From assembly GCA_021831785.1 (NCBI GenBank), contig JAKBMB010000029.1, positions 87,065 through 151,064 on the forward strand: 64,000 bases of DNA, in the 5' to 3' direction. Position 1 is the first letter of the stretch. Each line of letters begins with the position of its first letter. The notes under the pieces were generated by a model, which was given only the letters and a program-made list of their open reading frames with translations, was not told the DNA's origin and searched no databases. A program made the translations under genes and the position numbers. Below, piece by piece: positions 1-64,000 of this stretch. The DNA is from Deltaproteobacteria bacterium (lineage in GTDB: Bacteria > Desulfobacterota > Binatia > Binatales > Binataceae).

Positions 1-280
1 GCACTGCGCGCTGTCCGATGTACGCCGTCAGGTAGGTCGCGAAAAAGCTGGCGGCGGCGCGCACCATAAAAACGCACAACAGTTCGAGCGACAGCACGCG
101 CACCGCGCTCAGGCTTTTTATCGCCGAGATTTGATTGATATAGCTGCGGGCAAGAAATGGAATCGCTCCGTTGGCCGCGCTCAGCACGAGCATCGCCACA
201 ATCGCCAGCGCCGCATAGGGAAACAGATAGCGTCGGACGTACCGGACCAGACGCACGTATACGGGTCTAAACTTGTTCAT
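1..280 (-). CDS. msbA: ABC exporter N-terminal fragment, MsbA-like lipid A flippase (5' part only; gene continues beyond window start)
   Basis: Reverse-strand translation from the ATG at 278-280 reads MNKFRPVYVRLVRYVRRYLFPYAALAIVAMLVLSAANGAIPFLARSYINQISAIK..., a typical ABC-exporter transmembrane N-terminus. ATGA start/stop overlap with the lpxB stop (277-279). An lpxB-msbA arrangement is common. Confidence 0.5.
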   Translation of the reverse strand, partial: MNKFRPVYVRLVRYVRRYLFPYAALAIVAMLVLSAANGAIPFLARSYINQISAIKSLSAVRVLSLELLCVFMVRAAASFFATYLTAYIGQRAV

Positions 281-1446
281 CGCATCATCGCAAAGGCCAT
301 CTCGGCGACCCGCCGAGCGGCGCCCGGGGTGCCCAGCATTCGGCGCACCTCGCCCAGGGCCGCGCACGTCTGGTCACGCGTGGGCTGCGCTGCCAGCTCT
401 TGCGCCGCGCGAACCAGGTTGGGTGCCGTCACTTCGTCTTGGATTACCTCCGGCACGATCTGCCGGCCGGCGAGAATGTTAGGCATACCGATGAAACGCA
501 CATCTCGCACTAGCAATCGCAGCAGATAAAAAGTCGGAGCAGACACCTTGTAGGCAATCACCATCGGACAGCCTAGCAGAGCCGCTTCCAAAGTGGCAGT
601 GCCCGAAGCGACGAGCGCCAACTCGGCGGCGGCCAGGATATCGTAGCCGTCGTGCTCGACGAGCGCGATTCCGCTGAGGTCGGCGCCGCCTTCCGCGCGC
701 AGTTGCTCCGGCGTCAAGGTGGGGGCCAAGAGCAGGCATGGCGTAAGACCGTGGCGGCTTTGCAGTATCCGCGCCGCTTCGACCATCGGTCTGAGCAGAT
801 ACTGGATTTCGCGGCCTCGACTCCCCGGCAGCAGCGCCAAAAGCTTGGCCTCAGGGGCAAAGCCGTGGCGCGCTAGCGCGCCTTCGCGGTCGCCGAGCGG
901 CGGCGCGATCCGATCGAGGAGCGGATGGCCGACGAAGTCAACCGACGCGCCGGCTTTGGCGAAAATTTCGGCCTCGAACGGAAATACGACCGCCATCCGG
1001 TCGCTTATCGCAGCCAGCTTGCGCGCGCGCCCCCGCCGCCAGGCCCAAACCTGGGGCGCGATATAATACAGAACAGGCACGCCGCGGCGTTTGGCGAAGG
1101 CCGCCAGCCGCATATTGAAGTCCGGAAAATCAATCGCGATCAGCAGCGACGGCGGCCGGGTCTTAAGCATCGCGCGCAGCGCGAAAAGCGCCCTGAGGTT
1201 TCGCCCAAGCCTTCCCGCCAGCTCGCCGAAACCGGCCGCGGTAATGTCCTCACAGCGAAACAGCGCTTTGATTCCGGCCGCGCGCATGTGCTTGCCGGCA
1301 ACGCCGATAAGCTCGCAACTCGGGTCGATAGCGCGCAGCGCGCGCGCCAGCGCGGCGGCGTGAAGATCGCCCGAGGCCTCGCCGGCGACGATCATAATCC
1401 GCCGGCGCGCAATAAGCGCCGCGCTGTCGTCTGCGTGGGGGTCCAT
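277..1446 (-). CDS. lpxB: Lipid-A-disaccharide synthase
   Basis: The ORF contains IMIVAGEASGDLHAAALARAL...FVGHPLLD, the canonical LpxB glycosyltransferase N-terminus and core. The start is uncertain (Met at 1446 or 1395). The ORF as given extends to 1596 and overlaps the upstream gene. Confidence 0.85.
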   Translation of the reverse strand: MDPHADDSAALIARRRIMIVAGEASGDLHAAALARALRAIDPSCELIGVAGKHMRAAGIKALFRCEDITAAGFGELAGRLGRNLRALFALRAMLKTRPPSLLIAIDFPDFNMRLAAFAKRRGVPVLYYIAPQVWAWRRGRARKLAAISDRMAVVFPFEAEIFAKAGASVDFVGHPLLDRIAPPLGDREGALARHGFAPEAKLLALLPGSRGREIQYLLRPMVEAARILQSRHGLTPCLLLAPTLTPEQLRAEGGADLSGIALVEHDGYDILAAAELALVASGTATLEAALLGCPMVIAYKVSAPTFYLLRLLVRDVRFIGMPNILAGRQIVPEVIQDEVTAPNLVRAAQELAAQPTRDQTCAALGEVRRMLGTPGAARRVAEMAFAMMR

Positions 1447-1469
1447 CGAGCGCCGGAAAGCTGATTTAC

Positions 1470-2432
1470 TCAGGGGCGTGCGACGAACGACCGGCCGGGA
1501 CCGGCCTTGATCGAATCGCCGATCCGCTCGCAAAGCTCGACCACCCGCAAGCCGTCGTCGGCGGACACCGCCGGAGGTCTTCGCGAGCGGACGCAAGCGA
1601 CGAAGGACGCGACCTCATCGCCCAGCGGGTCTCCTTCATCGAGCTCGATACGCTGCGCGCTGATGGTCGGCATCGCGCCCGGCGCGGATTGGGTTTTGCG
1701 ATAAATTTGAATCAAGCGTGCCTCGTAGTCGGTTGAAATGTAAGTGTCGGGCTGGAAAAAACGAATCTTGCGCTCGCGCCGCGGGGCGACCCGGCTGGCG
1801 TTGAGATTAGCCACCATGCCGTCGGCAAAGCGCACGCGCGCGTTCGCCACGTCTACCAGATCGGTCAGCACAGCCACGCCCAGCGCCTCGACGGACACCA
1901 CCTTGCTCTCGGTGAGGCTCAAAATCAGGTCGAGGTCGTGGCTCATCAGATCAAGAATTACATCCACGTCCGTGCCGCGCTGTGTGAACGGAGACAGCCG
2001 GTGACATTCGATGAACCGAGGGCCCTTGAGGAGGCTCTTAAGCCGGCGCACAGCCGGATTGAAGCGCTCCAGGTAGCCGACCTGCAAGAGCGCGCCACCC
2101 TCGCGCGCCAACTCGGCCAGCGCGCGCGCCTGCCCGGCGGTCGCGGCCATCGGCTTCTCCAGTAAGACGTCTACCCCCGAGGCGAGCAGGCCGGCAGCGA
2201 CGGAAAAATGCGTCGAAGAGGGCGTGGCGACCGTCGCCAGGTCGATGCGCTCGGCTATCTCGCGGTGGTCGCATCCCGCCGCCGCGCCGTAGCGCGCAGC
2301 CATCAGCTCGGCGCGCCGCCGGTCGATGTCGACCACGAAGCCAAGCCGGACCCCGCTCAACTTCGCGTATTTCTCGGCATGCAAGCCGCCGAGCTTGCCT
2401 GCTCCGATTACTGCCGCCGTCAACTCACGCAT
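1470..2432 (-). CDS. Gfo/Idh/MocA-family NAD(P)-dependent oxidoreductase (possible GnnA-like UDP-GlcNAc 3-dehydrogenase)
   Basis: N-terminal Rossmann motif VIGAGKLGGLHAEKY and EKP motif (DVLLEKPMA) typical of the Gfo/Idh/MocA family. Sits between lpxI and lpxB. Confidence 0.75.
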   Translation of the reverse strand: MRELTAAVIGAGKLGGLHAEKYAKLSGVRLGFVVDIDRRRAELMAARYGAAAGCDHREIAERIDLATVATPSSTHFSVAAGLLASGVDVLLEKPMAATAGQARALAELAREGGALLQVGYLERFNPAVRRLKSLLKGPRFIECHRLSPFTQRGTDVDVILDLMSHDLDLILSLTESKVVSVEALGVAVLTDLVDVANARVRFADGMVANLNASRVAPRRERKIRFFQPDTYISTDYEARLIQIYRKTQSAPGAMPTISAQRIELDEGDPLGDEVASFVACVRSRRPPAVSADDGLRVVELCERIGDSIKAGPGRSFVARP

Positions 2433-2719
2433 GCTCGGACCTCAAAGCCCCTGAGATAGCTTGTATCGAGCGCTCGCCCCGCCGCCGGCGCATACGGCGG
2501 CTCGACCGCGTTCGCCCGATGACGCATGCTGAGCGATCGGCGCCGACGGCCGCCCTCTCGCAGCCCATACGCCATCGCTGAGCCCGCGCGAGAGCGAGCA
2601 GCGAAGCCGTAGTGACGCCTGCGATCTTCGGTTACGCGCTGGTTACGCGCTCAAGTCGCCGGCCCGCATAAGTCTCGGGAACCAAACATCGCCGCGATTT
2701 TAGCCCAGCTCGCCAGCGT

Positions 2720-3523
2720 TCAACGATAACCGTAAACCGACAGCTCGAGCTCACGCGCCATTTTAAGGGTGTGCGCGGGCTCGATGATCAGGGTGCGTTG
2801 AGCCTCGACGGCGAGCACGGCGGCGCGAATCTCGTGCAACAAGCTAATCGTTCGCGGACCGATGGCCGGCCGGTCAAAGCGCAGGTCCTGGCCGGGCTTG
2901 GAGGCTTTGGCCACGACCAGGCCGGGGCCGGCCAGCGAAGCGGCGCGTCTAAGCGTCGCGTCGGTGCCTTCAATACCCTCCACGGCCGCGACGACTCCGT
3001 CGCGCACCGCGACCACTTGACCCACGTCGAAGGCGCCCAACGCCCGCGCCACGGCGAATCCGAGCTCAATATCCTCAAGCACGGCGGCCGTGACCTGCGG
3101 GCCCGCCAGCAGCCCGGCTTCGGCCAAGGCCAGGCCGAACCGTTCGACTGGGTCGATCACTTCGATTCCGTCCGCTTCCAGCTCGGCGGCGACTCCGCGC
3201 AAGACCGCGTCGTCGCTGAATTTCCCGATTCGCGCGAGCATCGCCAAAGCCCGCGCGTCGGGCTTGAATGACGCGCGGAGCCGGGCGCGCGAGATTCCTC
3301 CAGCCATCGCCGCAACCCTAACGCCGGCCTCCTTTAGCGTGCGGATGGCGGCTTCGAGCTGGCCCACCTCGATCCAGTTGACGCACTCGCAGAAGGCCGC
3401 GATCTCGGGTGAGGTTTCGTCCTGATGGGCCACGGCGATGACCGCGATGCCGCGCGCTTTGGCCGCGGCTGCGACCTCGATCGGGAAGGCCCCGTTGCCG
3501 GCGATGAGGCCGAATTTAGTCAC
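2720..3523 (-). CDS. lpxI: UDP-2,3-diacylglucosamine hydrolase LpxI (DUF1009 family)
   Basis: MTKFGLIAGNGAFPIEVAAAAKARG... and about 267 aa match the LpxI architecture. Located between lpxA and lpxB, as in LpxI-using (LpxH-lacking) bacteria. Confidence 0.75.
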   Translation of the reverse strand: MTKFGLIAGNGAFPIEVAAAAKARGIAVIAVAHQDETSPEIAAFCECVNWIEVGQLEAAIRTLKEAGVRVAAMAGGISRARLRASFKPDARALAMLARIGKFSDDAVLRGVAAELEADGIEVIDPVERFGLALAEAGLLAGPQVTAAVLEDIELGFAVARALGAFDVGQVVAVRDGVVAAVEGIEGTDATLRRAASLAGPGLVVAKASKPGQDLRFDRPAIGPRTISLLHEIRAAVLAVEAQRTLIIEPAHTLKMARELELSVYGYR

Positions 3524-4346
3524 GGTTGCGTCCGACGACGCCGCGTTTGGAATTAGCGATAAACTCTACGAGGCGGCGTACCTCGGGCAGATGGCCTTCC
3601 GTCTCCAGCACCTGTTTGGTCGCCTGGGCGCGCGAAAGGTTGGAGTAGAAGAGCAGCCGCAGCGAGCGCTTAAGGGCGCGAATAACGTCCCGGCTGAAGC
3701 CTCGTCGCTCCAGGCCGACCTCGTTGAGGCCCACCAGCCGAGCGCGCTCTTCGCCCGCCACCAACGAGTAAGGCGGGACGTCCTGCGCCACCTTCGAGCC
3801 CGCCGCCAGCGCCGCGTGAGCACCGACTCGGGTGAACTGATGAACTCCGCACATCCCCATCGTTACCGCCCATTCCTCGATGACACAGTGTCCGGCCAGA
3901 TTAGTGGAGTTGGCCAGGATGACATGGTCGGCGACAATGCAGTCGTGCGCGATATGCGCGTAATTCATCACCAGCACGTGGCTGCCTACCCGGGTAACCA
4001 TTCCGCCACCCTCGGTTCCGCGGTGAATCGTGGTGAATTCGCGGATAAGGTTGTCGTCGCCGATCTCGAGGCGCGACGGTTCGCCGCGATACTTGAGGTC
4101 CTGCGGAGCCGCGCCCAGGGAGGCAAACTGAAAGATTCTGTTTCGCGCTCCGATGCTAGTGCGGCCTTCGACCACGGTATTGGGGCCGATCTCGGTGTCG
4201 GCCCCGATCGTGACGTGAGGTCCGATCACCGCGCCGGGGCCGACCTGCACGCTGGAATCGAGCTCGGCTGCCGGGTCAACTACCGCGAAGGGGTGAATCT
4301 TACCGCCGATGGCGAGTCTCCCATATTGATGCGGCGACGCGCTCAA
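3516..4346 (-). CDS. lpxA: Acyl-ACP:UDP-GlcNAc O-acyltransferase
   Basis: Left-handed beta-helix hexapeptide repeats and the LpxA C-terminal block (QFTRVGAHAALAAGSKVAQDVPPYSLVAGEERARLVGLNEVGLERRGFSRDVIRAL) align with E. coli LpxA. Confidence 0.9.
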   Translation of the reverse strand: MSASPHQYGRLAIGGKIHPFAVVDPAAELDSSVQVGPGAVIGPHVTIGADTEIGPNTVVEGRTSIGARNRIFQFASLGAAPQDLKYRGEPSRLEIGDDNLIREFTTIHRGTEGGGMVTRVGSHVLVMNYAHIAHDCIVADHVILANSTNLAGHCVIEEWAVTMGMCGVHQFTRVGAHAALAAGSKVAQDVPPYSLVAGEERARLVGLNEVGLERRGFSRDVIRALKRSLRLLFYSNLSRAQATKQVLETEGHLPEVRRLVEFIANSKRGVVGRNRD

Positions 4347-4475
4347 AGCCGCTGATATGTGCCGCCGCCTCGCCCAGTGAGCGCGCGGTGGCGGGGCGCC
4401 GCGCTTGGGCTAACAATGCGGCGCGCCGTCGCACGCCGGGTTGAAGGCGGCTATTTTCGCTGCGTGCCGCCGGTT

Positions 4476-5123
4476 TCATTTGGAGATACTCGAGCGCGGA
4501 GGCGACGAACCCGAGGGCGACGAGGTGCCGTAGGGCGCGCCGGAATGAATTGTTCCGGCGTGGCTTTGACCCAGCTTTTTGCCCTCGCTTCTCTCGTCGT
4601 AGATGCGAATTACCTGATCGGTAATGTCCACCCCCGGGGCGGCCCACAGCAAGCCGCTTTTCTCCATCACCATGGTGTAGCCGTCGCGTTGGCCGATTTG
4701 GCCCACCACAACCGCGAGGTCGCGTACGATACGGCCGGTGATCTCGGTGTCCTCGTGCTGCAAGTCCTGCTTGCTGTCGTTGTAGGCGCGTTCGAAGTCA
4801 CGCAGCTTGCGATTGTACTCCTCTTCGAGGTTGCGCCGTTCGTCCGGCTTCATCAAAAGGCCTTTGGTGTCTAATTCGTCCTTGAGCCCTTTGACCTCCT
4901 CCTGTTGCTTTCGCAGTCGATGCTCCAGACGCTGGACTTTCGCTCGAAATTCGTCCTTGGCCTTGCGGCCCGAGACGCATTGATTGAGCGCGCGTTGAAT
5001 ATCGACGTAGGCAAGCTTTATCTCGGCACTCGCAGCGCCGGCGGCCGCCGCCAAGATTAATGTCGCGCTGACCAAGGATAGCCGTGCGATAGACACTCGA
5101 AACCTCCTGAAAACAATCCTCAT
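4476..5123 (-). CDS. skp: Periplasmic chaperone Skp/OmpH
   Basis: Signal-peptide-like N-terminus (LSLVSATLILAAAAGAASA) and a coiled-coil K/E/R-rich body (DEFRAKVQRLEHRLRKQQEEVKGLKDEL) typical of OmpH. Lies immediately downstream of bamA. The ORF may start earlier, at 5180. Confidence 0.75.
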   Translation of the reverse strand: MRIVFRRFRVSIARLSLVSATLILAAAAGAASAEIKLAYVDIQRALNQCVSGRKAKDEFRAKVQRLEHRLRKQQEEVKGLKDELDTKGLLMKPDERRNLEEEYNRKLRDFERAYNDSKQDLQHEDTEITGRIVRDLAVVVGQIGQRDGYTMVMEKSGLLWAAPGVDITDQVIRIYDERSEGKKLGQSHAGTIHSGAPYGTSSPSGSSPPRSSISK

Positions 5124-5280
5124 AGCTTCAAGCAAAGCCGGGCGAAACGCTCCCGTGGCGCCAGAAATAATAAATAACAATAAGAAACCTCAAGGAATTA
5201 TAACGACATCACGATGCGCTCAACATCAGGTGCGCACCGCGGACGATAAATTAAGCCGCCTCTCGCCGTCATCATCGCGC

Positions 5281-7653
5281 TCATAGCGGGGAGCCGCCGC
5301 CGAAGACAAAGTTGTCGATCACGTAGCCCGCCTTCGGATTGATCGGGATGGCGTACTCAAGGCGTATCGGACCGAACGGCGAGCGCCAGCGGATGCCTAT
5401 CCCCCAAGCAGCGGCCAGGCTGTTGATAGTGATCGACTGGTGCAGCAAGTAGGCATTGCCCGCGTCGAGAAAAACTACGCCTCGCAGCCCGAATGACTCA
5501 AGAATCGGGAACGTCGTCTCCGTGCTCAGCAAAAGCTCTTTGCTGCCGCCGATCTGCGTATAGCCTATCGGCTGACCCACGTTGTTGAAAAGCGCGGCAT
5601 TGGGCCCCAGGCTGAAGAACTCATAGCCGCGCACTGAGTCGATGCCGCCTGGAAAGAAACGCTCGTACAATGGAAGATTGCCCCCGGGCGCCGGCTGCAG
5701 GGCGGTCCCGATGCCGTAGTCCACGCCAAAGGAATACACCCACTGGCCGAGCCACGAACTGTCGATTATCGGCAAAAACCAACGGCTGTGTGCGATCGCC
5801 TTGATGAAATAGGAAGTCCCGCCCGGGCCCGCGATCTCGACGCTTGCGCTCTGCGAGGAGCCGCTGCGCGGGTCGGTGGGGTTGTCGACCGTCATGCGCT
5901 GAAGCGTCGGAATAACCTCCGACACCAAAGCATAGCCGTGGTATTGCGTGATCGCCGCCGGCTCGTCCGGCCCGATATCGGTGATCCCCATCTGCTGGAA
6001 CTTGTAGCCTAGACCCGCGCTGACCGTGTTGAGCGAGAACGGTCCGAACTCGCTCAGACCGAGCTCGGACAACGGATACAAAGTGTGAAAGCCAATCCCG
6101 TAGGCGACCTGGGTAAAGCCGAACATAAAGTACTCGGTGTCGAACAGATCGACCGAGAACGTAAGCGGCATGTCTAGGAAGTACGGGTCGGTGAAGTTCA
6201 GGTCGATATTGCGGAAGAGAAAGCCGAAGAGCGCGCTGAAGGTGGCTGAATTGCCGGTCCCGAACAGATTCCTCTCGCCAATTGAGGCGTTGCCGAAGGC
6301 GCCGTCAACGGTGTCGATGCCGCCGCCGATGGAAAACGTGCCGGTCTGCGCCTCTTTGACCCCAACGTTAAGGTCAACCTGGTCGGGTTCCCGCCCCGGG
6401 GTTGTCGAGATCTGGGTCTGTGAGAACAGACCGAGGCGGTCCAACCGAGCCTTGGAGGCGCGAATCTTGGCCGCCGAGTAGGGCTCTTGCTCCTGAATCG
6501 CCAATTGCCGCCGGATAACGTAGTCGCGCGTCCTGACGTTGCCCGAAATTGAAATGCGGTCGACGAGAATTTTTTCGCCCGGAGTAATGCGAACGGCGAC
6601 GTTGATCAGGTGACTGAGGGGATCGACCTGCGTGCGCGGGTCAACGTTGGCAAACGCATAACCGCGATCGGTGTAGAAGTCCGAGAGGGTCAGCACGTCG
6701 TGTTGCAGCTTAAGCCCTTGGAACGGCTGGCCGGGCTTGAGCGTGAGCCGCTTGCGCAATTCCTGGACCGGCACTTTGAGATCGCCCTCAAACGCGATGG
6801 TGCCGATGCGGTACGGCACCCCCTCGTTGATTTTAAAGCTGATGATAAGCGAATCGCCCTCGCGGGTGATGGTAGGCTCGGCAACCTGCGCGTTAAGGTA
6901 GCCGTGCTGATAGTAGAAGGTCTTCAACCGATCCACGTCAGTGGCCAGCACCTTGCGATCAAGGAGGCCGGTATTGAACACGAAGCTTAGGATATTATGC
7001 GGATGGGTCTCGATAAGGTTGCGCAGTTGTTTTGCCTTGAAGGCGTGGTTGCCGATGAAGCGGACCTCGCCGATACGGACCAGCGGGCCCTCCTTGATGT
7101 CGAAGACGACGATCGCGCGGTTGTCCGGTTCCGGCGTCATTTTGTAGTTTACGGCGACGTCCAGGTAGCCCTTTTCGCGGTAGATCGCCTCCAGGCCCTT
7201 GATGGTTTCCACCACGTGAATCGGATCAAAAATCGAGCGCGGCTGAATCTTGACTGCGGCACGCACCTTGTCGTCGCTGGTCTTAAAGGCCTTCATTCCC
7301 TCGAAGCGCACCTGGGAAACCAGCGGGCGCTCTTCCACGTCGTAGGTCAATATCACCCGCCCGCCGCTACCCGTGGTGTGCGCCGTGACTTTTTTGAAGA
7401 AACCCATCCGGTAGATCGCTTTGATGTCCCGGCTGACGGCCGCTCGGTCGAGCGGCTCGCCGGCGCGCGAGCTAATCTGGATGCGGATGGCGTCGTCGTC
7501 GACGCGCTGATTACCGCGAATTTTGATCTCGGCAATGGTGGGCGCGCTGCCTTGCGCCCACACTTTCGCGCTGAGTGCCAGCGCCACAAGCAGACAAACA
7601 AAGGCTAAGGCCCGGGTGGCGTGTGGGGCGCTCAAGCTCATCGTACCGGGCAC
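5281..7653 (-). CDS. bamA: Outer membrane protein assembly factor BamA (Omp85)
   Basis: 790 aa with a signal peptide, five POTRA-like repeats (IAEIKIRGNQRVDDDAIR...) and a C-terminal beta-barrel ending in an aromatic residue. bamA-skp-lpx synteny. Confidence 0.9.
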   Translation of the reverse strand: MPGTMSLSAPHATRALAFVCLLVALALSAKVWAQGSAPTIAEIKIRGNQRVDDDAIRIQISSRAGEPLDRAAVSRDIKAIYRMGFFKKVTAHTTGSGGRVILTYDVEERPLVSQVRFEGMKAFKTSDDKVRAAVKIQPRSIFDPIHVVETIKGLEAIYREKGYLDVAVNYKMTPEPDNRAIVVFDIKEGPLVRIGEVRFIGNHAFKAKQLRNLIETHPHNILSFVFNTGLLDRKVLATDVDRLKTFYYQHGYLNAQVAEPTITREGDSLIISFKINEGVPYRIGTIAFEGDLKVPVQELRKRLTLKPGQPFQGLKLQHDVLTLSDFYTDRGYAFANVDPRTQVDPLSHLINVAVRITPGEKILVDRISISGNVRTRDYVIRRQLAIQEQEPYSAAKIRASKARLDRLGLFSQTQISTTPGREPDQVDLNVGVKEAQTGTFSIGGGIDTVDGAFGNASIGERNLFGTGNSATFSALFGFLFRNIDLNFTDPYFLDMPLTFSVDLFDTEYFMFGFTQVAYGIGFHTLYPLSELGLSEFGPFSLNTVSAGLGYKFQQMGITDIGPDEPAAITQYHGYALVSEVIPTLQRMTVDNPTDPRSGSSQSASVEIAGPGGTSYFIKAIAHSRWFLPIIDSSWLGQWVYSFGVDYGIGTALQPAPGGNLPLYERFFPGGIDSVRGYEFFSLGPNAALFNNVGQPIGYTQIGGSKELLLSTETTFPILESFGLRGVVFLDAGNAYLLHQSITINSLAAAWGIGIRWRSPFGPIRLEYAIPINPKAGYVIDNFVFGGGSPL

Positions 7654-8304
7654 CGGGTCGCGGCCTTTATCCGCCGACCCTGAGAGCGGCCGCGCCGGCA
7701 GGCCGATCGCTTAGCCATGTCATGACGGGTAGACCCGCCGCCGGCGCGACGCGCGGAGCCACGCCAACGCGCCCGGCGGCTTGCCTCAGGCCGGCCGGCG
7801 CCGCAGTACGCGACGCACAAATCTTCCTCCAACGGCGCAGAGCAAAGACATCGCCGGCGGTCTGGCGTCCCGGGCCATAAATTTGATGGGCGGCCTGCAT
7901 GAAATACTCGCCAATCGCCTCATTCGCTCAATTCGCCGAAGCTCGAACTGAGGGCCCCGCTGCGGTTTCGCCAATTATCGCAGTTGGCGCGGACATCACT
8001 TCGCTTGGCGCCGAGGCCTAGCTTGGCGACGAAATTGTGACCCAATTATGCGGCCCTGAATAGTGCCGATGGCATAAACCGCCGCTCTTGCGCCGACCGC
8101 CGCGGACACGGCGAAAGGTCTTGCGAAAGCCGCAGCGCGACGGACGCCGAGGGCCTCAGCGCTGCCAGGTCGTTCGCCTGGGGCGCCGTGGCGAGGGCGA
8201 ACAGCGGTCCGCAAACCAGCGAGCAAACATGCCGCGCGCTTCGCTTGGCCGTCCTTGATGGACCTCGTCAACCGGTTCTCCCCACGGCTCATGAGGTCTT
8301 TCCG

Positions 8305-9075
8305 CTAGGGCCGGTTCTCGTCGTAAAGCCGCCCGTCTCTGAGCCGCAGGATGCGCGTCATGTGGCGGGCCAATCGCTCGTTGTGAGTGGCGACAACCAT
8401 CGTAATACCCAACTCTACGTTGAGCCGCACCAGCAATCGGTTGACCTCCTCGGCGGTCTGCGCGTCGAGGTTGCCGGTGGGTTCGTCCGCCAGCACAAGC
8501 TTCGGCCGCAAGACGATAGCGCGCGCCACCGCAACAAGCTGCTGCTCACCGCCCGATAGCTCTGAGGGACGGCGATGGGACTTGTCGTGAAGGCCGACCA
8601 GCTTGAGCCCCGCGAGCGCCAGCTCGCGGGCCCTGGATTCGGCCAGGCGGCCGATCCGAGCCGGCATCGCCACGTTTTCCAGAGCAGTGAAGTCCGCCAA
8701 CAAATAATGAAATTGAAAGACAAAGCCCAGTTGCTGGTTGCGAAATTGCGCCAGAGCCTGCGCGCTCAGCGCGAACAGGTCCTGGCCCTCGAAAAACACC
8801 TTGCCCGCGGTCGGCACCTCGAGGCTCCCCAGAATATGGAGCAGCGTGGATTTGCCGACGCCGGAATGGCCGACGATTGCTATTCTCTCGCGGTGAGCGA
8901 CTTCCAAATCAAGCGCTTTTAGCACGCTAATCTGACGACCGCTGTCGAAAAAGCTTTTGTCAACGTCCTGCGCGGCCAGCAGCGGGGCCGGCGCGGTCTG
9001 CCCGCGCGGATTAGGCTCGCCTTGGTCGGGGGCGAGCGCGGTCGACGCCGTTTCATTCATAACGGATGACCTCAA
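8305..9075 (-). CDS. lolD: Lipoprotein-releasing system ATP-binding protein LolD-like ABC ATPase
   Basis: Walker A GHSGVGKST, ABC signature LSGGEQQ, Walker B LVLADEPTGNLD. Follows a LolC/E-type permease. The true start is probably internal (around 9060). Confidence 0.8.
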   Translation of the reverse strand: MRSSVMNETASTALAPDQGEPNPRGQTAPAPLLAAQDVDKSFFDSGRQISVLKALDLEVAHRERIAIVGHSGVGKSTLLHILGSLEVPTAGKVFFEGQDLFALSAQALAQFRNQQLGFVFQFHYLLADFTALENVAMPARIGRLAESRARELALAGLKLVGLHDKSHRRPSELSGGEQQLVAVARAIVLRPKLVLADEPTGNLDAQTAEEVNRLLVRLNVELGITMVVATHNERLARHMTRILRLRDGRLYDENRP

Positions 9076-10336
9076 CCGGCGACAGCGAGCGCGCCTGCAG
9101 AGCCGGGTAGAGCGCGGCCAACACGCAAAGCACGATAGCGGCTGCTGCGACCATCAGGAAGTTCACCGGGTCAAGCTCGACCGGCACCACGCTGACAATG
9201 AAGCTTTGCGGCGGCAAGTGAATCAGATGATAACGATCGATCACGTAGGAGAGGACAAAACCGGTTCCCACGCCCACGACACTGCCGACCGTTCCAAGCA
9301 ACGCCCCTTGGAGCAAAAAAATGGCCGCGATCGACCGCGTCTGGGCCCCCATCGCGCGCAAAATCGCAATCTCTTTACGCCGTTCGATGACCACCATCGC
9401 CAAAGTCGCGACTATGTTGAAGGCAGCGACCAACACAATCAAGAGCAGCACGAGAAAATACGCGGTTTTTTCCAGCTTGAGCGCCGAAAAAAGGCTCTGG
9501 TCGCTGCGGGTCCAGTCTTCGACCGTGAAGCCGGGGCCGCTGAGCGCCGCGATCCGACGGGCAATCGCCGGCGCTTGGAAAAGGTCTTTGACCTGAACCT
9601 GCAAGCCCTGTTCGAGCTGACTGTCGCCGCGAAATAGCGTCCGAGCGTCGTCTAGCCCCATGAACACCAGCGCCGCGTCGTATTCATCCATTCCCGAATG
9701 GAACAGGCCGACGATCGCGTAGCGCTTAAGCCGGGGTATCGCGTCGCCGGTCTGAAAGCTGGCGGGCGAGATTAGGGTCACCGGCTGACCGATGCGCAGG
9801 CCGAGCTCGGCCGCCAGAGCGTCGCCGAGGATAACGCCGTCCAGCTTGACCTCGCGTTTTTGGTCGCCTTGGTCGGTAATCACTGAGAACGGCACGCCCA
9901 GCGCATTGAGGCTGCCGGAACTAAGGGTGCGTTGCAACTCGCCCAGCGTGGGATTATCCCGCACCATCACCCCGCGCGCGATTGCCCCCGACATGTAACC
10001 CGGCGAACCCGCGATCCCCACGGCCGCCGCCATCACCTGTGACGCGACATAAGGCGCTACCGCCTCCACGCCGTCAACTTGCTCGATGACGCGCGCCAAA
10101 GTCGCCAGCGCGGCGCTTTCACGGTCGTCGTTGAGCCGCACCAAGACGTGCGGATTAAAGGCCAGCAGACGGCGGCGCAAGTCGTGCTCAAAGCCGCTCA
10201 TCACGGACAGCACTACCGAGAGGGCCAGTGTCCCAATAATCACTCCGCCCAAAGAAATCAGCGCGATAAGCGAGACGAAACGCTCGCCCTGGCGGGCGCG
10301 CAGGTAGCGCAATCCGATTGCAAGCTCGAGCAGCAT
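9053..10336 (-). CDS. lolE: LolC/LolE-family lipoprotein-release permease (FtsX-like, MacB-type periplasmic domain)
   Basis: 427 aa. An N-terminal TM helix, a large periplasmic domain, then three C-terminal TM helices with an FtsX-like block (AAFNIVATLAMVVIERRKEIAILRAMGA). Confidence 0.8.
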   Translation of the reverse strand: MLLELAIGLRYLRARQGERFVSLIALISLGGVIIGTLALSVVLSVMSGFEHDLRRRLLAFNPHVLVRLNDDRESAALATLARVIEQVDGVEAVAPYVASQVMAAAVGIAGSPGYMSGAIARGVMVRDNPTLGELQRTLSSGSLNALGVPFSVITDQGDQKREVKLDGVILGDALAAELGLRIGQPVTLISPASFQTGDAIPRLKRYAIVGLFHSGMDEYDAALVFMGLDDARTLFRGDSQLEQGLQVQVKDLFQAPAIARRIAALSGPGFTVEDWTRSDQSLFSALKLEKTAYFLVLLLIVLVAAFNIVATLAMVVIERRKEIAILRAMGAQTRSIAAIFLLQGALLGTVGSVVGVGTGFVLSYVIDRYHLIHLPPQSFIVSVVPVELDPVNFLMVAAAAIVLCVLAALYPALQARSLSPVEVIRYE

Positions 10337-18529: not shown

Positions 18530-20422
18530 ATGGCAGAGAGCGGGATAATTCAGGTCCTTCCGGAGCAGGTGGCCAGCCAGATTGCGGCGGGCGAGGTTGT
18601 CGAGCGTCCCGCCTCGGCGGTCAAAGAGCTGATCGAAAATTCGCTCGATGCCGGCGCGCGCAGACTCTCGATCGAGGTGGCCGGCGGTGGACGCAGCCTT
18701 ATCGCGGTCGGCGACGACGGCTGCGGAATGAGCCCCGCCGACGTGCGGCTGTGCTTGCGCCGCCACGCCACATCGAAAATTCGCACGCTCGCCGACCTGA
18801 ACCGGATCCGCAGCTTTGGCTTTCGCGGCGAAGCGCTGGCCTCGCTCGCCAGTGTCTCGCGCCTCGCGGTCAAAACGCGCCGCGCTCAGGACCCTTGCGG
18901 AATGATGCTTCGCGCGCTGGGCGGCGACATGGTCGACAGCGCCGAATGCGCGATGGCGCCGGGCACGCGGGTCGAGGCCCGGGACCTGTTCTTCAACACT
19001 CCGGCGCGTCTTAAGTTCCTCAAAACGGTTGCGACCGAGCAGGCGGCGATTATCGATTGCGTGCAGCGCCTGGCCTTGGCCAATTTCGAGGCCGCCTTTT
19101 CTCTGACCGGCGATGAGCGCCAGGTGCTCGAGCTGCCGCCTGCGAGCGCATTGTTGGAGCGCATCCGCCAGCTCTTCGGCGACGAGATCGCCCGCGCCTT
19201 GCTCGCTTTTGAAGCCGCGGGCGCGGAGATGACGGTCAGAGGATTCGCGGCTCATAGTCAGATTTCTTTCGCCGGCGCGCGAATGATCTTCACCTACGTC
19301 AATCAGCGGCCGGTTCGCGACCGTCTGCTAGCGCGCTCGGTAAGCCAGGCGTACGCGGGCTTGTTGCCGCGCGGCCGTTATCCGGCGGTGATGTTGTTCG
19401 TTGAGCTGCCGGCGCGCGAAGTTGACGTCAACGTCCATCCGATGAAGACCGAGATTCGCTTTCGGCGCTCGGGCGCGGTCTTCGAAGCGGTCTATCGTGT
19501 GCTGCGGGATCGCTTGGCCAATCAGGTTCCGTACGCGCCGCCTGTCGCCGCCAACGAATGGTCGGGGAAATCCGACCGGGAATCGACGTCGCCTGACTTA
19601 AACCGTGCGCCGGCCGGCATGTCAGCGCCGGTCCGGGCCGATGATTTTGCGACTCGTGCCGGCGGCGCGGCGCAGCCGCTGGACGCTCAAGCTAAATCCG
19701 GCGGGCTGCGGCTTATTATCGACAATGCGCCATCGCGCCACGGCGAGGTGCGTGTGCCCGCCGGCGCGCGCGAACCGATGGCGGAGCAAGGTCAAATCGA
19801 GTCCGGCGCAGCCGTCGTGCCGACTCGCTCCGAAGCGCTTCCCTGCTATTCGGAGCTCCGCTTGCTCGGCCAATTTCTCGCCGGTTATATCGTGTTGGAG
19901 CAGGATGACGGGCTTCTTCTGGTGGACCAGCACGCCGCCCACGAGCGCGTAACCTTCGAGAAGCTGCGCGCGGAGTTGGCCGGCGGCGGCGTGCGTGTTC
20001 AGGCGCGGCTGGTGGCGGAGCCGCTTGAGTTGAGCGCGGCCGGCGCCGGCGAGGTCCTCGCCGCCTTGCCGGCGTTGCGCGCGCTGGGATTTGACGTGGA
20101 GCCCTTCGGCCCGCGCAGTATCGTGGTCAAAGGCACGCCCGCGCTTTTTGCGCCGAGCGAGGGCTTGCGCCTGCTGAGCGACCTTATTGAGGGCGTCGGC
20201 GAGGAAGGCCTGGCGGCCGACAGCGCGTCCGCGTTCGAACTTAAGCTCAAGCTTATCGCTTGCCACGGCTCAATTCGGGTCGGCCGCGCGCTGACCGAGC
20301 CCGAAATGAGGCGGCTGCTCGAGGAGCTTGACCGCGCGCCGTTCAAGACCAATTGTCCCCATGGCCGGCCGGTTCATATCCGGTTCGGCCTCGCGCAAAT
20401 CGAACGCATGTTTCGACGATGA
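18530..20422 (+). CDS. mutL: DNA mismatch repair protein MutL
   Basis: IQVLPEQVASQIAAGEVVERPASAVKELIENSLDAGA (GHKL ATPase N-terminus) and the C-terminal dimerisation domain. Start placed at the ATG at 18530 (MAESGIIQ...). The ORF as given begins at 18407. Confidence 0.9.
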   Translation: MAESGIIQVLPEQVASQIAAGEVVERPASAVKELIENSLDAGARRLSIEVAGGGRSLIAVGDDGCGMSPADVRLCLRRHATSKIRTLADLNRIRSFGFRGEALASLASVSRLAVKTRRAQDPCGMMLRALGGDMVDSAECAMAPGTRVEARDLFFNTPARLKFLKTVATEQAAIIDCVQRLALANFEAAFSLTGDERQVLELPPASALLERIRQLFGDEIARALLAFEAAGAEMTVRGFAAHSQISFAGARMIFTYVNQRPVRDRLLARSVSQAYAGLLPRGRYPAVMLFVELPAREVDVNVHPMKTEIRFRRSGAVFEAVYRVLRDRLANQVPYAPPVAANEWSGKSDRESTSPDLNRAPAGMSAPVRADDFATRAGGAAQPLDAQAKSGGLRLIIDNAPSRHGEVRVPAGAREPMAEQGQIESGAAVVPTRSEALPCYSELRLLGQFLAGYIVLEQDDGLLLVDQHAAHERVTFEKLRAELAGGGVRVQARLVAEPLELSAAGAGEVLAALPALRALGFDVEPFGPRSIVVKGTPALFAPSEGLRLLSDLIEGVGEEGLAADSASAFELKLKLIACHGSIRVGRALTEPEMRRLLEELDRAPFKTNCPHGRPVHIRFGLAQIERMFRR

Positions 20423-21381
20423 GCACCGCCACGCGGGTTCGCATCGGGCTGATAGTGGGCCCTACCGCCACCGGCAAAAGCGCTCTGGCAGTCGATATCG
20501 CCGAGCGTTTGGGGGCCGAGATCGTTAATGCCGACTCGCGCCAGCTTTATATCGGGATGGATATCGGCACGGCCAAGCCGACGCCCGAGCAGCGTGCCCG
20601 CGTGGCGCATCACTTGCTCGATGTTTGCACGCCCGACCGGCCGCTTGACGTGGCGAGATTTGCCGCGCTTGGGCGCCGTGCTATCGAGGAAATCGCCGCG
20701 CGCGGCCGCCCGGTGATGGTTTGCGGCGGCAGCGGTCTTTACCTCAAGGTTCTGCTGCGCGGAATTTTTCCCGGACCCGCCGCCAGTCCCGAGCTGCGGC
20801 GCGAATTGCTGGAAGAAGGGGCCCGGCACGGTCCGCAGTATCTGCACGAAAAGCTTCGCGCGGCCGATCCCCTGGCCGCCCAGCGAATCGCCCCGCGCGA
20901 CGTTGCGCGCGCGCTTCGCGCGCTCGAGGTTTTTCGCCTGACCGGCACGCCGCTCAGCGTCTATCATGAGCGCCATGGCTTTGTCGAAGCGCGCTACGAA
21001 GGCTTGGTAATCGGACTTGCGATGGCGCGCGAGCAGCTCTACGCCGCGATTGATCGGCGCTTCGACGCGTCGCTGGCCGCCGGTTTTCTTGACGAGGTGC
21101 GCGCGCTGCTCGCCAGAGGCTATGACTTCGGGCGGCCCCCGCTCTCGACCATCGGCTACCGCCACCTGGCGGCCCATCTGCGGGGCGAGATGGCGCTGGA
21201 ACAGGCAGTTGCGCTCGCCAAGCGCGACACGCGCCGGTTTGCTAAGCGCCAGTTGACCTGGTTTCGCCGCGACGGGCAAATTCTCTGGATGACCCCGGAG
21301 CAGGCCGGCGTGCAGGCGCCCGCGATGTTTTCGCGCTTCTTATGCGCCGACGCGGCCCCCGGCGCCACGGTAGGCCAATGA
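20419..21381 (+). CDS. miaA: tRNA dimethylallyltransferase
   Basis: GLIVGPTATGKSALAVDIAERLGAEIVNADSRQLYIGMDIGTAKPT. ATGA overlap with the mutL stop. Confidence 0.9.
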   Translation: MSTATRVRIGLIVGPTATGKSALAVDIAERLGAEIVNADSRQLYIGMDIGTAKPTPEQRARVAHHLLDVCTPDRPLDVARFAALGRRAIEEIAARGRPVMVCGGSGLYLKVLLRGIFPGPAASPELRRELLEEGARHGPQYLHEKLRAADPLAAQRIAPRDVARALRALEVFRLTGTPLSVYHERHGFVEARYEGLVIGLAMAREQLYAAIDRRFDASLAAGFLDEVRALLARGYDFGRPPLSTIGYRHLAAHLRGEMALEQAVALAKRDTRRFAKRQLTWFRRDGQILWMTPEQAGVQAPAMFSRFLCADAAPGATVGQ

Positions 21382-22277
21382 TCCGCCGGCCGCGCTCCGG
21401 AAAAAACAACGCGGACCGCAGGCATGCCGACGGCCGAGAGCTAACCGCGATAGAGCGGGTCCGGCTGGCGCGGGAGGCGGCGCGGCCGCAAACCCTCGAT
21501 TACGTTGAACGGCTGATTGACGAATTCTTCGAGATTCATGGCGACCGGCGCTTCGCGGATGACGACGCTATAGTTGCCGGGATCGGCCGCTTTGACGGCC
21601 GTCCGGTTGCTCTAGTCGGCCATCAACGCGGGCATACGACCGCCGAACGTATCAAGCGCAACTTCGGACGGCCCAATCCCGAGGGCTACCGCAAAGCGGC
21701 GCGCGTTTACGAGTTGGCCGAGCGGTTTGTCTTGCCCTTGCTGACGTTCATCGATACCCAGGGGGCCGAGCCCGGCGTGGGCGCCGAGGAACGCGGCCAG
21801 GCCGAGGCGATCGCGCGGAATCTTGAGCTAATGGCTAGGCTTAAGACACCGGTCGTGGCCTGCGTGATCGGCGAAGGGGGCTCGGGCGGCGCCCTGGCGC
21901 TCAGCGTGGGCAACGTAATTCTGATGCAGGAGAACGCCTGCTTTTCGGTGATCACGCCCGAAGGTTGCGCGGCCATCCTTTGGCGTGAAGCATCGCCGGA
22001 TAAAGTGGCCGCGGCAGCGCAGGCGCTCAAGCTCTCGGCGCCCGACCTGTTGCGGTTGGGCGTCATTGAAGAGATCGTTGAGGAGCCGCCCGGCGGAGCG
22101 CATCGTGACCCCAATCAGGCGGCTCGTATGTTGGGCGAGGCGATCGGGCGCCATCTGCGCAGGCTTTCGCGTTGCGCGCCCCAGGTGCTTCGCCGCCAGC
22201 GCGAGCGCAAGTTCGCTAAGATTGGCGACAAATTCGTCGCGCCCGTATCGGTTGAAAAAACCAGGCTTTTGGAATAA
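21378..22277 (+). CDS. accA: Acetyl-CoA carboxylase carboxyltransferase subunit alpha
   Basis: Aligns with E. coli AccA across PQTLDYVERLIDEFFEIHGDRRFADD...GRPNPEGYRKAARVYELAERF...VIGEGGSGGALAL. ATGA overlap with the miaA stop. Confidence 0.9.
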   Translation: MIRRPRSGKNNADRRHADGRELTAIERVRLAREAARPQTLDYVERLIDEFFEIHGDRRFADDDAIVAGIGRFDGRPVALVGHQRGHTTAERIKRNFGRPNPEGYRKAARVYELAERFVLPLLTFIDTQGAEPGVGAEERGQAEAIARNLELMARLKTPVVACVIGEGGSGGALALSVGNVILMQENACFSVITPEGCAAILWREASPDKVAAAAQALKLSAPDLLRLGVIEEIVEEPPGGAHRDPNQAARMLGEAIGRHLRRLSRCAPQVLRRQRERKFAKIGDKFVAPVSVEKTRLLE

Positions 22278-22289
22278 GCCCTTTGCGCT

Positions 22290-23450
22290 ATGGCGGCTTT
22301 TGCGAAACAGCGCGTGCGCATCACCAGCGTCGAGCGGCTGCGCAGCAGAATTGACGAGGTCAATCGGAAGCTATTGCGCCTGCTGGCCGAGCGAGGGCGC
22401 CTGGCCCAAGCGATCGGCGAGCTCAAACGGCGCAACGGCGAAGCAGTCTATCAACCGGCGCGCGAAGAGGCAGTGCTGGATTCGGTGGTCGAGCAAAACC
22501 CGGGGCCGCTCAGCGACGAGCAAGTGCAACGCATTTTCGTCGAGATCATCTCGGCCTGCCGCGCGCTTGAGCGCGAACTCCGAATCGCCTACCTCGGTCC
22601 GCCTTACACCTACTCGCATCAGGCGGCGCTCGGCCGCTTCGGCTCGAGCGCTGCGCTGGTCGCTGAGGCTTCGATTCCGGACGTATTCCGCGCGCTGGAA
22701 AACGGGCGCGCTGACTTCGGCATTGTGCCGGTGGAGAACTCCACCGAGGGCTCGGTCGGCGTCACGCTCGACCTCTTGATCGATACCTCGCTCAAGATTG
22801 TCGGCGAAGTTATGCTGCCGGTGCGCCACGCACTGCTGTCGCTTGACGGCGAGCCGAAGAAGGTGCGCAAAATCATCTCTCATCAGCAGTCGCTGGCGCA
22901 GTGCCGGACCTACCTGGCGGCTAATTTCACACATTGCGAGCAGGAGACCGCGGCGTCAAACGCGCTGGCCGCGCGGCGCGCCGCCGAGGACCCGGCGTGC
23001 GCAGCGATCGCCTCGAAGGCGGCGGCCGGCGCGTACGGCCTCAAGGTGATCGCCGACGGAGTTCAGGATTCGCCCAACAACGCGACCAGGTTTTTGATTA
23101 TCGGTAGCCAACCGGCCGCGCGCGCCGGCCGCGAAAAGACCTCGCTTTTGTTCTCGGTGGCCGATCGAGTCGGGGCGCTGAGCCAGGCGCTGGGGGCGTT
23201 TGCCCGCAACGCGATAAACCTGTCTAAGATCGAGTCGCGGCCGCTGCGCGGGCGACCCTGGCAGTACCTGTTCTTTGTTGACGTGGCAGGCCATCAGGAA
23301 GAGCCCAAGCTTAAGCGGACGCTGGCCGAACTAGCGCATAAGGTGCTTTTTTTGAAGGTCCTGGGATCATATCCTGAAGCTGCGCCGGTCGAGCGCAGAC
23401 GCGTTGCGGAGGAGGCAGTTGGTAAAGGCCGAAGAACTGGTTTTGCCTAG
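22290..23450 (+). CDS. pheA: Bifunctional chorismate mutase / prephenate dehydratase (P-protein) with ACT domain
   Basis: N-terminal CM helix (RSRIDEVNRKLLRLLAERGRLAQAIGELK), the PDT domain (RIAYLGPPYTYSHQAA...VPVENSTEGSV) and an ACT tail. Confidence 0.9.
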   Translation: MAAFAKQRVRITSVERLRSRIDEVNRKLLRLLAERGRLAQAIGELKRRNGEAVYQPAREEAVLDSVVEQNPGPLSDEQVQRIFVEIISACRALERELRIAYLGPPYTYSHQAALGRFGSSAALVAEASIPDVFRALENGRADFGIVPVENSTEGSVGVTLDLLIDTSLKIVGEVMLPVRHALLSLDGEPKKVRKIISHQQSLAQCRTYLAANFTHCEQETAASNALAARRAAEDPACAAIASKAAAGAYGLKVIADGVQDSPNNATRFLIIGSQPAARAGREKTSLLFSVADRVGALSQALGAFARNAINLSKIESRPLRGRPWQYLFFVDVAGHQEEPKLKRTLAELAHKVLFLKVLGSYPEAAPVERRRVAEEAVGKGRRTGFA

Positions 23451-24519
23451 CGTGGCGGCGCTGGCGCCGTACGAGCCGGGCAAGCCGGTCGAAGAGGTGG
23501 AGCGCGAGCTCGGAATCAAGAACGCCGTTAAACTGGCTTCCAACGAGAATCCGGTCGGTCCGTCGCCGTTGGCCGTGAAGGCGCTCAGCGAGGCGCTGAG
23601 CGGCCTTAACCGCTATCCGGACGGAGGCGGCTATTACCTACGCCAACGGCTCGCCACGCATCACGCCATCGGCGTGGACGAAATTTTTCTCGGCGACGGT
23701 TCGTGTGAAATCTTAAATCTCCTGGCGCAGTTGTTTCTCCGGCCCGGCCTTAACGCGGTGGTCAGCGAACACTCGTTCGTGATTTACCGGCTGGCGGTGG
23801 CCGCCACCGGCGCCGGCATCAAGACCGTCCCGCTCAACGGTCTTACGCTCGACCTCGAGGCGATCGGGGGCGCGATCGACGAACATACACGGATCGTTTT
23901 TCTCGGCAATCCTAACAACCCGACAGGCACGATCTACCGGCGCGCAGCGTGGGAGAAGTTTTTGCGGCGCGTGCCGGCGGCAACGGTTATCGCGGCCGAT
24001 GAGGCGTACTTCGAGTTCGTGCGCGATGCCGATTACCCGGACTCGATGCGCTACCACGACGGCGAGCGAATACTGGTCACGCTGCGCACGTTTTCCAAGA
24101 TCTTCGGGCTCGCCGGACTTCGCGCCGGCTACGCGGTTGCGCGCAAGGACGTGGTCGCGATGCTCAACCACGTGCGCCAGCCGTTCAACGTCTCTTCCCT
24201 AGCGCAGGCAGCGGTGCTGGCCGCGATGGACGACCGGGAGCACGTGCGCAAGACGCTGGAGGTCAACGCCGCCGGCGTCGCCTATTTGGAGCGGGAGTTC
24301 AGGCGTCTGGGCGTCGGCTTCGCGCCGACCCAGGCTAATTTTGTGTTGGCCGAGGTCGGCGACGGACGCACCGTGTTCGACCAACTGCTCCGGTCGGGCG
24401 TTATCGTAAGGCCGATGGATTCTTACGGCCTGCCGCGCCACGTGCGCATCAGCGTCGGCCTGGAGGAAGAAAACCGGCGCCTCATCGAAGCCTTGGAAGC
24501 GGCGCTCAAGCGCCGGTGA
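23419..24519 (+). CDS. hisC: Histidinol-phosphate/aromatic aminotransferase (class II, HisC-like)
   Basis: NENPVGPSPLAVKAL...RYPDGGGYYLRQRLA and the PLP-lysine region (FSKIFGLAGLRAGY). Start ambiguous (TTG at 23419 after ggagg, GTG at 23452, or 23404 as in the ORF track). Confidence 0.8.
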   Translation: MVKAEELVLPSVAALAPYEPGKPVEEVERELGIKNAVKLASNENPVGPSPLAVKALSEALSGLNRYPDGGGYYLRQRLATHHAIGVDEIFLGDGSCEILNLLAQLFLRPGLNAVVSEHSFVIYRLAVAATGAGIKTVPLNGLTLDLEAIGGAIDEHTRIVFLGNPNNPTGTIYRRAAWEKFLRRVPAATVIAADEAYFEFVRDADYPDSMRYHDGERILVTLRTFSKIFGLAGLRAGYAVARKDVVAMLNHVRQPFNVSSLAQAAVLAAMDDREHVRKTLEVNAAGVAYLEREFRRLGVGFAPTQANFVLAEVGDGRTVFDQLLRSGVIVRPMDSYGLPRHVRISVGLEEENRRLIEALEAALKRR

Positions 24520-24689
24520 GCAAAGCGAGGTTGTTCGCGGCCTAGGCTGCGCGATTTGGCGCAGGGGGCGGGGCTTTGCTCAGCGAAACCCGCGGTGCCC
24601 CGCGCTTTTGGTAGAGGCGGCTCGCGCCCGAAGGCGGCCTGACCCGCGGCAAATGCTCCTTGATCGGAGACTTTCGTGGTGGAGATTCG

Positions 24690-25547
24690 ATGCTTGTCGG
24701 GCGCATGACGGTGTGCGGCGTGGGTCTTGTGGGAGGCTCGCTGGCCCTGGCCGTTCGCAAGTCCGGGTTGGCGCGGGAGGTCGTGGGGTTCGACCGGGAA
24801 CGGAGCAACCTTGACTTCGCGCTAAGCCACGGCCTGATAAGCCGCGCTGCCGACTCGCCCGCCGCGGCCGCGCAAGGCGCCGAACTCGTGGTGCTGGCGA
24901 CGCCGGTGCTGGCGATGCCTAAGGTGCTCGCGGCGATGGCAGCGCATCTGCCGGACGGCGCGGTGGTGAGCGATACGGGCAGCGTCAAGGCCTGGGTGGC
25001 GCGCAAGCTTGCCCCGCTCTTGCGCGGCGGGATGGCGCTGGTGCCGGCCCATCCGATCGCCGGCAAAGAGCTTGGCGGGCCGGCCGCGGCGGAGGCGTCC
25101 TTGTTCGCGGGCCGGCGCGTGATCATCACCCCGTGCGCGCGCACCAGCGCCGACGGCCTACGGGTGGTCGAAGCGGTGTACCGCTCCTTGGGCGCCGCAG
25201 TTGAGATGATGGACGCGCAAACTCATGACGAGCTTTTGGCGCACGCGAGCCATCTGCCGCAGATCGCCGCGACCGCGCTCGCGCTCGCCCTGGGTCCGGC
25301 GCGGGTGGGCGATAAAGCCGCCTTCGAGTACGGCGCGAGCGGCCTTCGCGATATGACCCGGCTGGCGCTCTCGCAGCCCGAGCTTTGGCGTGACGTCTGC
25401 CTGACCAATCGCGAGCCGCTCTTGCGGGCGCTCGCGCTGTATCGCGAGGCCCTCGACGAGATGCAGCAGCTTATCGAGCAAGGCGACGCGCCGGGCCTCG
25501 CGGCGGCTTTGGCCCGCGGCCGCCGGATGCGCGAGCAACTCAAATGA
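24690..25547 (+). CDS. tyrA: Prephenate/arogenate dehydrogenase
   Basis: Rossmann fold VCGVGLVGGSLALAVRKSG and the TyrA core (SDTGSVKAWVA...VPAHPIAGKE). Lies among pheA, hisC and cmk. Confidence 0.85.
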   Translation: MLVGRMTVCGVGLVGGSLALAVRKSGLAREVVGFDRERSNLDFALSHGLISRAADSPAAAAQGAELVVLATPVLAMPKVLAAMAAHLPDGAVVSDTGSVKAWVARKLAPLLRGGMALVPAHPIAGKELGGPAAAEASLFAGRRVIITPCARTSADGLRVVEAVYRSLGAAVEMMDAQTHDELLAHASHLPQIAATALALALGPARVGDKAAFEYGASGLRDMTRLALSQPELWRDVCLTNREPLLRALALYREALDEMQQLIEQGDAPGLAAALARGRRMREQLK

Positions 25548-26233
25548 GCACCGAGTCGGCGGTTATCGCGATTGACGGACCTGCGGCCGCGGGCAAATCA
25601 ACCGTCGCGCGGGAGCTCGCGCGCGAGCTCGGCTTCAACTATGTGAATACGGGCGCGATGTACCGCGCGGTGGCCGTCGCCGTGCGCGAGGCCGGGATGG
25701 AGTCCTACGGCGGCGGTGATTTCCTCGAGCGGCTCAAAGCGCTGCTGGCCGCGGCGGATATCGGCGTGGCGGCCGGCCGGGTGACGCTCAACGGGCGCGA
25801 CCTGGGCGAGTCGCTGAACGCGCGCGGCATCGACGACCTGGCTTCGCGGTTGTCCGCACTTGCTCCGGTGCGAGAAAAAATGCGCGCGATGCAGCGGCGG
25901 ATCGCCGTGGACGGAGCGGTGGTGATGGAAGGCCGCGACGTCGGCACCGTGATTTTTCCCGAGGCGCGGTTCAAGTTTTTCCTCGACGCGCAGCCGGAGG
26001 TCAGGGCGCAGCGCCGATTTGCCCAGTTGGCGGCGGCCGGGGCCAAGACCACTCTGGGCGAAGTGTTGCAGCAGTTAGTGGAGCGCGACCAGCGTGACTC
26101 AAGCCGCGAAATCGCGCCGCTTAAGCCCGCGCCCGACGCCATCGTAATCGACTCGAGCGCGCTGTCGGTGAAGGCCGTGGTCGGGCGGATGAAGGCGTTT
26201 GTCGCCGAGGGCAAAAAGGACCGCGGGTCTTGA
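25544..26233 (+). CDS. cmk: Cytidylate kinase
   Basis: IAIDGPAAAGKSTVARELARELGFNYVNTGAMYRAVA. cmk-rpsA synteny. Confidence 0.9.
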   Translation: MSTESAVIAIDGPAAAGKSTVARELARELGFNYVNTGAMYRAVAVAVREAGMESYGGGDFLERLKALLAAADIGVAAGRVTLNGRDLGESLNARGIDDLASRLSALAPVREKMRAMQRRIAVDGAVVMEGRDVGTVIFPEARFKFFLDAQPEVRAQRRFAQLAAAGAKTTLGEVLQQLVERDQRDSSREIAPLKPAPDAIVIDSSALSVKAVVGRMKAFVAEGKKDRGS

Positions 26234-26295
26234 AACTGGCTGCTGCGGCTGTAAGGATTCCAGTTAGCCCAATTTCTGTTTGCAGGTCCCGCTAA

Positions 26296-28041
26296 ATGGA
26301 GAAAGGTTTGTCTAGCGAAGTCCGCGGACAAGAGGATGAGTTTCGTTCACTCCTCGAAAACAGCGTGAACGCGCCGCGGATAGGTGATGTGCTCACCGGT
26401 CGGGTGCTCCAAGTCACCCGCGACCGCGTTATCGTTGATATCGGCTACAAATGCGAGGGTCAAGCGCCCTTGGCGGAGTTTCTCGACGCTGAAGGGAAGG
26501 TGGCGGTCCACGAAGGCGACGAGGTTGACGTCTATTTCGAGAGCGCCGAGACCGACAACGGCACGGTGCTGCTTTCGCGGGCCAAGGCCGAGAAGCTGCG
26601 CGTATGGCGCGAGCTTGAGCGCGCCTATCTCAGCGAGACTCCGGTTGACGGGGTAATCCTCGGGCGCGTCAAGGGCGGGCTCAAGGTGGATATCGGCGTG
26701 CACGCCTTCTTGCCCGGCTCTCATCTGGACGTCCGCCCTACGCGCAATCTAGACCGTTTCGTCGGCCAGCACGGGCGCTTCCAGATCCTCAAGTTCAACC
26801 GCTCGCGGGGCAACGTCGTGGTTTCGCGCCGTCGCGTGTTGGAGCGCGAACTCTCTTCGCTCAAAGAGCAAACGCTAAAGCTTCTCGACGAGGGCGTCAT
26901 TTTCGAGGGCACGGTGAAAAACATCACCGACTACGGCGCTTTCGTCGACTTAGGCGGAATCGACGGCTTGCTTCACGTCACCGATATGTCATGGGGCCGC
27001 CTGCAGCATCCCAGCGACGCGCTCAAGGTCGGCGATAAGGTCAAGGTCGTCGTGCTCAAATACGACCCCGAGCGCGAGCGAGTATCGCTCGGGATGAAGC
27101 AGCTCGTACCTGACCCGTGGACCTCCGCGGCCGCGAACTATCCGGTCGGCGCCAGGGTCAAGGGCAAGGTCGTCAGCCTCGCCGAATACGGCGCCTTCGT
27201 CGAATTGGAAAAGGGCGTCGAGGGCCTGATCCATGTCTCGGAGATGAGCTGGACCAAACGGATGGTGCACCCATCGAAAGTGGTCAACGTGGGGGAAGAG
27301 GTCGAGGTGCAGGTATTGGGGGTTGACGAGGCGAATCGGCGCATTTCCTTGGGCCTTAAACAGGTAGAGGCGAATCCTTGGGAAAAGCTGTCCGAGACCC
27401 ACCCCGTAGGCAGCAGGGTCAAAGGAAAGATCAGGTCGATTACCGATTTCGGCGTCTTCGTCGAGATCGAGCCCGGAATCGACGGACTGGTTCACATCTC
27501 GGACCTGTCCTGGACCCGCAAGGTCAAGCATCCGTCGGAGCTGTGGAAGAAGGGCGATCAGGTCGAAGCGGTGGTGCTCGGCATCGATGTGGCGAACGAA
27601 AGGATCAGCCTCGGCATCAAGCAGCTCGCCGCCGATCCCTGGGAGACGATCGCCCAGCATTATCCGTTGAACACCAAGGTCAAGGGCAAGGTGAGTTCGG
27701 TCGCGGACTTCGGCGTTTTCGTCGCCCTGGAGGAAGGCGTCGAGGGTCTGATCCACGTCTCTCAGCTCAGCTCGAATCGAGTGGACAAGCCGTCTTCGCT
27801 ATTCAAGGTCGGGGATGAAGTCGAAGCGCTGGTCATACAGGCCGACCCCAAGGAGCGGCGCCTGGGGCTCTCGATTCGCGCGCTCAGGCAGCATGAGGAG
27901 CGCGAGGAGATGCACGCTTACATGAAGCGCGAGCACGAGGGCGCGCGTTTTTCCCTGGAGGACATCCTCAACGAGGAGCTGCGCCTGGACCGCGATGAGG
28001 GCGGACGCAAGAGCTCACGGGCGGCCAAGGACCGCGACTGA
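26296..28041 (+). CDS. rpsA: 30S ribosomal protein S1
   Basis: 581 aa with six repeated S1 domains (GxVxxITDFGAFVxL...GLxHxSE motifs). Confidence 0.9.
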   Translation: MEKGLSSEVRGQEDEFRSLLENSVNAPRIGDVLTGRVLQVTRDRVIVDIGYKCEGQAPLAEFLDAEGKVAVHEGDEVDVYFESAETDNGTVLLSRAKAEKLRVWRELERAYLSETPVDGVILGRVKGGLKVDIGVHAFLPGSHLDVRPTRNLDRFVGQHGRFQILKFNRSRGNVVVSRRRVLERELSSLKEQTLKLLDEGVIFEGTVKNITDYGAFVDLGGIDGLLHVTDMSWGRLQHPSDALKVGDKVKVVVLKYDPERERVSLGMKQLVPDPWTSAAANYPVGARVKGKVVSLAEYGAFVELEKGVEGLIHVSEMSWTKRMVHPSKVVNVGEEVEVQVLGVDEANRRISLGLKQVEANPWEKLSETHPVGSRVKGKIRSITDFGVFVEIEPGIDGLVHISDLSWTRKVKHPSELWKKGDQVEAVVLGIDVANERISLGIKQLAADPWETIAQHYPLNTKVKGKVSSVADFGVFVALEEGVEGLIHVSQLSSNRVDKPSSLFKVGDEVEALVIQADPKERRLGLSIRALRQHEEREEMHAYMKREHEGARFSLEDILNEELRLDRDEGGRKSSRAAKDRD

Positions 28042-28077
28042 CCCAAGCGCCGGGGCCAGGTCACGTGGGGAGCCGCG

Positions 28078-28383
28078 ATGACAAAAAGAGGGATTGTCGG
28101 CGAGCTGCTGGGGCGGCGGTCCACGCTATCCCATCGGCAAGCCGAGTCGGTCGTGAACGCTGTTTTCGAGGCGATTGCCGCCGCCCTCGCCGAAGGCGCG
28201 AGAGTGGAGATTCGCAGTTTTGGAGCTTTCGGCGTGAAGCAGCGCAGGCCGCGTCAGGGACGCAATCCGAGGACCGGCGAGCTGGTCGAAGTTAGGGCCA
28301 AACGGGTGCCATTCTTTCGCGCGGGAGAGGAGCTGCGGGGGGAAGTTAACGGGCGCGCCGGGCGTAGCGTTGCCAAATCCTGA
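28078..28383 (+). CDS. ihfB: Integration host factor beta / HU-family DNA-binding protein
   Basis: 101 aa: SVVNAVFEAIAAALAEGARVEIRSFGAFGVKQRRPRQGRNPRTGELVEVRAKRVPFFRAG is the HU/IHF fold signature. rpsA-ihfB synteny. Confidence 0.85.
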   Translation: MTKRGIVGELLGRRSTLSHRQAESVVNAVFEAIAAALAEGARVEIRSFGAFGVKQRRPRQGRNPRTGELVEVRAKRVPFFRAGEELRGEVNGRAGRSVAKS

Positions 28384-28912
28384 GCGGACGCCGACGAACC
28401 TGGAGAAGCTCTGGGCGCCTTGGCGCGCCGCGTATATTTCCTCTTCCTGGCGCGCCGCCCGCGCCTGCATTTTCTGCGTAGGGCGCCTAAGCGCAAATCG
28501 GCGCCGGCGCAAGCTCGTGCTCTACGCGGGACCCGCCGCGGTGGTGATGCTTAATCGCTACCCCTATAATAATGGACACATGATGGTGGCGCCGCGCCGG
28601 CACCTGCCCTCGTTGGAGGCGCTCGACGAGCGCGAGCGGAGCGCGTTGAACGAGCTGCTGTGCGACTCGGTCGCGATCTTACGGCGCGCGCTCAAGCCGT
28701 CAGGCTTCAACCTCGGAGCGAATGTCGGACGCGTGGCCGGAGCGGGCTTCCCCGGTCACTTCCACTGGCACATCGTGCCGCGCTGGGACGGCGACACGAA
28801 TTTTATGCCGACGCTGGCGGCGACGAAAGTTATCTCGCAGCATCTGGAAGCCAGCTTCGATCTGCTGAGTCCGTTGTTCGAGGCGCTGGCGACCGGCGCG
28901 GCGAAAAAGTGA
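28370..28912 (+). CDS. HIT-family (histidine triad) nucleotide hydrolase/transferase
   Basis: Histidine triad HFHWHIVPR and NNGHMMVAPRRH. TTG start overlaps the ihfB 3' end by 14 nt. Confidence 0.75.
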   Translation: MPNPERTPTNLEKLWAPWRAAYISSSWRAARACIFCVGRLSANRRRRKLVLYAGPAAVVMLNRYPYNNGHMMVAPRRHLPSLEALDERERSALNELLCDSVAILRRALKPSGFNLGANVGRVAGAGFPGHFHWHIVPRWDGDTNFMPTLAATKVISQHLEASFDLLSPLFEALATGAAKK

Positions 28913-28936
28913 GGACCGCTTCTTAGGCTGACTTTC

Positions 28937-30346
28937 ATGGACCAAAGCTTACTGTCGATTCGCACCCTGGGCGAACTGCGGCGCGCCGGATACGAGACCA
29001 GCGCGGTGCGCGTGGAGATGCGCGACAATCTCGTCGGGAAGCTGCGCCGAGGCGAGGCGCTCTTGCCGGGTATAATCGGTTACGACGATACGGTGTTGCG
29101 CGAGATCGAGAACGGGATTTTAGCCGGCCATCACATGATATTCCTAGGGCAACGCGGACAGGCCAAATCCCGCGTCATCCGCCTTCTGCCAAGTTTGCTC
29201 GACGAATTCGTCCCGGTCGTTCAAGGCTGCGAGCTGAACGACAATCCCTATGCGCCCATTTGCCGGCGCTGCCGGAGCATGCTGGCCGAGCAAGGCGACG
29301 GCCTGCCGATCACGTGGCTCGGGCGCGAACATCGATACGCCGAAAAGCTCGCCACGCCCGACGTTTCGGTCGCGGACCTGATTGGCGAGGTCGACCCCAT
29401 CAAGGTCGCCGAGGGCCGCTACCTTGCCGACGAAGAGACGATTCATTATGGGCTCATTCCGCGCGCCAACCGCGGCATCTTCGCCATCAACGAACTCCCC
29501 GACTTGGTCGAAAAAGTCCAGGTGGGGTTATTCAACTTGATGGAAGAGCGCGACGTCCAGATCAAGGGCTATAAGGTCCGGCTTCCGCTCGACGTCGTTT
29601 TCGTGGCCAGCGCCAACCCGGAGGACTATACCTCGCGCGGGCGCATCATCACGCCCTTGAAGGACCGCTTCGACCTCCAGATTCGCACTCACTACCCGCG
29701 CACTCTGGCGGACGAGATCGCGATCATGGAGCAGGAGGCGATGCGCCTGCCGCGCGCGGACGCGCAGGTCATCGTGCCGCCGTTCATGAAGGAGATAATT
29801 GCTCAGCTCACGTTCGAGGCGCGCGCCTGCAGCGAGATCAACCATTCCTCCGGCGTCTCGGTGCGTGTCACGATAAACAACTACGAATCGGTGATCGCCA
29901 ACGCCGAGAGGCGCGCGACTCGCAACCGAGAAAGCGAGATCGCGCCGCGTCCTTCCGACCTGTACTCGGCTTATGCTTCGACCGCCGGCAAGCTGGAGCT
30001 TGAGTATCCGGCCGACGGCCGCAACGAGGAGGAGCTCATCGAGCGGCTCTTAAACCGCGCGGTGACCAAGGTTTTCGATCGCTATCTCAAAGTCGAAGCC
30101 TTGAAACCCGTGCTGACCTACTTTCAACCGGGCCGCGGAGTCGAGGTGTCCGACGAGGTGCCGGCCGCCGACTATTTGGAGCCCTTGCGCGAAATCAAGG
30201 GCTTGCGCGAAGCAGTGGGCGCGCTCAAGCCCGGGGAAAGTCCAGGGCTGATCGCCGCCGCGGTCGAGCTCGTGCTCGAGGGGCTGCATCTGCACAAAAA
30301 GCTCAACAAAGAGCGCCGCAACGGTCGTTTCGCTTACCGCGCTTGA
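28937..30346 (+). CDS. ChlI/BchI-like (Mg-chelatase-related) AAA+ ATPase
   Basis: Walker A-like FLGQRGQAKSRVIRLLPSLL, sensor/arginine-finger region VFVASANPEDYTSRGRIITPLKDRFDLQI (matches the ChlI NPEEG...LLDRF block), and a C-terminal helical lid. Confidence 0.75.
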   Translation: MDQSLLSIRTLGELRRAGYETSAVRVEMRDNLVGKLRRGEALLPGIIGYDDTVLREIENGILAGHHMIFLGQRGQAKSRVIRLLPSLLDEFVPVVQGCELNDNPYAPICRRCRSMLAEQGDGLPITWLGREHRYAEKLATPDVSVADLIGEVDPIKVAEGRYLADEETIHYGLIPRANRGIFAINELPDLVEKVQVGLFNLMEERDVQIKGYKVRLPLDVVFVASANPEDYTSRGRIITPLKDRFDLQIRTHYPRTLADEIAIMEQEAMRLPRADAQVIVPPFMKEIIAQLTFEARACSEINHSSGVSVRVTINNYESVIANAERRATRNRESEIAPRPSDLYSAYASTAGKLELEYPADGRNEEELIERLLNRAVTKVFDRYLKVEALKPVLTYFQPGRGVEVSDEVPAADYLEPLREIKGLREAVGALKPGESPGLIAAAVELVLEGLHLHKKLNKERRNGRFAYRA

Positions 30347-30447
30347 GACCAAGCGGCCGCGTTCCGGTCGGGCAGTCCGGCGAATGATAGCCACGCGGCC
30401 GATGGCGTCGGCTCTGACCGGCTGAAACGGAGAATCCGAGCCTGGCG

Positions 30448-32040
30448 ATGCTGATACGGTACACGCAATGGAACGGGTCCCGGCAGGCTCGAGTAGATGC
30501 GGAAACGATCCTCGAGCGCCTGGCCGAGCAACTCTACCAAAGCGGCGGCGTAAGCGAGGCGCTGGATTCGATGACTCGCCAGGGCGTCGAACTGAAGGAC
30601 GGCCGCCGGCTGGCGGGCGTGGATGCGCTGCTCAAAGAGGTGCGCCACCAGATGCGCCGCCGCCAGCGCGACTTCAATCTCAAGCATTCGCTGGCCGACA
30701 TCGAGCGAGACCTAGAGCGGATACTGGAGAACGAGCGCGGCGCGCTCGAAGCGAAGGCCGGGCAAGCGTCGGAACCAGGGGCGCAAGGGCGACGCCTTGA
30801 ACGGCCTGCACGACGTTTGTCCGAGGCAATTGGGCAGCTTGAAGGCCGTCAGTTCGAAGACAAGCAGGCAGCGGGCGATTTCGAGGCGCTGCTCGAAGAG
30901 CGCGACAATGTCCGCGACCTGGAAAATTTCCGCGACCGATTCGCCCGGGTGTTTCAGGGCGCTAAAAGTCTCGGCTATCGGGAATCGGTCGAGATGATGC
31001 GCGAAATGGAGCACTTGGAGCGCGTCGAGGCCGCGCTTGGCGCGGGCGATTTCGACGCCGTCTCGCCCGAGGAGTTGGCCGAGCTTCTCGGCCAGCAGGC
31101 GGGCGCCGGTCTGCAAGACCTGCGCGATATGCAGGCTGAGCTCGAGCAGGCCGGCTATCTGGTCGAGAAAGAAGGCGTTGCGCGATTGTCGCCCAAGGGA
31201 GCGCGGCGAATCGGCGAGCTCGCGCTGCGCGATATCTACCGAAAGCTGCTCAAAGACCGCGCCGGGGCACATCTTACGCGCTGGCGCGGAGCTGCCGAAA
31301 CCATGGGGCAGCTGGGCCGACCGTACGTCTTCGGAGAGCCGCTTAACCTCGATCTGGTGTCGACGCTTAAGCAGGCGCTCAGCCGCAGCGCGCGCCTGCC
31401 GCTCAAGCTTGCAGCGGAAGACTTCCGCGTCTTCGAGAGCGACTACGCCACGTCCTGCGCCACGGTATTGTGCTTGGACATGTCATGGTCGATGAGCTGG
31501 GAAGGAAGGTTCGCCGCGGCGAAGAAAGTGGCGATGGCGCTGGAGACGCTGATTCGCACGCGCTACCCCAGAGACTTTTTCGGGCTGGTCGGGTTTTTTA
31601 CCCGCGCGCTGGAGCTCAAGCCCAAAGAGCTGCCCGAGGTCTCCTGGAACATCGGCGACCCATTCACCAATCTTCAGCACGCCCTGCGCGTGGCCACGGC
31701 GATTCTCGGCCGCCACGCGACGAAGAATCGGCATATCGTGGTGGTAACCGACGGACAGCCGACGGCCTATTTTCGCGACGGCCGCCTGTACTGCGAATGG
31801 CCGCTGTCATTCGGCGGCGTCAGCGCCCGCGCGGCGCAAGAGACGCTCGCCGAGGTCGAGCGCGTCACGCGCAAGGGGATAACGATCAATACCTTCATGT
31901 TGGACGACTCGCCGAGCTTGCGCGGCTTTGTCGAGAAGATCGCGAGGATTAACCGCGGGCGCGCGCTTTTCACCCGACCCGACCGTTTGGGCGAGTACGT
32001 TCTGGTCGATTATGTGGATAAAAGAGACCGGCGCATCTGA
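30448..32040 (+). CDS. von Willebrand factor A (MIDAS) domain protein with long acidic/coiled-coil N-terminal region; partner of the ChlI-like ATPase
   Basis: C-terminal VWA with the DxSxS MIDAS motif (VLCLDMSWSMSW) and VVTDGQPT. The N-terminal 300 aa are E/R-rich and helical. Confidence 0.75.
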   Translation: MLIRYTQWNGSRQARVDAETILERLAEQLYQSGGVSEALDSMTRQGVELKDGRRLAGVDALLKEVRHQMRRRQRDFNLKHSLADIERDLERILENERGALEAKAGQASEPGAQGRRLERPARRLSEAIGQLEGRQFEDKQAAGDFEALLEERDNVRDLENFRDRFARVFQGAKSLGYRESVEMMREMEHLERVEAALGAGDFDAVSPEELAELLGQQAGAGLQDLRDMQAELEQAGYLVEKEGVARLSPKGARRIGELALRDIYRKLLKDRAGAHLTRWRGAAETMGQLGRPYVFGEPLNLDLVSTLKQALSRSARLPLKLAAEDFRVFESDYATSCATVLCLDMSWSMSWEGRFAAAKKVAMALETLIRTRYPRDFFGLVGFFTRALELKPKELPEVSWNIGDPFTNLQHALRVATAILGRHATKNRHIVVVTDGQPTAYFRDGRLYCEWPLSFGGVSARAAQETLAEVERVTRKGITINTFMLDDSPSLRGFVEKIARINRGRALFTRPDRLGEYVLVDYVDKRDRRI

Positions 32041-32163
32041 GGTCCAGCGCGGCGCGTGGACGATGCTCGGCTGATCTTCGCGGTTCGCGCTTGGGCTTGC
32101 GCCGGACGTTCCCCATCTTGTGCGAGGCCGTCGATGAGCGATTCGACGCCGCGCGACGACTGC

Positions 32164-33945
32164 CTAGCGGGCCTTGAACGCTCTTCGCGCGCGGCTCAGT
32201 TGCTGCATGACCTCGCCTGGCACGGTGCCTCCGAGCCGGGCGAGAAACTGATGCTGGCCTTCCAGTTCCACCTCCCACTCGCGCGCATCGATGGCCGTGG
32301 CGCGCTTAAGATGCTCATCGGTGATGTCGAGGCCGTCGAGCGCGACCTCCCCGGCGCGCGGCACCAGACCCACGGGCGTTTGTTCAGCGCCGGCGCGATG
32401 GTTGGCACGCTTGATAATCCAGTCGAGCACGCGCATGTTCTCACCGTAGCCAGGCCACAAAAACGAGCCGTCGGCGTCTTTCCTGAACCAGTTGACCATG
32501 AAAATCTTCGGCGGGCGCGGTATTTTGCGGCCCATCGCCAGCCAATGGGCGAAGTACTGCCCCATGTCGTAGCCGCAGAAGGGCAGCATCGCCATCGGAT
32601 CGCGCCGTATCACGCCGACCTTGCCGGTGGCGGCCGCGGTCGTCTCCGAACCCATCGTCGCGCCAAGGTAAACGCCGTGGCTCCAGTCAAAGGCCTCGAG
32701 CACAAGCGGGACTGTGGAAGCGCGCCGACCGCCGAAAATAATGGCCGAGATGGGCACCCCCTGCGGGTCCTCGGCATGCGGCGACAGCGCGGGATTATTG
32801 CTCATGGGCGTGGTGAAGCGGCTGTTCGGGTGCGCTGCTTTGGCTCCGGAGGCGGCGTTCCACGGCCGGCCCTGCCAGTCGAGCGTGCCGGACGGGGGCT
32901 CGACGCCGATGCCTTCCCACCATATGTCGCCGTCGGGTGTGAGCGCGACGTTGGTGAAGATCGTATCGTGCTTAAGCATCCGCATGGCGTTGGGATTGGA
33001 GTGCGCGTTGGTCCCCGGGGCGACGCCGAAGTAGCCGAATTCCGGATTTACCGCCCACAGTCTGCCGTCGGCGCCGATGCGCATCCAGGCGATGTCGTCG
33101 CCGACCGTAAAGACGCGCCATCCGTCGAAGGCCGGCGGCGGCGTCAACATCGCCAAATTGGTCTTGCCGCACGCGCTGGGGAACGCGGCCGCGACATACG
33201 TTGTCTCGCCTTGCGGGCTTTGCACGCCGAGGATCAGCATGTGCTCGGCCAGCCACTCTTCCTCTCTGGCCATGTGGCTTGCGATGCGTAGGGCGAAGCA
33301 CTTTTTGCTGAGCAAGGCGTTGCCGCCGTAATTGCTGCCGACCGACCATACCGTATCGTCATGGGGGAAATGGCATATGAGCCTGCGCTGCGGCTCGCAG
33401 CCCAGGGTGCAGTGTAGGCCGCGGTTGAAGTCGCCCGCCGGGCCCAGCATGTCGAGCGCCGGCGCGCCCATCCGCGTCATAATCCCCATGCTGAGGGCGA
33501 CGTAGATGCTGTCGGTGAGCTCGACCCCCGCCTTGGCGAACCGCGAGCCGAGGGGCCCGAGCACGTACGGCACGACGTACATCGCGCCCCCGGCCATCGA
33601 GCCCTCAAGCCACTTCGACAGCTTCTCGTAGGTTTGCTTGGGCTCCGCCCAATTATTCGTCGGTCCGGCTTCGTCTTTGCTCGGCGTGCAGATAAAGGTC
33701 GCATCCTCGGTGCGGGCCACGTCGTTCGGGTTGGAGCGATGCAAGTAGCATCCGGGACGCCGATGGCGCTCAAGCGGCAGCAGCACCTTGGCAGCGACGG
33801 CCTCGGACAAAAGGCGGTCTCGTTCTGCCTCTGACCCATCGCACCAAATCAGGCGGTCCGGCCGCGTCAGACGCGCGATCTCGCCCACCCATTGCGCCAG
33901 AGATTGGTTTTCCGCTCCAGCCGTTTTGTTGGGTAGACTAACCAT
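32164..33945 (-). CDS. pckG: Phosphoenolpyruvate carboxykinase (GTP)
   Basis: 593 aa. N-terminus LIWCDGSEAE...CYLHRSNPNDVARTEDATFICT and downstream blocks characteristic of GTP-type PEPCK. Confidence 0.85.
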   Translation of the reverse strand: MVSLPNKTAGAENQSLAQWVGEIARLTRPDRLIWCDGSEAERDRLLSEAVAAKVLLPLERHRRPGCYLHRSNPNDVARTEDATFICTPSKDEAGPTNNWAEPKQTYEKLSKWLEGSMAGGAMYVVPYVLGPLGSRFAKAGVELTDSIYVALSMGIMTRMGAPALDMLGPAGDFNRGLHCTLGCEPQRRLICHFPHDDTVWSVGSNYGGNALLSKKCFALRIASHMAREEEWLAEHMLILGVQSPQGETTYVAAAFPSACGKTNLAMLTPPPAFDGWRVFTVGDDIAWMRIGADGRLWAVNPEFGYFGVAPGTNAHSNPNAMRMLKHDTIFTNVALTPDGDIWWEGIGVEPPSGTLDWQGRPWNAASGAKAAHPNSRFTTPMSNNPALSPHAEDPQGVPISAIIFGGRRASTVPLVLEAFDWSHGVYLGATMGSETTAAATGKVGVIRRDPMAMLPFCGYDMGQYFAHWLAMGRKIPRPPKIFMVNWFRKDADGSFLWPGYGENMRVLDWIIKRANHRAGAEQTPVGLVPRAGEVALDGLDITDEHLKRATAIDAREWEVELEGQHQFLARLGGTVPGEVMQQLSRARRAFKAR

Positions 33946-34117
33946 CTCACAAAATCTCCTCGCGCTCGCCTGGAGATACCATAGTATTCATTTTATCATG
34001 TGAGATGCGCGGTAGCGAGGAATTGTGCCTGACTCGGGCTGACGCGAAACCCTACCGGCGACCGCACTCGGCGAGCGCGGCAGTCCCTTACGCGTCGCAA
34101 AAGGAGCGCGTGTCTTG

Positions 34118-35029
34118 ATGATTCATATTCCGCAGCCTCGACAGGCGATCGAACTCCGGATGGATGACGGCGCCATAATTCGCGTGCGGCGCCACGGCAA
34201 CTTAAGCGGCCCGCGCCTGGTGCTGAGTCATGGCAACGGACTGGCGATTGACGGCTACGCGCCCTTCTGGACTTTGTTCTGCGCGCGATACGACGTAATC
34301 GTCTTCGATCTGCGCAATCACGGGCAGAGCCCTTATCACGGCGCGGCGGGACACAACTGGCCCACGTTTCTTAGCGACGCGCAAACGATTTGGCGCGGTA
34401 TCAGGGCGAACTGGGGCGAGAAGCCCGCCGCCGGGGTGTTCCATTCCCTGTCGGGTATAGTCGCAATCGGCCAAGCGCTGGAGAGCGGGCGGCGATGGGA
34501 CTTGCTGATGCTGTTCGATCCGCCGCTGACGCCGCCGGCGGGTCACGCGCTGCGCGAGCCTTTTCTCGAGCAGCAGCGGGAACTGGCGCGACGGACTTTG
34601 CGCCGCAAGGAGCGATTCAGCGCGCCCCTGGAGCTCGCCCGCCGCCTCGAACAAAATCCCGCCTTTTGCCGCTGGGTGCCGCAAGCTTATGCGGCGATGG
34701 CGAGCGCGACGCTGCGCCGCGACGCCGCCGGCTCCGGCTATGTCTTGTGCTGCCCACGGGAGCTGGAAGCGCGAATCTACGCGACGAGCGACGAAGTGAC
34801 GTTCTGGACGCGCATGAAGAGGCTTGAAGGCCCGGTCAAGCTCGTCTGCGGAGATCCCGCGCACTCGGAGCTCAACGTGGTGTCGCTGGTCGACCGCGCG
34901 CTTTCGGATGAATTCGGCCTCGCTTTCGAGGCCGTACCCGACACCAGTCATTTTCTTCAGCTCGAGCAGCCCGTGCACTGTGCCCGCGCGGTCGAAGAGT
35001 TTTTGCGCCAGCATAATTTCACCGGCTGA
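34118..35029 (+). CDS. Alpha/beta-fold hydrolase
   Basis: Nucleophile elbow VFHSLSGIVA (GxSxG), an HGNG oxyanion region, and an approximately 300-aa fold. Confidence 0.7.
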   Translation: MIHIPQPRQAIELRMDDGAIIRVRRHGNLSGPRLVLSHGNGLAIDGYAPFWTLFCARYDVIVFDLRNHGQSPYHGAAGHNWPTFLSDAQTIWRGIRANWGEKPAAGVFHSLSGIVAIGQALESGRRWDLLMLFDPPLTPPAGHALREPFLEQQRELARRTLRRKERFSAPLELARRLEQNPAFCRWVPQAYAAMASATLRRDAAGSGYVLCCPRELEARIYATSDEVTFWTRMKRLEGPVKLVCGDPAHSELNVVSLVDRALSDEFGLAFEAVPDTSHFLQLEQPVHCARAVEEFLRQHNFTG

Positions 35030-35161
35030 AGCTGCCGTTGCCGCGGTCGGCGCGGTTTCACGGCCCTCGCAAAGGATTTGACGCGCCGGGCTCTGCGCGC
35101 GGATAGTCGATAGAATTGATCACTGAGCGCAGCGAGCGCAAACTGGATTGAGCGCAATGTC

Positions 35162-36523
35162 GTGATGTCAGCGTGGTGCGAACTTGATTTGGCGCAAGCC
35201 GCAGCGCGCGTCAGGGATGGCGCCGTCTCTTGCGCAGAGCTTGTCCACGCGTGCCTGGATCGGATCGAGGCTTTGGATCCGCAGGTGCGCGCGTGGACGA
35301 CGATCAATCGTGACGAGGTCCTGCGCGAGGCGGCGCAACTCGATGCCGAGCGCGCGCGCGGCGCGTGGCGAGGAATTCTTCACGGGGTCCCGCTCGGCGT
35401 CAAGGATGTCTTTTACACCGCGGGCGTAAGAACCGCGGCCGGGTCGCGCCTACTGGCCGATTTCATTCCGCGTTACGACGCGGCGGCCGTGCGTCGTCTT
35501 AAGCAGGCCGGAGCGCTAGTCCTGGGGAAAACGGTCACGACGGAGTTTGCTTACCTCGACCCGGCGCAGACGCGAAATCCCTGGCGGCTTGAGCATACGC
35601 CCGGCGGCTCAAGCAGCGGATCCGCAGCGGCGGTGGCGGCAAGGATGTGCTTCGGCGCCCTGGGAACGCAGACGGTGGGCTCGACGATTCGCCCGGCGGC
35701 CTATTGCGGACTGGTCGGCCTAAAACCGACATACGGACGGATCAGCCGCGCAGGCGTCATACCACTGGCCGAAGGGCTCGACCACATAGGCATTCTGACG
35801 CGCACGGTGACCGACGCGGCGCTGATGCTACAGGTGCTGGCCGGACACGATGCGGACGATCCGCGTGCGTCGTCGCAGGCGGTGCCGGATTACCTGAGCG
35901 GGTTGCAGAGCACCGGCAGGCCGCCGCGAATCGGGGTGTTGTGTGGCGGGGTCTTTGCCGGCGCGGATGACGAGGTGAAGACGCACGTCGAAAACGTCAC
36001 GCAGAGGCTTAGGCGCGCCGGTGCCGAGGTCAACGAAATCGACCCGCCGCAAAGCTTGCCGCATACCGCGCAGGCGCTGGCTGTCGAGGTCGCTTATGAG
36101 GCCGCGGTCTGGGGTCGGGCGCTGTCCGATGATGACCGCGCTCGGCTCGGCGAGAAAATCCGTGACCTAATTGAGCGCGGTCTTGAAATTCAACCCGCGC
36201 AATACGAACAGGCCGAGCGGCTGCGAGACCAGTTTCGCAAGGAAGCGAGGGAACTCTTCGGGCGGGTTGAGCTCTTGCTCGCACCCTCGACCCCGGCCAG
36301 CGCACCCAAGGGCCTTGCCTCGACCGGAGACCCGAGATTTATCGCGCCGTGGACCTTCGCCGGGGTGCCGGTGATTGGGATGCCGATGGGGCTCGACAGC
36401 TTGGGGCTTCCGCTCGGCATTCAGTTAATCGGCCCGCCGTTTGGCGAAGACAGGCTGCTTGTCTACGGGCGTTGGTGCGAGGCTGTAATTGCTTTCGAAC
36501 TCGCGCCGCCGCTAGCGAGCTAA
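35162..36523 (+). CDS. Amidase (amidase-signature family, GatA-like)
   Basis: AS signature GGSSSGSAAAVAA, with the Ser-cisSer-Lys triad region. Confidence 0.8.
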   Translation: MMSAWCELDLAQAAARVRDGAVSCAELVHACLDRIEALDPQVRAWTTINRDEVLREAAQLDAERARGAWRGILHGVPLGVKDVFYTAGVRTAAGSRLLADFIPRYDAAAVRRLKQAGALVLGKTVTTEFAYLDPAQTRNPWRLEHTPGGSSSGSAAAVAARMCFGALGTQTVGSTIRPAAYCGLVGLKPTYGRISRAGVIPLAEGLDHIGILTRTVTDAALMLQVLAGHDADDPRASSQAVPDYLSGLQSTGRPPRIGVLCGGVFAGADDEVKTHVENVTQRLRRAGAEVNEIDPPQSLPHTAQALAVEVAYEAAVWGRALSDDDRARLGEKIRDLIERGLEIQPAQYEQAERLRDQFRKEARELFGRVELLLAPSTPASAPKGLASTGDPRFIAPWTFAGVPVIGMPMGLDSLGLPLGIQLIGPPFGEDRLLVYGRWCEAVIAFELAPPLAS

Positions 36524-36875
36524 GGCTGCTAAGGGCGGGACAGTGCCCAGCGAGCTGGTGGCGGAACCTGGCTCCACATTACTGTACTTCGAGCTGGTCT
36601 CCGGCGTTAGAAGATCGGCGAATAATTCCTGCGGCCCCGCCTATGCGGCCCACTGCGCTTTATGGCCTGTCACCTATGTGATCGGTCTAAGTGCTAACCA
36701 TGTGTTCGCTTGAGCAGGTTCCGGACTCCTTGCCTCGAAGAGCGGGAGAAGGTCGCGAAGGGGGCGCAGCATAACCGTCAGCTCCCGCTTCTGGCCAGCA
36801 GAACATGCATAATGCGATAAGGGCTTTGCAATTGGCCAAAAGAGGAAAGGCTTTGCAAAAGCGCTCCCGCGTTCC

Positions 36876-37799
36876 CTACGCGGCAGCCCACTGCGCGCTC
36901 ATCCCCTCTTTTTCTAGAATTTCGAACACGCGCTGCGGTTCGCCCAAATCACTCCATTCCACGCCGGTCACCGGCAAGACGGCTAGATTCTCCGGCGCTT
37001 TGGCCAGTACTTCGTCGGAGAAGCTCACCGCGCCGAGTTGTTCGTAGAGGCTCTCGACGGCCTGCTCTTCGCCCGCGCTGCCAAGGTCGGAGCGAATCTC
37101 CTCGAACAAGGCATAAAGGTCGGGCATCGTGGTGCGAAGCAATTTGAGCAACGTGGTAACCCACGCCACCATCACAAAGCTGTTCCACAAAAATCCGGCC
37201 CGCCAAAAGCGAGCGGCCATCTCCGGCGAGGGCTTTTCCCAGAACCGGTTCACGCGTAAGAGTTCGGTGCCCGGCACGGGTTCACCGGGCTCGATCCAGC
37301 CGTAGGCTGCTTCGGGCGTGCCCGGGTCGATCCCCAACAGCACTATCAACTCAGGCCGCGTGCTTACCGCGCGGAAAGCTAACTCAACGTGGCGCATGAA
37401 CGCTTCATCGCTGTCGACATAATGGTCCGACGGCAGGATAGCTACGCGACCGTTCAGACCCGAACTAACCAACCGCGCGAGCGCATAAAGAATCGCGGGT
37501 GCGGTGCCGCGATTCTGCGGCTGAACCACCACACGTTCGGCTGGCGTACCGGCCAGAATCGGCGTATAAAACGCCGCATGCGGCCGCGTGACTACGGTCA
37601 TCATGCGCGCCTCTTCGATGACGAGCGATGCCCGCCGGCGGGTTTGCTCCAACAGGGTAGCGCCTCCGATAAGAGGGCAAAATTGCTTAGGCAAGTCACG
37701 ACCGGTTATCTGGCGCGTCAACGCGCGTAGCCGCGAACCTTCCCCGCCAGCCAGAATTAGCGCCCAGTTTATGTCTTGCTCGTTGACCCCTGCTGTCAT
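36876..37799 (-). CDS. Sugar-phosphate nucleotidyltransferase (mannose-1-phosphate guanylyltransferase-like)
   Basis: N-terminal ALILAGGEGSRLRALT...PKQF motif of NDP-sugar pyrophosphorylases. Confidence 0.65.
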   Translation of the reverse strand: MTAGVNEQDINWALILAGGEGSRLRALTRQITGRDLPKQFCPLIGGATLLEQTRRRASLVIEEARMMTVVTRPHAAFYTPILAGTPAERVVVQPQNRGTAPAILYALARLVSSGLNGRVAILPSDHYVDSDEAFMRHVELAFRAVSTRPELIVLLGIDPGTPEAAYGWIEPGEPVPGTELLRVNRFWEKPSPEMAARFWRAGFLWNSFVMVAWVTTLLKLLRTTMPDLYALFEEIRSDLGSAGEEQAVESLYEQLGAVSFSDEVLAKAPENLAVLPVTGVEWSDLGEPQRVFEILEKEGMSAQWAAA

Positions 37800-39111
37800 C
37801 TTTTACTCCTGCTAATATTTATTTTAATTACTAGCAATTATCTTGCCAAAACTTAAATCCGGTGAGGTTGGGCTTTGAAATACCCTTGCGTCGCGGTGCC
37901 GATCCGCTGTTTCGGATTGCTACAGCAGGTGACTAAAGCTGGGGCGCTTCGCCCCAACCTGAAGACCGTCCAAGCCGTCTGCTCGCCTCGGCGACGATCG
38001 AGGCTCTACGCGCAGCTAAAATTTCCATCACCGCAGTTACTAGGCGCGCCGGGTGTGTGGGCCGTCGGCGGAGAGTTTATCGGCGCCCCGCCCTTCTTTT
38101 GAGCAGGTGCTCCTGTCCTAGGCACAGGCTGGTGCTGATAAAAGCTGATAAAAAAGCGGCAACTACTCCAACGATGCTGCGAACTAACGGTGGTCTCCGC
38201 CTGACTCGCAAGGCGCAAACAACCTGCGCAAGGTCGGCGTTAGAATGTTCACCGCCCCTCAGAAGACGCTAAGGAACGTCTAAACTAACTTATGCCGCCG
38301 CCGCCCTCGGTCGTCTCGCAGCTACCGATGCGGTTTCCGCTACGCAGCGCACGAAGGCGCAACCCGCAAGGCCCGGCACCGGGGAGAGCGATACCGGCAA
38401 GGACCACCAGCTAAGGTCTCACCTCGGGTGAAGAGCGTTTCGATACCGGATCGTATCTCGGGCTGTTGGCAGCAGCTTGGATCGTGAGGAACGGGACAAG
38501 CGCGTTCCGATCGCTGGGCAGGCGAGCGCGCTTTTGTTGACGGCAGCGCTGCTTTGCTCATTCTTGGCGTTTGCTTCCGGCAGTTTTTCGAACGGCCGTT
38601 TAAGCAGCGTCGGGTGGAAAAAAAAGCGTCGGCTGAAATACGAAACGAACAGGATCGGCTTCTGAGGTGGGAAATCGATGTCTCAGGGTGGGCGCCGATG
38701 CCCCTGCCGATTCTCTGCGAGCGCGCGTTTAGCTGGCCTAAAGCTGCGGATCGGCTGGCACATGATGTGCTGTACATAGTTGGTCGCAGCCTAAAATAGG
38801 GGGATGCGGAGCAGAGTAAGATCATTGCGCCGCCAGCGGACTGACCTCATTTGGCAGACTTTTTCGTTCCCGCGTTCGAAATGCTTTAACCACTCATAAA
38901 CCAGAGGTGCCGCCGGATGGGCGATTGTGGACGAGTCGTTCGCCCAACAGCCGTCATCCTTCATCCCTCATTCGTGCGTCGGACGCCCGGACGGTGGTTC
39001 ATGTTGGGCGGGACGTTAATCGTGACTAAAATCAGCTAAGATAATCCATGACGAATGTTAGGGTCGTCTACGTTACGCGGCGCAGCAGAATGTCGGAGGA
39101 GAAATGTGACA

Positions 39112-39849
39112 ATGAAGGTTTCCGAATTGATGACTCACGAGGTTTTGTACTGCCGCGAAGAGCTTAGCGCTAACGCAGCGGCGCAAGTGATGTGGGAGAA
39201 CAACTGCGGCTCGGTTCCAATCGTCGGCGACGACCTAAAGCTTATAGGCATTCTGACGGACCGCGATATCTGCATGGCGGCGTATACGCAGGGTCTGCCG
39301 TTAGGCTTAATTGGGGTGGCGAGCGCGATGGCGCGCGAGCCGATTTGCGTACACGGCGACGATGATATCGCCGTCGCACATCGACTCATGCGCGCGCATC
39401 GTATTCGCCGCCTGCTGGTGGTCGACGGTCAAGGCAAGCTGAGCGGGATGCTCGCTTTGGCTGATCTCGCGCGCGCTGCGCAAGGCCGCGAAGCGCTCGA
39501 GGCTGAGGTCGGCAAGACGCTTGCGGCAATTTCAGAGGCCGGCACGGGCAAGGCGATAGATGCCGCGCATCCTGCCGAAGCCGCGCCTGCCAGCAATAGC
39601 ACGCCGATGGCGTCGTATGATGAGGGTTTGCAAGCCGAAGGGCGCGAGGCTTTGAGCGCCGCTCCCGCTGCGGCCCGTGTCGTCGAGCAGACGAAGCCTT
39701 CGCAGCCGGAGACCTCGGCTGGCACGGGTGCGGTCGCCGAAGCGCCGTCCCTCGGCCGCTTCACGTCATCTCAGCCTCCGACACCGAGCAAGCCCGAGAG
39801 CCCAACGCCTCGTCCGCCGTCGCGCAGAAGAGGCCCTCGCCAGCGCTAA
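39112..39849 (+). CDS. CBS-pair domain protein with disordered Ala/Pro/Glu-rich C-terminal tail
   Basis: Two CBS motifs (VSELMTHEVLYC...GILTDRDI and HRLMRAHRIRRLLVVDGQGKLSGMLALADL), then about 130 aa of low complexity. Confidence 0.7.
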   Translation: MKVSELMTHEVLYCREELSANAAAQVMWENNCGSVPIVGDDLKLIGILTDRDICMAAYTQGLPLGLIGVASAMAREPICVHGDDDIAVAHRLMRAHRIRRLLVVDGQGKLSGMLALADLARAAQGREALEAEVGKTLAAISEAGTGKAIDAAHPAEAAPASNSTPMASYDEGLQAEGREALSAAPAAARVVEQTKPSQPETSAGTGAVAEAPSLGRFTSSQPPTPSKPESPTPRPPSRRRGPRQR

Positions 39850-40329
39850 GCGGCTCCTCAACCGACGGGACAAGGCCCGCCGGGCTGTGTTGCAGCGGGC
39901 TGCGCTTGCGGTACCGCAACGGCGCGAGAGCGTCCTTTGCGGGTGCGTGCCATCCTGAGATGACAGTATGACAGGCTAAAAGCTTGTCCGACGGTCAAGC
40001 TCAGAGTGCGCCTGTCACTATATCTTGCACTCCTCAGTAAGCGCTCCGTAGACGTTAAGCGGTTGACGGAGCCGCGGCTGAGGTCCGAGTTAGCAGGCGC
40101 TATCTGGAATAAGTTTTTCCACGCCGCTGATCCGAAGCGTGTTCGCGCGCCGGATCGGCGGCGGCTGCCTCTTCGCCGCGCATCTATTCCCGCCGCTCCC
40201 GCCTCGCGTTTGCCGCATGAGAATCCTTAAAAGGCGGTAAACCTGTTGTGCCGTTGTGCGCCCTTACGCCAGACCGGCGGCCAAGCACAGCAGGTCAACC
40301 CGAAGCGCGCTTCGGCGCGGCCGTCACGC

Positions 40330-41844
40330 CTAGAACTTCTTCCAGTCGCCGCTGCGCTCGAAGGCATGGGCGGCGCGATAGATTGTCGGCTCGTCGAAGT
40401 GCTTGCCGATAAGCATCAGCCCGACCGGCAAGCCGTCGGCCATTCCGCACGGTATCGACATCGCCGGATGGTGGGTCAGGTCGAAGGGCGCCGTGTTGGA
40501 GATCATTTCGAGCGCGCGCTGGATATATTCCTCGCGGCTTGCCTCAGGGCCCGGCAGCGGTGTTGCTTTGAGCGGAAGAGTGGGCATGAGCAGCAGATCG
40601 CAGCGCGCCAGCTCGCGGTCGTAAGCGGCCCTGAGCCGGCGCACGAGGTTGACTGCCTTGCCGTAGTGACGCGAGCCGTAGTATTCGCGCGCGTAAGTGC
40701 CCAGCAGCAAAAAGAGTTTCGTGGTCTCGGACAGCTCGTTGGCGCGCATGCGCCAGCCGCGGTGAAAGTCCATCAGGGAGACCGAGTAGAGATCGTCCCG
40801 GCTCACCCCGTAGCCGTCGCCGTACATCATGGTCTGCGTGAGACCCTCGGTGCCGATGGGCGTCCAGATGGCCGGGCCGAGCAGATGCATGGGAATGGAA
40901 ACTTCCTCGACTCGCGCCCCCAGCTCGGCCAGCCGCCGCGCGCCGTCGCGAACCTTCTCATCGACGGCTTGCTCCGAATTAGGGTGGCCGAAGCCCTCCT
41001 TCACCACGCCGATTGTCATCCCCTTGACTCCGCCCTCGAGCGCGCGCGAGTAGGCGTGCAGCTTCGGCGCCTTGATGCGCGAGTCATAGCCGTCATCGCC
41101 CGCGATCACCTCGAGCAGCAGCGCGTTGTCCGCCACGCCGGCGGTTATCGGCCCGGTGTGGTCGAGGAAAATCTCGATCGGCATTATCCCGGTGTACGGC
41201 ACCAAGCCCCAGGTCGGCTTAAGGCCGTAGACCCCGCAAAAGGAGGAAGGAATGCGAATCGAGCCTCCCTGGTCGCAGCCGATCGCCATATCAACTTCGC
41301 CCAACGCGACCAGCACGGCGGAGCCTGAAGAGGAGCCGCCCGCGGAGTACCCCATCTTGTGCGGATTATGGACCGCGCCGGCGGCGTTGGTGTGGCTGCC
41401 GCCGGAAAGGCAAAAATACTCGCAGTGCGCCTTGCCGACGATCTCCGCGCCTTCATCCAGCATGCGCGTGACAATCGAGGCATCGAACTCCGGTACGAAG
41501 CCCTCGAGCGTCGAGGCGCCGTTCATCATCGGCACACCAGCCAACATTATATTGTCTTTAAGAACAACCCTTTTCCCCTTTAGTTTGCCGTTCGGCGCGC
41601 CCTTGACCGAGGTCTTGCGGTACCACGCGTTATGCCGGTTTTCTTCGGCACCCGGCCGATAGCCGGGAACCCGTGGATATTTTACCGGAGGCAGCTCATC
41701 CGGCATGTTGGCGACCAGGTTGTAGGCGCCGATATAGGGCGCCAAGATGCCACGAAACGACGTCAAATCGGAATCGCCCAAGGAAAGCCCGCACTGCTCG
41801 GCTATGTCGCGAAGCTGCTCTATTGTCGGTAGTGTAACGCTCAT
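40330..41844 (-). CDS. Amidase (amidase-signature family)
   Basis: AS signature GGSSSGSAVLVALG and the conserved GCDQGGSIRIPSSFCGVYGLKPT block. Confidence 0.8.
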   Translation of the reverse strand: MSVTLPTIEQLRDIAEQCGLSLGDSDLTSFRGILAPYIGAYNLVANMPDELPPVKYPRVPGYRPGAEENRHNAWYRKTSVKGAPNGKLKGKRVVLKDNIMLAGVPMMNGASTLEGFVPEFDASIVTRMLDEGAEIVGKAHCEYFCLSGGSHTNAAGAVHNPHKMGYSAGGSSSGSAVLVALGEVDMAIGCDQGGSIRIPSSFCGVYGLKPTWGLVPYTGIMPIEIFLDHTGPITAGVADNALLLEVIAGDDGYDSRIKAPKLHAYSRALEGGVKGMTIGVVKEGFGHPNSEQAVDEKVRDGARRLAELGARVEEVSIPMHLLGPAIWTPIGTEGLTQTMMYGDGYGVSRDDLYSVSLMDFHRGWRMRANELSETTKLFLLLGTYAREYYGSRHYGKAVNLVRRLRAAYDRELARCDLLLMPTLPLKATPLPGPEASREEYIQRALEMISNTAPFDLTHHPAMSIPCGMADGLPVGLMLIGKHFDEPTIYRAAHAFERSGDWKKF

Positions 41845-42087
41845 ATCCCCCTCTCCTTGTCGGGCCGAGAGAATTTCGCCGCTGCGCCTGACCCGGTAAT
41901 AGCGGCCTTCGAATTACTTACCTTGGCCGCGACCGCTCTAGGTTAGCACCAAGGCCGGCAGGCGGCCAATGATGCGCCGTTGAGCGCGCCGGCGTTTGCA
42001 CTCCGCATCAGCGCATGGCCGGGTCGAGCCCGGCGCTGGCCAATGCCAAGCAGTCGAGTACAATCAGACCAAGGGGGTGGCAGCAAG

Positions 42088-43374
42088 ATGATTGTCGAGA
42101 TAGCCTATGGCCGCGGCGTGCTTCCCGTGCGCCTGCCGGAGCGCGCCGAGGTGACGATCATTCGTAAAAAAGCCCTGGCGAAGCTGCCGGATCCTCAGGC
42201 GGCCGTTTGCCGCGCGCTTGACAACCCGATTGGCTCCGCCCCTCTCGCGCAGCTCGTCAGGGGGCGGCGCAGCGCCTGTATTTTGATCTGCGACGTGACG
42301 CGCCCGGCGCCCAACCACCTGCTTTTGCGGCCAATCCTCGATGAGCTGCTTCGAGGCGGGGTGCCGGCCGACAAAATCACCGTGCTCGTGGCCACCGGAC
42401 TTCACCGCCCCAACCTGGGTTCGGAGCTCGAGGAGCTGATCGGCGACCCTTGGGTGCTTTCAACCGTGCGCGTGGCTAATCACACGGCCCGTTGCGACGC
42501 CGACCACGTCGATCTGGGGCGCACCGCGAGCCGCGGCACGCCGGTCAAGATCGACCGCCGCTTCGTGGAGGCCGACCTGCGCATCGCGACCGGCCTGGTC
42601 GAGCCGCACTTTATGGCGGGTTACTCGGGCGGTCCGAAGGTCGTCGCGCCCGGGCTCGCGCATGCCGACACGATCCGCACCTTCCATAGCGCGCGCTTCA
42701 TGGAAGACCCGCGCGCGCGCCAGTGCAATCTCGCGCGCAACCCCCTGCGCGAGGAGCAGCTCGAGATCGTTGGCATGATAGGGGAGATTTACGGCCTCAA
42801 CGTGGTCCTCGACGAATCGCGCGCCCTATGCCAGGTCAGCTTCGGCGACGTCGTCGCGAGCCATCTGGCCGCGGTCGATTTCGTGCGCGACAGCACCGAG
42901 GTAGCCGTGGCGCGCAGGTTCAAGACGGTGGTCACCTCGGCGGCCGGCCATCCGCTGGACAAGACCTACTATCAGACAGTCAAAGGGATGGTTACGCCGA
43001 TGGACGTCCTGGAGCCCGGCGCCAACCTGATCGTCGCGTCGGCATGCTCCGAAGGCCTGGGTTCGGCGGAGTTTCGCGCGGCCCAAAGCCGGCTCCTCGA
43101 GCTCGGAGCCGAAGCGTTTCTTGAGAGCCTCAAACGCAAGGCGCTCGCCGACATCGACGAATGGCAAACCGAGATGCAGCTTAAGCCCATGCGCCGCGCC
43201 CGCATCGCGCTCTACACCCGCGGCTTGAGCGAGGAAGAGCGCCGTCTCACCGCTGTTGACCTTGCCGCCTCGGTCGAGCAGGCTGTCCAACAAAGCCTCG
43301 AGCGCACCGCCGACCGCGCGGTCGCAATTATTCCCGAAGGGCCTTACGTCGTTCCGTTCTACGCGCCCGCGTGA
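42088..43374 (+). CDS. LarA-like protein (nickel-pincer cofactor-dependent lactate racemase family, DUF2088/DUF2089)
   Basis: MIVEIAYGRGVLPVRLPE... The overall architecture and conserved His/Asp blocks (TGLHRPN, HFMAGYSGGPK) resemble LarA. Start taken at the ATG after aggggg (42088). Confidence 0.65.
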   Translation: MIVEIAYGRGVLPVRLPERAEVTIIRKKALAKLPDPQAAVCRALDNPIGSAPLAQLVRGRRSACILICDVTRPAPNHLLLRPILDELLRGGVPADKITVLVATGLHRPNLGSELEELIGDPWVLSTVRVANHTARCDADHVDLGRTASRGTPVKIDRRFVEADLRIATGLVEPHFMAGYSGGPKVVAPGLAHADTIRTFHSARFMEDPRARQCNLARNPLREEQLEIVGMIGEIYGLNVVLDESRALCQVSFGDVVASHLAAVDFVRDSTEVAVARRFKTVVTSAAGHPLDKTYYQTVKGMVTPMDVLEPGANLIVASACSEGLGSAEFRAAQSRLLELGAEAFLESLKRKALADIDEWQTEMQLKPMRRARIALYTRGLSEEERRLTAVDLAASVEQAVQQSLERTADRAVAIIPEGPYVVPFYAPA

Positions 43375-43417
43375 GCTCTGCGTGTCCGGTCCGCGCTGGA
43401 TTGCCGCTTGCAACGCG

Positions 43418-44440
43418 CTAGTAAAACTCGGCCTTAAGCTCTCGCTGCAGCAGAACCTCGGCCATCGCGGCCGGCGCTTGATGTTCGTAAAGGCAACTGA
43501 AGACCGCGTTGACGATCGGCATCTCAATTTCGGATGCATCGGCCAACGCCTTGACCCCTCGGACGGTGGTGACACCCTCGGCTATCGGGCCGCTTGCGCG
43601 CGCGAGCTCTTGGCGGGCGTGTCTTTCATCCTGAGCCAAACGAATCCCGCAGGCGCGGTTGCGCGAAAGTTCGCCGGTGCAGGTCAGCACCAAATCTCCC
43701 AGACCGGACAGACCGGCCAGGGTCTGCGGCTGTGCGCCCAGCGCGACGCCCAGCCTGGTGATCTCGGCCAGCCCGCGCGTAATCAACGCCGCGCGCGCGC
43801 TTAGGCCAAGCTTTAAGCCGTCGCATATGCCGGCCGCGATTGCGATGACATTCTTGACCGCTCCGCCGAGCTCGACCCCGATCACGTCGGCGCTGCGATA
43901 AAGCCGCAGCCGGCCAACTGCGAGCAAGCGCTGCACGCTGCGCGCCGTCGGTTCGTCCTGCGCGGCGACGACCAGCGCTGCCGGCAAGCCTTGCGCAACC
44001 TCCAGCGCGAAGCCGGGACCGGAAAGGGCGAGCACCTGGGCGTCGGCGGGCGCGAACTCAGCCATCATTCGGGTCATCGTCTTGGCCGAGCCCTCTTCGA
44101 TTCCTTTTACCGCGCTGACCAGGGTCACTCCTGGTCCGAGCGCGCCCGCAACGCCGCTAATCGCTCGGCGCGCGAAGCGCGACGGGACGGCGAGGATCAC
44201 GACGCTGCTTGACGCCGCGGCCGCCTCCCATTGGTCCGTTAGCTCAAGTGCCGGCGTTAGTTTAATGCCGGGCAGATAGGAGACATTTTCGCCAGCCGCG
44301 CGCAGCGTCGCGAGCTGCTCGGAGCGGCGCACGCCGAGCGTCACGCGCCGGCCATGGCGCGCCAGTGTCAGCGCCAGCGCGGTGCCCCACGCGCCGGCGC
44401 CCAGGACAACGATTCTCGGCTCGACGTGCGATTCGGTCAT
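43418..44440 (-). CDS. gpsA: Glycerol-3-phosphate dehydrogenase [NAD(P)+]
   Basis: RIVVLGAGAWGTALALTLARHG Rossmann motif and the GpsA core blocks. Confidence 0.9.
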   Translation of the reverse strand: MTESHVEPRIVVLGAGAWGTALALTLARHGRRVTLGVRRSEQLATLRAAGENVSYLPGIKLTPALELTDQWEAAAASSSVVILAVPSRFARRAISGVAGALGPGVTLVSAVKGIEEGSAKTMTRMMAEFAPADAQVLALSGPGFALEVAQGLPAALVVAAQDEPTARSVQRLLAVGRLRLYRSADVIGVELGGAVKNVIAIAAGICDGLKLGLSARAALITRGLAEITRLGVALGAQPQTLAGLSGLGDLVLTCTGELSRNRACGIRLAQDERHARQELARASGPIAEGVTTVRGVKALADASEIEMPIVNAVFSCLYEHQAPAAMAEVLLQRELKAEFY

Positions 44441-44532
44441 GTTCCCAGCCGTGAAGCTTCGACCCTGCGGCGCTGCGATGGCCCGGGAGAATAGTTAGGA
44501 GGTCGGCTCGAGGTATCGATCGAAAAATTGAC

Positions 44533-45150
44533 CTAAGCGGCCCGGCAGAGCTCATACAGCGGCTTCAGCTCGCGGTACGCGTCAAGCAAATCGGCGCGAT
44601 CGAGCGTGACAGCCTCGCGCGCCGGCCATCCGAAGCCCACGTCCAATACGCCGCTTTTCTTGCCGACAAGGTCCGCCGCCTCCTGCCAGAACCGCTCGCC
44701 GGCGATACCGTCGCGCGGCAGGTCCTTGCAGTCCCATTGATCGTACCGAGCAAGCGGCGCGCCGGCGAACAAGCGGGCCAGTGTGCGCGCGCGCTGCCTG
44801 AGGAGCTGCGCTATCTGCGGGCGCCGGTCGGCCTCGGTTTTGACCACCATCCGCGCATGCGCTCCCGCGGCCGAGACGCAAAGCGCCAGGTATCCGTATC
44901 GCTTGTATCCTTTGGCCGAGGGGCCGAAGGCGCACCAGGTCTCCGGCGGCGGATTCACCGTGCGTCGGGCGTGCTTGGCCACGTGCGGGAAAAGCTCCAG
45001 GCCGAGCTTGCTCGCCAGTTCGGGCGCAAGCTGACGGCCGATCCTGACTAGCTTGGGCCGTACCTGCTCCTGGATCATCGCCATACGGTCGGCGAATCCG
45101 CCGATCGTAAACACTTCGAAGTCTGGCCCTGTCAAGCCCAGTTTGTCCAT
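44533..45150 (-). CDS. DUF1054 / UPF0637 (YktB-like) protein
   Basis: Strong collinear match to B. subtilis YktB: FEVFTIGGFADRMAMIQEQVRPKL...FPHVAKHARRTVNPPPETWCAF. Confidence 0.7.
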   Translation of the reverse strand: MDKLGLTGPDFEVFTIGGFADRMAMIQEQVRPKLVRIGRQLAPELASKLGLELFPHVAKHARRTVNPPPETWCAFGPSAKGYKRYGYLALCVSAAGAHARMVVKTEADRRPQIAQLLRQRARTLARLFAGAPLARYDQWDCKDLPRDGIAGERFWQEAADLVGKKSGVLDVGFGWPAREAVTLDRADLLDAYRELKPLYELCRAA

Positions 45151-45300
45151 GACGCGTCCTCCGCACGCTCACGCGCCCTTGGCCGCCGCCGCGCAATCGC
45201 CGCCTGCTATGCGCGTCGTGCTATGCGTCGAGGTTCTCAGCCGCGACTCAGGCAGGCGGCGCGGACGCCGCGCGCGCATTGTTCGTCGATTCCGCGTGCG

Positions 45301-46434
45301 TCAACTATTGAGCGAGCCGACGATGCCGTAAAAGAACACGCTCAGCGACTTTTCCTGGGGGTCGTCGGTGGTGATTAGCAGCCGGCCGCGCACTTGCCCC
45401 TGCGGAGCCCCACGGCTCAGCTCGATGGTAATCTTGTACTCCTTGCCCGGCTTGGTTTCTTCGGCTTTGGCGGCCACGCTCGGGCTCGAGCTGCTGACGC
45501 TCAACACCTTGAGCGGTCTTTGCCCGGAATTGGTGAGTCTCAGAATCCTCGCTGCCCCTCGCCCGCGCGGTACGATGCCGAACGAAACCTGCGGCGGCTC
45601 CGCGCTGAGGTCGCCTGCGATCCGTCCGAAAACCGGCAGGGCGACCTTCTTTTGGTTAGTCACTAACTGCACCGAGTCGTAAAACGGCCCGGTTGGCATC
45701 CCCTTGAGCAGGCTCACCTCGATTACTTGGCCGGTGCCGCCGTCCTTAGCCGGTGCGGCGGTAACTTTGATGTTCGGGCTGGCGTTGGAAATGCTCTGGA
45801 GCTTGAACGGCCCTTCGCCGGTGTATACCAGTTTCACTTGGCGGGTCTGCTCGGTTGCGCGGCGCACGGTGCCGAAGTTTACTTCCGACGGAAGCGCTTC
45901 GAGCACGACCTTGATTTCGCCCTCCATAGTCAGGATGGCGGCCGGGTTTGCCGGGTCGTTAGTATAAACCGTGATCATTCGCGAGCGATGGCCCTTCTCG
46001 AAGCGGGTATCGAAAGTCACCGCCAAATCGGCGCTCTCGCCCGGCGCGAGCTTAGCCTTGGTTGGCTTCGCCGCGGTGCATCCGCAGGACGTATGCACCG
46101 CCTTGATAAGCAAGTCGCCGCGCCCCGCGTTTCGGATGGTGAAGACGTGCTGGACTAACGTCCCTTCGAGCGCCGTACCGAAGTCATATACCGGCGCCGC
46201 CAGCTCGATTCTTGGCGCCGTCGCCGCCGGCGCCTTGGAAACGGCGGGATTTGCACCCGCGGCGGACGTTGATCCGGCGCCGCCGTCCGCGCGCAGATCG
46301 CCCGCCAGCAGTGCCGCCATCGCGCCCAGAAGCATCGCCGTCAGGCCATGTTTGAATTTACGTCGCGACAGCACTCTTCGTCCCGAGCAAAAACACCGGC
46401 CGGCCCGACCGGCGCGCGTGCAACGCAGAGCCAA
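45301..46434 (-). CDS. Secreted protein with three DUF1573 (Ig-like, HxxCGC) repeats
   Basis: Signal peptide (MLLGAMAALLAG), then a repeated FGTxxxG...NxGxxxLxIxxVxxSCGCT module. The true start may be the internal Met at 46335. Confidence 0.55.
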   Translation of the reverse strand: MALRCTRAGRAGRCFCSGRRVLSRRKFKHGLTAMLLGAMAALLAGDLRADGGAGSTSAAGANPAVSKAPAATAPRIELAAPVYDFGTALEGTLVQHVFTIRNAGRGDLLIKAVHTSCGCTAAKPTKAKLAPGESADLAVTFDTRFEKGHRSRMITVYTNDPANPAAILTMEGEIKVVLEALPSEVNFGTVRRATEQTRQVKLVYTGEGPFKLQSISNASPNIKVTAAPAKDGGTGQVIEVSLLKGMPTGPFYDSVQLVTNQKKVALPVFGRIAGDLSAEPPQVSFGIVPRGRGAARILRLTNSGQRPLKVLSVSSSSPSVAAKAEETKPGKEYKITIELSRGAPQGQVRGRLLITTDDPQEKSLSVFFYGIVGSLNS

Positions 46435-46474
46435 CCGCGGGCGCTAAATTCGCGCGCCGCGCTGCAAAGCGCGG

Positions 46475-47863
46475 TCAACCGGCTTGGCGGACCTGTCCCA
46501 CGTCTTCGCGGGTTTCAAATCGCCGCAGAAAATCCGTATAAACCAGCCCGTGTTGAAAGTCGGGTTCCTCCAGAATCTTAAGATGCAGCGGGATGTTGGT
46601 TTTGATTCCGTCGATCACATACTCGCGCAGGGCCGCGCGGGCGCGCGCGATCGCCGCCGCGCGGTCCTCGCCGTGCACGATAAGCTTGGCGACCAGCGGG
46701 TCGTAATGCATCGGCACCTGGTAGCCGTCGTAGAGCGCGGTTTCAACCCTGACGCCGAGACCGCCGGGCGGATGATGGTTAGACACGACGCCGGGTGACG
46801 GCAGATGTGTTTGCGGGTCCTCGGCATAGACACGCCACTCGATCGCCGCGCCGCTGAGCGGTATCTCGCGCGGCTTTAGCCACAGCCGTTCGCCCAAGGC
46901 CAGGCGCAGGCTCGCCTTGACCAGGTCGACGCCGGTGACCATTTCGGTAACGCCGTGCTCGACCTGAATCCGCGTGTTCATCTCGATAAAGTAAAAATCG
47001 CCGGTTTCGCCCAGCAGAAACTCCACCGTGCCGACGTTGGAATATCCCACCACTTGCGCGGCGCGCACCGCCGCGCGCCCCATCTTTTGGCGCAGGCGCG
47101 CGCTGAGCACCGGGCACGGCGCTTCCTCGACGAGCTTCTGATGGCGGCGTTGAATCGAGCAATCGCGCTCGCCCAGATGGACCACCTGCCGATAGTTGTC
47201 CGCCAGGATCTGGAACTCCACATGGCGAGCCTTCTCGATATATTTTTCCAGGTACATCTTGGTCGAGCCGAAGGCCGCTTCGCTCTCGGCTTGGGCGAGC
47301 GGGAAAAGCCGCGCCAGTTGGCGGGAGTCGTGCGCCACCCGCATTCCTTTACCGCCGCCGCCGGCCGCGGCCTTGATCAACACCGGGTATCCGACTTTAC
47401 GCGCCTGTTCGTCGGCGGTCTTGAATTCGGTGATGCCGGTGCCCTCGCTGCCCGGCAGCACGGACACGCCGTGCCGCTTCATAATGCGCAACGCCCGCGG
47501 CTTGTCGCCCATCAAGCGGATATGGCGCGCGCGCGGCCCCACGAACTGCAACCCCGAACGCTGGCAAGCCTCGGCAAAGTCGCCGTTCTCGGACAGGAAG
47601 CCGTAGCCCGGGTGGACCGCCTCAGCGCCGTAGGCGGTGGCCGCGCTGATAATCGATGAGATGCTGAGATAGCTATGCTCAGCCGCAGGCGGTCCGATAC
47701 AGACTGCCTCATCAGCCATCCGTGCGTGCAAAGCGCGCCGGTCGACAGTCGAATAGACCGCCACGGTTTTGATCCCCAATTCCCGGCACGCGCGGATTAT
47801 CCGGATTGCGATCGTACCTCGGTTGGCTACTAGGAGCTTCTTAAACACGGTCTCTGCCGACAT
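46475..47863 (-). CDS. accC: Acetyl-CoA carboxylase biotin carboxylase subunit
   Basis: KLLVANRGTIAIRIIRACRELGIKTVAVYS and the ATP-grasp core. accB-accC synteny. Confidence 0.9.
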   Translation of the reverse strand: MSAETVFKKLLVANRGTIAIRIIRACRELGIKTVAVYSTVDRRALHARMADEAVCIGPPAAEHSYLSISSIISAATAYGAEAVHPGYGFLSENGDFAEACQRSGLQFVGPRARHIRLMGDKPRALRIMKRHGVSVLPGSEGTGITEFKTADEQARKVGYPVLIKAAAGGGGKGMRVAHDSRQLARLFPLAQAESEAAFGSTKMYLEKYIEKARHVEFQILADNYRQVVHLGERDCSIQRRHQKLVEEAPCPVLSARLRQKMGRAAVRAAQVVGYSNVGTVEFLLGETGDFYFIEMNTRIQVEHGVTEMVTGVDLVKASLRLALGERLWLKPREIPLSGAAIEWRVYAEDPQTHLPSPGVVSNHHPPGGLGVRVETALYDGYQVPMHYDPLVAKLIVHGEDRAAAIARARAALREYVIDGIKTNIPLHLKILEEPDFQHGLVYTDFLRRFETREDVGQVRQAG

Positions 47864-47888
47864 CGCCTAAGCCGTTTATTCTAACGGA

Positions 47889-48356
47889 TCACTGAACCTC
47901 TAGCACTATCAACGGCTGCCCATATTCGACCGGTTGGGCGTTTTCGCAGAGGATTTTGGCCACCTTTCCGGCAACTTCCGCCACGATCTCGTTCATCATC
48001 TTCATCGCCTCAATGATGCACAGGGCCTGGCCCTTGTGCGCAAGGTCGCCTTCCTCGACAAAGGGCGCCGCGTCGGGCGACGGCGCGCGGTAGAACGTGC
48101 CGACCATCGGACTGCGCACCAAGACCTGTCCCGCAGCCAATTCGGGCTCCTGACCGGGGCTGTCCACGGTGGATGCGGCCAGCGTTTGCACCGGGACCGG
48201 TTTGGCCGCGCCGACCCGGCCCGAAACCTCGCCGGCGATGCTGGCGCTCGGCGAACGCACCAGTCGGACGCGGCCTTTCTGGTCCTGTATCTCGAGTTCG
48301 ACCAGACCGCTCTTGCGCATCAGAGCGACCAGCGCTCTTAGTTCGCTAAGGTCCAT
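47889..48356 (-). CDS. accB: Biotin carboxyl carrier protein
   Basis: Biotinylation motif [12 protein letters not shown] in the C-terminal lipoyl-like domain. Pro/Ala-rich linker. Confidence 0.9.
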
Positions 48357-48371
48357 CTTGCCTCTTTATCC

Positions 48372-48884
48372 TCAAGCGGCCGCATCGTGGTCGGTCAGAA
48401 TCGCCGCCGCCGCGCGCATCGCCAGCATGTAGCTTTCAGCGCCAAATCCCATTATCCGGCCATGGGCGATGTCGGCGATAACCGAGCGGCGGCGAACCGG
48501 CTCCCGCCGATAGACGTTAGTAAGATGAACTTCGATGACCGGTACGGCCGCGGCCAAAAGCGCGTCGCGAATTGCCATCCCATACGCGGTGTAACCGGCC
48601 GGATTGATAATAATGAGCTTGGCGCGTCCCCGGCAGGCCTGGATTTGGTCGACGATCTCGCCTTCGCCGTTGGCCTGAAAGGTCTCCACTTCAAGGCCGA
48701 GCTCGCGTCCCAGCACGCGCACGCGATTATTGATTTCATGCAGCGTGACTCGTCCGTAAATCTCAGGTTCGCGTTCGCCGAGGAGATTGAGATTCGGCCC
48801 GTGGACGACCAAGACGATTTTTTCGCCGCCCGAGCCTTTCTCGGCCAGATCGGCTTTTGGTGTCGTTTCCATGTCGGCTTTCAC
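48372..48884 (-). CDS. aroQ: 3-dehydroquinate dehydratase, type II
   Basis: VVHGPNLNLLGEREPEIYG...IIINPAGYTAYGMAIRDAL...IEVHLTNVYRRE match the type II DHQase consensus. Confidence 0.9.
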   Translation of the reverse strand: MKADMETTPKADLAEKGSGGEKIVLVVHGPNLNLLGEREPEIYGRVTLHEINNRVRVLGRELGLEVETFQANGEGEIVDQIQACRGRAKLIIINPAGYTAYGMAIRDALLAAAVPVIEVHLTNVYRREPVRRRSVIADIAHGRIMGFGAESYMLAMRAAAAILTDHDAAA

Positions 48885-49248
48885 ACTCGCTCCTTATCGG
48901 CGTGGTCCGCCGATGGTCAGGCGCCTGCACACAACGCGGCATTGAAGCCCAGGCTTGCGCGGGTTGCAAGCCGTGGCTGCGGCTATTCATTATTTATCGC
49001 CTGGGATGCGTCCGGCGACGCGCCGCCGCGGCTGTCATCGCTGCGTTTGCCTGGATTTGGTGGTAGGCTGCTGTCATTGAGCGCTCAGGCGCGAGCGGGC
49101 TTCGCGGTGAAGGCGCCGGCGCGCCGCCATCACCCATCGAGCGCGGCGCGGCCGCGATAATACTGCGATAATACAACAAAGCGCGCTTCGGCGGCCGAGG
49201 GGTTCGCAGGGGCCCTGGGCGCATGCACCTGGAAAGGAATGACACCGA

Positions 49249-50082
49249 ATGTCTGTCAGCCGCTTCGCAAACGCAAACGGGCTAAAGCTCCATTACCTGG
49301 ACTACGGCAACGGAGACGCGCCGGCACTGGTGTGCATCCACGGGCTGACCGGAAATGCGCATAACTTCGACGCCGTTGCGCCCCATCTTAGGCACGCCTA
49401 TCGCGTAGTCTCGCTCGACGTGCGCGGGCGGGGCGATAGCCAATGGGGCCCGCCGGAGAACTACACATACTCCCAGTATGCGAGCGACTTGGCGAGCTTT
49501 CTCGACGCGCTCGATATCCGGCGCGTGAGCCTGCTCGGCACCTCGATGGGTGGGATAATCTCGATGATCTACGCCGCAAGCCACTCCCAGCGTATCGAGC
49601 GCGTCGTGCTTAACGATATCGGTCCGGAGTTTGACCTGGCTGGCGTCGAGCGGATTCTTGACTCCGTGTCTGAGGCGCCGCGTGAGTTTCGCGACCTGGA
49701 TGAGGTGGCAGCCTATTATCGCGCGGCCTATCCGCCGCTGGCCGACGCTCCGGTGCAAAGCTTGCTTGGGTTCTGCCGATGGGCGGTCAGGGAAGGCGAA
49801 AACGGGCGACAGGTATGGAAAACGGACCCGGCGGTGAGGCGAGTGCGGCCAACCGGGCCCTCAAGCGTGCTGCCCGACCTCTGGGCGATGTACCGCCGAA
49901 TCACGGCCCCGGTGCTGGTGATTCGCGGCGCCGAGAGCGACCTGCTTTCGCCTGCCACAACGCAGCGGATGCGCGCGGCGCACGCTAAAACACGGGTCGT
50001 CGAAGTGCCCGGCGCGGGACACGCGCCGTTTCTTACCGAACCCGAAGCACTCGCCGCGCTCAAGGAATTTTTCGCCTGCTAG
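49249..50082 (+). CDS. Alpha/beta-fold hydrolase
   Basis: HGLTGNAHNF oxyanion region, GTSMGG nucleophile elbow, and a C-terminal GHAPF catalytic His. Confidence 0.7.
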   Translation: MSVSRFANANGLKLHYLDYGNGDAPALVCIHGLTGNAHNFDAVAPHLRHAYRVVSLDVRGRGDSQWGPPENYTYSQYASDLASFLDALDIRRVSLLGTSMGGIISMIYAASHSQRIERVVLNDIGPEFDLAGVERILDSVSEAPREFRDLDEVAAYYRAAYPPLADAPVQSLLGFCRWAVREGENGRQVWKTDPAVRRVRPTGPSSVLPDLWAMYRRITAPVLVIRGAESDLLSPATTQRMRAAHAKTRVVEVPGAGHAPFLTEPEALAALKEFFAC

Positions 50083-50272
50083 CGACGCGCGGTTGCTCGG
50101 CGCTAGGGCACCGAATAAGTGGGAACCTGAGTCGGTCCCGGTGGCAGCACTCGGCACTGACTTGGCCTGATTACGATCAAGCCTTGGGATGGACGCGAGA
50201 TTTGCAGGCGCGTCGCATAGCGCCCAATTGGCCGGCCAGGGGTCATCGTTGGCCAAGTCCTGGTATAGTAGA

Positions 50273-51034
50273 ATGGGTTTGGCGATGGCGCTTTTGCCGA
50301 TCTTCGTAGAGGTTGGCGACCGACCCGTGCTGGTGGTCGGCGGCGGCGCGGTGGCGCTGCGCAAGGTCGAAGGCCTGCGCAAAGCCGGAGCGTCGGTGAC
50401 GGTGATAAGTCCGCGGCTGACGGCCCGGCTCAAGAAGCTCGCGGACCAAGGCGCGCTGCGCCATATCGAGCGCCGTTATCGGCCGGGCGATATGGGCGGC
50501 TTTAGCTTGATTTACGCGGCGACTGACGATGCCGCGCTGGAGCGCAAACTGTTTGCGGAAGCCCAGCGCTTGGGCCTGATGATCAACGTCGCCGGCCAGC
50601 CGGAGCTGTGCAGCTTTATCGTGCCCGCAAGTATCAGGCGCGGCGATTTGCTGGTGGCGATTTCCACCGCCGGCGCGAGCCCGGCCTTAGCGCGCAGGCT
50701 GCGCCAGCAACTCGAGCTTGCCTTGGGTCCGGAGTACGAGGCACTGGTCGATCTGATGGGCCGGGCGCGCAGGCGCTTGCGCGAGAGCTTATGCGACGGT
50801 CGCTCGCGGATGCGCCGGCTCAATGCGCTGGCCGACTCCGAGATCGGCGAATGCCTGCGCCGCCACGACCTCGAGCGAGTTGACCGGCTGCTGGCCGAGC
50901 ATCTGGGGGAAGGATTTGACTTGGCCGCCTTAGGCTTTAGCGCCGAGCGGCTGGACGCCTTGTTTGGCCCGCGGCTCCAGGGCGCAGATCGGCCGGCGGA
51001 ATGCGGAGTTGGCGCCGCGGATGATCGAGCCTAA
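50273..51034 (+). CDS. sirC: Precorrin-2 dehydrogenase / sirohydrochlorin ferrochelatase (SirC/CysG N-terminal domain-like)
   Basis: FVEVGDRPVLVVGGGAVALRKVEGLRKAGASVTVISP Rossmann motif and the CysG-N-like body. Heads the hem cluster. The ORF track starts at 50189. Confidence 0.7.
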   Translation: MGLAMALLPIFVEVGDRPVLVVGGGAVALRKVEGLRKAGASVTVISPRLTARLKKLADQGALRHIERRYRPGDMGGFSLIYAATDDAALERKLFAEAQRLGLMINVAGQPELCSFIVPASIRRGDLLVAISTAGASPALARRLRQQLELALGPEYEALVDLMGRARRRLRESLCDGRSRMRRLNALADSEIGECLRRHDLERVDRLLAEHLGEGFDLAALGFSAERLDALFGPRLQGADRPAECGVGAADDRA

Positions 51035-51036
51035 TT

Positions 51037-51864
51037 ATGATTACGCCTTGGACGCTCGCTGCCTTGCTCGGCTACGTCGCTGCCGCCGGCGCGTTCGCGG
51101 CCGGGCTGTGGTCGCCGCGTGAGCGGTTGACTTCATGGGGCACTACGGCTTTGGCCCTCGGCGCCGGCTTTCAGGCCGTCGATTTGTTTTTGGGGGCGCT
51201 CAAGGCGGGCAATATGCCGGTGGTGAACTTCGCCCAATCGCTGGCTTTCTTGGCCTGGGTCACGGCGCTGGCCGGCCTGGTGACTATCGTGCGCCTGCGG
51301 CTGGTTCTAGTGGGCGCGGTGGTCGCCCCGGCGGTTACCATCGCGCTTGGCGCGGCTTGCCTGGCCGCCGAGAACGGCGACCGTTCCTTTCCCCAGGCGC
51401 TGCGCAGCGCCTGGTTGCCGGTGCATGTGACGCTGGCCTTCCTCGGCCAAGCCCTGTTCGTCCTAGCGGCCGGAGTGAGTCTGCTTTACCTGCTCAAGGA
51501 GTCGCGGCTTAAGGCCAGGCGTCCGTTGGAAATCCCCGACAGTCGGCTGCCGAGTCTGGAGAGTCTCGACCGCATCAATTATCGTCTGCTGGTGTGGGGC
51601 TTTGTTCTGCTCAGCCTTGCAATCGTAACCGGGGCGCTGTGGGCTGCCGCGACTTGGGGCCGGTTTTGGTCATGGGAGCCGGTGGAGTTGTGGTCGTTGG
51701 TCTTATGGGTTCTTTACGCCGCCCTGCTTCAGTCGCGGCTTGCTATCGGGGTTCGCGGGCGGCGCGCCGCACGGCTGACGATCGCGCTGTTCGCGGTTCT
51801 GCTATGTTCGTACCTCGGGGTTAACTTGCTGATCCCCGGCAAGCACGGCGGAAGCTTCGGCTAG
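51037..51864 (+). CDS. hemX: Cytochrome c assembly-like membrane protein (CcsA/HemX family)
   Basis: Polytopic, with a Trp-rich WGRFWSWEPVELWSLVLW motif. Sits between sirC and hemA, as HemX does in hemAXCDBL operons. Confidence 0.7.
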   Translation: MITPWTLAALLGYVAAAGAFAAGLWSPRERLTSWGTTALALGAGFQAVDLFLGALKAGNMPVVNFAQSLAFLAWVTALAGLVTIVRLRLVLVGAVVAPAVTIALGAACLAAENGDRSFPQALRSAWLPVHVTLAFLGQALFVLAAGVSLLYLLKESRLKARRPLEIPDSRLPSLESLDRINYRLLVWGFVLLSLAIVTGALWAAATWGRFWSWEPVELWSLVLWVLYAALLQSRLAIGVRGRRAARLTIALFAVLLCSYLGVNLLIPGKHGGSFG

Positions 51865-51867
51865 CTG

Positions 51868-53214
51868 ATGATTAACGACACCTTGTGCATCATTGGTTTG
51901 AGCCATCACACGGCCCCGGTCGAGGTGCGCGAGCGTCTCGCCTTTAGCCCGCGCGAGGTCGCCGGCGCGCTCGTAAACCTCAAGCGCAGCCGGCCTGCCG
52001 TGAGCGAGGCGGCGTTGCTTTCGACTTGCAACCGGGTCGAGATGGTCGCCGCGACAGCCGATCCGGACCTGGCGCAGGCCGAACTCCTAAGCTTTCTGGC
52101 CGCCGAGCGCAAGCTTGAGCAAAGCGCGCTGCGAAGTCTGCACTACCGGCTTGCCGGACGGGACGCCGTGCGTCATCTTTTCCGCGTCGGTGCGAGCCTG
52201 GACTCGATGGTCGTCGGCGAGCCGCAGATTCTGGGCCAGCTTAAGGCCGCCTATGCGCAGGCGGTTGAGGCCGGCGTCGTCGGCCTGATTCTTCATCGCG
52301 CCTTTCACAAGACCTTCTCGGTGGCCAAGCTGGTGCGCAAAAGCACCGCGATCGGCGCCGGCGCGGTCTCGGTCAGCGCCGCGGCGGTGAAGCTGGCCCG
52401 CCAGATCTTCGATTCGCTCCAGGACAAGACGATCATGCTGCTCGGGGCCGGTCGGATGGCGGAGTTGACCGCGCGCAATCTGGCGCGTCTGGGGGTCGAG
52501 TCGCTGGTCATCGCCAACCGCCGCTTGGAGCGCGCGATGGAGCTGGCGCGTGATCTCGGCGGCACCGCAGTGACGCTCGAACATTGCACGCCCTATCTCA
52601 AGCTCGCCGACGTGGTGATCGGTTCGGCGGCGGTCAGCGAACCGATCCTGACGCCGGCCGAGCTTTACCCGGTGATGCGCGAGCGGCTGCACCGGCCGAT
52701 GTTCCTCATCGACCTCGGCGTCCCGCGCAACTTTCACCGTGGTCTCAACGAGCTGGAGAACGTCTTTCTCTACGACATCGACGACTTGGGCCGCGTCGCC
52801 GCCGAGGCACTCAACGAGCGTGAGCAGGAGGCGCATCGGGCCGAGCTTATCGTCGAGCGCGAGGTGGACGCGTTCTGCCGCTGGCTGGAACGGCTGGAGC
52901 TGGTGCCCGCAATCAAGGCGGTTCGCTCGCGCATCGAGCTTCTGCGCGACGGTGAGTTAGAGCGCCACCGCGCCTGGCTGGCTACGCTGGCACCGCAGGA
53001 GCGCGCACATGTAGAAGCGCTGACCCGCGGCCTGACCAACAAGATTCTCCATCAAATTCTGAGCGAGCTGCGCCGTCTTGGCCAGGAGCCCGACAAGCGG
53101 TTCGCGCTGGTGATCGCGCAGCGCCTGTTGGGCGCCAGTCTCGCGCCCGCCGCGGCCGCGCTGATCGCGCCCGCGGCGGGCGACGACGAGGGCGGCGGCG
53201 AGCCGCAGAGCTGA
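51868..53214 (+). CDS. hemA: Glutamyl-tRNA reductase
   Basis: IIGLSHHTAPVEVRERLAF, the catalytic Cys in STCNR, and the NADPH-binding domain. Confidence 0.9.
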   Translation: MINDTLCIIGLSHHTAPVEVRERLAFSPREVAGALVNLKRSRPAVSEAALLSTCNRVEMVAATADPDLAQAELLSFLAAERKLEQSALRSLHYRLAGRDAVRHLFRVGASLDSMVVGEPQILGQLKAAYAQAVEAGVVGLILHRAFHKTFSVAKLVRKSTAIGAGAVSVSAAAVKLARQIFDSLQDKTIMLLGAGRMAELTARNLARLGVESLVIANRRLERAMELARDLGGTAVTLEHCTPYLKLADVVIGSAAVSEPILTPAELYPVMRERLHRPMFLIDLGVPRNFHRGLNELENVFLYDIDDLGRVAAEALNEREQEAHRAELIVEREVDAFCRWLERLELVPAIKAVRSRIELLRDGELERHRAWLATLAPQERAHVEALTRGLTNKILHQILSELRRLGQEPDKRFALVIAQRLLGASLAPAAAALIAPAAGDDEGGGEPQS

Positions 53215-53241
53215 GTCGTCGGCAGCGCAGGGACAGGCCGT

Positions 53242-54192
53242 ATGGCGTTCGTACTACGGCTCGGCTCACGGCCGAGCAAGCTGGCCCTCATTCAGGCGGA
53301 GCTGGTTAAAAGCGCGCTTCGGGCCGCTGCCGGAGACCTAAGCGTCGAGATCGTCCCGATTAGAACCTCCGGCGACCGGCTGGCGCGCAGGGGGCCGCTG
53401 AAGCCCGCGGGCAACAAGCGACTTTTCATCGAGGAACTTGAACAGGCGCTTAGCGCGTGGCACGTGGACCTCAATGTGCATTCGATGAAGGACTTGCCGG
53501 CGGTGCTCGGTCCGCGCTTTCGCATCGTCGCCGTGCCGCGGCGCGAGGATCCGCGCGACGCTCTGGTCTCGCGCGTCGGCGCCGGTATCGGCGCCTTGCC
53601 CGTGGGCGCTATGGTGGGGACCTCCTCCGCGCGCCGCATGTTCGAAGCCCGGCGCGCGCGCGCCGACCTGCGCGTGCTCCCGATGCGGGGCAACGTGGAC
53701 ACGCGCTTAAGCCGCCTTGAGGCCGGCGAGTTCGACGGCGCGATCCTTGCGCTCGCCGGGCTAAAGCGTCTGGGGCGGGCAGAAATGCGTGGTCTCGCGC
53801 CGCTCGACGAGGAGACGTTCGTCCCCGCTGCCGGACAGGGCGCGTTGGCGCTCGAGGCCCTCAGCGGCCGCGCCGTCGGCGGCTCGCGCGAGCTCGAGGC
53901 GCTGGCCGGCGAGCTTAACGATAGCGTTGCCGCGGCCGAGACCGAAGCCGAGCGCGCTTTTCTCGCCGAGCTCGGCGCAAGCTGCGCCTCCCCGCTAGGA
54001 GTGCGCGCGCGGATGACCGACGGCGCGCTCTCCATGCGCGCGCTGCTCTTCAGCCACGACGGCGCGCAAGCGATTGAGGATACGGTGTCCGAAGCCGCCG
54101 AGCCAGCGAAAAGTGGTCCCGCCCTGCTCGGGCGCGAACTGGGGCGTCGGATGCTCGAGGCGGGAGGGCGCGCGCTGCTCGCCGATGACTGA
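53242..54192 (+). CDS. hemC: Hydroxymethylbilane synthase (porphobilinogen deaminase)
   Basis: LRLGSRPSKLALIQAELV...VEIVPIRTSGD and the cofactor-binding Cys region. Confidence 0.9.
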   Translation: MAFVLRLGSRPSKLALIQAELVKSALRAAAGDLSVEIVPIRTSGDRLARRGPLKPAGNKRLFIEELEQALSAWHVDLNVHSMKDLPAVLGPRFRIVAVPRREDPRDALVSRVGAGIGALPVGAMVGTSSARRMFEARRARADLRVLPMRGNVDTRLSRLEAGEFDGAILALAGLKRLGRAEMRGLAPLDEETFVPAAGQGALALEALSGRAVGGSRELEALAGELNDSVAAAETEAERAFLAELGASCASPLGVRARMTDGALSMRALLFSHDGAQAIEDTVSEAAEPAKSGPALLGRELGRRMLEAGGRALLADD

Positions 54193-55726
54193 ACACGCAG
54201 CGGGCAAAGTATGGCTGGTCGGCGCCGGCCCCGGCGCCTTCGAGTTGATCACGCTGCGCGGCGCCGACGTGATGCGCCGCGCTCAAGTGGTGATTTACGA
54301 TCATCTGGTCAACGATGACCTTTTGGAGCTCGCGCCGGCTGGCGCCGAGCTTATCTACGCGGGCAAAAAAGGCGGCGCCACTTACGCGCTGAGCCAGGAG
54401 GAGATCAACCGGCTGGTGATCGGACATGCGCGCGCCGGAAAGCGCGTGGTCAGGCTCAAGGGGGGGGACCCGTCGATCTTCGGGCGCGGCGGCGAAGAAA
54501 TGGTTGCGCTGGCCGCGGCCGAGGTCGAGTTCGAAGTCGTGCCGGGGGTAACCGCGGCGACCGCCGCGCCGGCCTTCGCCGGGATTCCGCTTACCCATCG
54601 CGACTACGGCTCCTTCGTCACCGTCGTGACCGGCCATCAGGGGCGTACCAAGGCCACGGGTGGCGCGGTGCCGTGGCGGGAGTTCGCTCGCGCGGGCGCA
54701 CAGGGCGGCACGTTGGTGTTGTTGATGGCCACCGCGCGGATGGGCGAGCTGATGGCGGGTCTGATCGAGCATGGGATGAGCGCGCAAACGCCCGCGGCGA
54801 TAATCCAGAGCGCTACCACCGCGGCGCAGAAAACGGTGATCGCTACGGTGGAGACGCTAGAACAGACAGCCCGCGCCGCCGGAGTCGAACCGCCCGCGGT
54901 GATCGTCGTCGGCCAGTGCGTGCGGCTCGGTGCGCAACTGCGATGGTTCGAGCGCAAGCCGCTGTTCGGTCGGCAGATCGTGGTCACCCGCGCGCGCGAA
55001 AAAGCAGCCGCGCTCGCCCGCGAGCTCGGCGATATGGGGGCGCAAGTGGTGCACGTGGCCGCGATCGAGACCGCCGAGCCGGACAGTTACGCCGAGCTCG
55101 ACAGCGCCCTGTCGCGCTTGGCGGAGTTCGACTGGGTGATCTTTACCAGCGCGGCGGGCGTCGAATGCTTCCTGGCGCGTCTAGCGCGCCTGAATCGCGA
55201 CATCCGCGAGCTTTCGCGCGCGCGAATCGCCGCGATCGGCCCGGCCACTGCGTCGCGACTGCGCGCGTGCGGCCTCACGGTGGCCGCGATGCCCGCGCAG
55301 TATCGTTCCGAAGCGATCATCGAAGCCTTGGGTGAAGCGCAAATTCGTAACGCGCGATTGCTGCTGCCTCGCGCTCAGGTCGCGGGGCAGACGCTGCCCC
55401 AACTCTTGCTGGCGCGCGGGGCTCGCGCGGTCGAGGATGCCCCAACCTACAAAACGGTCAAGCCGGCCGGTCCGCGCGCCAAGCGCGTCGGCGAGGCGAT
55501 TAGAGCGGGCGCGCTCGATCTCGTCACGTTTACCAGCCCCAGCACGGTGATTAACTTCCATGCGATGTTCGGTCCTCAGGCTGCGGGCCTTAAAGCCGCC
55601 GCCATCGGCCCGGTGACCGCGGCCGCCTGCCGCAAACTTGGCTTCGAGGTCGTGGCCGAAGCCCGCGAACATACGATCGGCGGCCTGGTTCGGGCGATCC
55701 GTGATTACTTCTCGCCTTCGGGGTGA
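54185..55726 (+). CDS. cobA-hemD: Fused uroporphyrinogen-III C-methyltransferase / uroporphyrinogen-III synthase
   Basis: N-terminal SUMT ([34 protein letters not shown]) and C-terminal HemD ([37 protein letters not shown]). ATGA overlap with the hemC stop. Confidence 0.85.
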
Positions 55727-55820
55727 TGCGCCGCATCCGATGGCGCAACTTCCTCGTCGGCCGAATCGTTATATAATATATAATCAGTTGCAGAATTCGG
55801 CTCGCGCGCGAGGTGAACCC

Positions 55821-56795
55821 ATGGCTTTTCCAACGACGCGGATGCGCCGCTTAAGGCGCACCGAAGAGCTGCGGCGCATGATGCGCGAGACGCGGCTTTT
55901 GCCCGCCGACTTCATTCAGCCGCTGTTCGTCTGTCCCGGGCGCGACGTGGCGCGCGCGGTCAGCTCGATGCCGGGGGTGGCGCAGCTTTCGGTCGATCGC
56001 GTAGTGGGCGCGGCCAAAGAGGCTCAAGAAGCAGGAGTGCCCGCGGTCTTGCTCTTCGGCATCCCGCAGCGCAAAGACGCTGTGGGCAGCGAGTCGTGGA
56101 GCGCGCAAGGAGTGGTGCAGAGGGCGGTCAGTGAAATCAAGGAACGGGTCGCCGGTCTTGCGGTGATTACCGACGTCTGCATGTGCGAGTATACCGACCA
56201 CGGCCATTGCGGCGCGGTCGCCGACGGCGAAGTGGACAACGACGCCACCCTCGAGCTGCTCACCCGCCAGGCGCTCTCCCATGCGCGCGCCGGGGCCGAT
56301 ATCGTAGCGCCGTCGGACATGATGGACGGACGCGTCGGCGCGATACGTAAGGGGCTGGACGAAAACGGACTGAGCCAAGTCGCGATCATGGCCTACGCGG
56401 CCAAATTCGCCTCAGCCTTTTACGGCCCCTTTCGCGAGGCCGCCGAATCGGCGCCCCAGTTCGGCGACCGGCGTTCCTACCAGATGGACCCGGCCAATGG
56501 GGACGAGGCGATGCGCGAGATAGAACTCGACCTTCAAGAGGGCGCCGACATCGTCATGGTCAAGCCGGCACTGGCTTATCTTGATTTGATTTACCGCGCC
56601 CGCCAAAAGTTCAACTGCCCGCTAGCGGCCTACAACGTCTCCGGCGAGTACGCCATGATTCGCGCCGCGGGACTAAACCGATGGATTGATGAGGACCGGT
56701 TAGTGCTGGAAGTCTTGACTGGGATAAAGCGCGCGGGCGCTAATCTCATTATCACTTACTTCGCCACTCAAGCCGCGCGCCGCCTAAGCGGCTAG
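55821..56795 (+). CDS. hemB: Porphobilinogen synthase (delta-aminolevulinic acid dehydratase)
   Basis: [20 protein letters not shown]..., a Zn site ([12 protein letters not shown]) and the active-site lysines. The ORF track starts at 55638. ATG at 55821 chosen. Confidence 0.9.
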
Positions 56796-57371
56796 CTCGA
56801 AGTTTTCCGCGGCTCGCCCGATTCTCGCAGCGCAGGCCCCGGCTTTATCCAGCTTAGCACCCCTCACTGACTAGATTTGCAGCCCCCAATGCCGCTTACC
56901 GCCAGGACTTAAACGACTCAGAAAAGCAGGAACCGTGCCAAGCGTGTCGCAAAGCGTGGCGCAAGCTGGAATTGCGCCCGTTGTGGCGAAAAGCGTAGGT
57001 TCTTGCTGTCGCGGCTTGCCGTCGATACGTATGGCAGCTAGGGTCAGGCTGCTGTATAAGTGGCGGCGTTGCTCTTGATAGTCGCGCGGGAAAAGAGCTA
57101 AATGAAAGCTTCCGAATTGAGCCTTAGCTGAGTTCTAGCGGGCAGCGGACGCTTAAGCCTATTTAAGCCGTCATAACCAGGTTTCTGCTGCCCGCGCAGG
57201 CGCGAAATTCCTAACTTAGCGTCAGGACATGACCCTTATACAAGGTGCCATTTGCGCTCAACGGCGGCGGCAAAAGGCGCAGCCGGCAATGCCCAGGCAA
57301 GAATAGGCGCTTGGCCAGGGGGGAAGGCAGGCGCCTGTTTTATGAATCCAGCTCAAAGATAAAGAAACCAT

Positions 57372-58520
57372 ATGCAGTGGCTTGACCATGAGTACCTAAG
57401 CCGCCTGCTTGAGAGCTGCCCCGAGATCGTCGTCGCAGTTGATAAAGCCGGCACAATTGTTTATTACAACGAAGGCGCCCGTCAGACCTTGCACTATAGT
57501 GCGCAAGAGGTGCTATCGCGCAACGTTGTCGGAACGCTCTATCCGTCGGTTGAGGAAGCTCGCCGGGTGATGCAGGCGATGGTCGAGCCGCCCGCTTACG
57601 GCCGGATTTGCGACTTCGAGACCGTTTTGTGCACCAAGGAGGGCGACCGGATTCCGGTTACCTTCTCGGGCTCGCTTTTGCGCGACGAGCAGGGCGCTGT
57701 GGTGGGCTCGATAGGGTTCGCGCGGGATCTGCGGGAGATGCGCCGGCGCGAGCAGTCGGCGACGACGTGCGAGATCGCGGTCAGCGTAGCGCACGAGGTC
57801 AACAACCCGCTGGAGGTAATCGCCAATAACCTGGAGTTGATACAGCGCTCGCTCCAAATCCGGTACGGCGACCTTCGCGCTGATAACAACCACGGACGCT
57901 TCGAGGCGATTCGAGCGGCGGTTGATCGGGTCAAGGCTATTGTGCATCGGCTTGACGAGATGGCCCGCGACGACACCTACGAAACCCGGCCCTACCTCCA
58001 CGATCAGCTCATGACCGACCTGCGCCCGCGCCTGAGTGGTGACGAAGAAATCGCCGAGCCCCGCCAGTGGAGTGAACATTACTTCCCGCTCGCCGGAATG
58101 GCGGTGCTGGTGGTTGACGATGACCTCTCGGTGGTCGCTTCGCTGGCCGATTTGCTGCGCGCCGAGCACTGTCAGGTATACGCGGCGTGCAGACCCAGCG
58201 ATGCGCTAAGGCTCGTGCGCGACATCGAACAACTCGACCTGGTCATTTCGGACGTGGTGATGGACGAGATGGACGGCTGCGAACTGTACAGGCGAGTCAA
58301 GACCCAGCGGCCGGAGCTGCCGGTAATTCTGACTACCGCTTATTACTACGACCGGGACCACGTAATAAAACGCTCGCGGCTGGCAGGACTCGAGCACGCC
58401 ATCTTCAAAAAGCCCATCAATCCGGCGCGCTTGCGCGAGCTGATGCTGAAGGCCCGGCAACAAAGCACCCTAAGCGTACCGGCGCAGCCGATGGAGCAAG
58501 CCGCCAAGCCTGCCGGTTGA
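57372..58520 (+). CDS. PAS - HisKA(DHp) - receiver (REC) signalling protein lacking a recognisable HATPase_c domain
   Basis: PAS (VVAVDKAGTIVYYNEGARQTLHY...), H-box SVAHEVNNPLEVIANNLELI, and REC (VLVVDDDLSV...LVISDVVMDEMDGCELY...KKP). Only about 70 aa separate DHp and REC, which is no room for an ATP-binding domain. Confidence 0.7.
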   Translation: MQWLDHEYLSRLLESCPEIVVAVDKAGTIVYYNEGARQTLHYSAQEVLSRNVVGTLYPSVEEARRVMQAMVEPPAYGRICDFETVLCTKEGDRIPVTFSGSLLRDEQGAVVGSIGFARDLREMRRREQSATTCEIAVSVAHEVNNPLEVIANNLELIQRSLQIRYGDLRADNNHGRFEAIRAAVDRVKAIVHRLDEMARDDTYETRPYLHDQLMTDLRPRLSGDEEIAEPRQWSEHYFPLAGMAVLVVDDDLSVVASLADLLRAEHCQVYAACRPSDALRLVRDIEQLDLVISDVVMDEMDGCELYRRVKTQRPELPVILTTAYYYDRDHVIKRSRLAGLEHAIFKKPINPARLRELMLKARQQSTLSVPAQPMEQAAKPAG

Positions 58521-58826
58521 GGCTTTCGCTCCCGCAAAGCCCGCTTTTGTCTTACCCCGCGCCGCTCGTCCCCTGACTACGGAGCCCGACGCCTTATATT
58601 CGCGTGCTCGGAGCGTTTGCCGGCCCGACGCAGGCGCTTTTCCGGCCGGCGCCAAAAATCGCGTGACGAAGCAGGACTCGCCGCGATGATCGTGCCAGCC
58701 GCCGGGAAAAGCAGGACAGGAACTCCGGCCGGCCGATTACGCGGCACTTTCGCAGTCTGCCCGCGGGGCGCGCCGGCGAGCGTCGGAGAGCCCCGCTTGG
58801 CGGACAGAGACCGGCCTGCCGCCGCC

Positions 58827-59969
58827 TTAAGTGTCACTGGCCGGCCCGGGGTCATCGCTTTGCACGACGAGCCGCTCTCCCGGTCCCAGCAGTTCCGCGC
58901 GCGCTTTCGGCAGGCAGTGAGGATAGTTGCGCTGCATAAATTCGATAAGCTTCTCGCGCACGGCGCAGCGCAGATCCCAAAGCTTCGAGGAATTTTCCGC
59001 GCTCACCAGGGCTCTCATCTCCACCGTGTGCTCGGTGGCATGCGTGACCTGGAGCACGCATACCTTGCCGTCCCAGAGCGGGAGGTCTTTGACGATGCGG
59101 CCGAGTGCCTCGCGGATTGCCGGCACCGGTATCGTGTAGTCGGCGTAAACGTGCACCGTGCCCATAAGGTTGGCCGAGTGGCGGGTCCAGTTCTGGAACG
59201 GATGCTGAATAAAATACGTCAGCGGCAAAACCAGGCGCTGCAGGTTCCAGATGCGCACGACGACGTAGGTGGTCGTGATCTCTTCGATCCAGCCCCATTG
59301 CCCTTCGACTATGACCACGTCTTCGATGCGTATGGGCTGGGTTATCGCCAGTTGAACGCCGGCGACGAGATTTGCGATCGTGGGACGGGCGGCGAGGCCA
59401 ACCGCGATGCCCGCGATTCCGGCGGAGGCCAGGATGCTGCCGCCCAGTTCCCGGCCCCAGTGAAACGACATCAGCGTTACCCCCGAGGCGAGCACGACGA
59501 TGACCACCAGCAGGATGCGCCGGAAGACGTGGATTTGGGTGACGATGCGGCGAGCCTTGAAGTTGTCCGTCTCCTGTAGCTCGTAGTGCGCTATCAGGGC
59601 GTCCGATAGCGCGAAGGCGAGCCGCCAAAGCGTCCATATCACCGCCGCCGTCTCGGTCACGGTTAGCGCATGTTCGAACGCGCCGGATAGCGACGGTCCA
59701 AGCCGCAGGAAGGGCAATACCACATCGACGGCGAACACCGGAAAGGCAAGCTGAAGCGGCGAGCGGCAGTTGCTGATGACCGACTGTACCAGCGTGCTCG
59801 GCTTTTTGCTCAGGCGCCGAAGGCAGAAAAAAAGGACCCCATACAGGAGAAGGCCGGCGACGATCGCGCCCGCGAGCAAAGCGGCGGAGATGACAAGCCC
59901 ATGCCAGTGCGCCGGAATCATCTGCGTTTGAATCATCGTCATTAAGCTCATCGCGCAGACCCCCCTCAT
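58827..59969 (-). CDS. mscS: Small-conductance mechanosensitive channel (MscS family)
   Basis: TM3/beta-domain signature GIAGIAVGLAARPTIANLVAGVQLAITQPIRIEDVVIVEGQWGWIEEI. The start is likely the internal Met around 59951. Confidence 0.8.
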   Translation of the reverse strand: MRGVCAMSLMTMIQTQMIPAHWHGLVISAALLAGAIVAGLLLYGVLFFCLRRLSKKPSTLVQSVISNCRSPLQLAFPVFAVDVVLPFLRLGPSLSGAFEHALTVTETAAVIWTLWRLAFALSDALIAHYELQETDNFKARRIVTQIHVFRRILLVVIVVLASGVTLMSFHWGRELGGSILASAGIAGIAVGLAARPTIANLVAGVQLAITQPIRIEDVVIVEGQWGWIEEITTTYVVVRIWNLQRLVLPLTYFIQHPFQNWTRHSANLMGTVHVYADYTIPVPAIREALGRIVKDLPLWDGKVCVLQVTHATEHTVEMRALVSAENSSKLWDLRCAVREKLIEFMQRNYPHCLPKARAELLGPGERLVVQSDDPGPASDT

Positions 59970-60210
59970 CGTGAATCAACTTCTTCAGCGCGCGGGTCAC
60001 AACTCAGCGGCGATTGAGGCGGCAAGGTAGGCGCGACCCGCGGCGATATAATTATCCGACGCAGAAAAGGGGAGGCCGATGCAACCCCCGTCTGTTCAAC
60101 GTCTCAGCTTGACTGCCAGGACGAGGCTGCAATAATACGCCCGTTGAGTTTCGGATTATGCAAAAGGCCGCGCCAGTTGCTAAACTGGAACGCTGAGGGG
60201 TGCGGTTACT

Positions 60211-64000: not shown

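Follow-up and report, generated by a model that had tools for sequence, protein, structure and literature searches.

Two adjacent genes lie on the plus strand of the window (the whole 64-kb stretch of DNA analyzed here), the first encoding a 469-aa AAA+ ATPase and the second a 530-aa protein with a VWA domain and its MIDAS, and both ORFs are found exactly where the first-pass annotation of this DNA had placed them (Table 1). The exact sequences of both proteins are present in public assemblies, and homologues number in the thousands for either protein (lowest E-values, about 1e-280), which establishes the two ORFs as real genes. Upstream, the Pfam matches bear out the neighbors cmk, rpsA, ihfB, and HIT that had been named at first pass. 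The gaps from cmk through HIT to the ATPase gene are 62, 36, -14, and 24 bp, and the whole run from cmk to the VWA gene is carried by one strand with gaps of -14 to 101 bp. No terminator-like site was found between the genes of this plus-strand run, the sole ones lying inside the HIT coding region. From this arrangement, it is plausible that the pair is cotranscribed with cmk-rpsA-ihfB-HIT as a single unit, the downstream end of which is marked by a convergent PEP carboxykinase gene. The flanking genes are housekeeping genes, and the composition is uniform at ~64% GC. In 10 Binatia-type loci (L004-L013), the pair likewise comes after rpsA-ihfB. Among 80 loci compared, the linkage to cmk-rpsA-ihfB-HIT is restricted to Binatia and thus constitutes weak evidence about function.

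Table 1. Features of the AAA+/VWA locus and its flanks (positions are those of the window; residues are numbered within each protein)
Feature	Position	Strand	Basis or detail
Upstream co-directional block cmk-rpsA-ihfB-HIT	25544..28912	+	
cmk	25544-26233	+	Pfam
rpsA	26296-28041	+	Pfam
ihfB	28078-28383	+	Pfam
HIT-family gene	28370-28912	+	Pfam
AAA+ ATPase gene, 469 aa	28937..30346	+	ORF and translation, Pfam/NCBIfam matches, PDB relatives
Walker A (P-loop), G71-Q-R-G-Q-A-K77-S78	29147..29170	+	Aligned with ChlI GDRGTGKS
Cysteine triad C98, C109, C112	29228..29272	+	Insert after P-loop helix
Walker B, I-F-A-I-N185-E186	29477..29494	+	N185 aligned with ChlI Walker B Asp
Sensor 1 N227 (SANPEDY) to arginine finger R244 (PLKDRF)	29615..29668	+	
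Candidate sensor 2 R310, motif SGVSVR	29864..29866	+	Lid region; S308 and R310 in 80/80
ATPase C-terminal domain, ~residues 340-469	29954..30343	+	Family-specific, absent from ChlI
VWA/MIDAS partner gene, 530 aa	30448..32040	+	ORF and translation, Rv0959_3rd and VWA_2 matches
N-terminal peptide R-Y-x-x-W8-[DN]-G	30457..30483	+	Predicted unstructured, pLDDT <50
Helical, highly charged middle region, residues 18-234	30499..31149	+	pLDDT mostly 80-92
Beta-hairpin and helix with L-[ST]-P-[KR]-G-x-R-x-I-G	31153..31260	+	R253, G256, A259 conserved
VWA (integrin I-like) domain, residues 337-529	31456..32034	+	
MIDAS D344-M-S346-W-S348	31477..31491	+	Completed by T407 and D435
MIDAS T407	31666-31668	+	
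MIDAS D435	31750-31752	+	
GTP-dependent PEP carboxykinase gene, convergent	32164..33945	-	Pfam PEPCK_N, PEPCK_GTP

Residue conservation in the ATPase was assessed on 80 sequences from several phyla. The Walker A motif follows the family consensus GxRGQ[AG]K[ST], and G71, R73, G74, Q75, and K77 are invariant (80/80), as are N227, D230, Y231, D243, and R244 in the segment from sensor 1 to the arginine finger, which aligns with GNPEE and LLDRFG of ChlI. The Walker B motif departs from the canonical hhhhDE of ChlI/BchI in 80/80 sequences: N185 stands for the canonical Asp while the catalytic Glu (E186) is retained, each of the two being found in all 80, so that ATP turnover could be slow or regulated. 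R310 is a candidate sensor 2 from its position. The cysteine triad, invariant in 39 Binataceae sequences and present across phyla in just 26 to 30 of the 80, may represent a clade-specific metal or redox site. The C-terminal domain (~340-469), for which Pfam gave no match, is helical with a beta-hairpin at its end and is conserved at G351, K352, E354, L447, and L450. Residues 371-460 are modeled with a pLDDT of 81-93, the rest of the ATPase model being too poor for structural statements (mean pLDDT of 63, core below 50).

The first-pass annotation had described the ATPase as ChlI-like, and the HMM classification that it had put forward as a check places the protein in the same way, with a match to Pfam Mg_chelatase at 31.4 bits (cut-off, 20.3) and weaker ones to AAA_5, Sigma54_activat, AAA_3, and MCM, the AAA_3 (MoxR) score of 18.7 bits being under the Pfam gathering cut-off of 27. 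Among solved structures, its best relatives are ChlI (8osf; E = 8.5e-9) and then BchI (1g8p). Moreover, the family profile searched against the PDB reaches ChlI at 6e-15 and archaeal LonB at 8e-11, and MoxR proteins are absent from its matches at E<=0.01; hence, the ATPase is closer to ChlI/BchI than to MoxR. It nevertheless lies far under every chelatase family cut-off, with NCBIfam scores of 42.1 bits for BchI-ChlI (TIGR02030; equivalog cut-off, 466.95), 33.9 for BchD-ChlD (499.55), and 38.1 for Cob-chelat-sub (779.45). In public records, the proteins of the pair bear the product name "magnesium chelatase subunit I," and RefSeq names the ATPase "sigma 54-interacting transcriptional regulator."

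In the partner, the VWA domain is recognized by the Pfam VWA model above its cut-off and by its VWA fold. The MIDAS, of which the DxSxS motif had been reported as intact, is present as the full set of DxSxS, T, and D, and metal binding is predicted; D344, S346, S348, T407, and D435 are all invariant in 55/55 partners. The partner also lacks an AAA domain, as had been noted, since residues 1-335 are predicted to be nearly all helical, forming helical bundles in the structure model, and gave no P-loop or AAA match. In contrast, the earlier description of this N-terminal region as an acidic coiled coil was overstated, since the region is not strongly acidic: 34% of its residues are charged for a net charge of -4, residues 111-235 alone being acidic (net charge, -11) and residues 236-335 being basic. 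The length of the middle region depends on the lineage, with ~130 more residues in Actinomycetota and Chloroflexota and almost none left in Planctomycetota. W8 was found without exception in the 55 partners compared (55/55), the planctomycete form of ~380 aa among them, and the peptide around it may serve for docking on the ATPase. The conserved hairpin-helix element could possibly close a winged-helix-like module; in long-form homologues, the corresponding region gave weak HemN_C matches (1.8e-5 and 6.7e-4). Regarding chelatase-type models, the partner weakly matches TIGR02442 ("putative cobaltochelatase," ChlD-like; 25.7 bits for a cut-off of 779.45), with no match to TIGR02031 (ChlD/BchD) at E<=0.01 and none to CobT-specific Pfam models or to VWA_CoxE.

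The pair is a member of a catalogued and widespread bacterial family and not a new type of system. Pfam PF27098 (Rv0959_3rd) is recorded on the exact VWA protein of the window (E<=1e-5, three contigs) and on 120/120 VWA homologues among the matches listed; the N-terminal family PF27532 is recorded on 119/120 homologues among the matches listed and is unrecorded on the exact window protein. In SEED, the partner family is named [quoted passage not shown] Tsukamurella tyrosinosolvens (Mycobacteriales) carries an adjacent AAA+/VWA pair beside purN-purH, and both proteins align with those of the window: the ATPases are 47% identical end to end (residues 10-467, 459 residues; E = 4e-130), and the partners are 31% identical over 371 residues (E = 6e-42). 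Based on the Pfam model name, on this Mycobacteriales locus, and on the Mycobacterium tuberculosis gene order around Rv0958/Rv0959, which we take to match the purN-purH-adjacent pair, the family is very probably that of Mycobacterium Rv0958/Rv0959. Compared with Rv0958/Rv0959 (MSMEG_5512/MSMEG_5511), the two-gene arrangement and the length of the ATPase (about 460-470 aa) are the same, whereas the window partner is a short form and the Rv0959-like actinobacterial form reaches ~670 aa through a ~130-residue insert in the helical region. The genomic context also differs, with rpsA-ihfB-HIT in the window and purN-purH in Mycobacteriales.

Gene neighborhoods were compared in 80 ATPase loci from several phyla with 10-kb flanks. 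The VWA partner occurs in 59 of them; pairing is therefore conserved across phyla, and the lack of such conservation, which the first-pass annotation had envisaged as a refutation, is not what we observed. The gap between the two genes is at most 120 bp in 33 of the 56 cases with a VWA gene downstream on the same strand. Among the 21 partner-less loci, the downstream sequence is shorter than 2 kb in 6, which is too little to tell, and ~15 with at least 3 kb downstream have an ATPase gene but no VWA partner (Dehalococcoidia/Tepidiformaceae, Dormibacterota, and a few Actinomycetota), indicating that pairing is not obligatory in cis. The family is large (717 clusters at 50% identity for E<=1e-30) and under strong purifying selection, the ATPase being 51-74% identical across phyla within the 80 loci. 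Also in line with the earlier view that no client is encoded nearby, no third gene recurs across phyla in the 80 loci, and no recurrent chelatase H/N subunit, defense signature, or effector was found near the pair. Neighbors vary with the lineage, e.g., sdhCAB and WhiB in Acidimicrobiia, purN-purH in Mycobacteriales, and a small P-loop protein in Chloroflexota. The first-pass annotation had called the pair uncharacterized, and our literature search found no functional study of it; reports on family members are omics-only, and no complex, ATPase activity, or client is described there. Altogether, the pair belongs not to a well-characterized subfamily with a known client but to the Rv0959_3rd/SEED family, which is listed in databases (Pfam, SEED) and is not known to have a client.

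The kinship of the ATPase with ChlI/BchI, its best sequence relatives, could suggest a genuine class I tetrapyrrole chelatase (Mg, Co, or Ni) driven by ATP, to which the pair would contribute subunits I and D and of which the large, porphyrin-binding H/N subunit would be encoded elsewhere. Walker A, sensor 1, and the arginine finger share the same layout in ChlI/BchI and in the window ATPase, and ChlD/BchD and the window partner both have a C-terminal VWA domain with MIDAS preceded by a charged region. The weak match of the partner VWA region to the ChlD-like TIGR02442, the public chelatase naming, and a tetrapyrrole cluster in the window (positions 50189-56795; hemA, hemC, cobA-hemD, hemB, and a SirC-like gene) point in the same direction, as does a Mycobacterium marinum transposon insertion 49 bp upstream of the orthologue among B12-resistant mutants (PMC11237697). 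We nonetheless consider a chelatase unlikely. The NCBIfam equivalog cut-offs exceed the scores obtained by an order of magnitude, the partner is devoid of the AAA-like N-terminal half defining ChlD/BchD, and the ATPase differs from ChlI by ~40 extra N-terminal residues, an extra C-terminal domain of ~130 residues, and a Walker B Asn in place of Asp. Moreover, the ChlI/ChlD system uses a ChlH-type subunit, whereas none lies near the pair and no ChlH- or CobN-like ORF occurs in the 64-kb window, the largest ORFs of which encode a 921-aa secretin and a 790-aa BamA-like protein. No tetrapyrrole gene recurs beside the pair in the 80 loci, and the tetrapyrrole cluster of the window is 18 kb off with unrelated genes between. 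The position of the pair at the end of the co-directional cmk-rpsA-ihfB-HIT-AAA-VWA run in Binatia could suggest a remodeller with a housekeeping role in transcription or translation, with the ribosome, ribosomal protein S1, RNA polymerase, or a nucleoid protein as candidate clients. In eukaryotic ribosome assembly, midasin/Rea1 strips factors from pre-ribosomes by means of an AAA+ motor joined through a charged linker to a MIDAS domain, and such a remodeller would be its miniature analogue in split form; if true, the pair would be the bacterial split counterpart of midasin/Rea1, with its client in the core gene-expression machinery. The very high sequence conservation, typical of core functions, agrees with this, and Mycobacterium smegmatis MSMEG_5512 copurified with cross-linked RNA polymerase complexes, although the tagged protein brought down no DNA (PMC7092591). 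However, the rpsA/ihfB linkage is missing outside Binatia, and the family, with just four matches in the plasmid collection, is absent from the majority of well-studied bacteria, a poor fit with a universal core role. In addition, midasin/Rea1 is one giant polypeptide with six fused AAA modules, whereas the window pair is split and resembles it in the generic VWA fold only, and the ribosome link comes solely from the Binatia gene order and one pull-down dataset. A core remodeller of this kind therefore seems to us quite improbable.

Two further readings fare worse. AAA+/VWA pairs occur in conflict systems (PMC7159879), and the window ATPase weakly matches bpMoxR (16.7 bits; cut-off, 27), a model also matched by 5 of 17 family members at E<=0.01. 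A MoxR-VWA conflict or anti-phage defense module, or cargo of a mobile element, is nevertheless very improbable and close to refuted. Neither protein matched any PADLOC model (E<=0.01), the ATPase is found in no phage record, and its only four matches in the plasmid collection are all on large actinobacterial or Thermomicrobium replicons, non-mobilizable and of 0.4-11.8 Mb. The housekeeping flanks and uniform GC content of the locus, the lack of any recurring effector or third component, and a family profile reaching no MoxR protein in the PDB also argue against defense. As for the sigma-54-dependent transcriptional activator implied by the RefSeq name, Sigma54_activat does match the ATPase (21.4 bits; cut-off, 20.2) and, weakly, 17/17 tested family members. 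This identity is effectively refuted: Sigma54_activat aligns with no more than 60 residues (169-228) around Walker B, the ATPase sequence lacks the sigma-54-contacting GAFTGA loop, and Pfam matched no C-terminal DNA-binding HTH. Furthermore, the profile search gives 6e-15 for ChlI/BchI versus 2e-3 to 4e-3 for sigma-54 activators, and the family abounds in Actinomycetota, a phylum that lacks sigma-54 to our knowledge.

Our analysis demonstrates the domain identity of the two proteins, the conservation of their catalytic and MIDAS residues, their adjacency across phyla, and the absence of a recurrent third gene. The best reading is that the pair serves a chromosomal housekeeping function and is not a tetrapyrrole chelatase, a sigma-54 activator, or a defense system. 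We propose that it is probably a conserved two-part motor-adaptor machine for protein remodelling, of the Rv0958/Rv0959 family, with a client encoded elsewhere. This proposal is supported by the invariance of K77, E186, N227, R244, and R310 in 80/80 sequences from many phyla and by the hexameric motors ChlI/BchI being the closest solved relatives of the ATPase. In the proposed mechanism, the 469-aa protein would assemble into a ring and act as an AAA+ motor of a ChlI/BchI-related clade, and the 530-aa protein would be the adaptor in physical contact with this ring, probably docking through the invariant N-terminal Trp peptide or through a VWA loop. The Mg2+-loaded MIDAS of the adaptor would grip an acidic residue on the client, which ATP hydrolysis would then pull or reshape, resulting, for instance, in insertion or release of a metal or cofactor or in disassembly of a complex. 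The client, whose nature we can only infer, would have its gene elsewhere in the genome. By analogy, the working mode of this motor-adaptor machine may be likened to that of ChlI-ChlD, CobS-CobT, NorQ-NorD, and CbbQ-CbbO.

These analogous systems differ from the pair in several respects. The likeness to CobS-CobT lies in a separate AAA+ motor and a separate VWA adaptor with its own N-terminal region. However, CobS is a MoxR-type ATPase, a class that the family profile of the window ATPase does not reach in the PDB, and CobS-CobT works with CobN, which is found neither in the window nor in the 80 loci. In the CobS-CobT-CobN system, the CobT adaptor plugs into the CobS ring by inserting a shaft and holds the client on the opposite face (bioRxiv 10.64898/2026.07.21.739949). 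The logic of NorQ-NorD, CbbQ-CbbO, RavA-ViaA, and CoxD-CoxE is the same, with the VWA/MIDAS gene coming after the ATPase gene. NorQ, CbbQ, RavA, and CoxD belong to MoxR pairs, whereas the window ATPase is not MoxR (AAA_3, 18.7 versus 27), and the VWA_CoxE model, under which ViaA and CoxE fall, is unmatched by the window partner. MoxR-VWA pairs also adjoin their clients (nor, cbb, cox), unlike the window pair. Surface carboxylates mediate the action of such pairs on their specific client (PMC9976466, PMC4660213). For NorQ-NorD, a finger of the VWA protein reaches into the pore of the ring, and the surface carboxylates of the client are required (PMC9976466); a mechanism has likewise been published for the analogous pair CbbQ-CbbO (PMC4660213). 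Also in favor of the proposed machine, both proteins of the pair are expressed in M. smegmatis and are found jointly in the ClpC1 interactome (PMC10433963).

As shown in this study, the two adjacent plus-strand ORFs reported by the first-pass annotation lie exactly where it placed them, 101 bp apart, and make up a pair of the short form, set in a Binatia-specific context, from a family that is catalogued yet uncharacterised. The exact sequences of both proteins are already deposited in public metagenome assemblies, and each has thousands of homologues, the closest of both being found in Candidatus Binataceae/Binatia MAGs, which places the window within this group. We are highly confident that this is the family of the Mycobacterium ATPase Rv0958 and VWA protein Rv0959. 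Precomputed Pfam annotation assigns PF27098 'Rv0959_3rd' to the exact window VWA protein, and one homologue is named 'FIG019045: long form Mg-chelase associated protein with vWA domain' in SEED. Tsukamurella (Mycobacteriales) carries an adjacent pair a few genes downstream of purN-purH; along its full length, the window ATPase shares 47% identity with its counterpart there (E=4e-130), and the window partner shares 31% across 371 residues (E=6e-42). Rv0958/Rv0959 of M. tuberculosis occupy the same place relative to purN-purH, and we infer that the Tsukamurella-type pair corresponds to Rv0958/Rv0959 themselves; the family is very probably present in M. tuberculosis. About 3 kb downstream of the Tsukamurella pair lie rpmB, rpmG, rpsN, rpsR and a GTP-binding protein gene, a cluster which we take to resemble the zinc-independent alternative ribosomal protein set and whose closeness to the pair is probably coincidental.

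Coordinates of the features discussed (window positions unless a locus or residues are named)
Feature	Location	Strand	Details
AAA+ ATPase gene	28937-30346	+	469-aa ORF
VWA partner gene	30448-32040	+	530-aa ORF
HIT gene	28370-28912	+	start TTG 28370; overlaps ihfB by 14 nt
Terminator-like hairpins	28414-28465		within HIT coding sequence
Walker B of ATPase	29477-29494		residues 181-186; hhhhNE instead of hhhhDE
Cysteine triad of ATPase	29228-29272		C98, C109, C112 (residues 98-112); insert after P-loop helix
Partner N-terminal peptide			invariant W8; disordered (AlphaFold2 model)
Partner helical regions	residues 18-104, 124-234		AlphaFold2 model
Partner beta-hairpin + helix			bears conserved L-[ST]-P-[KR]-G-x-R-x-I-G (AlphaFold2 model)
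Partner disordered loop	residues 269-289		AlphaFold2 model
Partner VWA domain	residues 337-529		AlphaFold2 model
Tetrapyrrole/sirohaem cluster	50189-56795	+	SirC-like precorrin-2 dehydrogenase, CcsA/HemX-like, hemA, hemC, cobA-hemD fusion, hemB
411-aa ORF	32056-33291	+	most likely a shadow ORF
LarA-like gene	41980-43374	+	10 kb downstream of the pair
T. roseum P-loop protein gene	L085 6054-6962	same as ATPase	27-bp gap to ATPase gene
Short partner gene, Planctomycetota	L082 11450-12598		382 aa
Tsukamurella ribosomal protein cluster	L084 13288-14224	-	with GTP-binding protein gene

The description of the ATPase as ChlI-type holds, with the precision that it constitutes a distinct family next to ChlI/BchI, given its NCBIfam scores, the order of its PDB relatives and the absence of MoxR proteins among them. 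Its Pfam matches are weak and overlap several related AAA+ families, with Mg_chelatase (31.4 bits) ahead of AAA_5, Sigma54_activat, AAA_3, bpMoxR and MCM, and it misses the chelatase equivalog cut-offs by an order of magnitude (BchI-ChlI, 42.1 versus 466.95). ChlI and BchI are its nearest PDB relatives in a single-sequence search (8osf, E=8.5e-9), and a family profile built from 17 diverse members ranked ChlI (6e-15) before BchI (1.7e-12), archaeal LonB (8e-11) and sigma-54 activators (~2e-3), matching no MoxR protein in the PDB. Across 80 sequences from many phyla, the P-loop G71-x-R-G-Q-[AG]-K77-[ST], the Walker B glutamate E186, the sensor 1 residue N227, the arginine finger R244 and R310, a candidate sensor 2, are invariant, as is Asp189, three residues past the Walker B glutamate. 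Where ChlI has the Walker B aspartate, the family has an asparagine (Asn185, 80/80); compared with ChlI, it also has ~40 additional N-terminal residues and an additional C-terminal domain of ~130 residues that matches nothing in Pfam. The cysteine triad, invariant in 39 Binataceae sequences and present across phyla in only 26 to 30 of 80, may form a metal or redox site particular to this lineage. The ATPase model that AlphaFold2 computed from 39 closely related sequences was of poor quality (mean pLDDT 63; <50 for residues 135-254) and gave no Foldseek match at E<=0.001.

The partner ends in a VWA domain (Pfam VWA_2, residues 339-437) whose MIDAS is intact, as first proposed, with D344, S346, S348, T407 and D435 all in place and unchanged throughout the full-length partners (55/55). 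Neither Pfam nor the AlphaFold2 model (mean pLDDT 77; 79-sequence input) revealed an AAA-like module in residues 1-335, in agreement with the initial reading. The 'acidic coiled-coil' given to the N-region was overstated, because the region, with 34% charged residues, carries a net charge of just -4 and its acidity is limited to residues 111-235. PDB searches with the single partner sequence and with the family profile returned no significant match. The helical middle varies in length by lineage, from ~200 residues in the window protein to ~330 in the ~670-aa partners of Actinomycetota and Chloroflexota, and is nearly absent in Planctomycetota (partners of ~380 aa), while the W-motif, the VWA domain and most of the conserved pre-VWA segment are kept in all length forms. 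Short partners occur in two Planctomycetota loci (L081, L082) and in an Acidobacteriaceae-labelled MAG (L073, 412 aa); that of L082 retains the N-terminal Trp motif, the end of the pre-VWA segment and the VWA domain, without the helical middle.

At E<=1e-30, the ATPase family comprised 717 clusters in an exhaustive search through representatives clustered at 50% identity. The family, strongly conserved in sequence, occurs in Actinomycetota, Chloroflexota, Binatia, Planctomycetota and Myxococcota; the best 80 of at least 600 matches, one genome per species, further cover Rokubacteria, Dormibacterota and Desulfobacterota, with ATPase identities of 51 to 74%. The pairing is kept in 59 of these 80 loci, with a gap of <=120 bp in 33 of the 56 cases where the VWA gene lies downstream on the same strand. 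Six of the 21 partnerless loci have <2 kb of sequence downstream of the ATPase, leaving about 15 of 80 in which the ATPase stands without a VWA partner; no divergent partner emerged from these 'ATPase-only' loci in an HMM search with a threshold of E<=10, and the large downstream ORFs inspected there did not resemble one. The pattern of conservation shows that selection acts both on ATP hydrolysis and on ligand binding by the MIDAS, and that the ATPase and VWA genes travel as a pair. Drawing on the analogous ChlI-ChlD, CobS-CobT, NorQ-NorD and CbbQ-CbbO (PMC9976466; PMC4660213; bioRxiv 10.64898/2026.07.21.739949), we favour, with moderate confidence, a motor-adaptor pair. We infer that the ATPase would assemble into a ring onto which the partner would dock, possibly through its invariant N-terminal Trp peptide; the MIDAS would then bind a carboxylate of a client protein, and ATP hydrolysis by the ring would remodel this client.

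That the two proteins are tetrapyrrole chelatase subunits appears very unlikely to us. The window does hold a tetrapyrrole/sirohaem cluster, whose CcsA/HemX-like member is a cytochrome-c-assembly protein, but it lies 18 kb from the pair with unrelated genes between. We rated this reading low because the window has no ChlH/CobN-like ORF (its biggest ORFs, of 921 and 790 aa, encode a secretin and a BamA-like protein, respectively), the surroundings of the pair in the 80 loci show no recurrent tetrapyrrole gene, the ATPase fails the equivalog cut-offs and the partner lacks the AAA half; it was rejected on scores and architecture. The names 'magnesium chelatase subunit I' (JGI) and 'sigma 54-interacting transcriptional regulator' both look misleading. 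RefSeq gives the latter, even within Actinomycetota, to the ATPase in Tsukamurella (L084), next to a 'VWA domain-containing protein', and in Thermomicrobium roseum (L085); its basis is a 60-residue match around Walker B, and a sigma-54 role was rejected from the ATPase sequence and Pfam. A defence function was also discarded, as the pair matched no PADLOC model, the ATPase had no match among 50,697 phage records, and 72,556 plasmid records gave it just 4 matches, each to a non-mobilizable replicon (0.4-11.8 Mb).

It also seems very unlikely that the pair remodels the gene-expression machinery in the manner of midasin. The M. smegmatis ATPase MSMEG_5512 co-purified with cross-linked RNA polymerase complexes, and no DNA was pulled down (PMC7092591). 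The ClpC1 interactome includes both MSMEG_5512 and the VWA protein MSMEG_5511 (PMC10433963), the latter being lower in a pafBC mutant (PMC5656591); B12-resistant M. marinum mutants include a transposon insertion upstream of the orthologue (PMC11237697), and Rv0958 is cited as 'magnesium chelatase' on the sole ground of annotation (PMC10774309). As initially stated, the pair is uncharacterised, the literature yielding these omics mentions and no functional study. Characterised AAA+/VWA pairs are each dedicated to the maturation or repair of one important enzyme, namely chlorophyll and B12 chelatases, nitric-oxide reductase and Rubisco (PMC9976466, PMC4660213). The present family is among the larger unstudied ones, and identifying its client would probably expose an unrecognised maturation or repair step for an enzyme or complex of the phyla that carry it.

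In the window, the two genes come last in a co-directional series (accA, pheA, aminotransferase, tyrA, cmk, rpsA, ihfB, HIT, AAA, VWA) bounded downstream by a convergent PEP carboxykinase gene. The suggested co-transcription of the pair with cmk-rpsA-ihfB-HIT is plausible from the short gaps (62, 36, -14, 24 and 101 bp from cmk on) and because the only terminator-like hairpins of the series fall within the HIT gene itself when its conserved N-terminus is counted as coding. The metagenome gene call starts HIT at GTG 28517 (131 aa); we preferred the TTG because of a conserved N-terminus (APWRxxYI...CIFC) and upstream tblastn matches, which begin at residue 8-14 in other Binatia. The order rpsA-ihfB(-HIT)-AAA-VWA occurs in all 10 Binatia-type loci and in no other among the 80. 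When every ORF up to 8 kb from the ATPase was clustered across the 80 loci, the outcome was no recurrent client, in line with the first-pass annotation, and only lineage-specific neighbours, such as cmk-rpsA-ihfB-HIT in Binatia and sdhCAB, WhiB and formiminotransferase in Acidimicrobiia, together with antisense shadow ORFs. Gene order names no client. Altogether, the earlier observation is confirmed and its interpretation supported; the practical value of the window is modest, adding a short-form member from a new context, and it shows that gene neighbourhood by itself will not identify the client.

Several lineage-specific genes accompany the pair. In Chloroflexota/Thermomicrobia, the gene immediately preceding that of the ATPase, in the same orientation, encodes a P-loop protein of ~300 aa (L021, L023, L032, L046, L054, L079, L085), which may be a lineage-specific third component; that of T. 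roseum is called 'type II secretion system protein E' by RefSeq and has no Pfam match at 1e-3. A class III adenylate/guanylate cyclase catalytic-domain gene (~183 aa) lies on the opposite strand between AAA and VWA in five loci labelled Actinomycetota (L027, L045, L052, L056, L061), one of them as Bifidobacterium breve, and GH1-like genes cluster in eight mostly Acidimicrobiia loci, between AAA and VWA in those checked. Both genes are lineage-specific and opposite in strand to the pair, and were set aside. The window contains no Rfam family or tRNA, and neither of the two intergenic regions folds better than its shuffled sequence. The 411-aa ORF downstream of the pair has no Pfam match; it runs antisense over the PEP carboxykinase gene and most likely represents a high-GC shadow ORF rather than a gene. 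Further downstream, and with no link to the pair seen, lies a LarA-like gene, LarA being the lactate racemase family of nickel-pincer cofactor enzymes.
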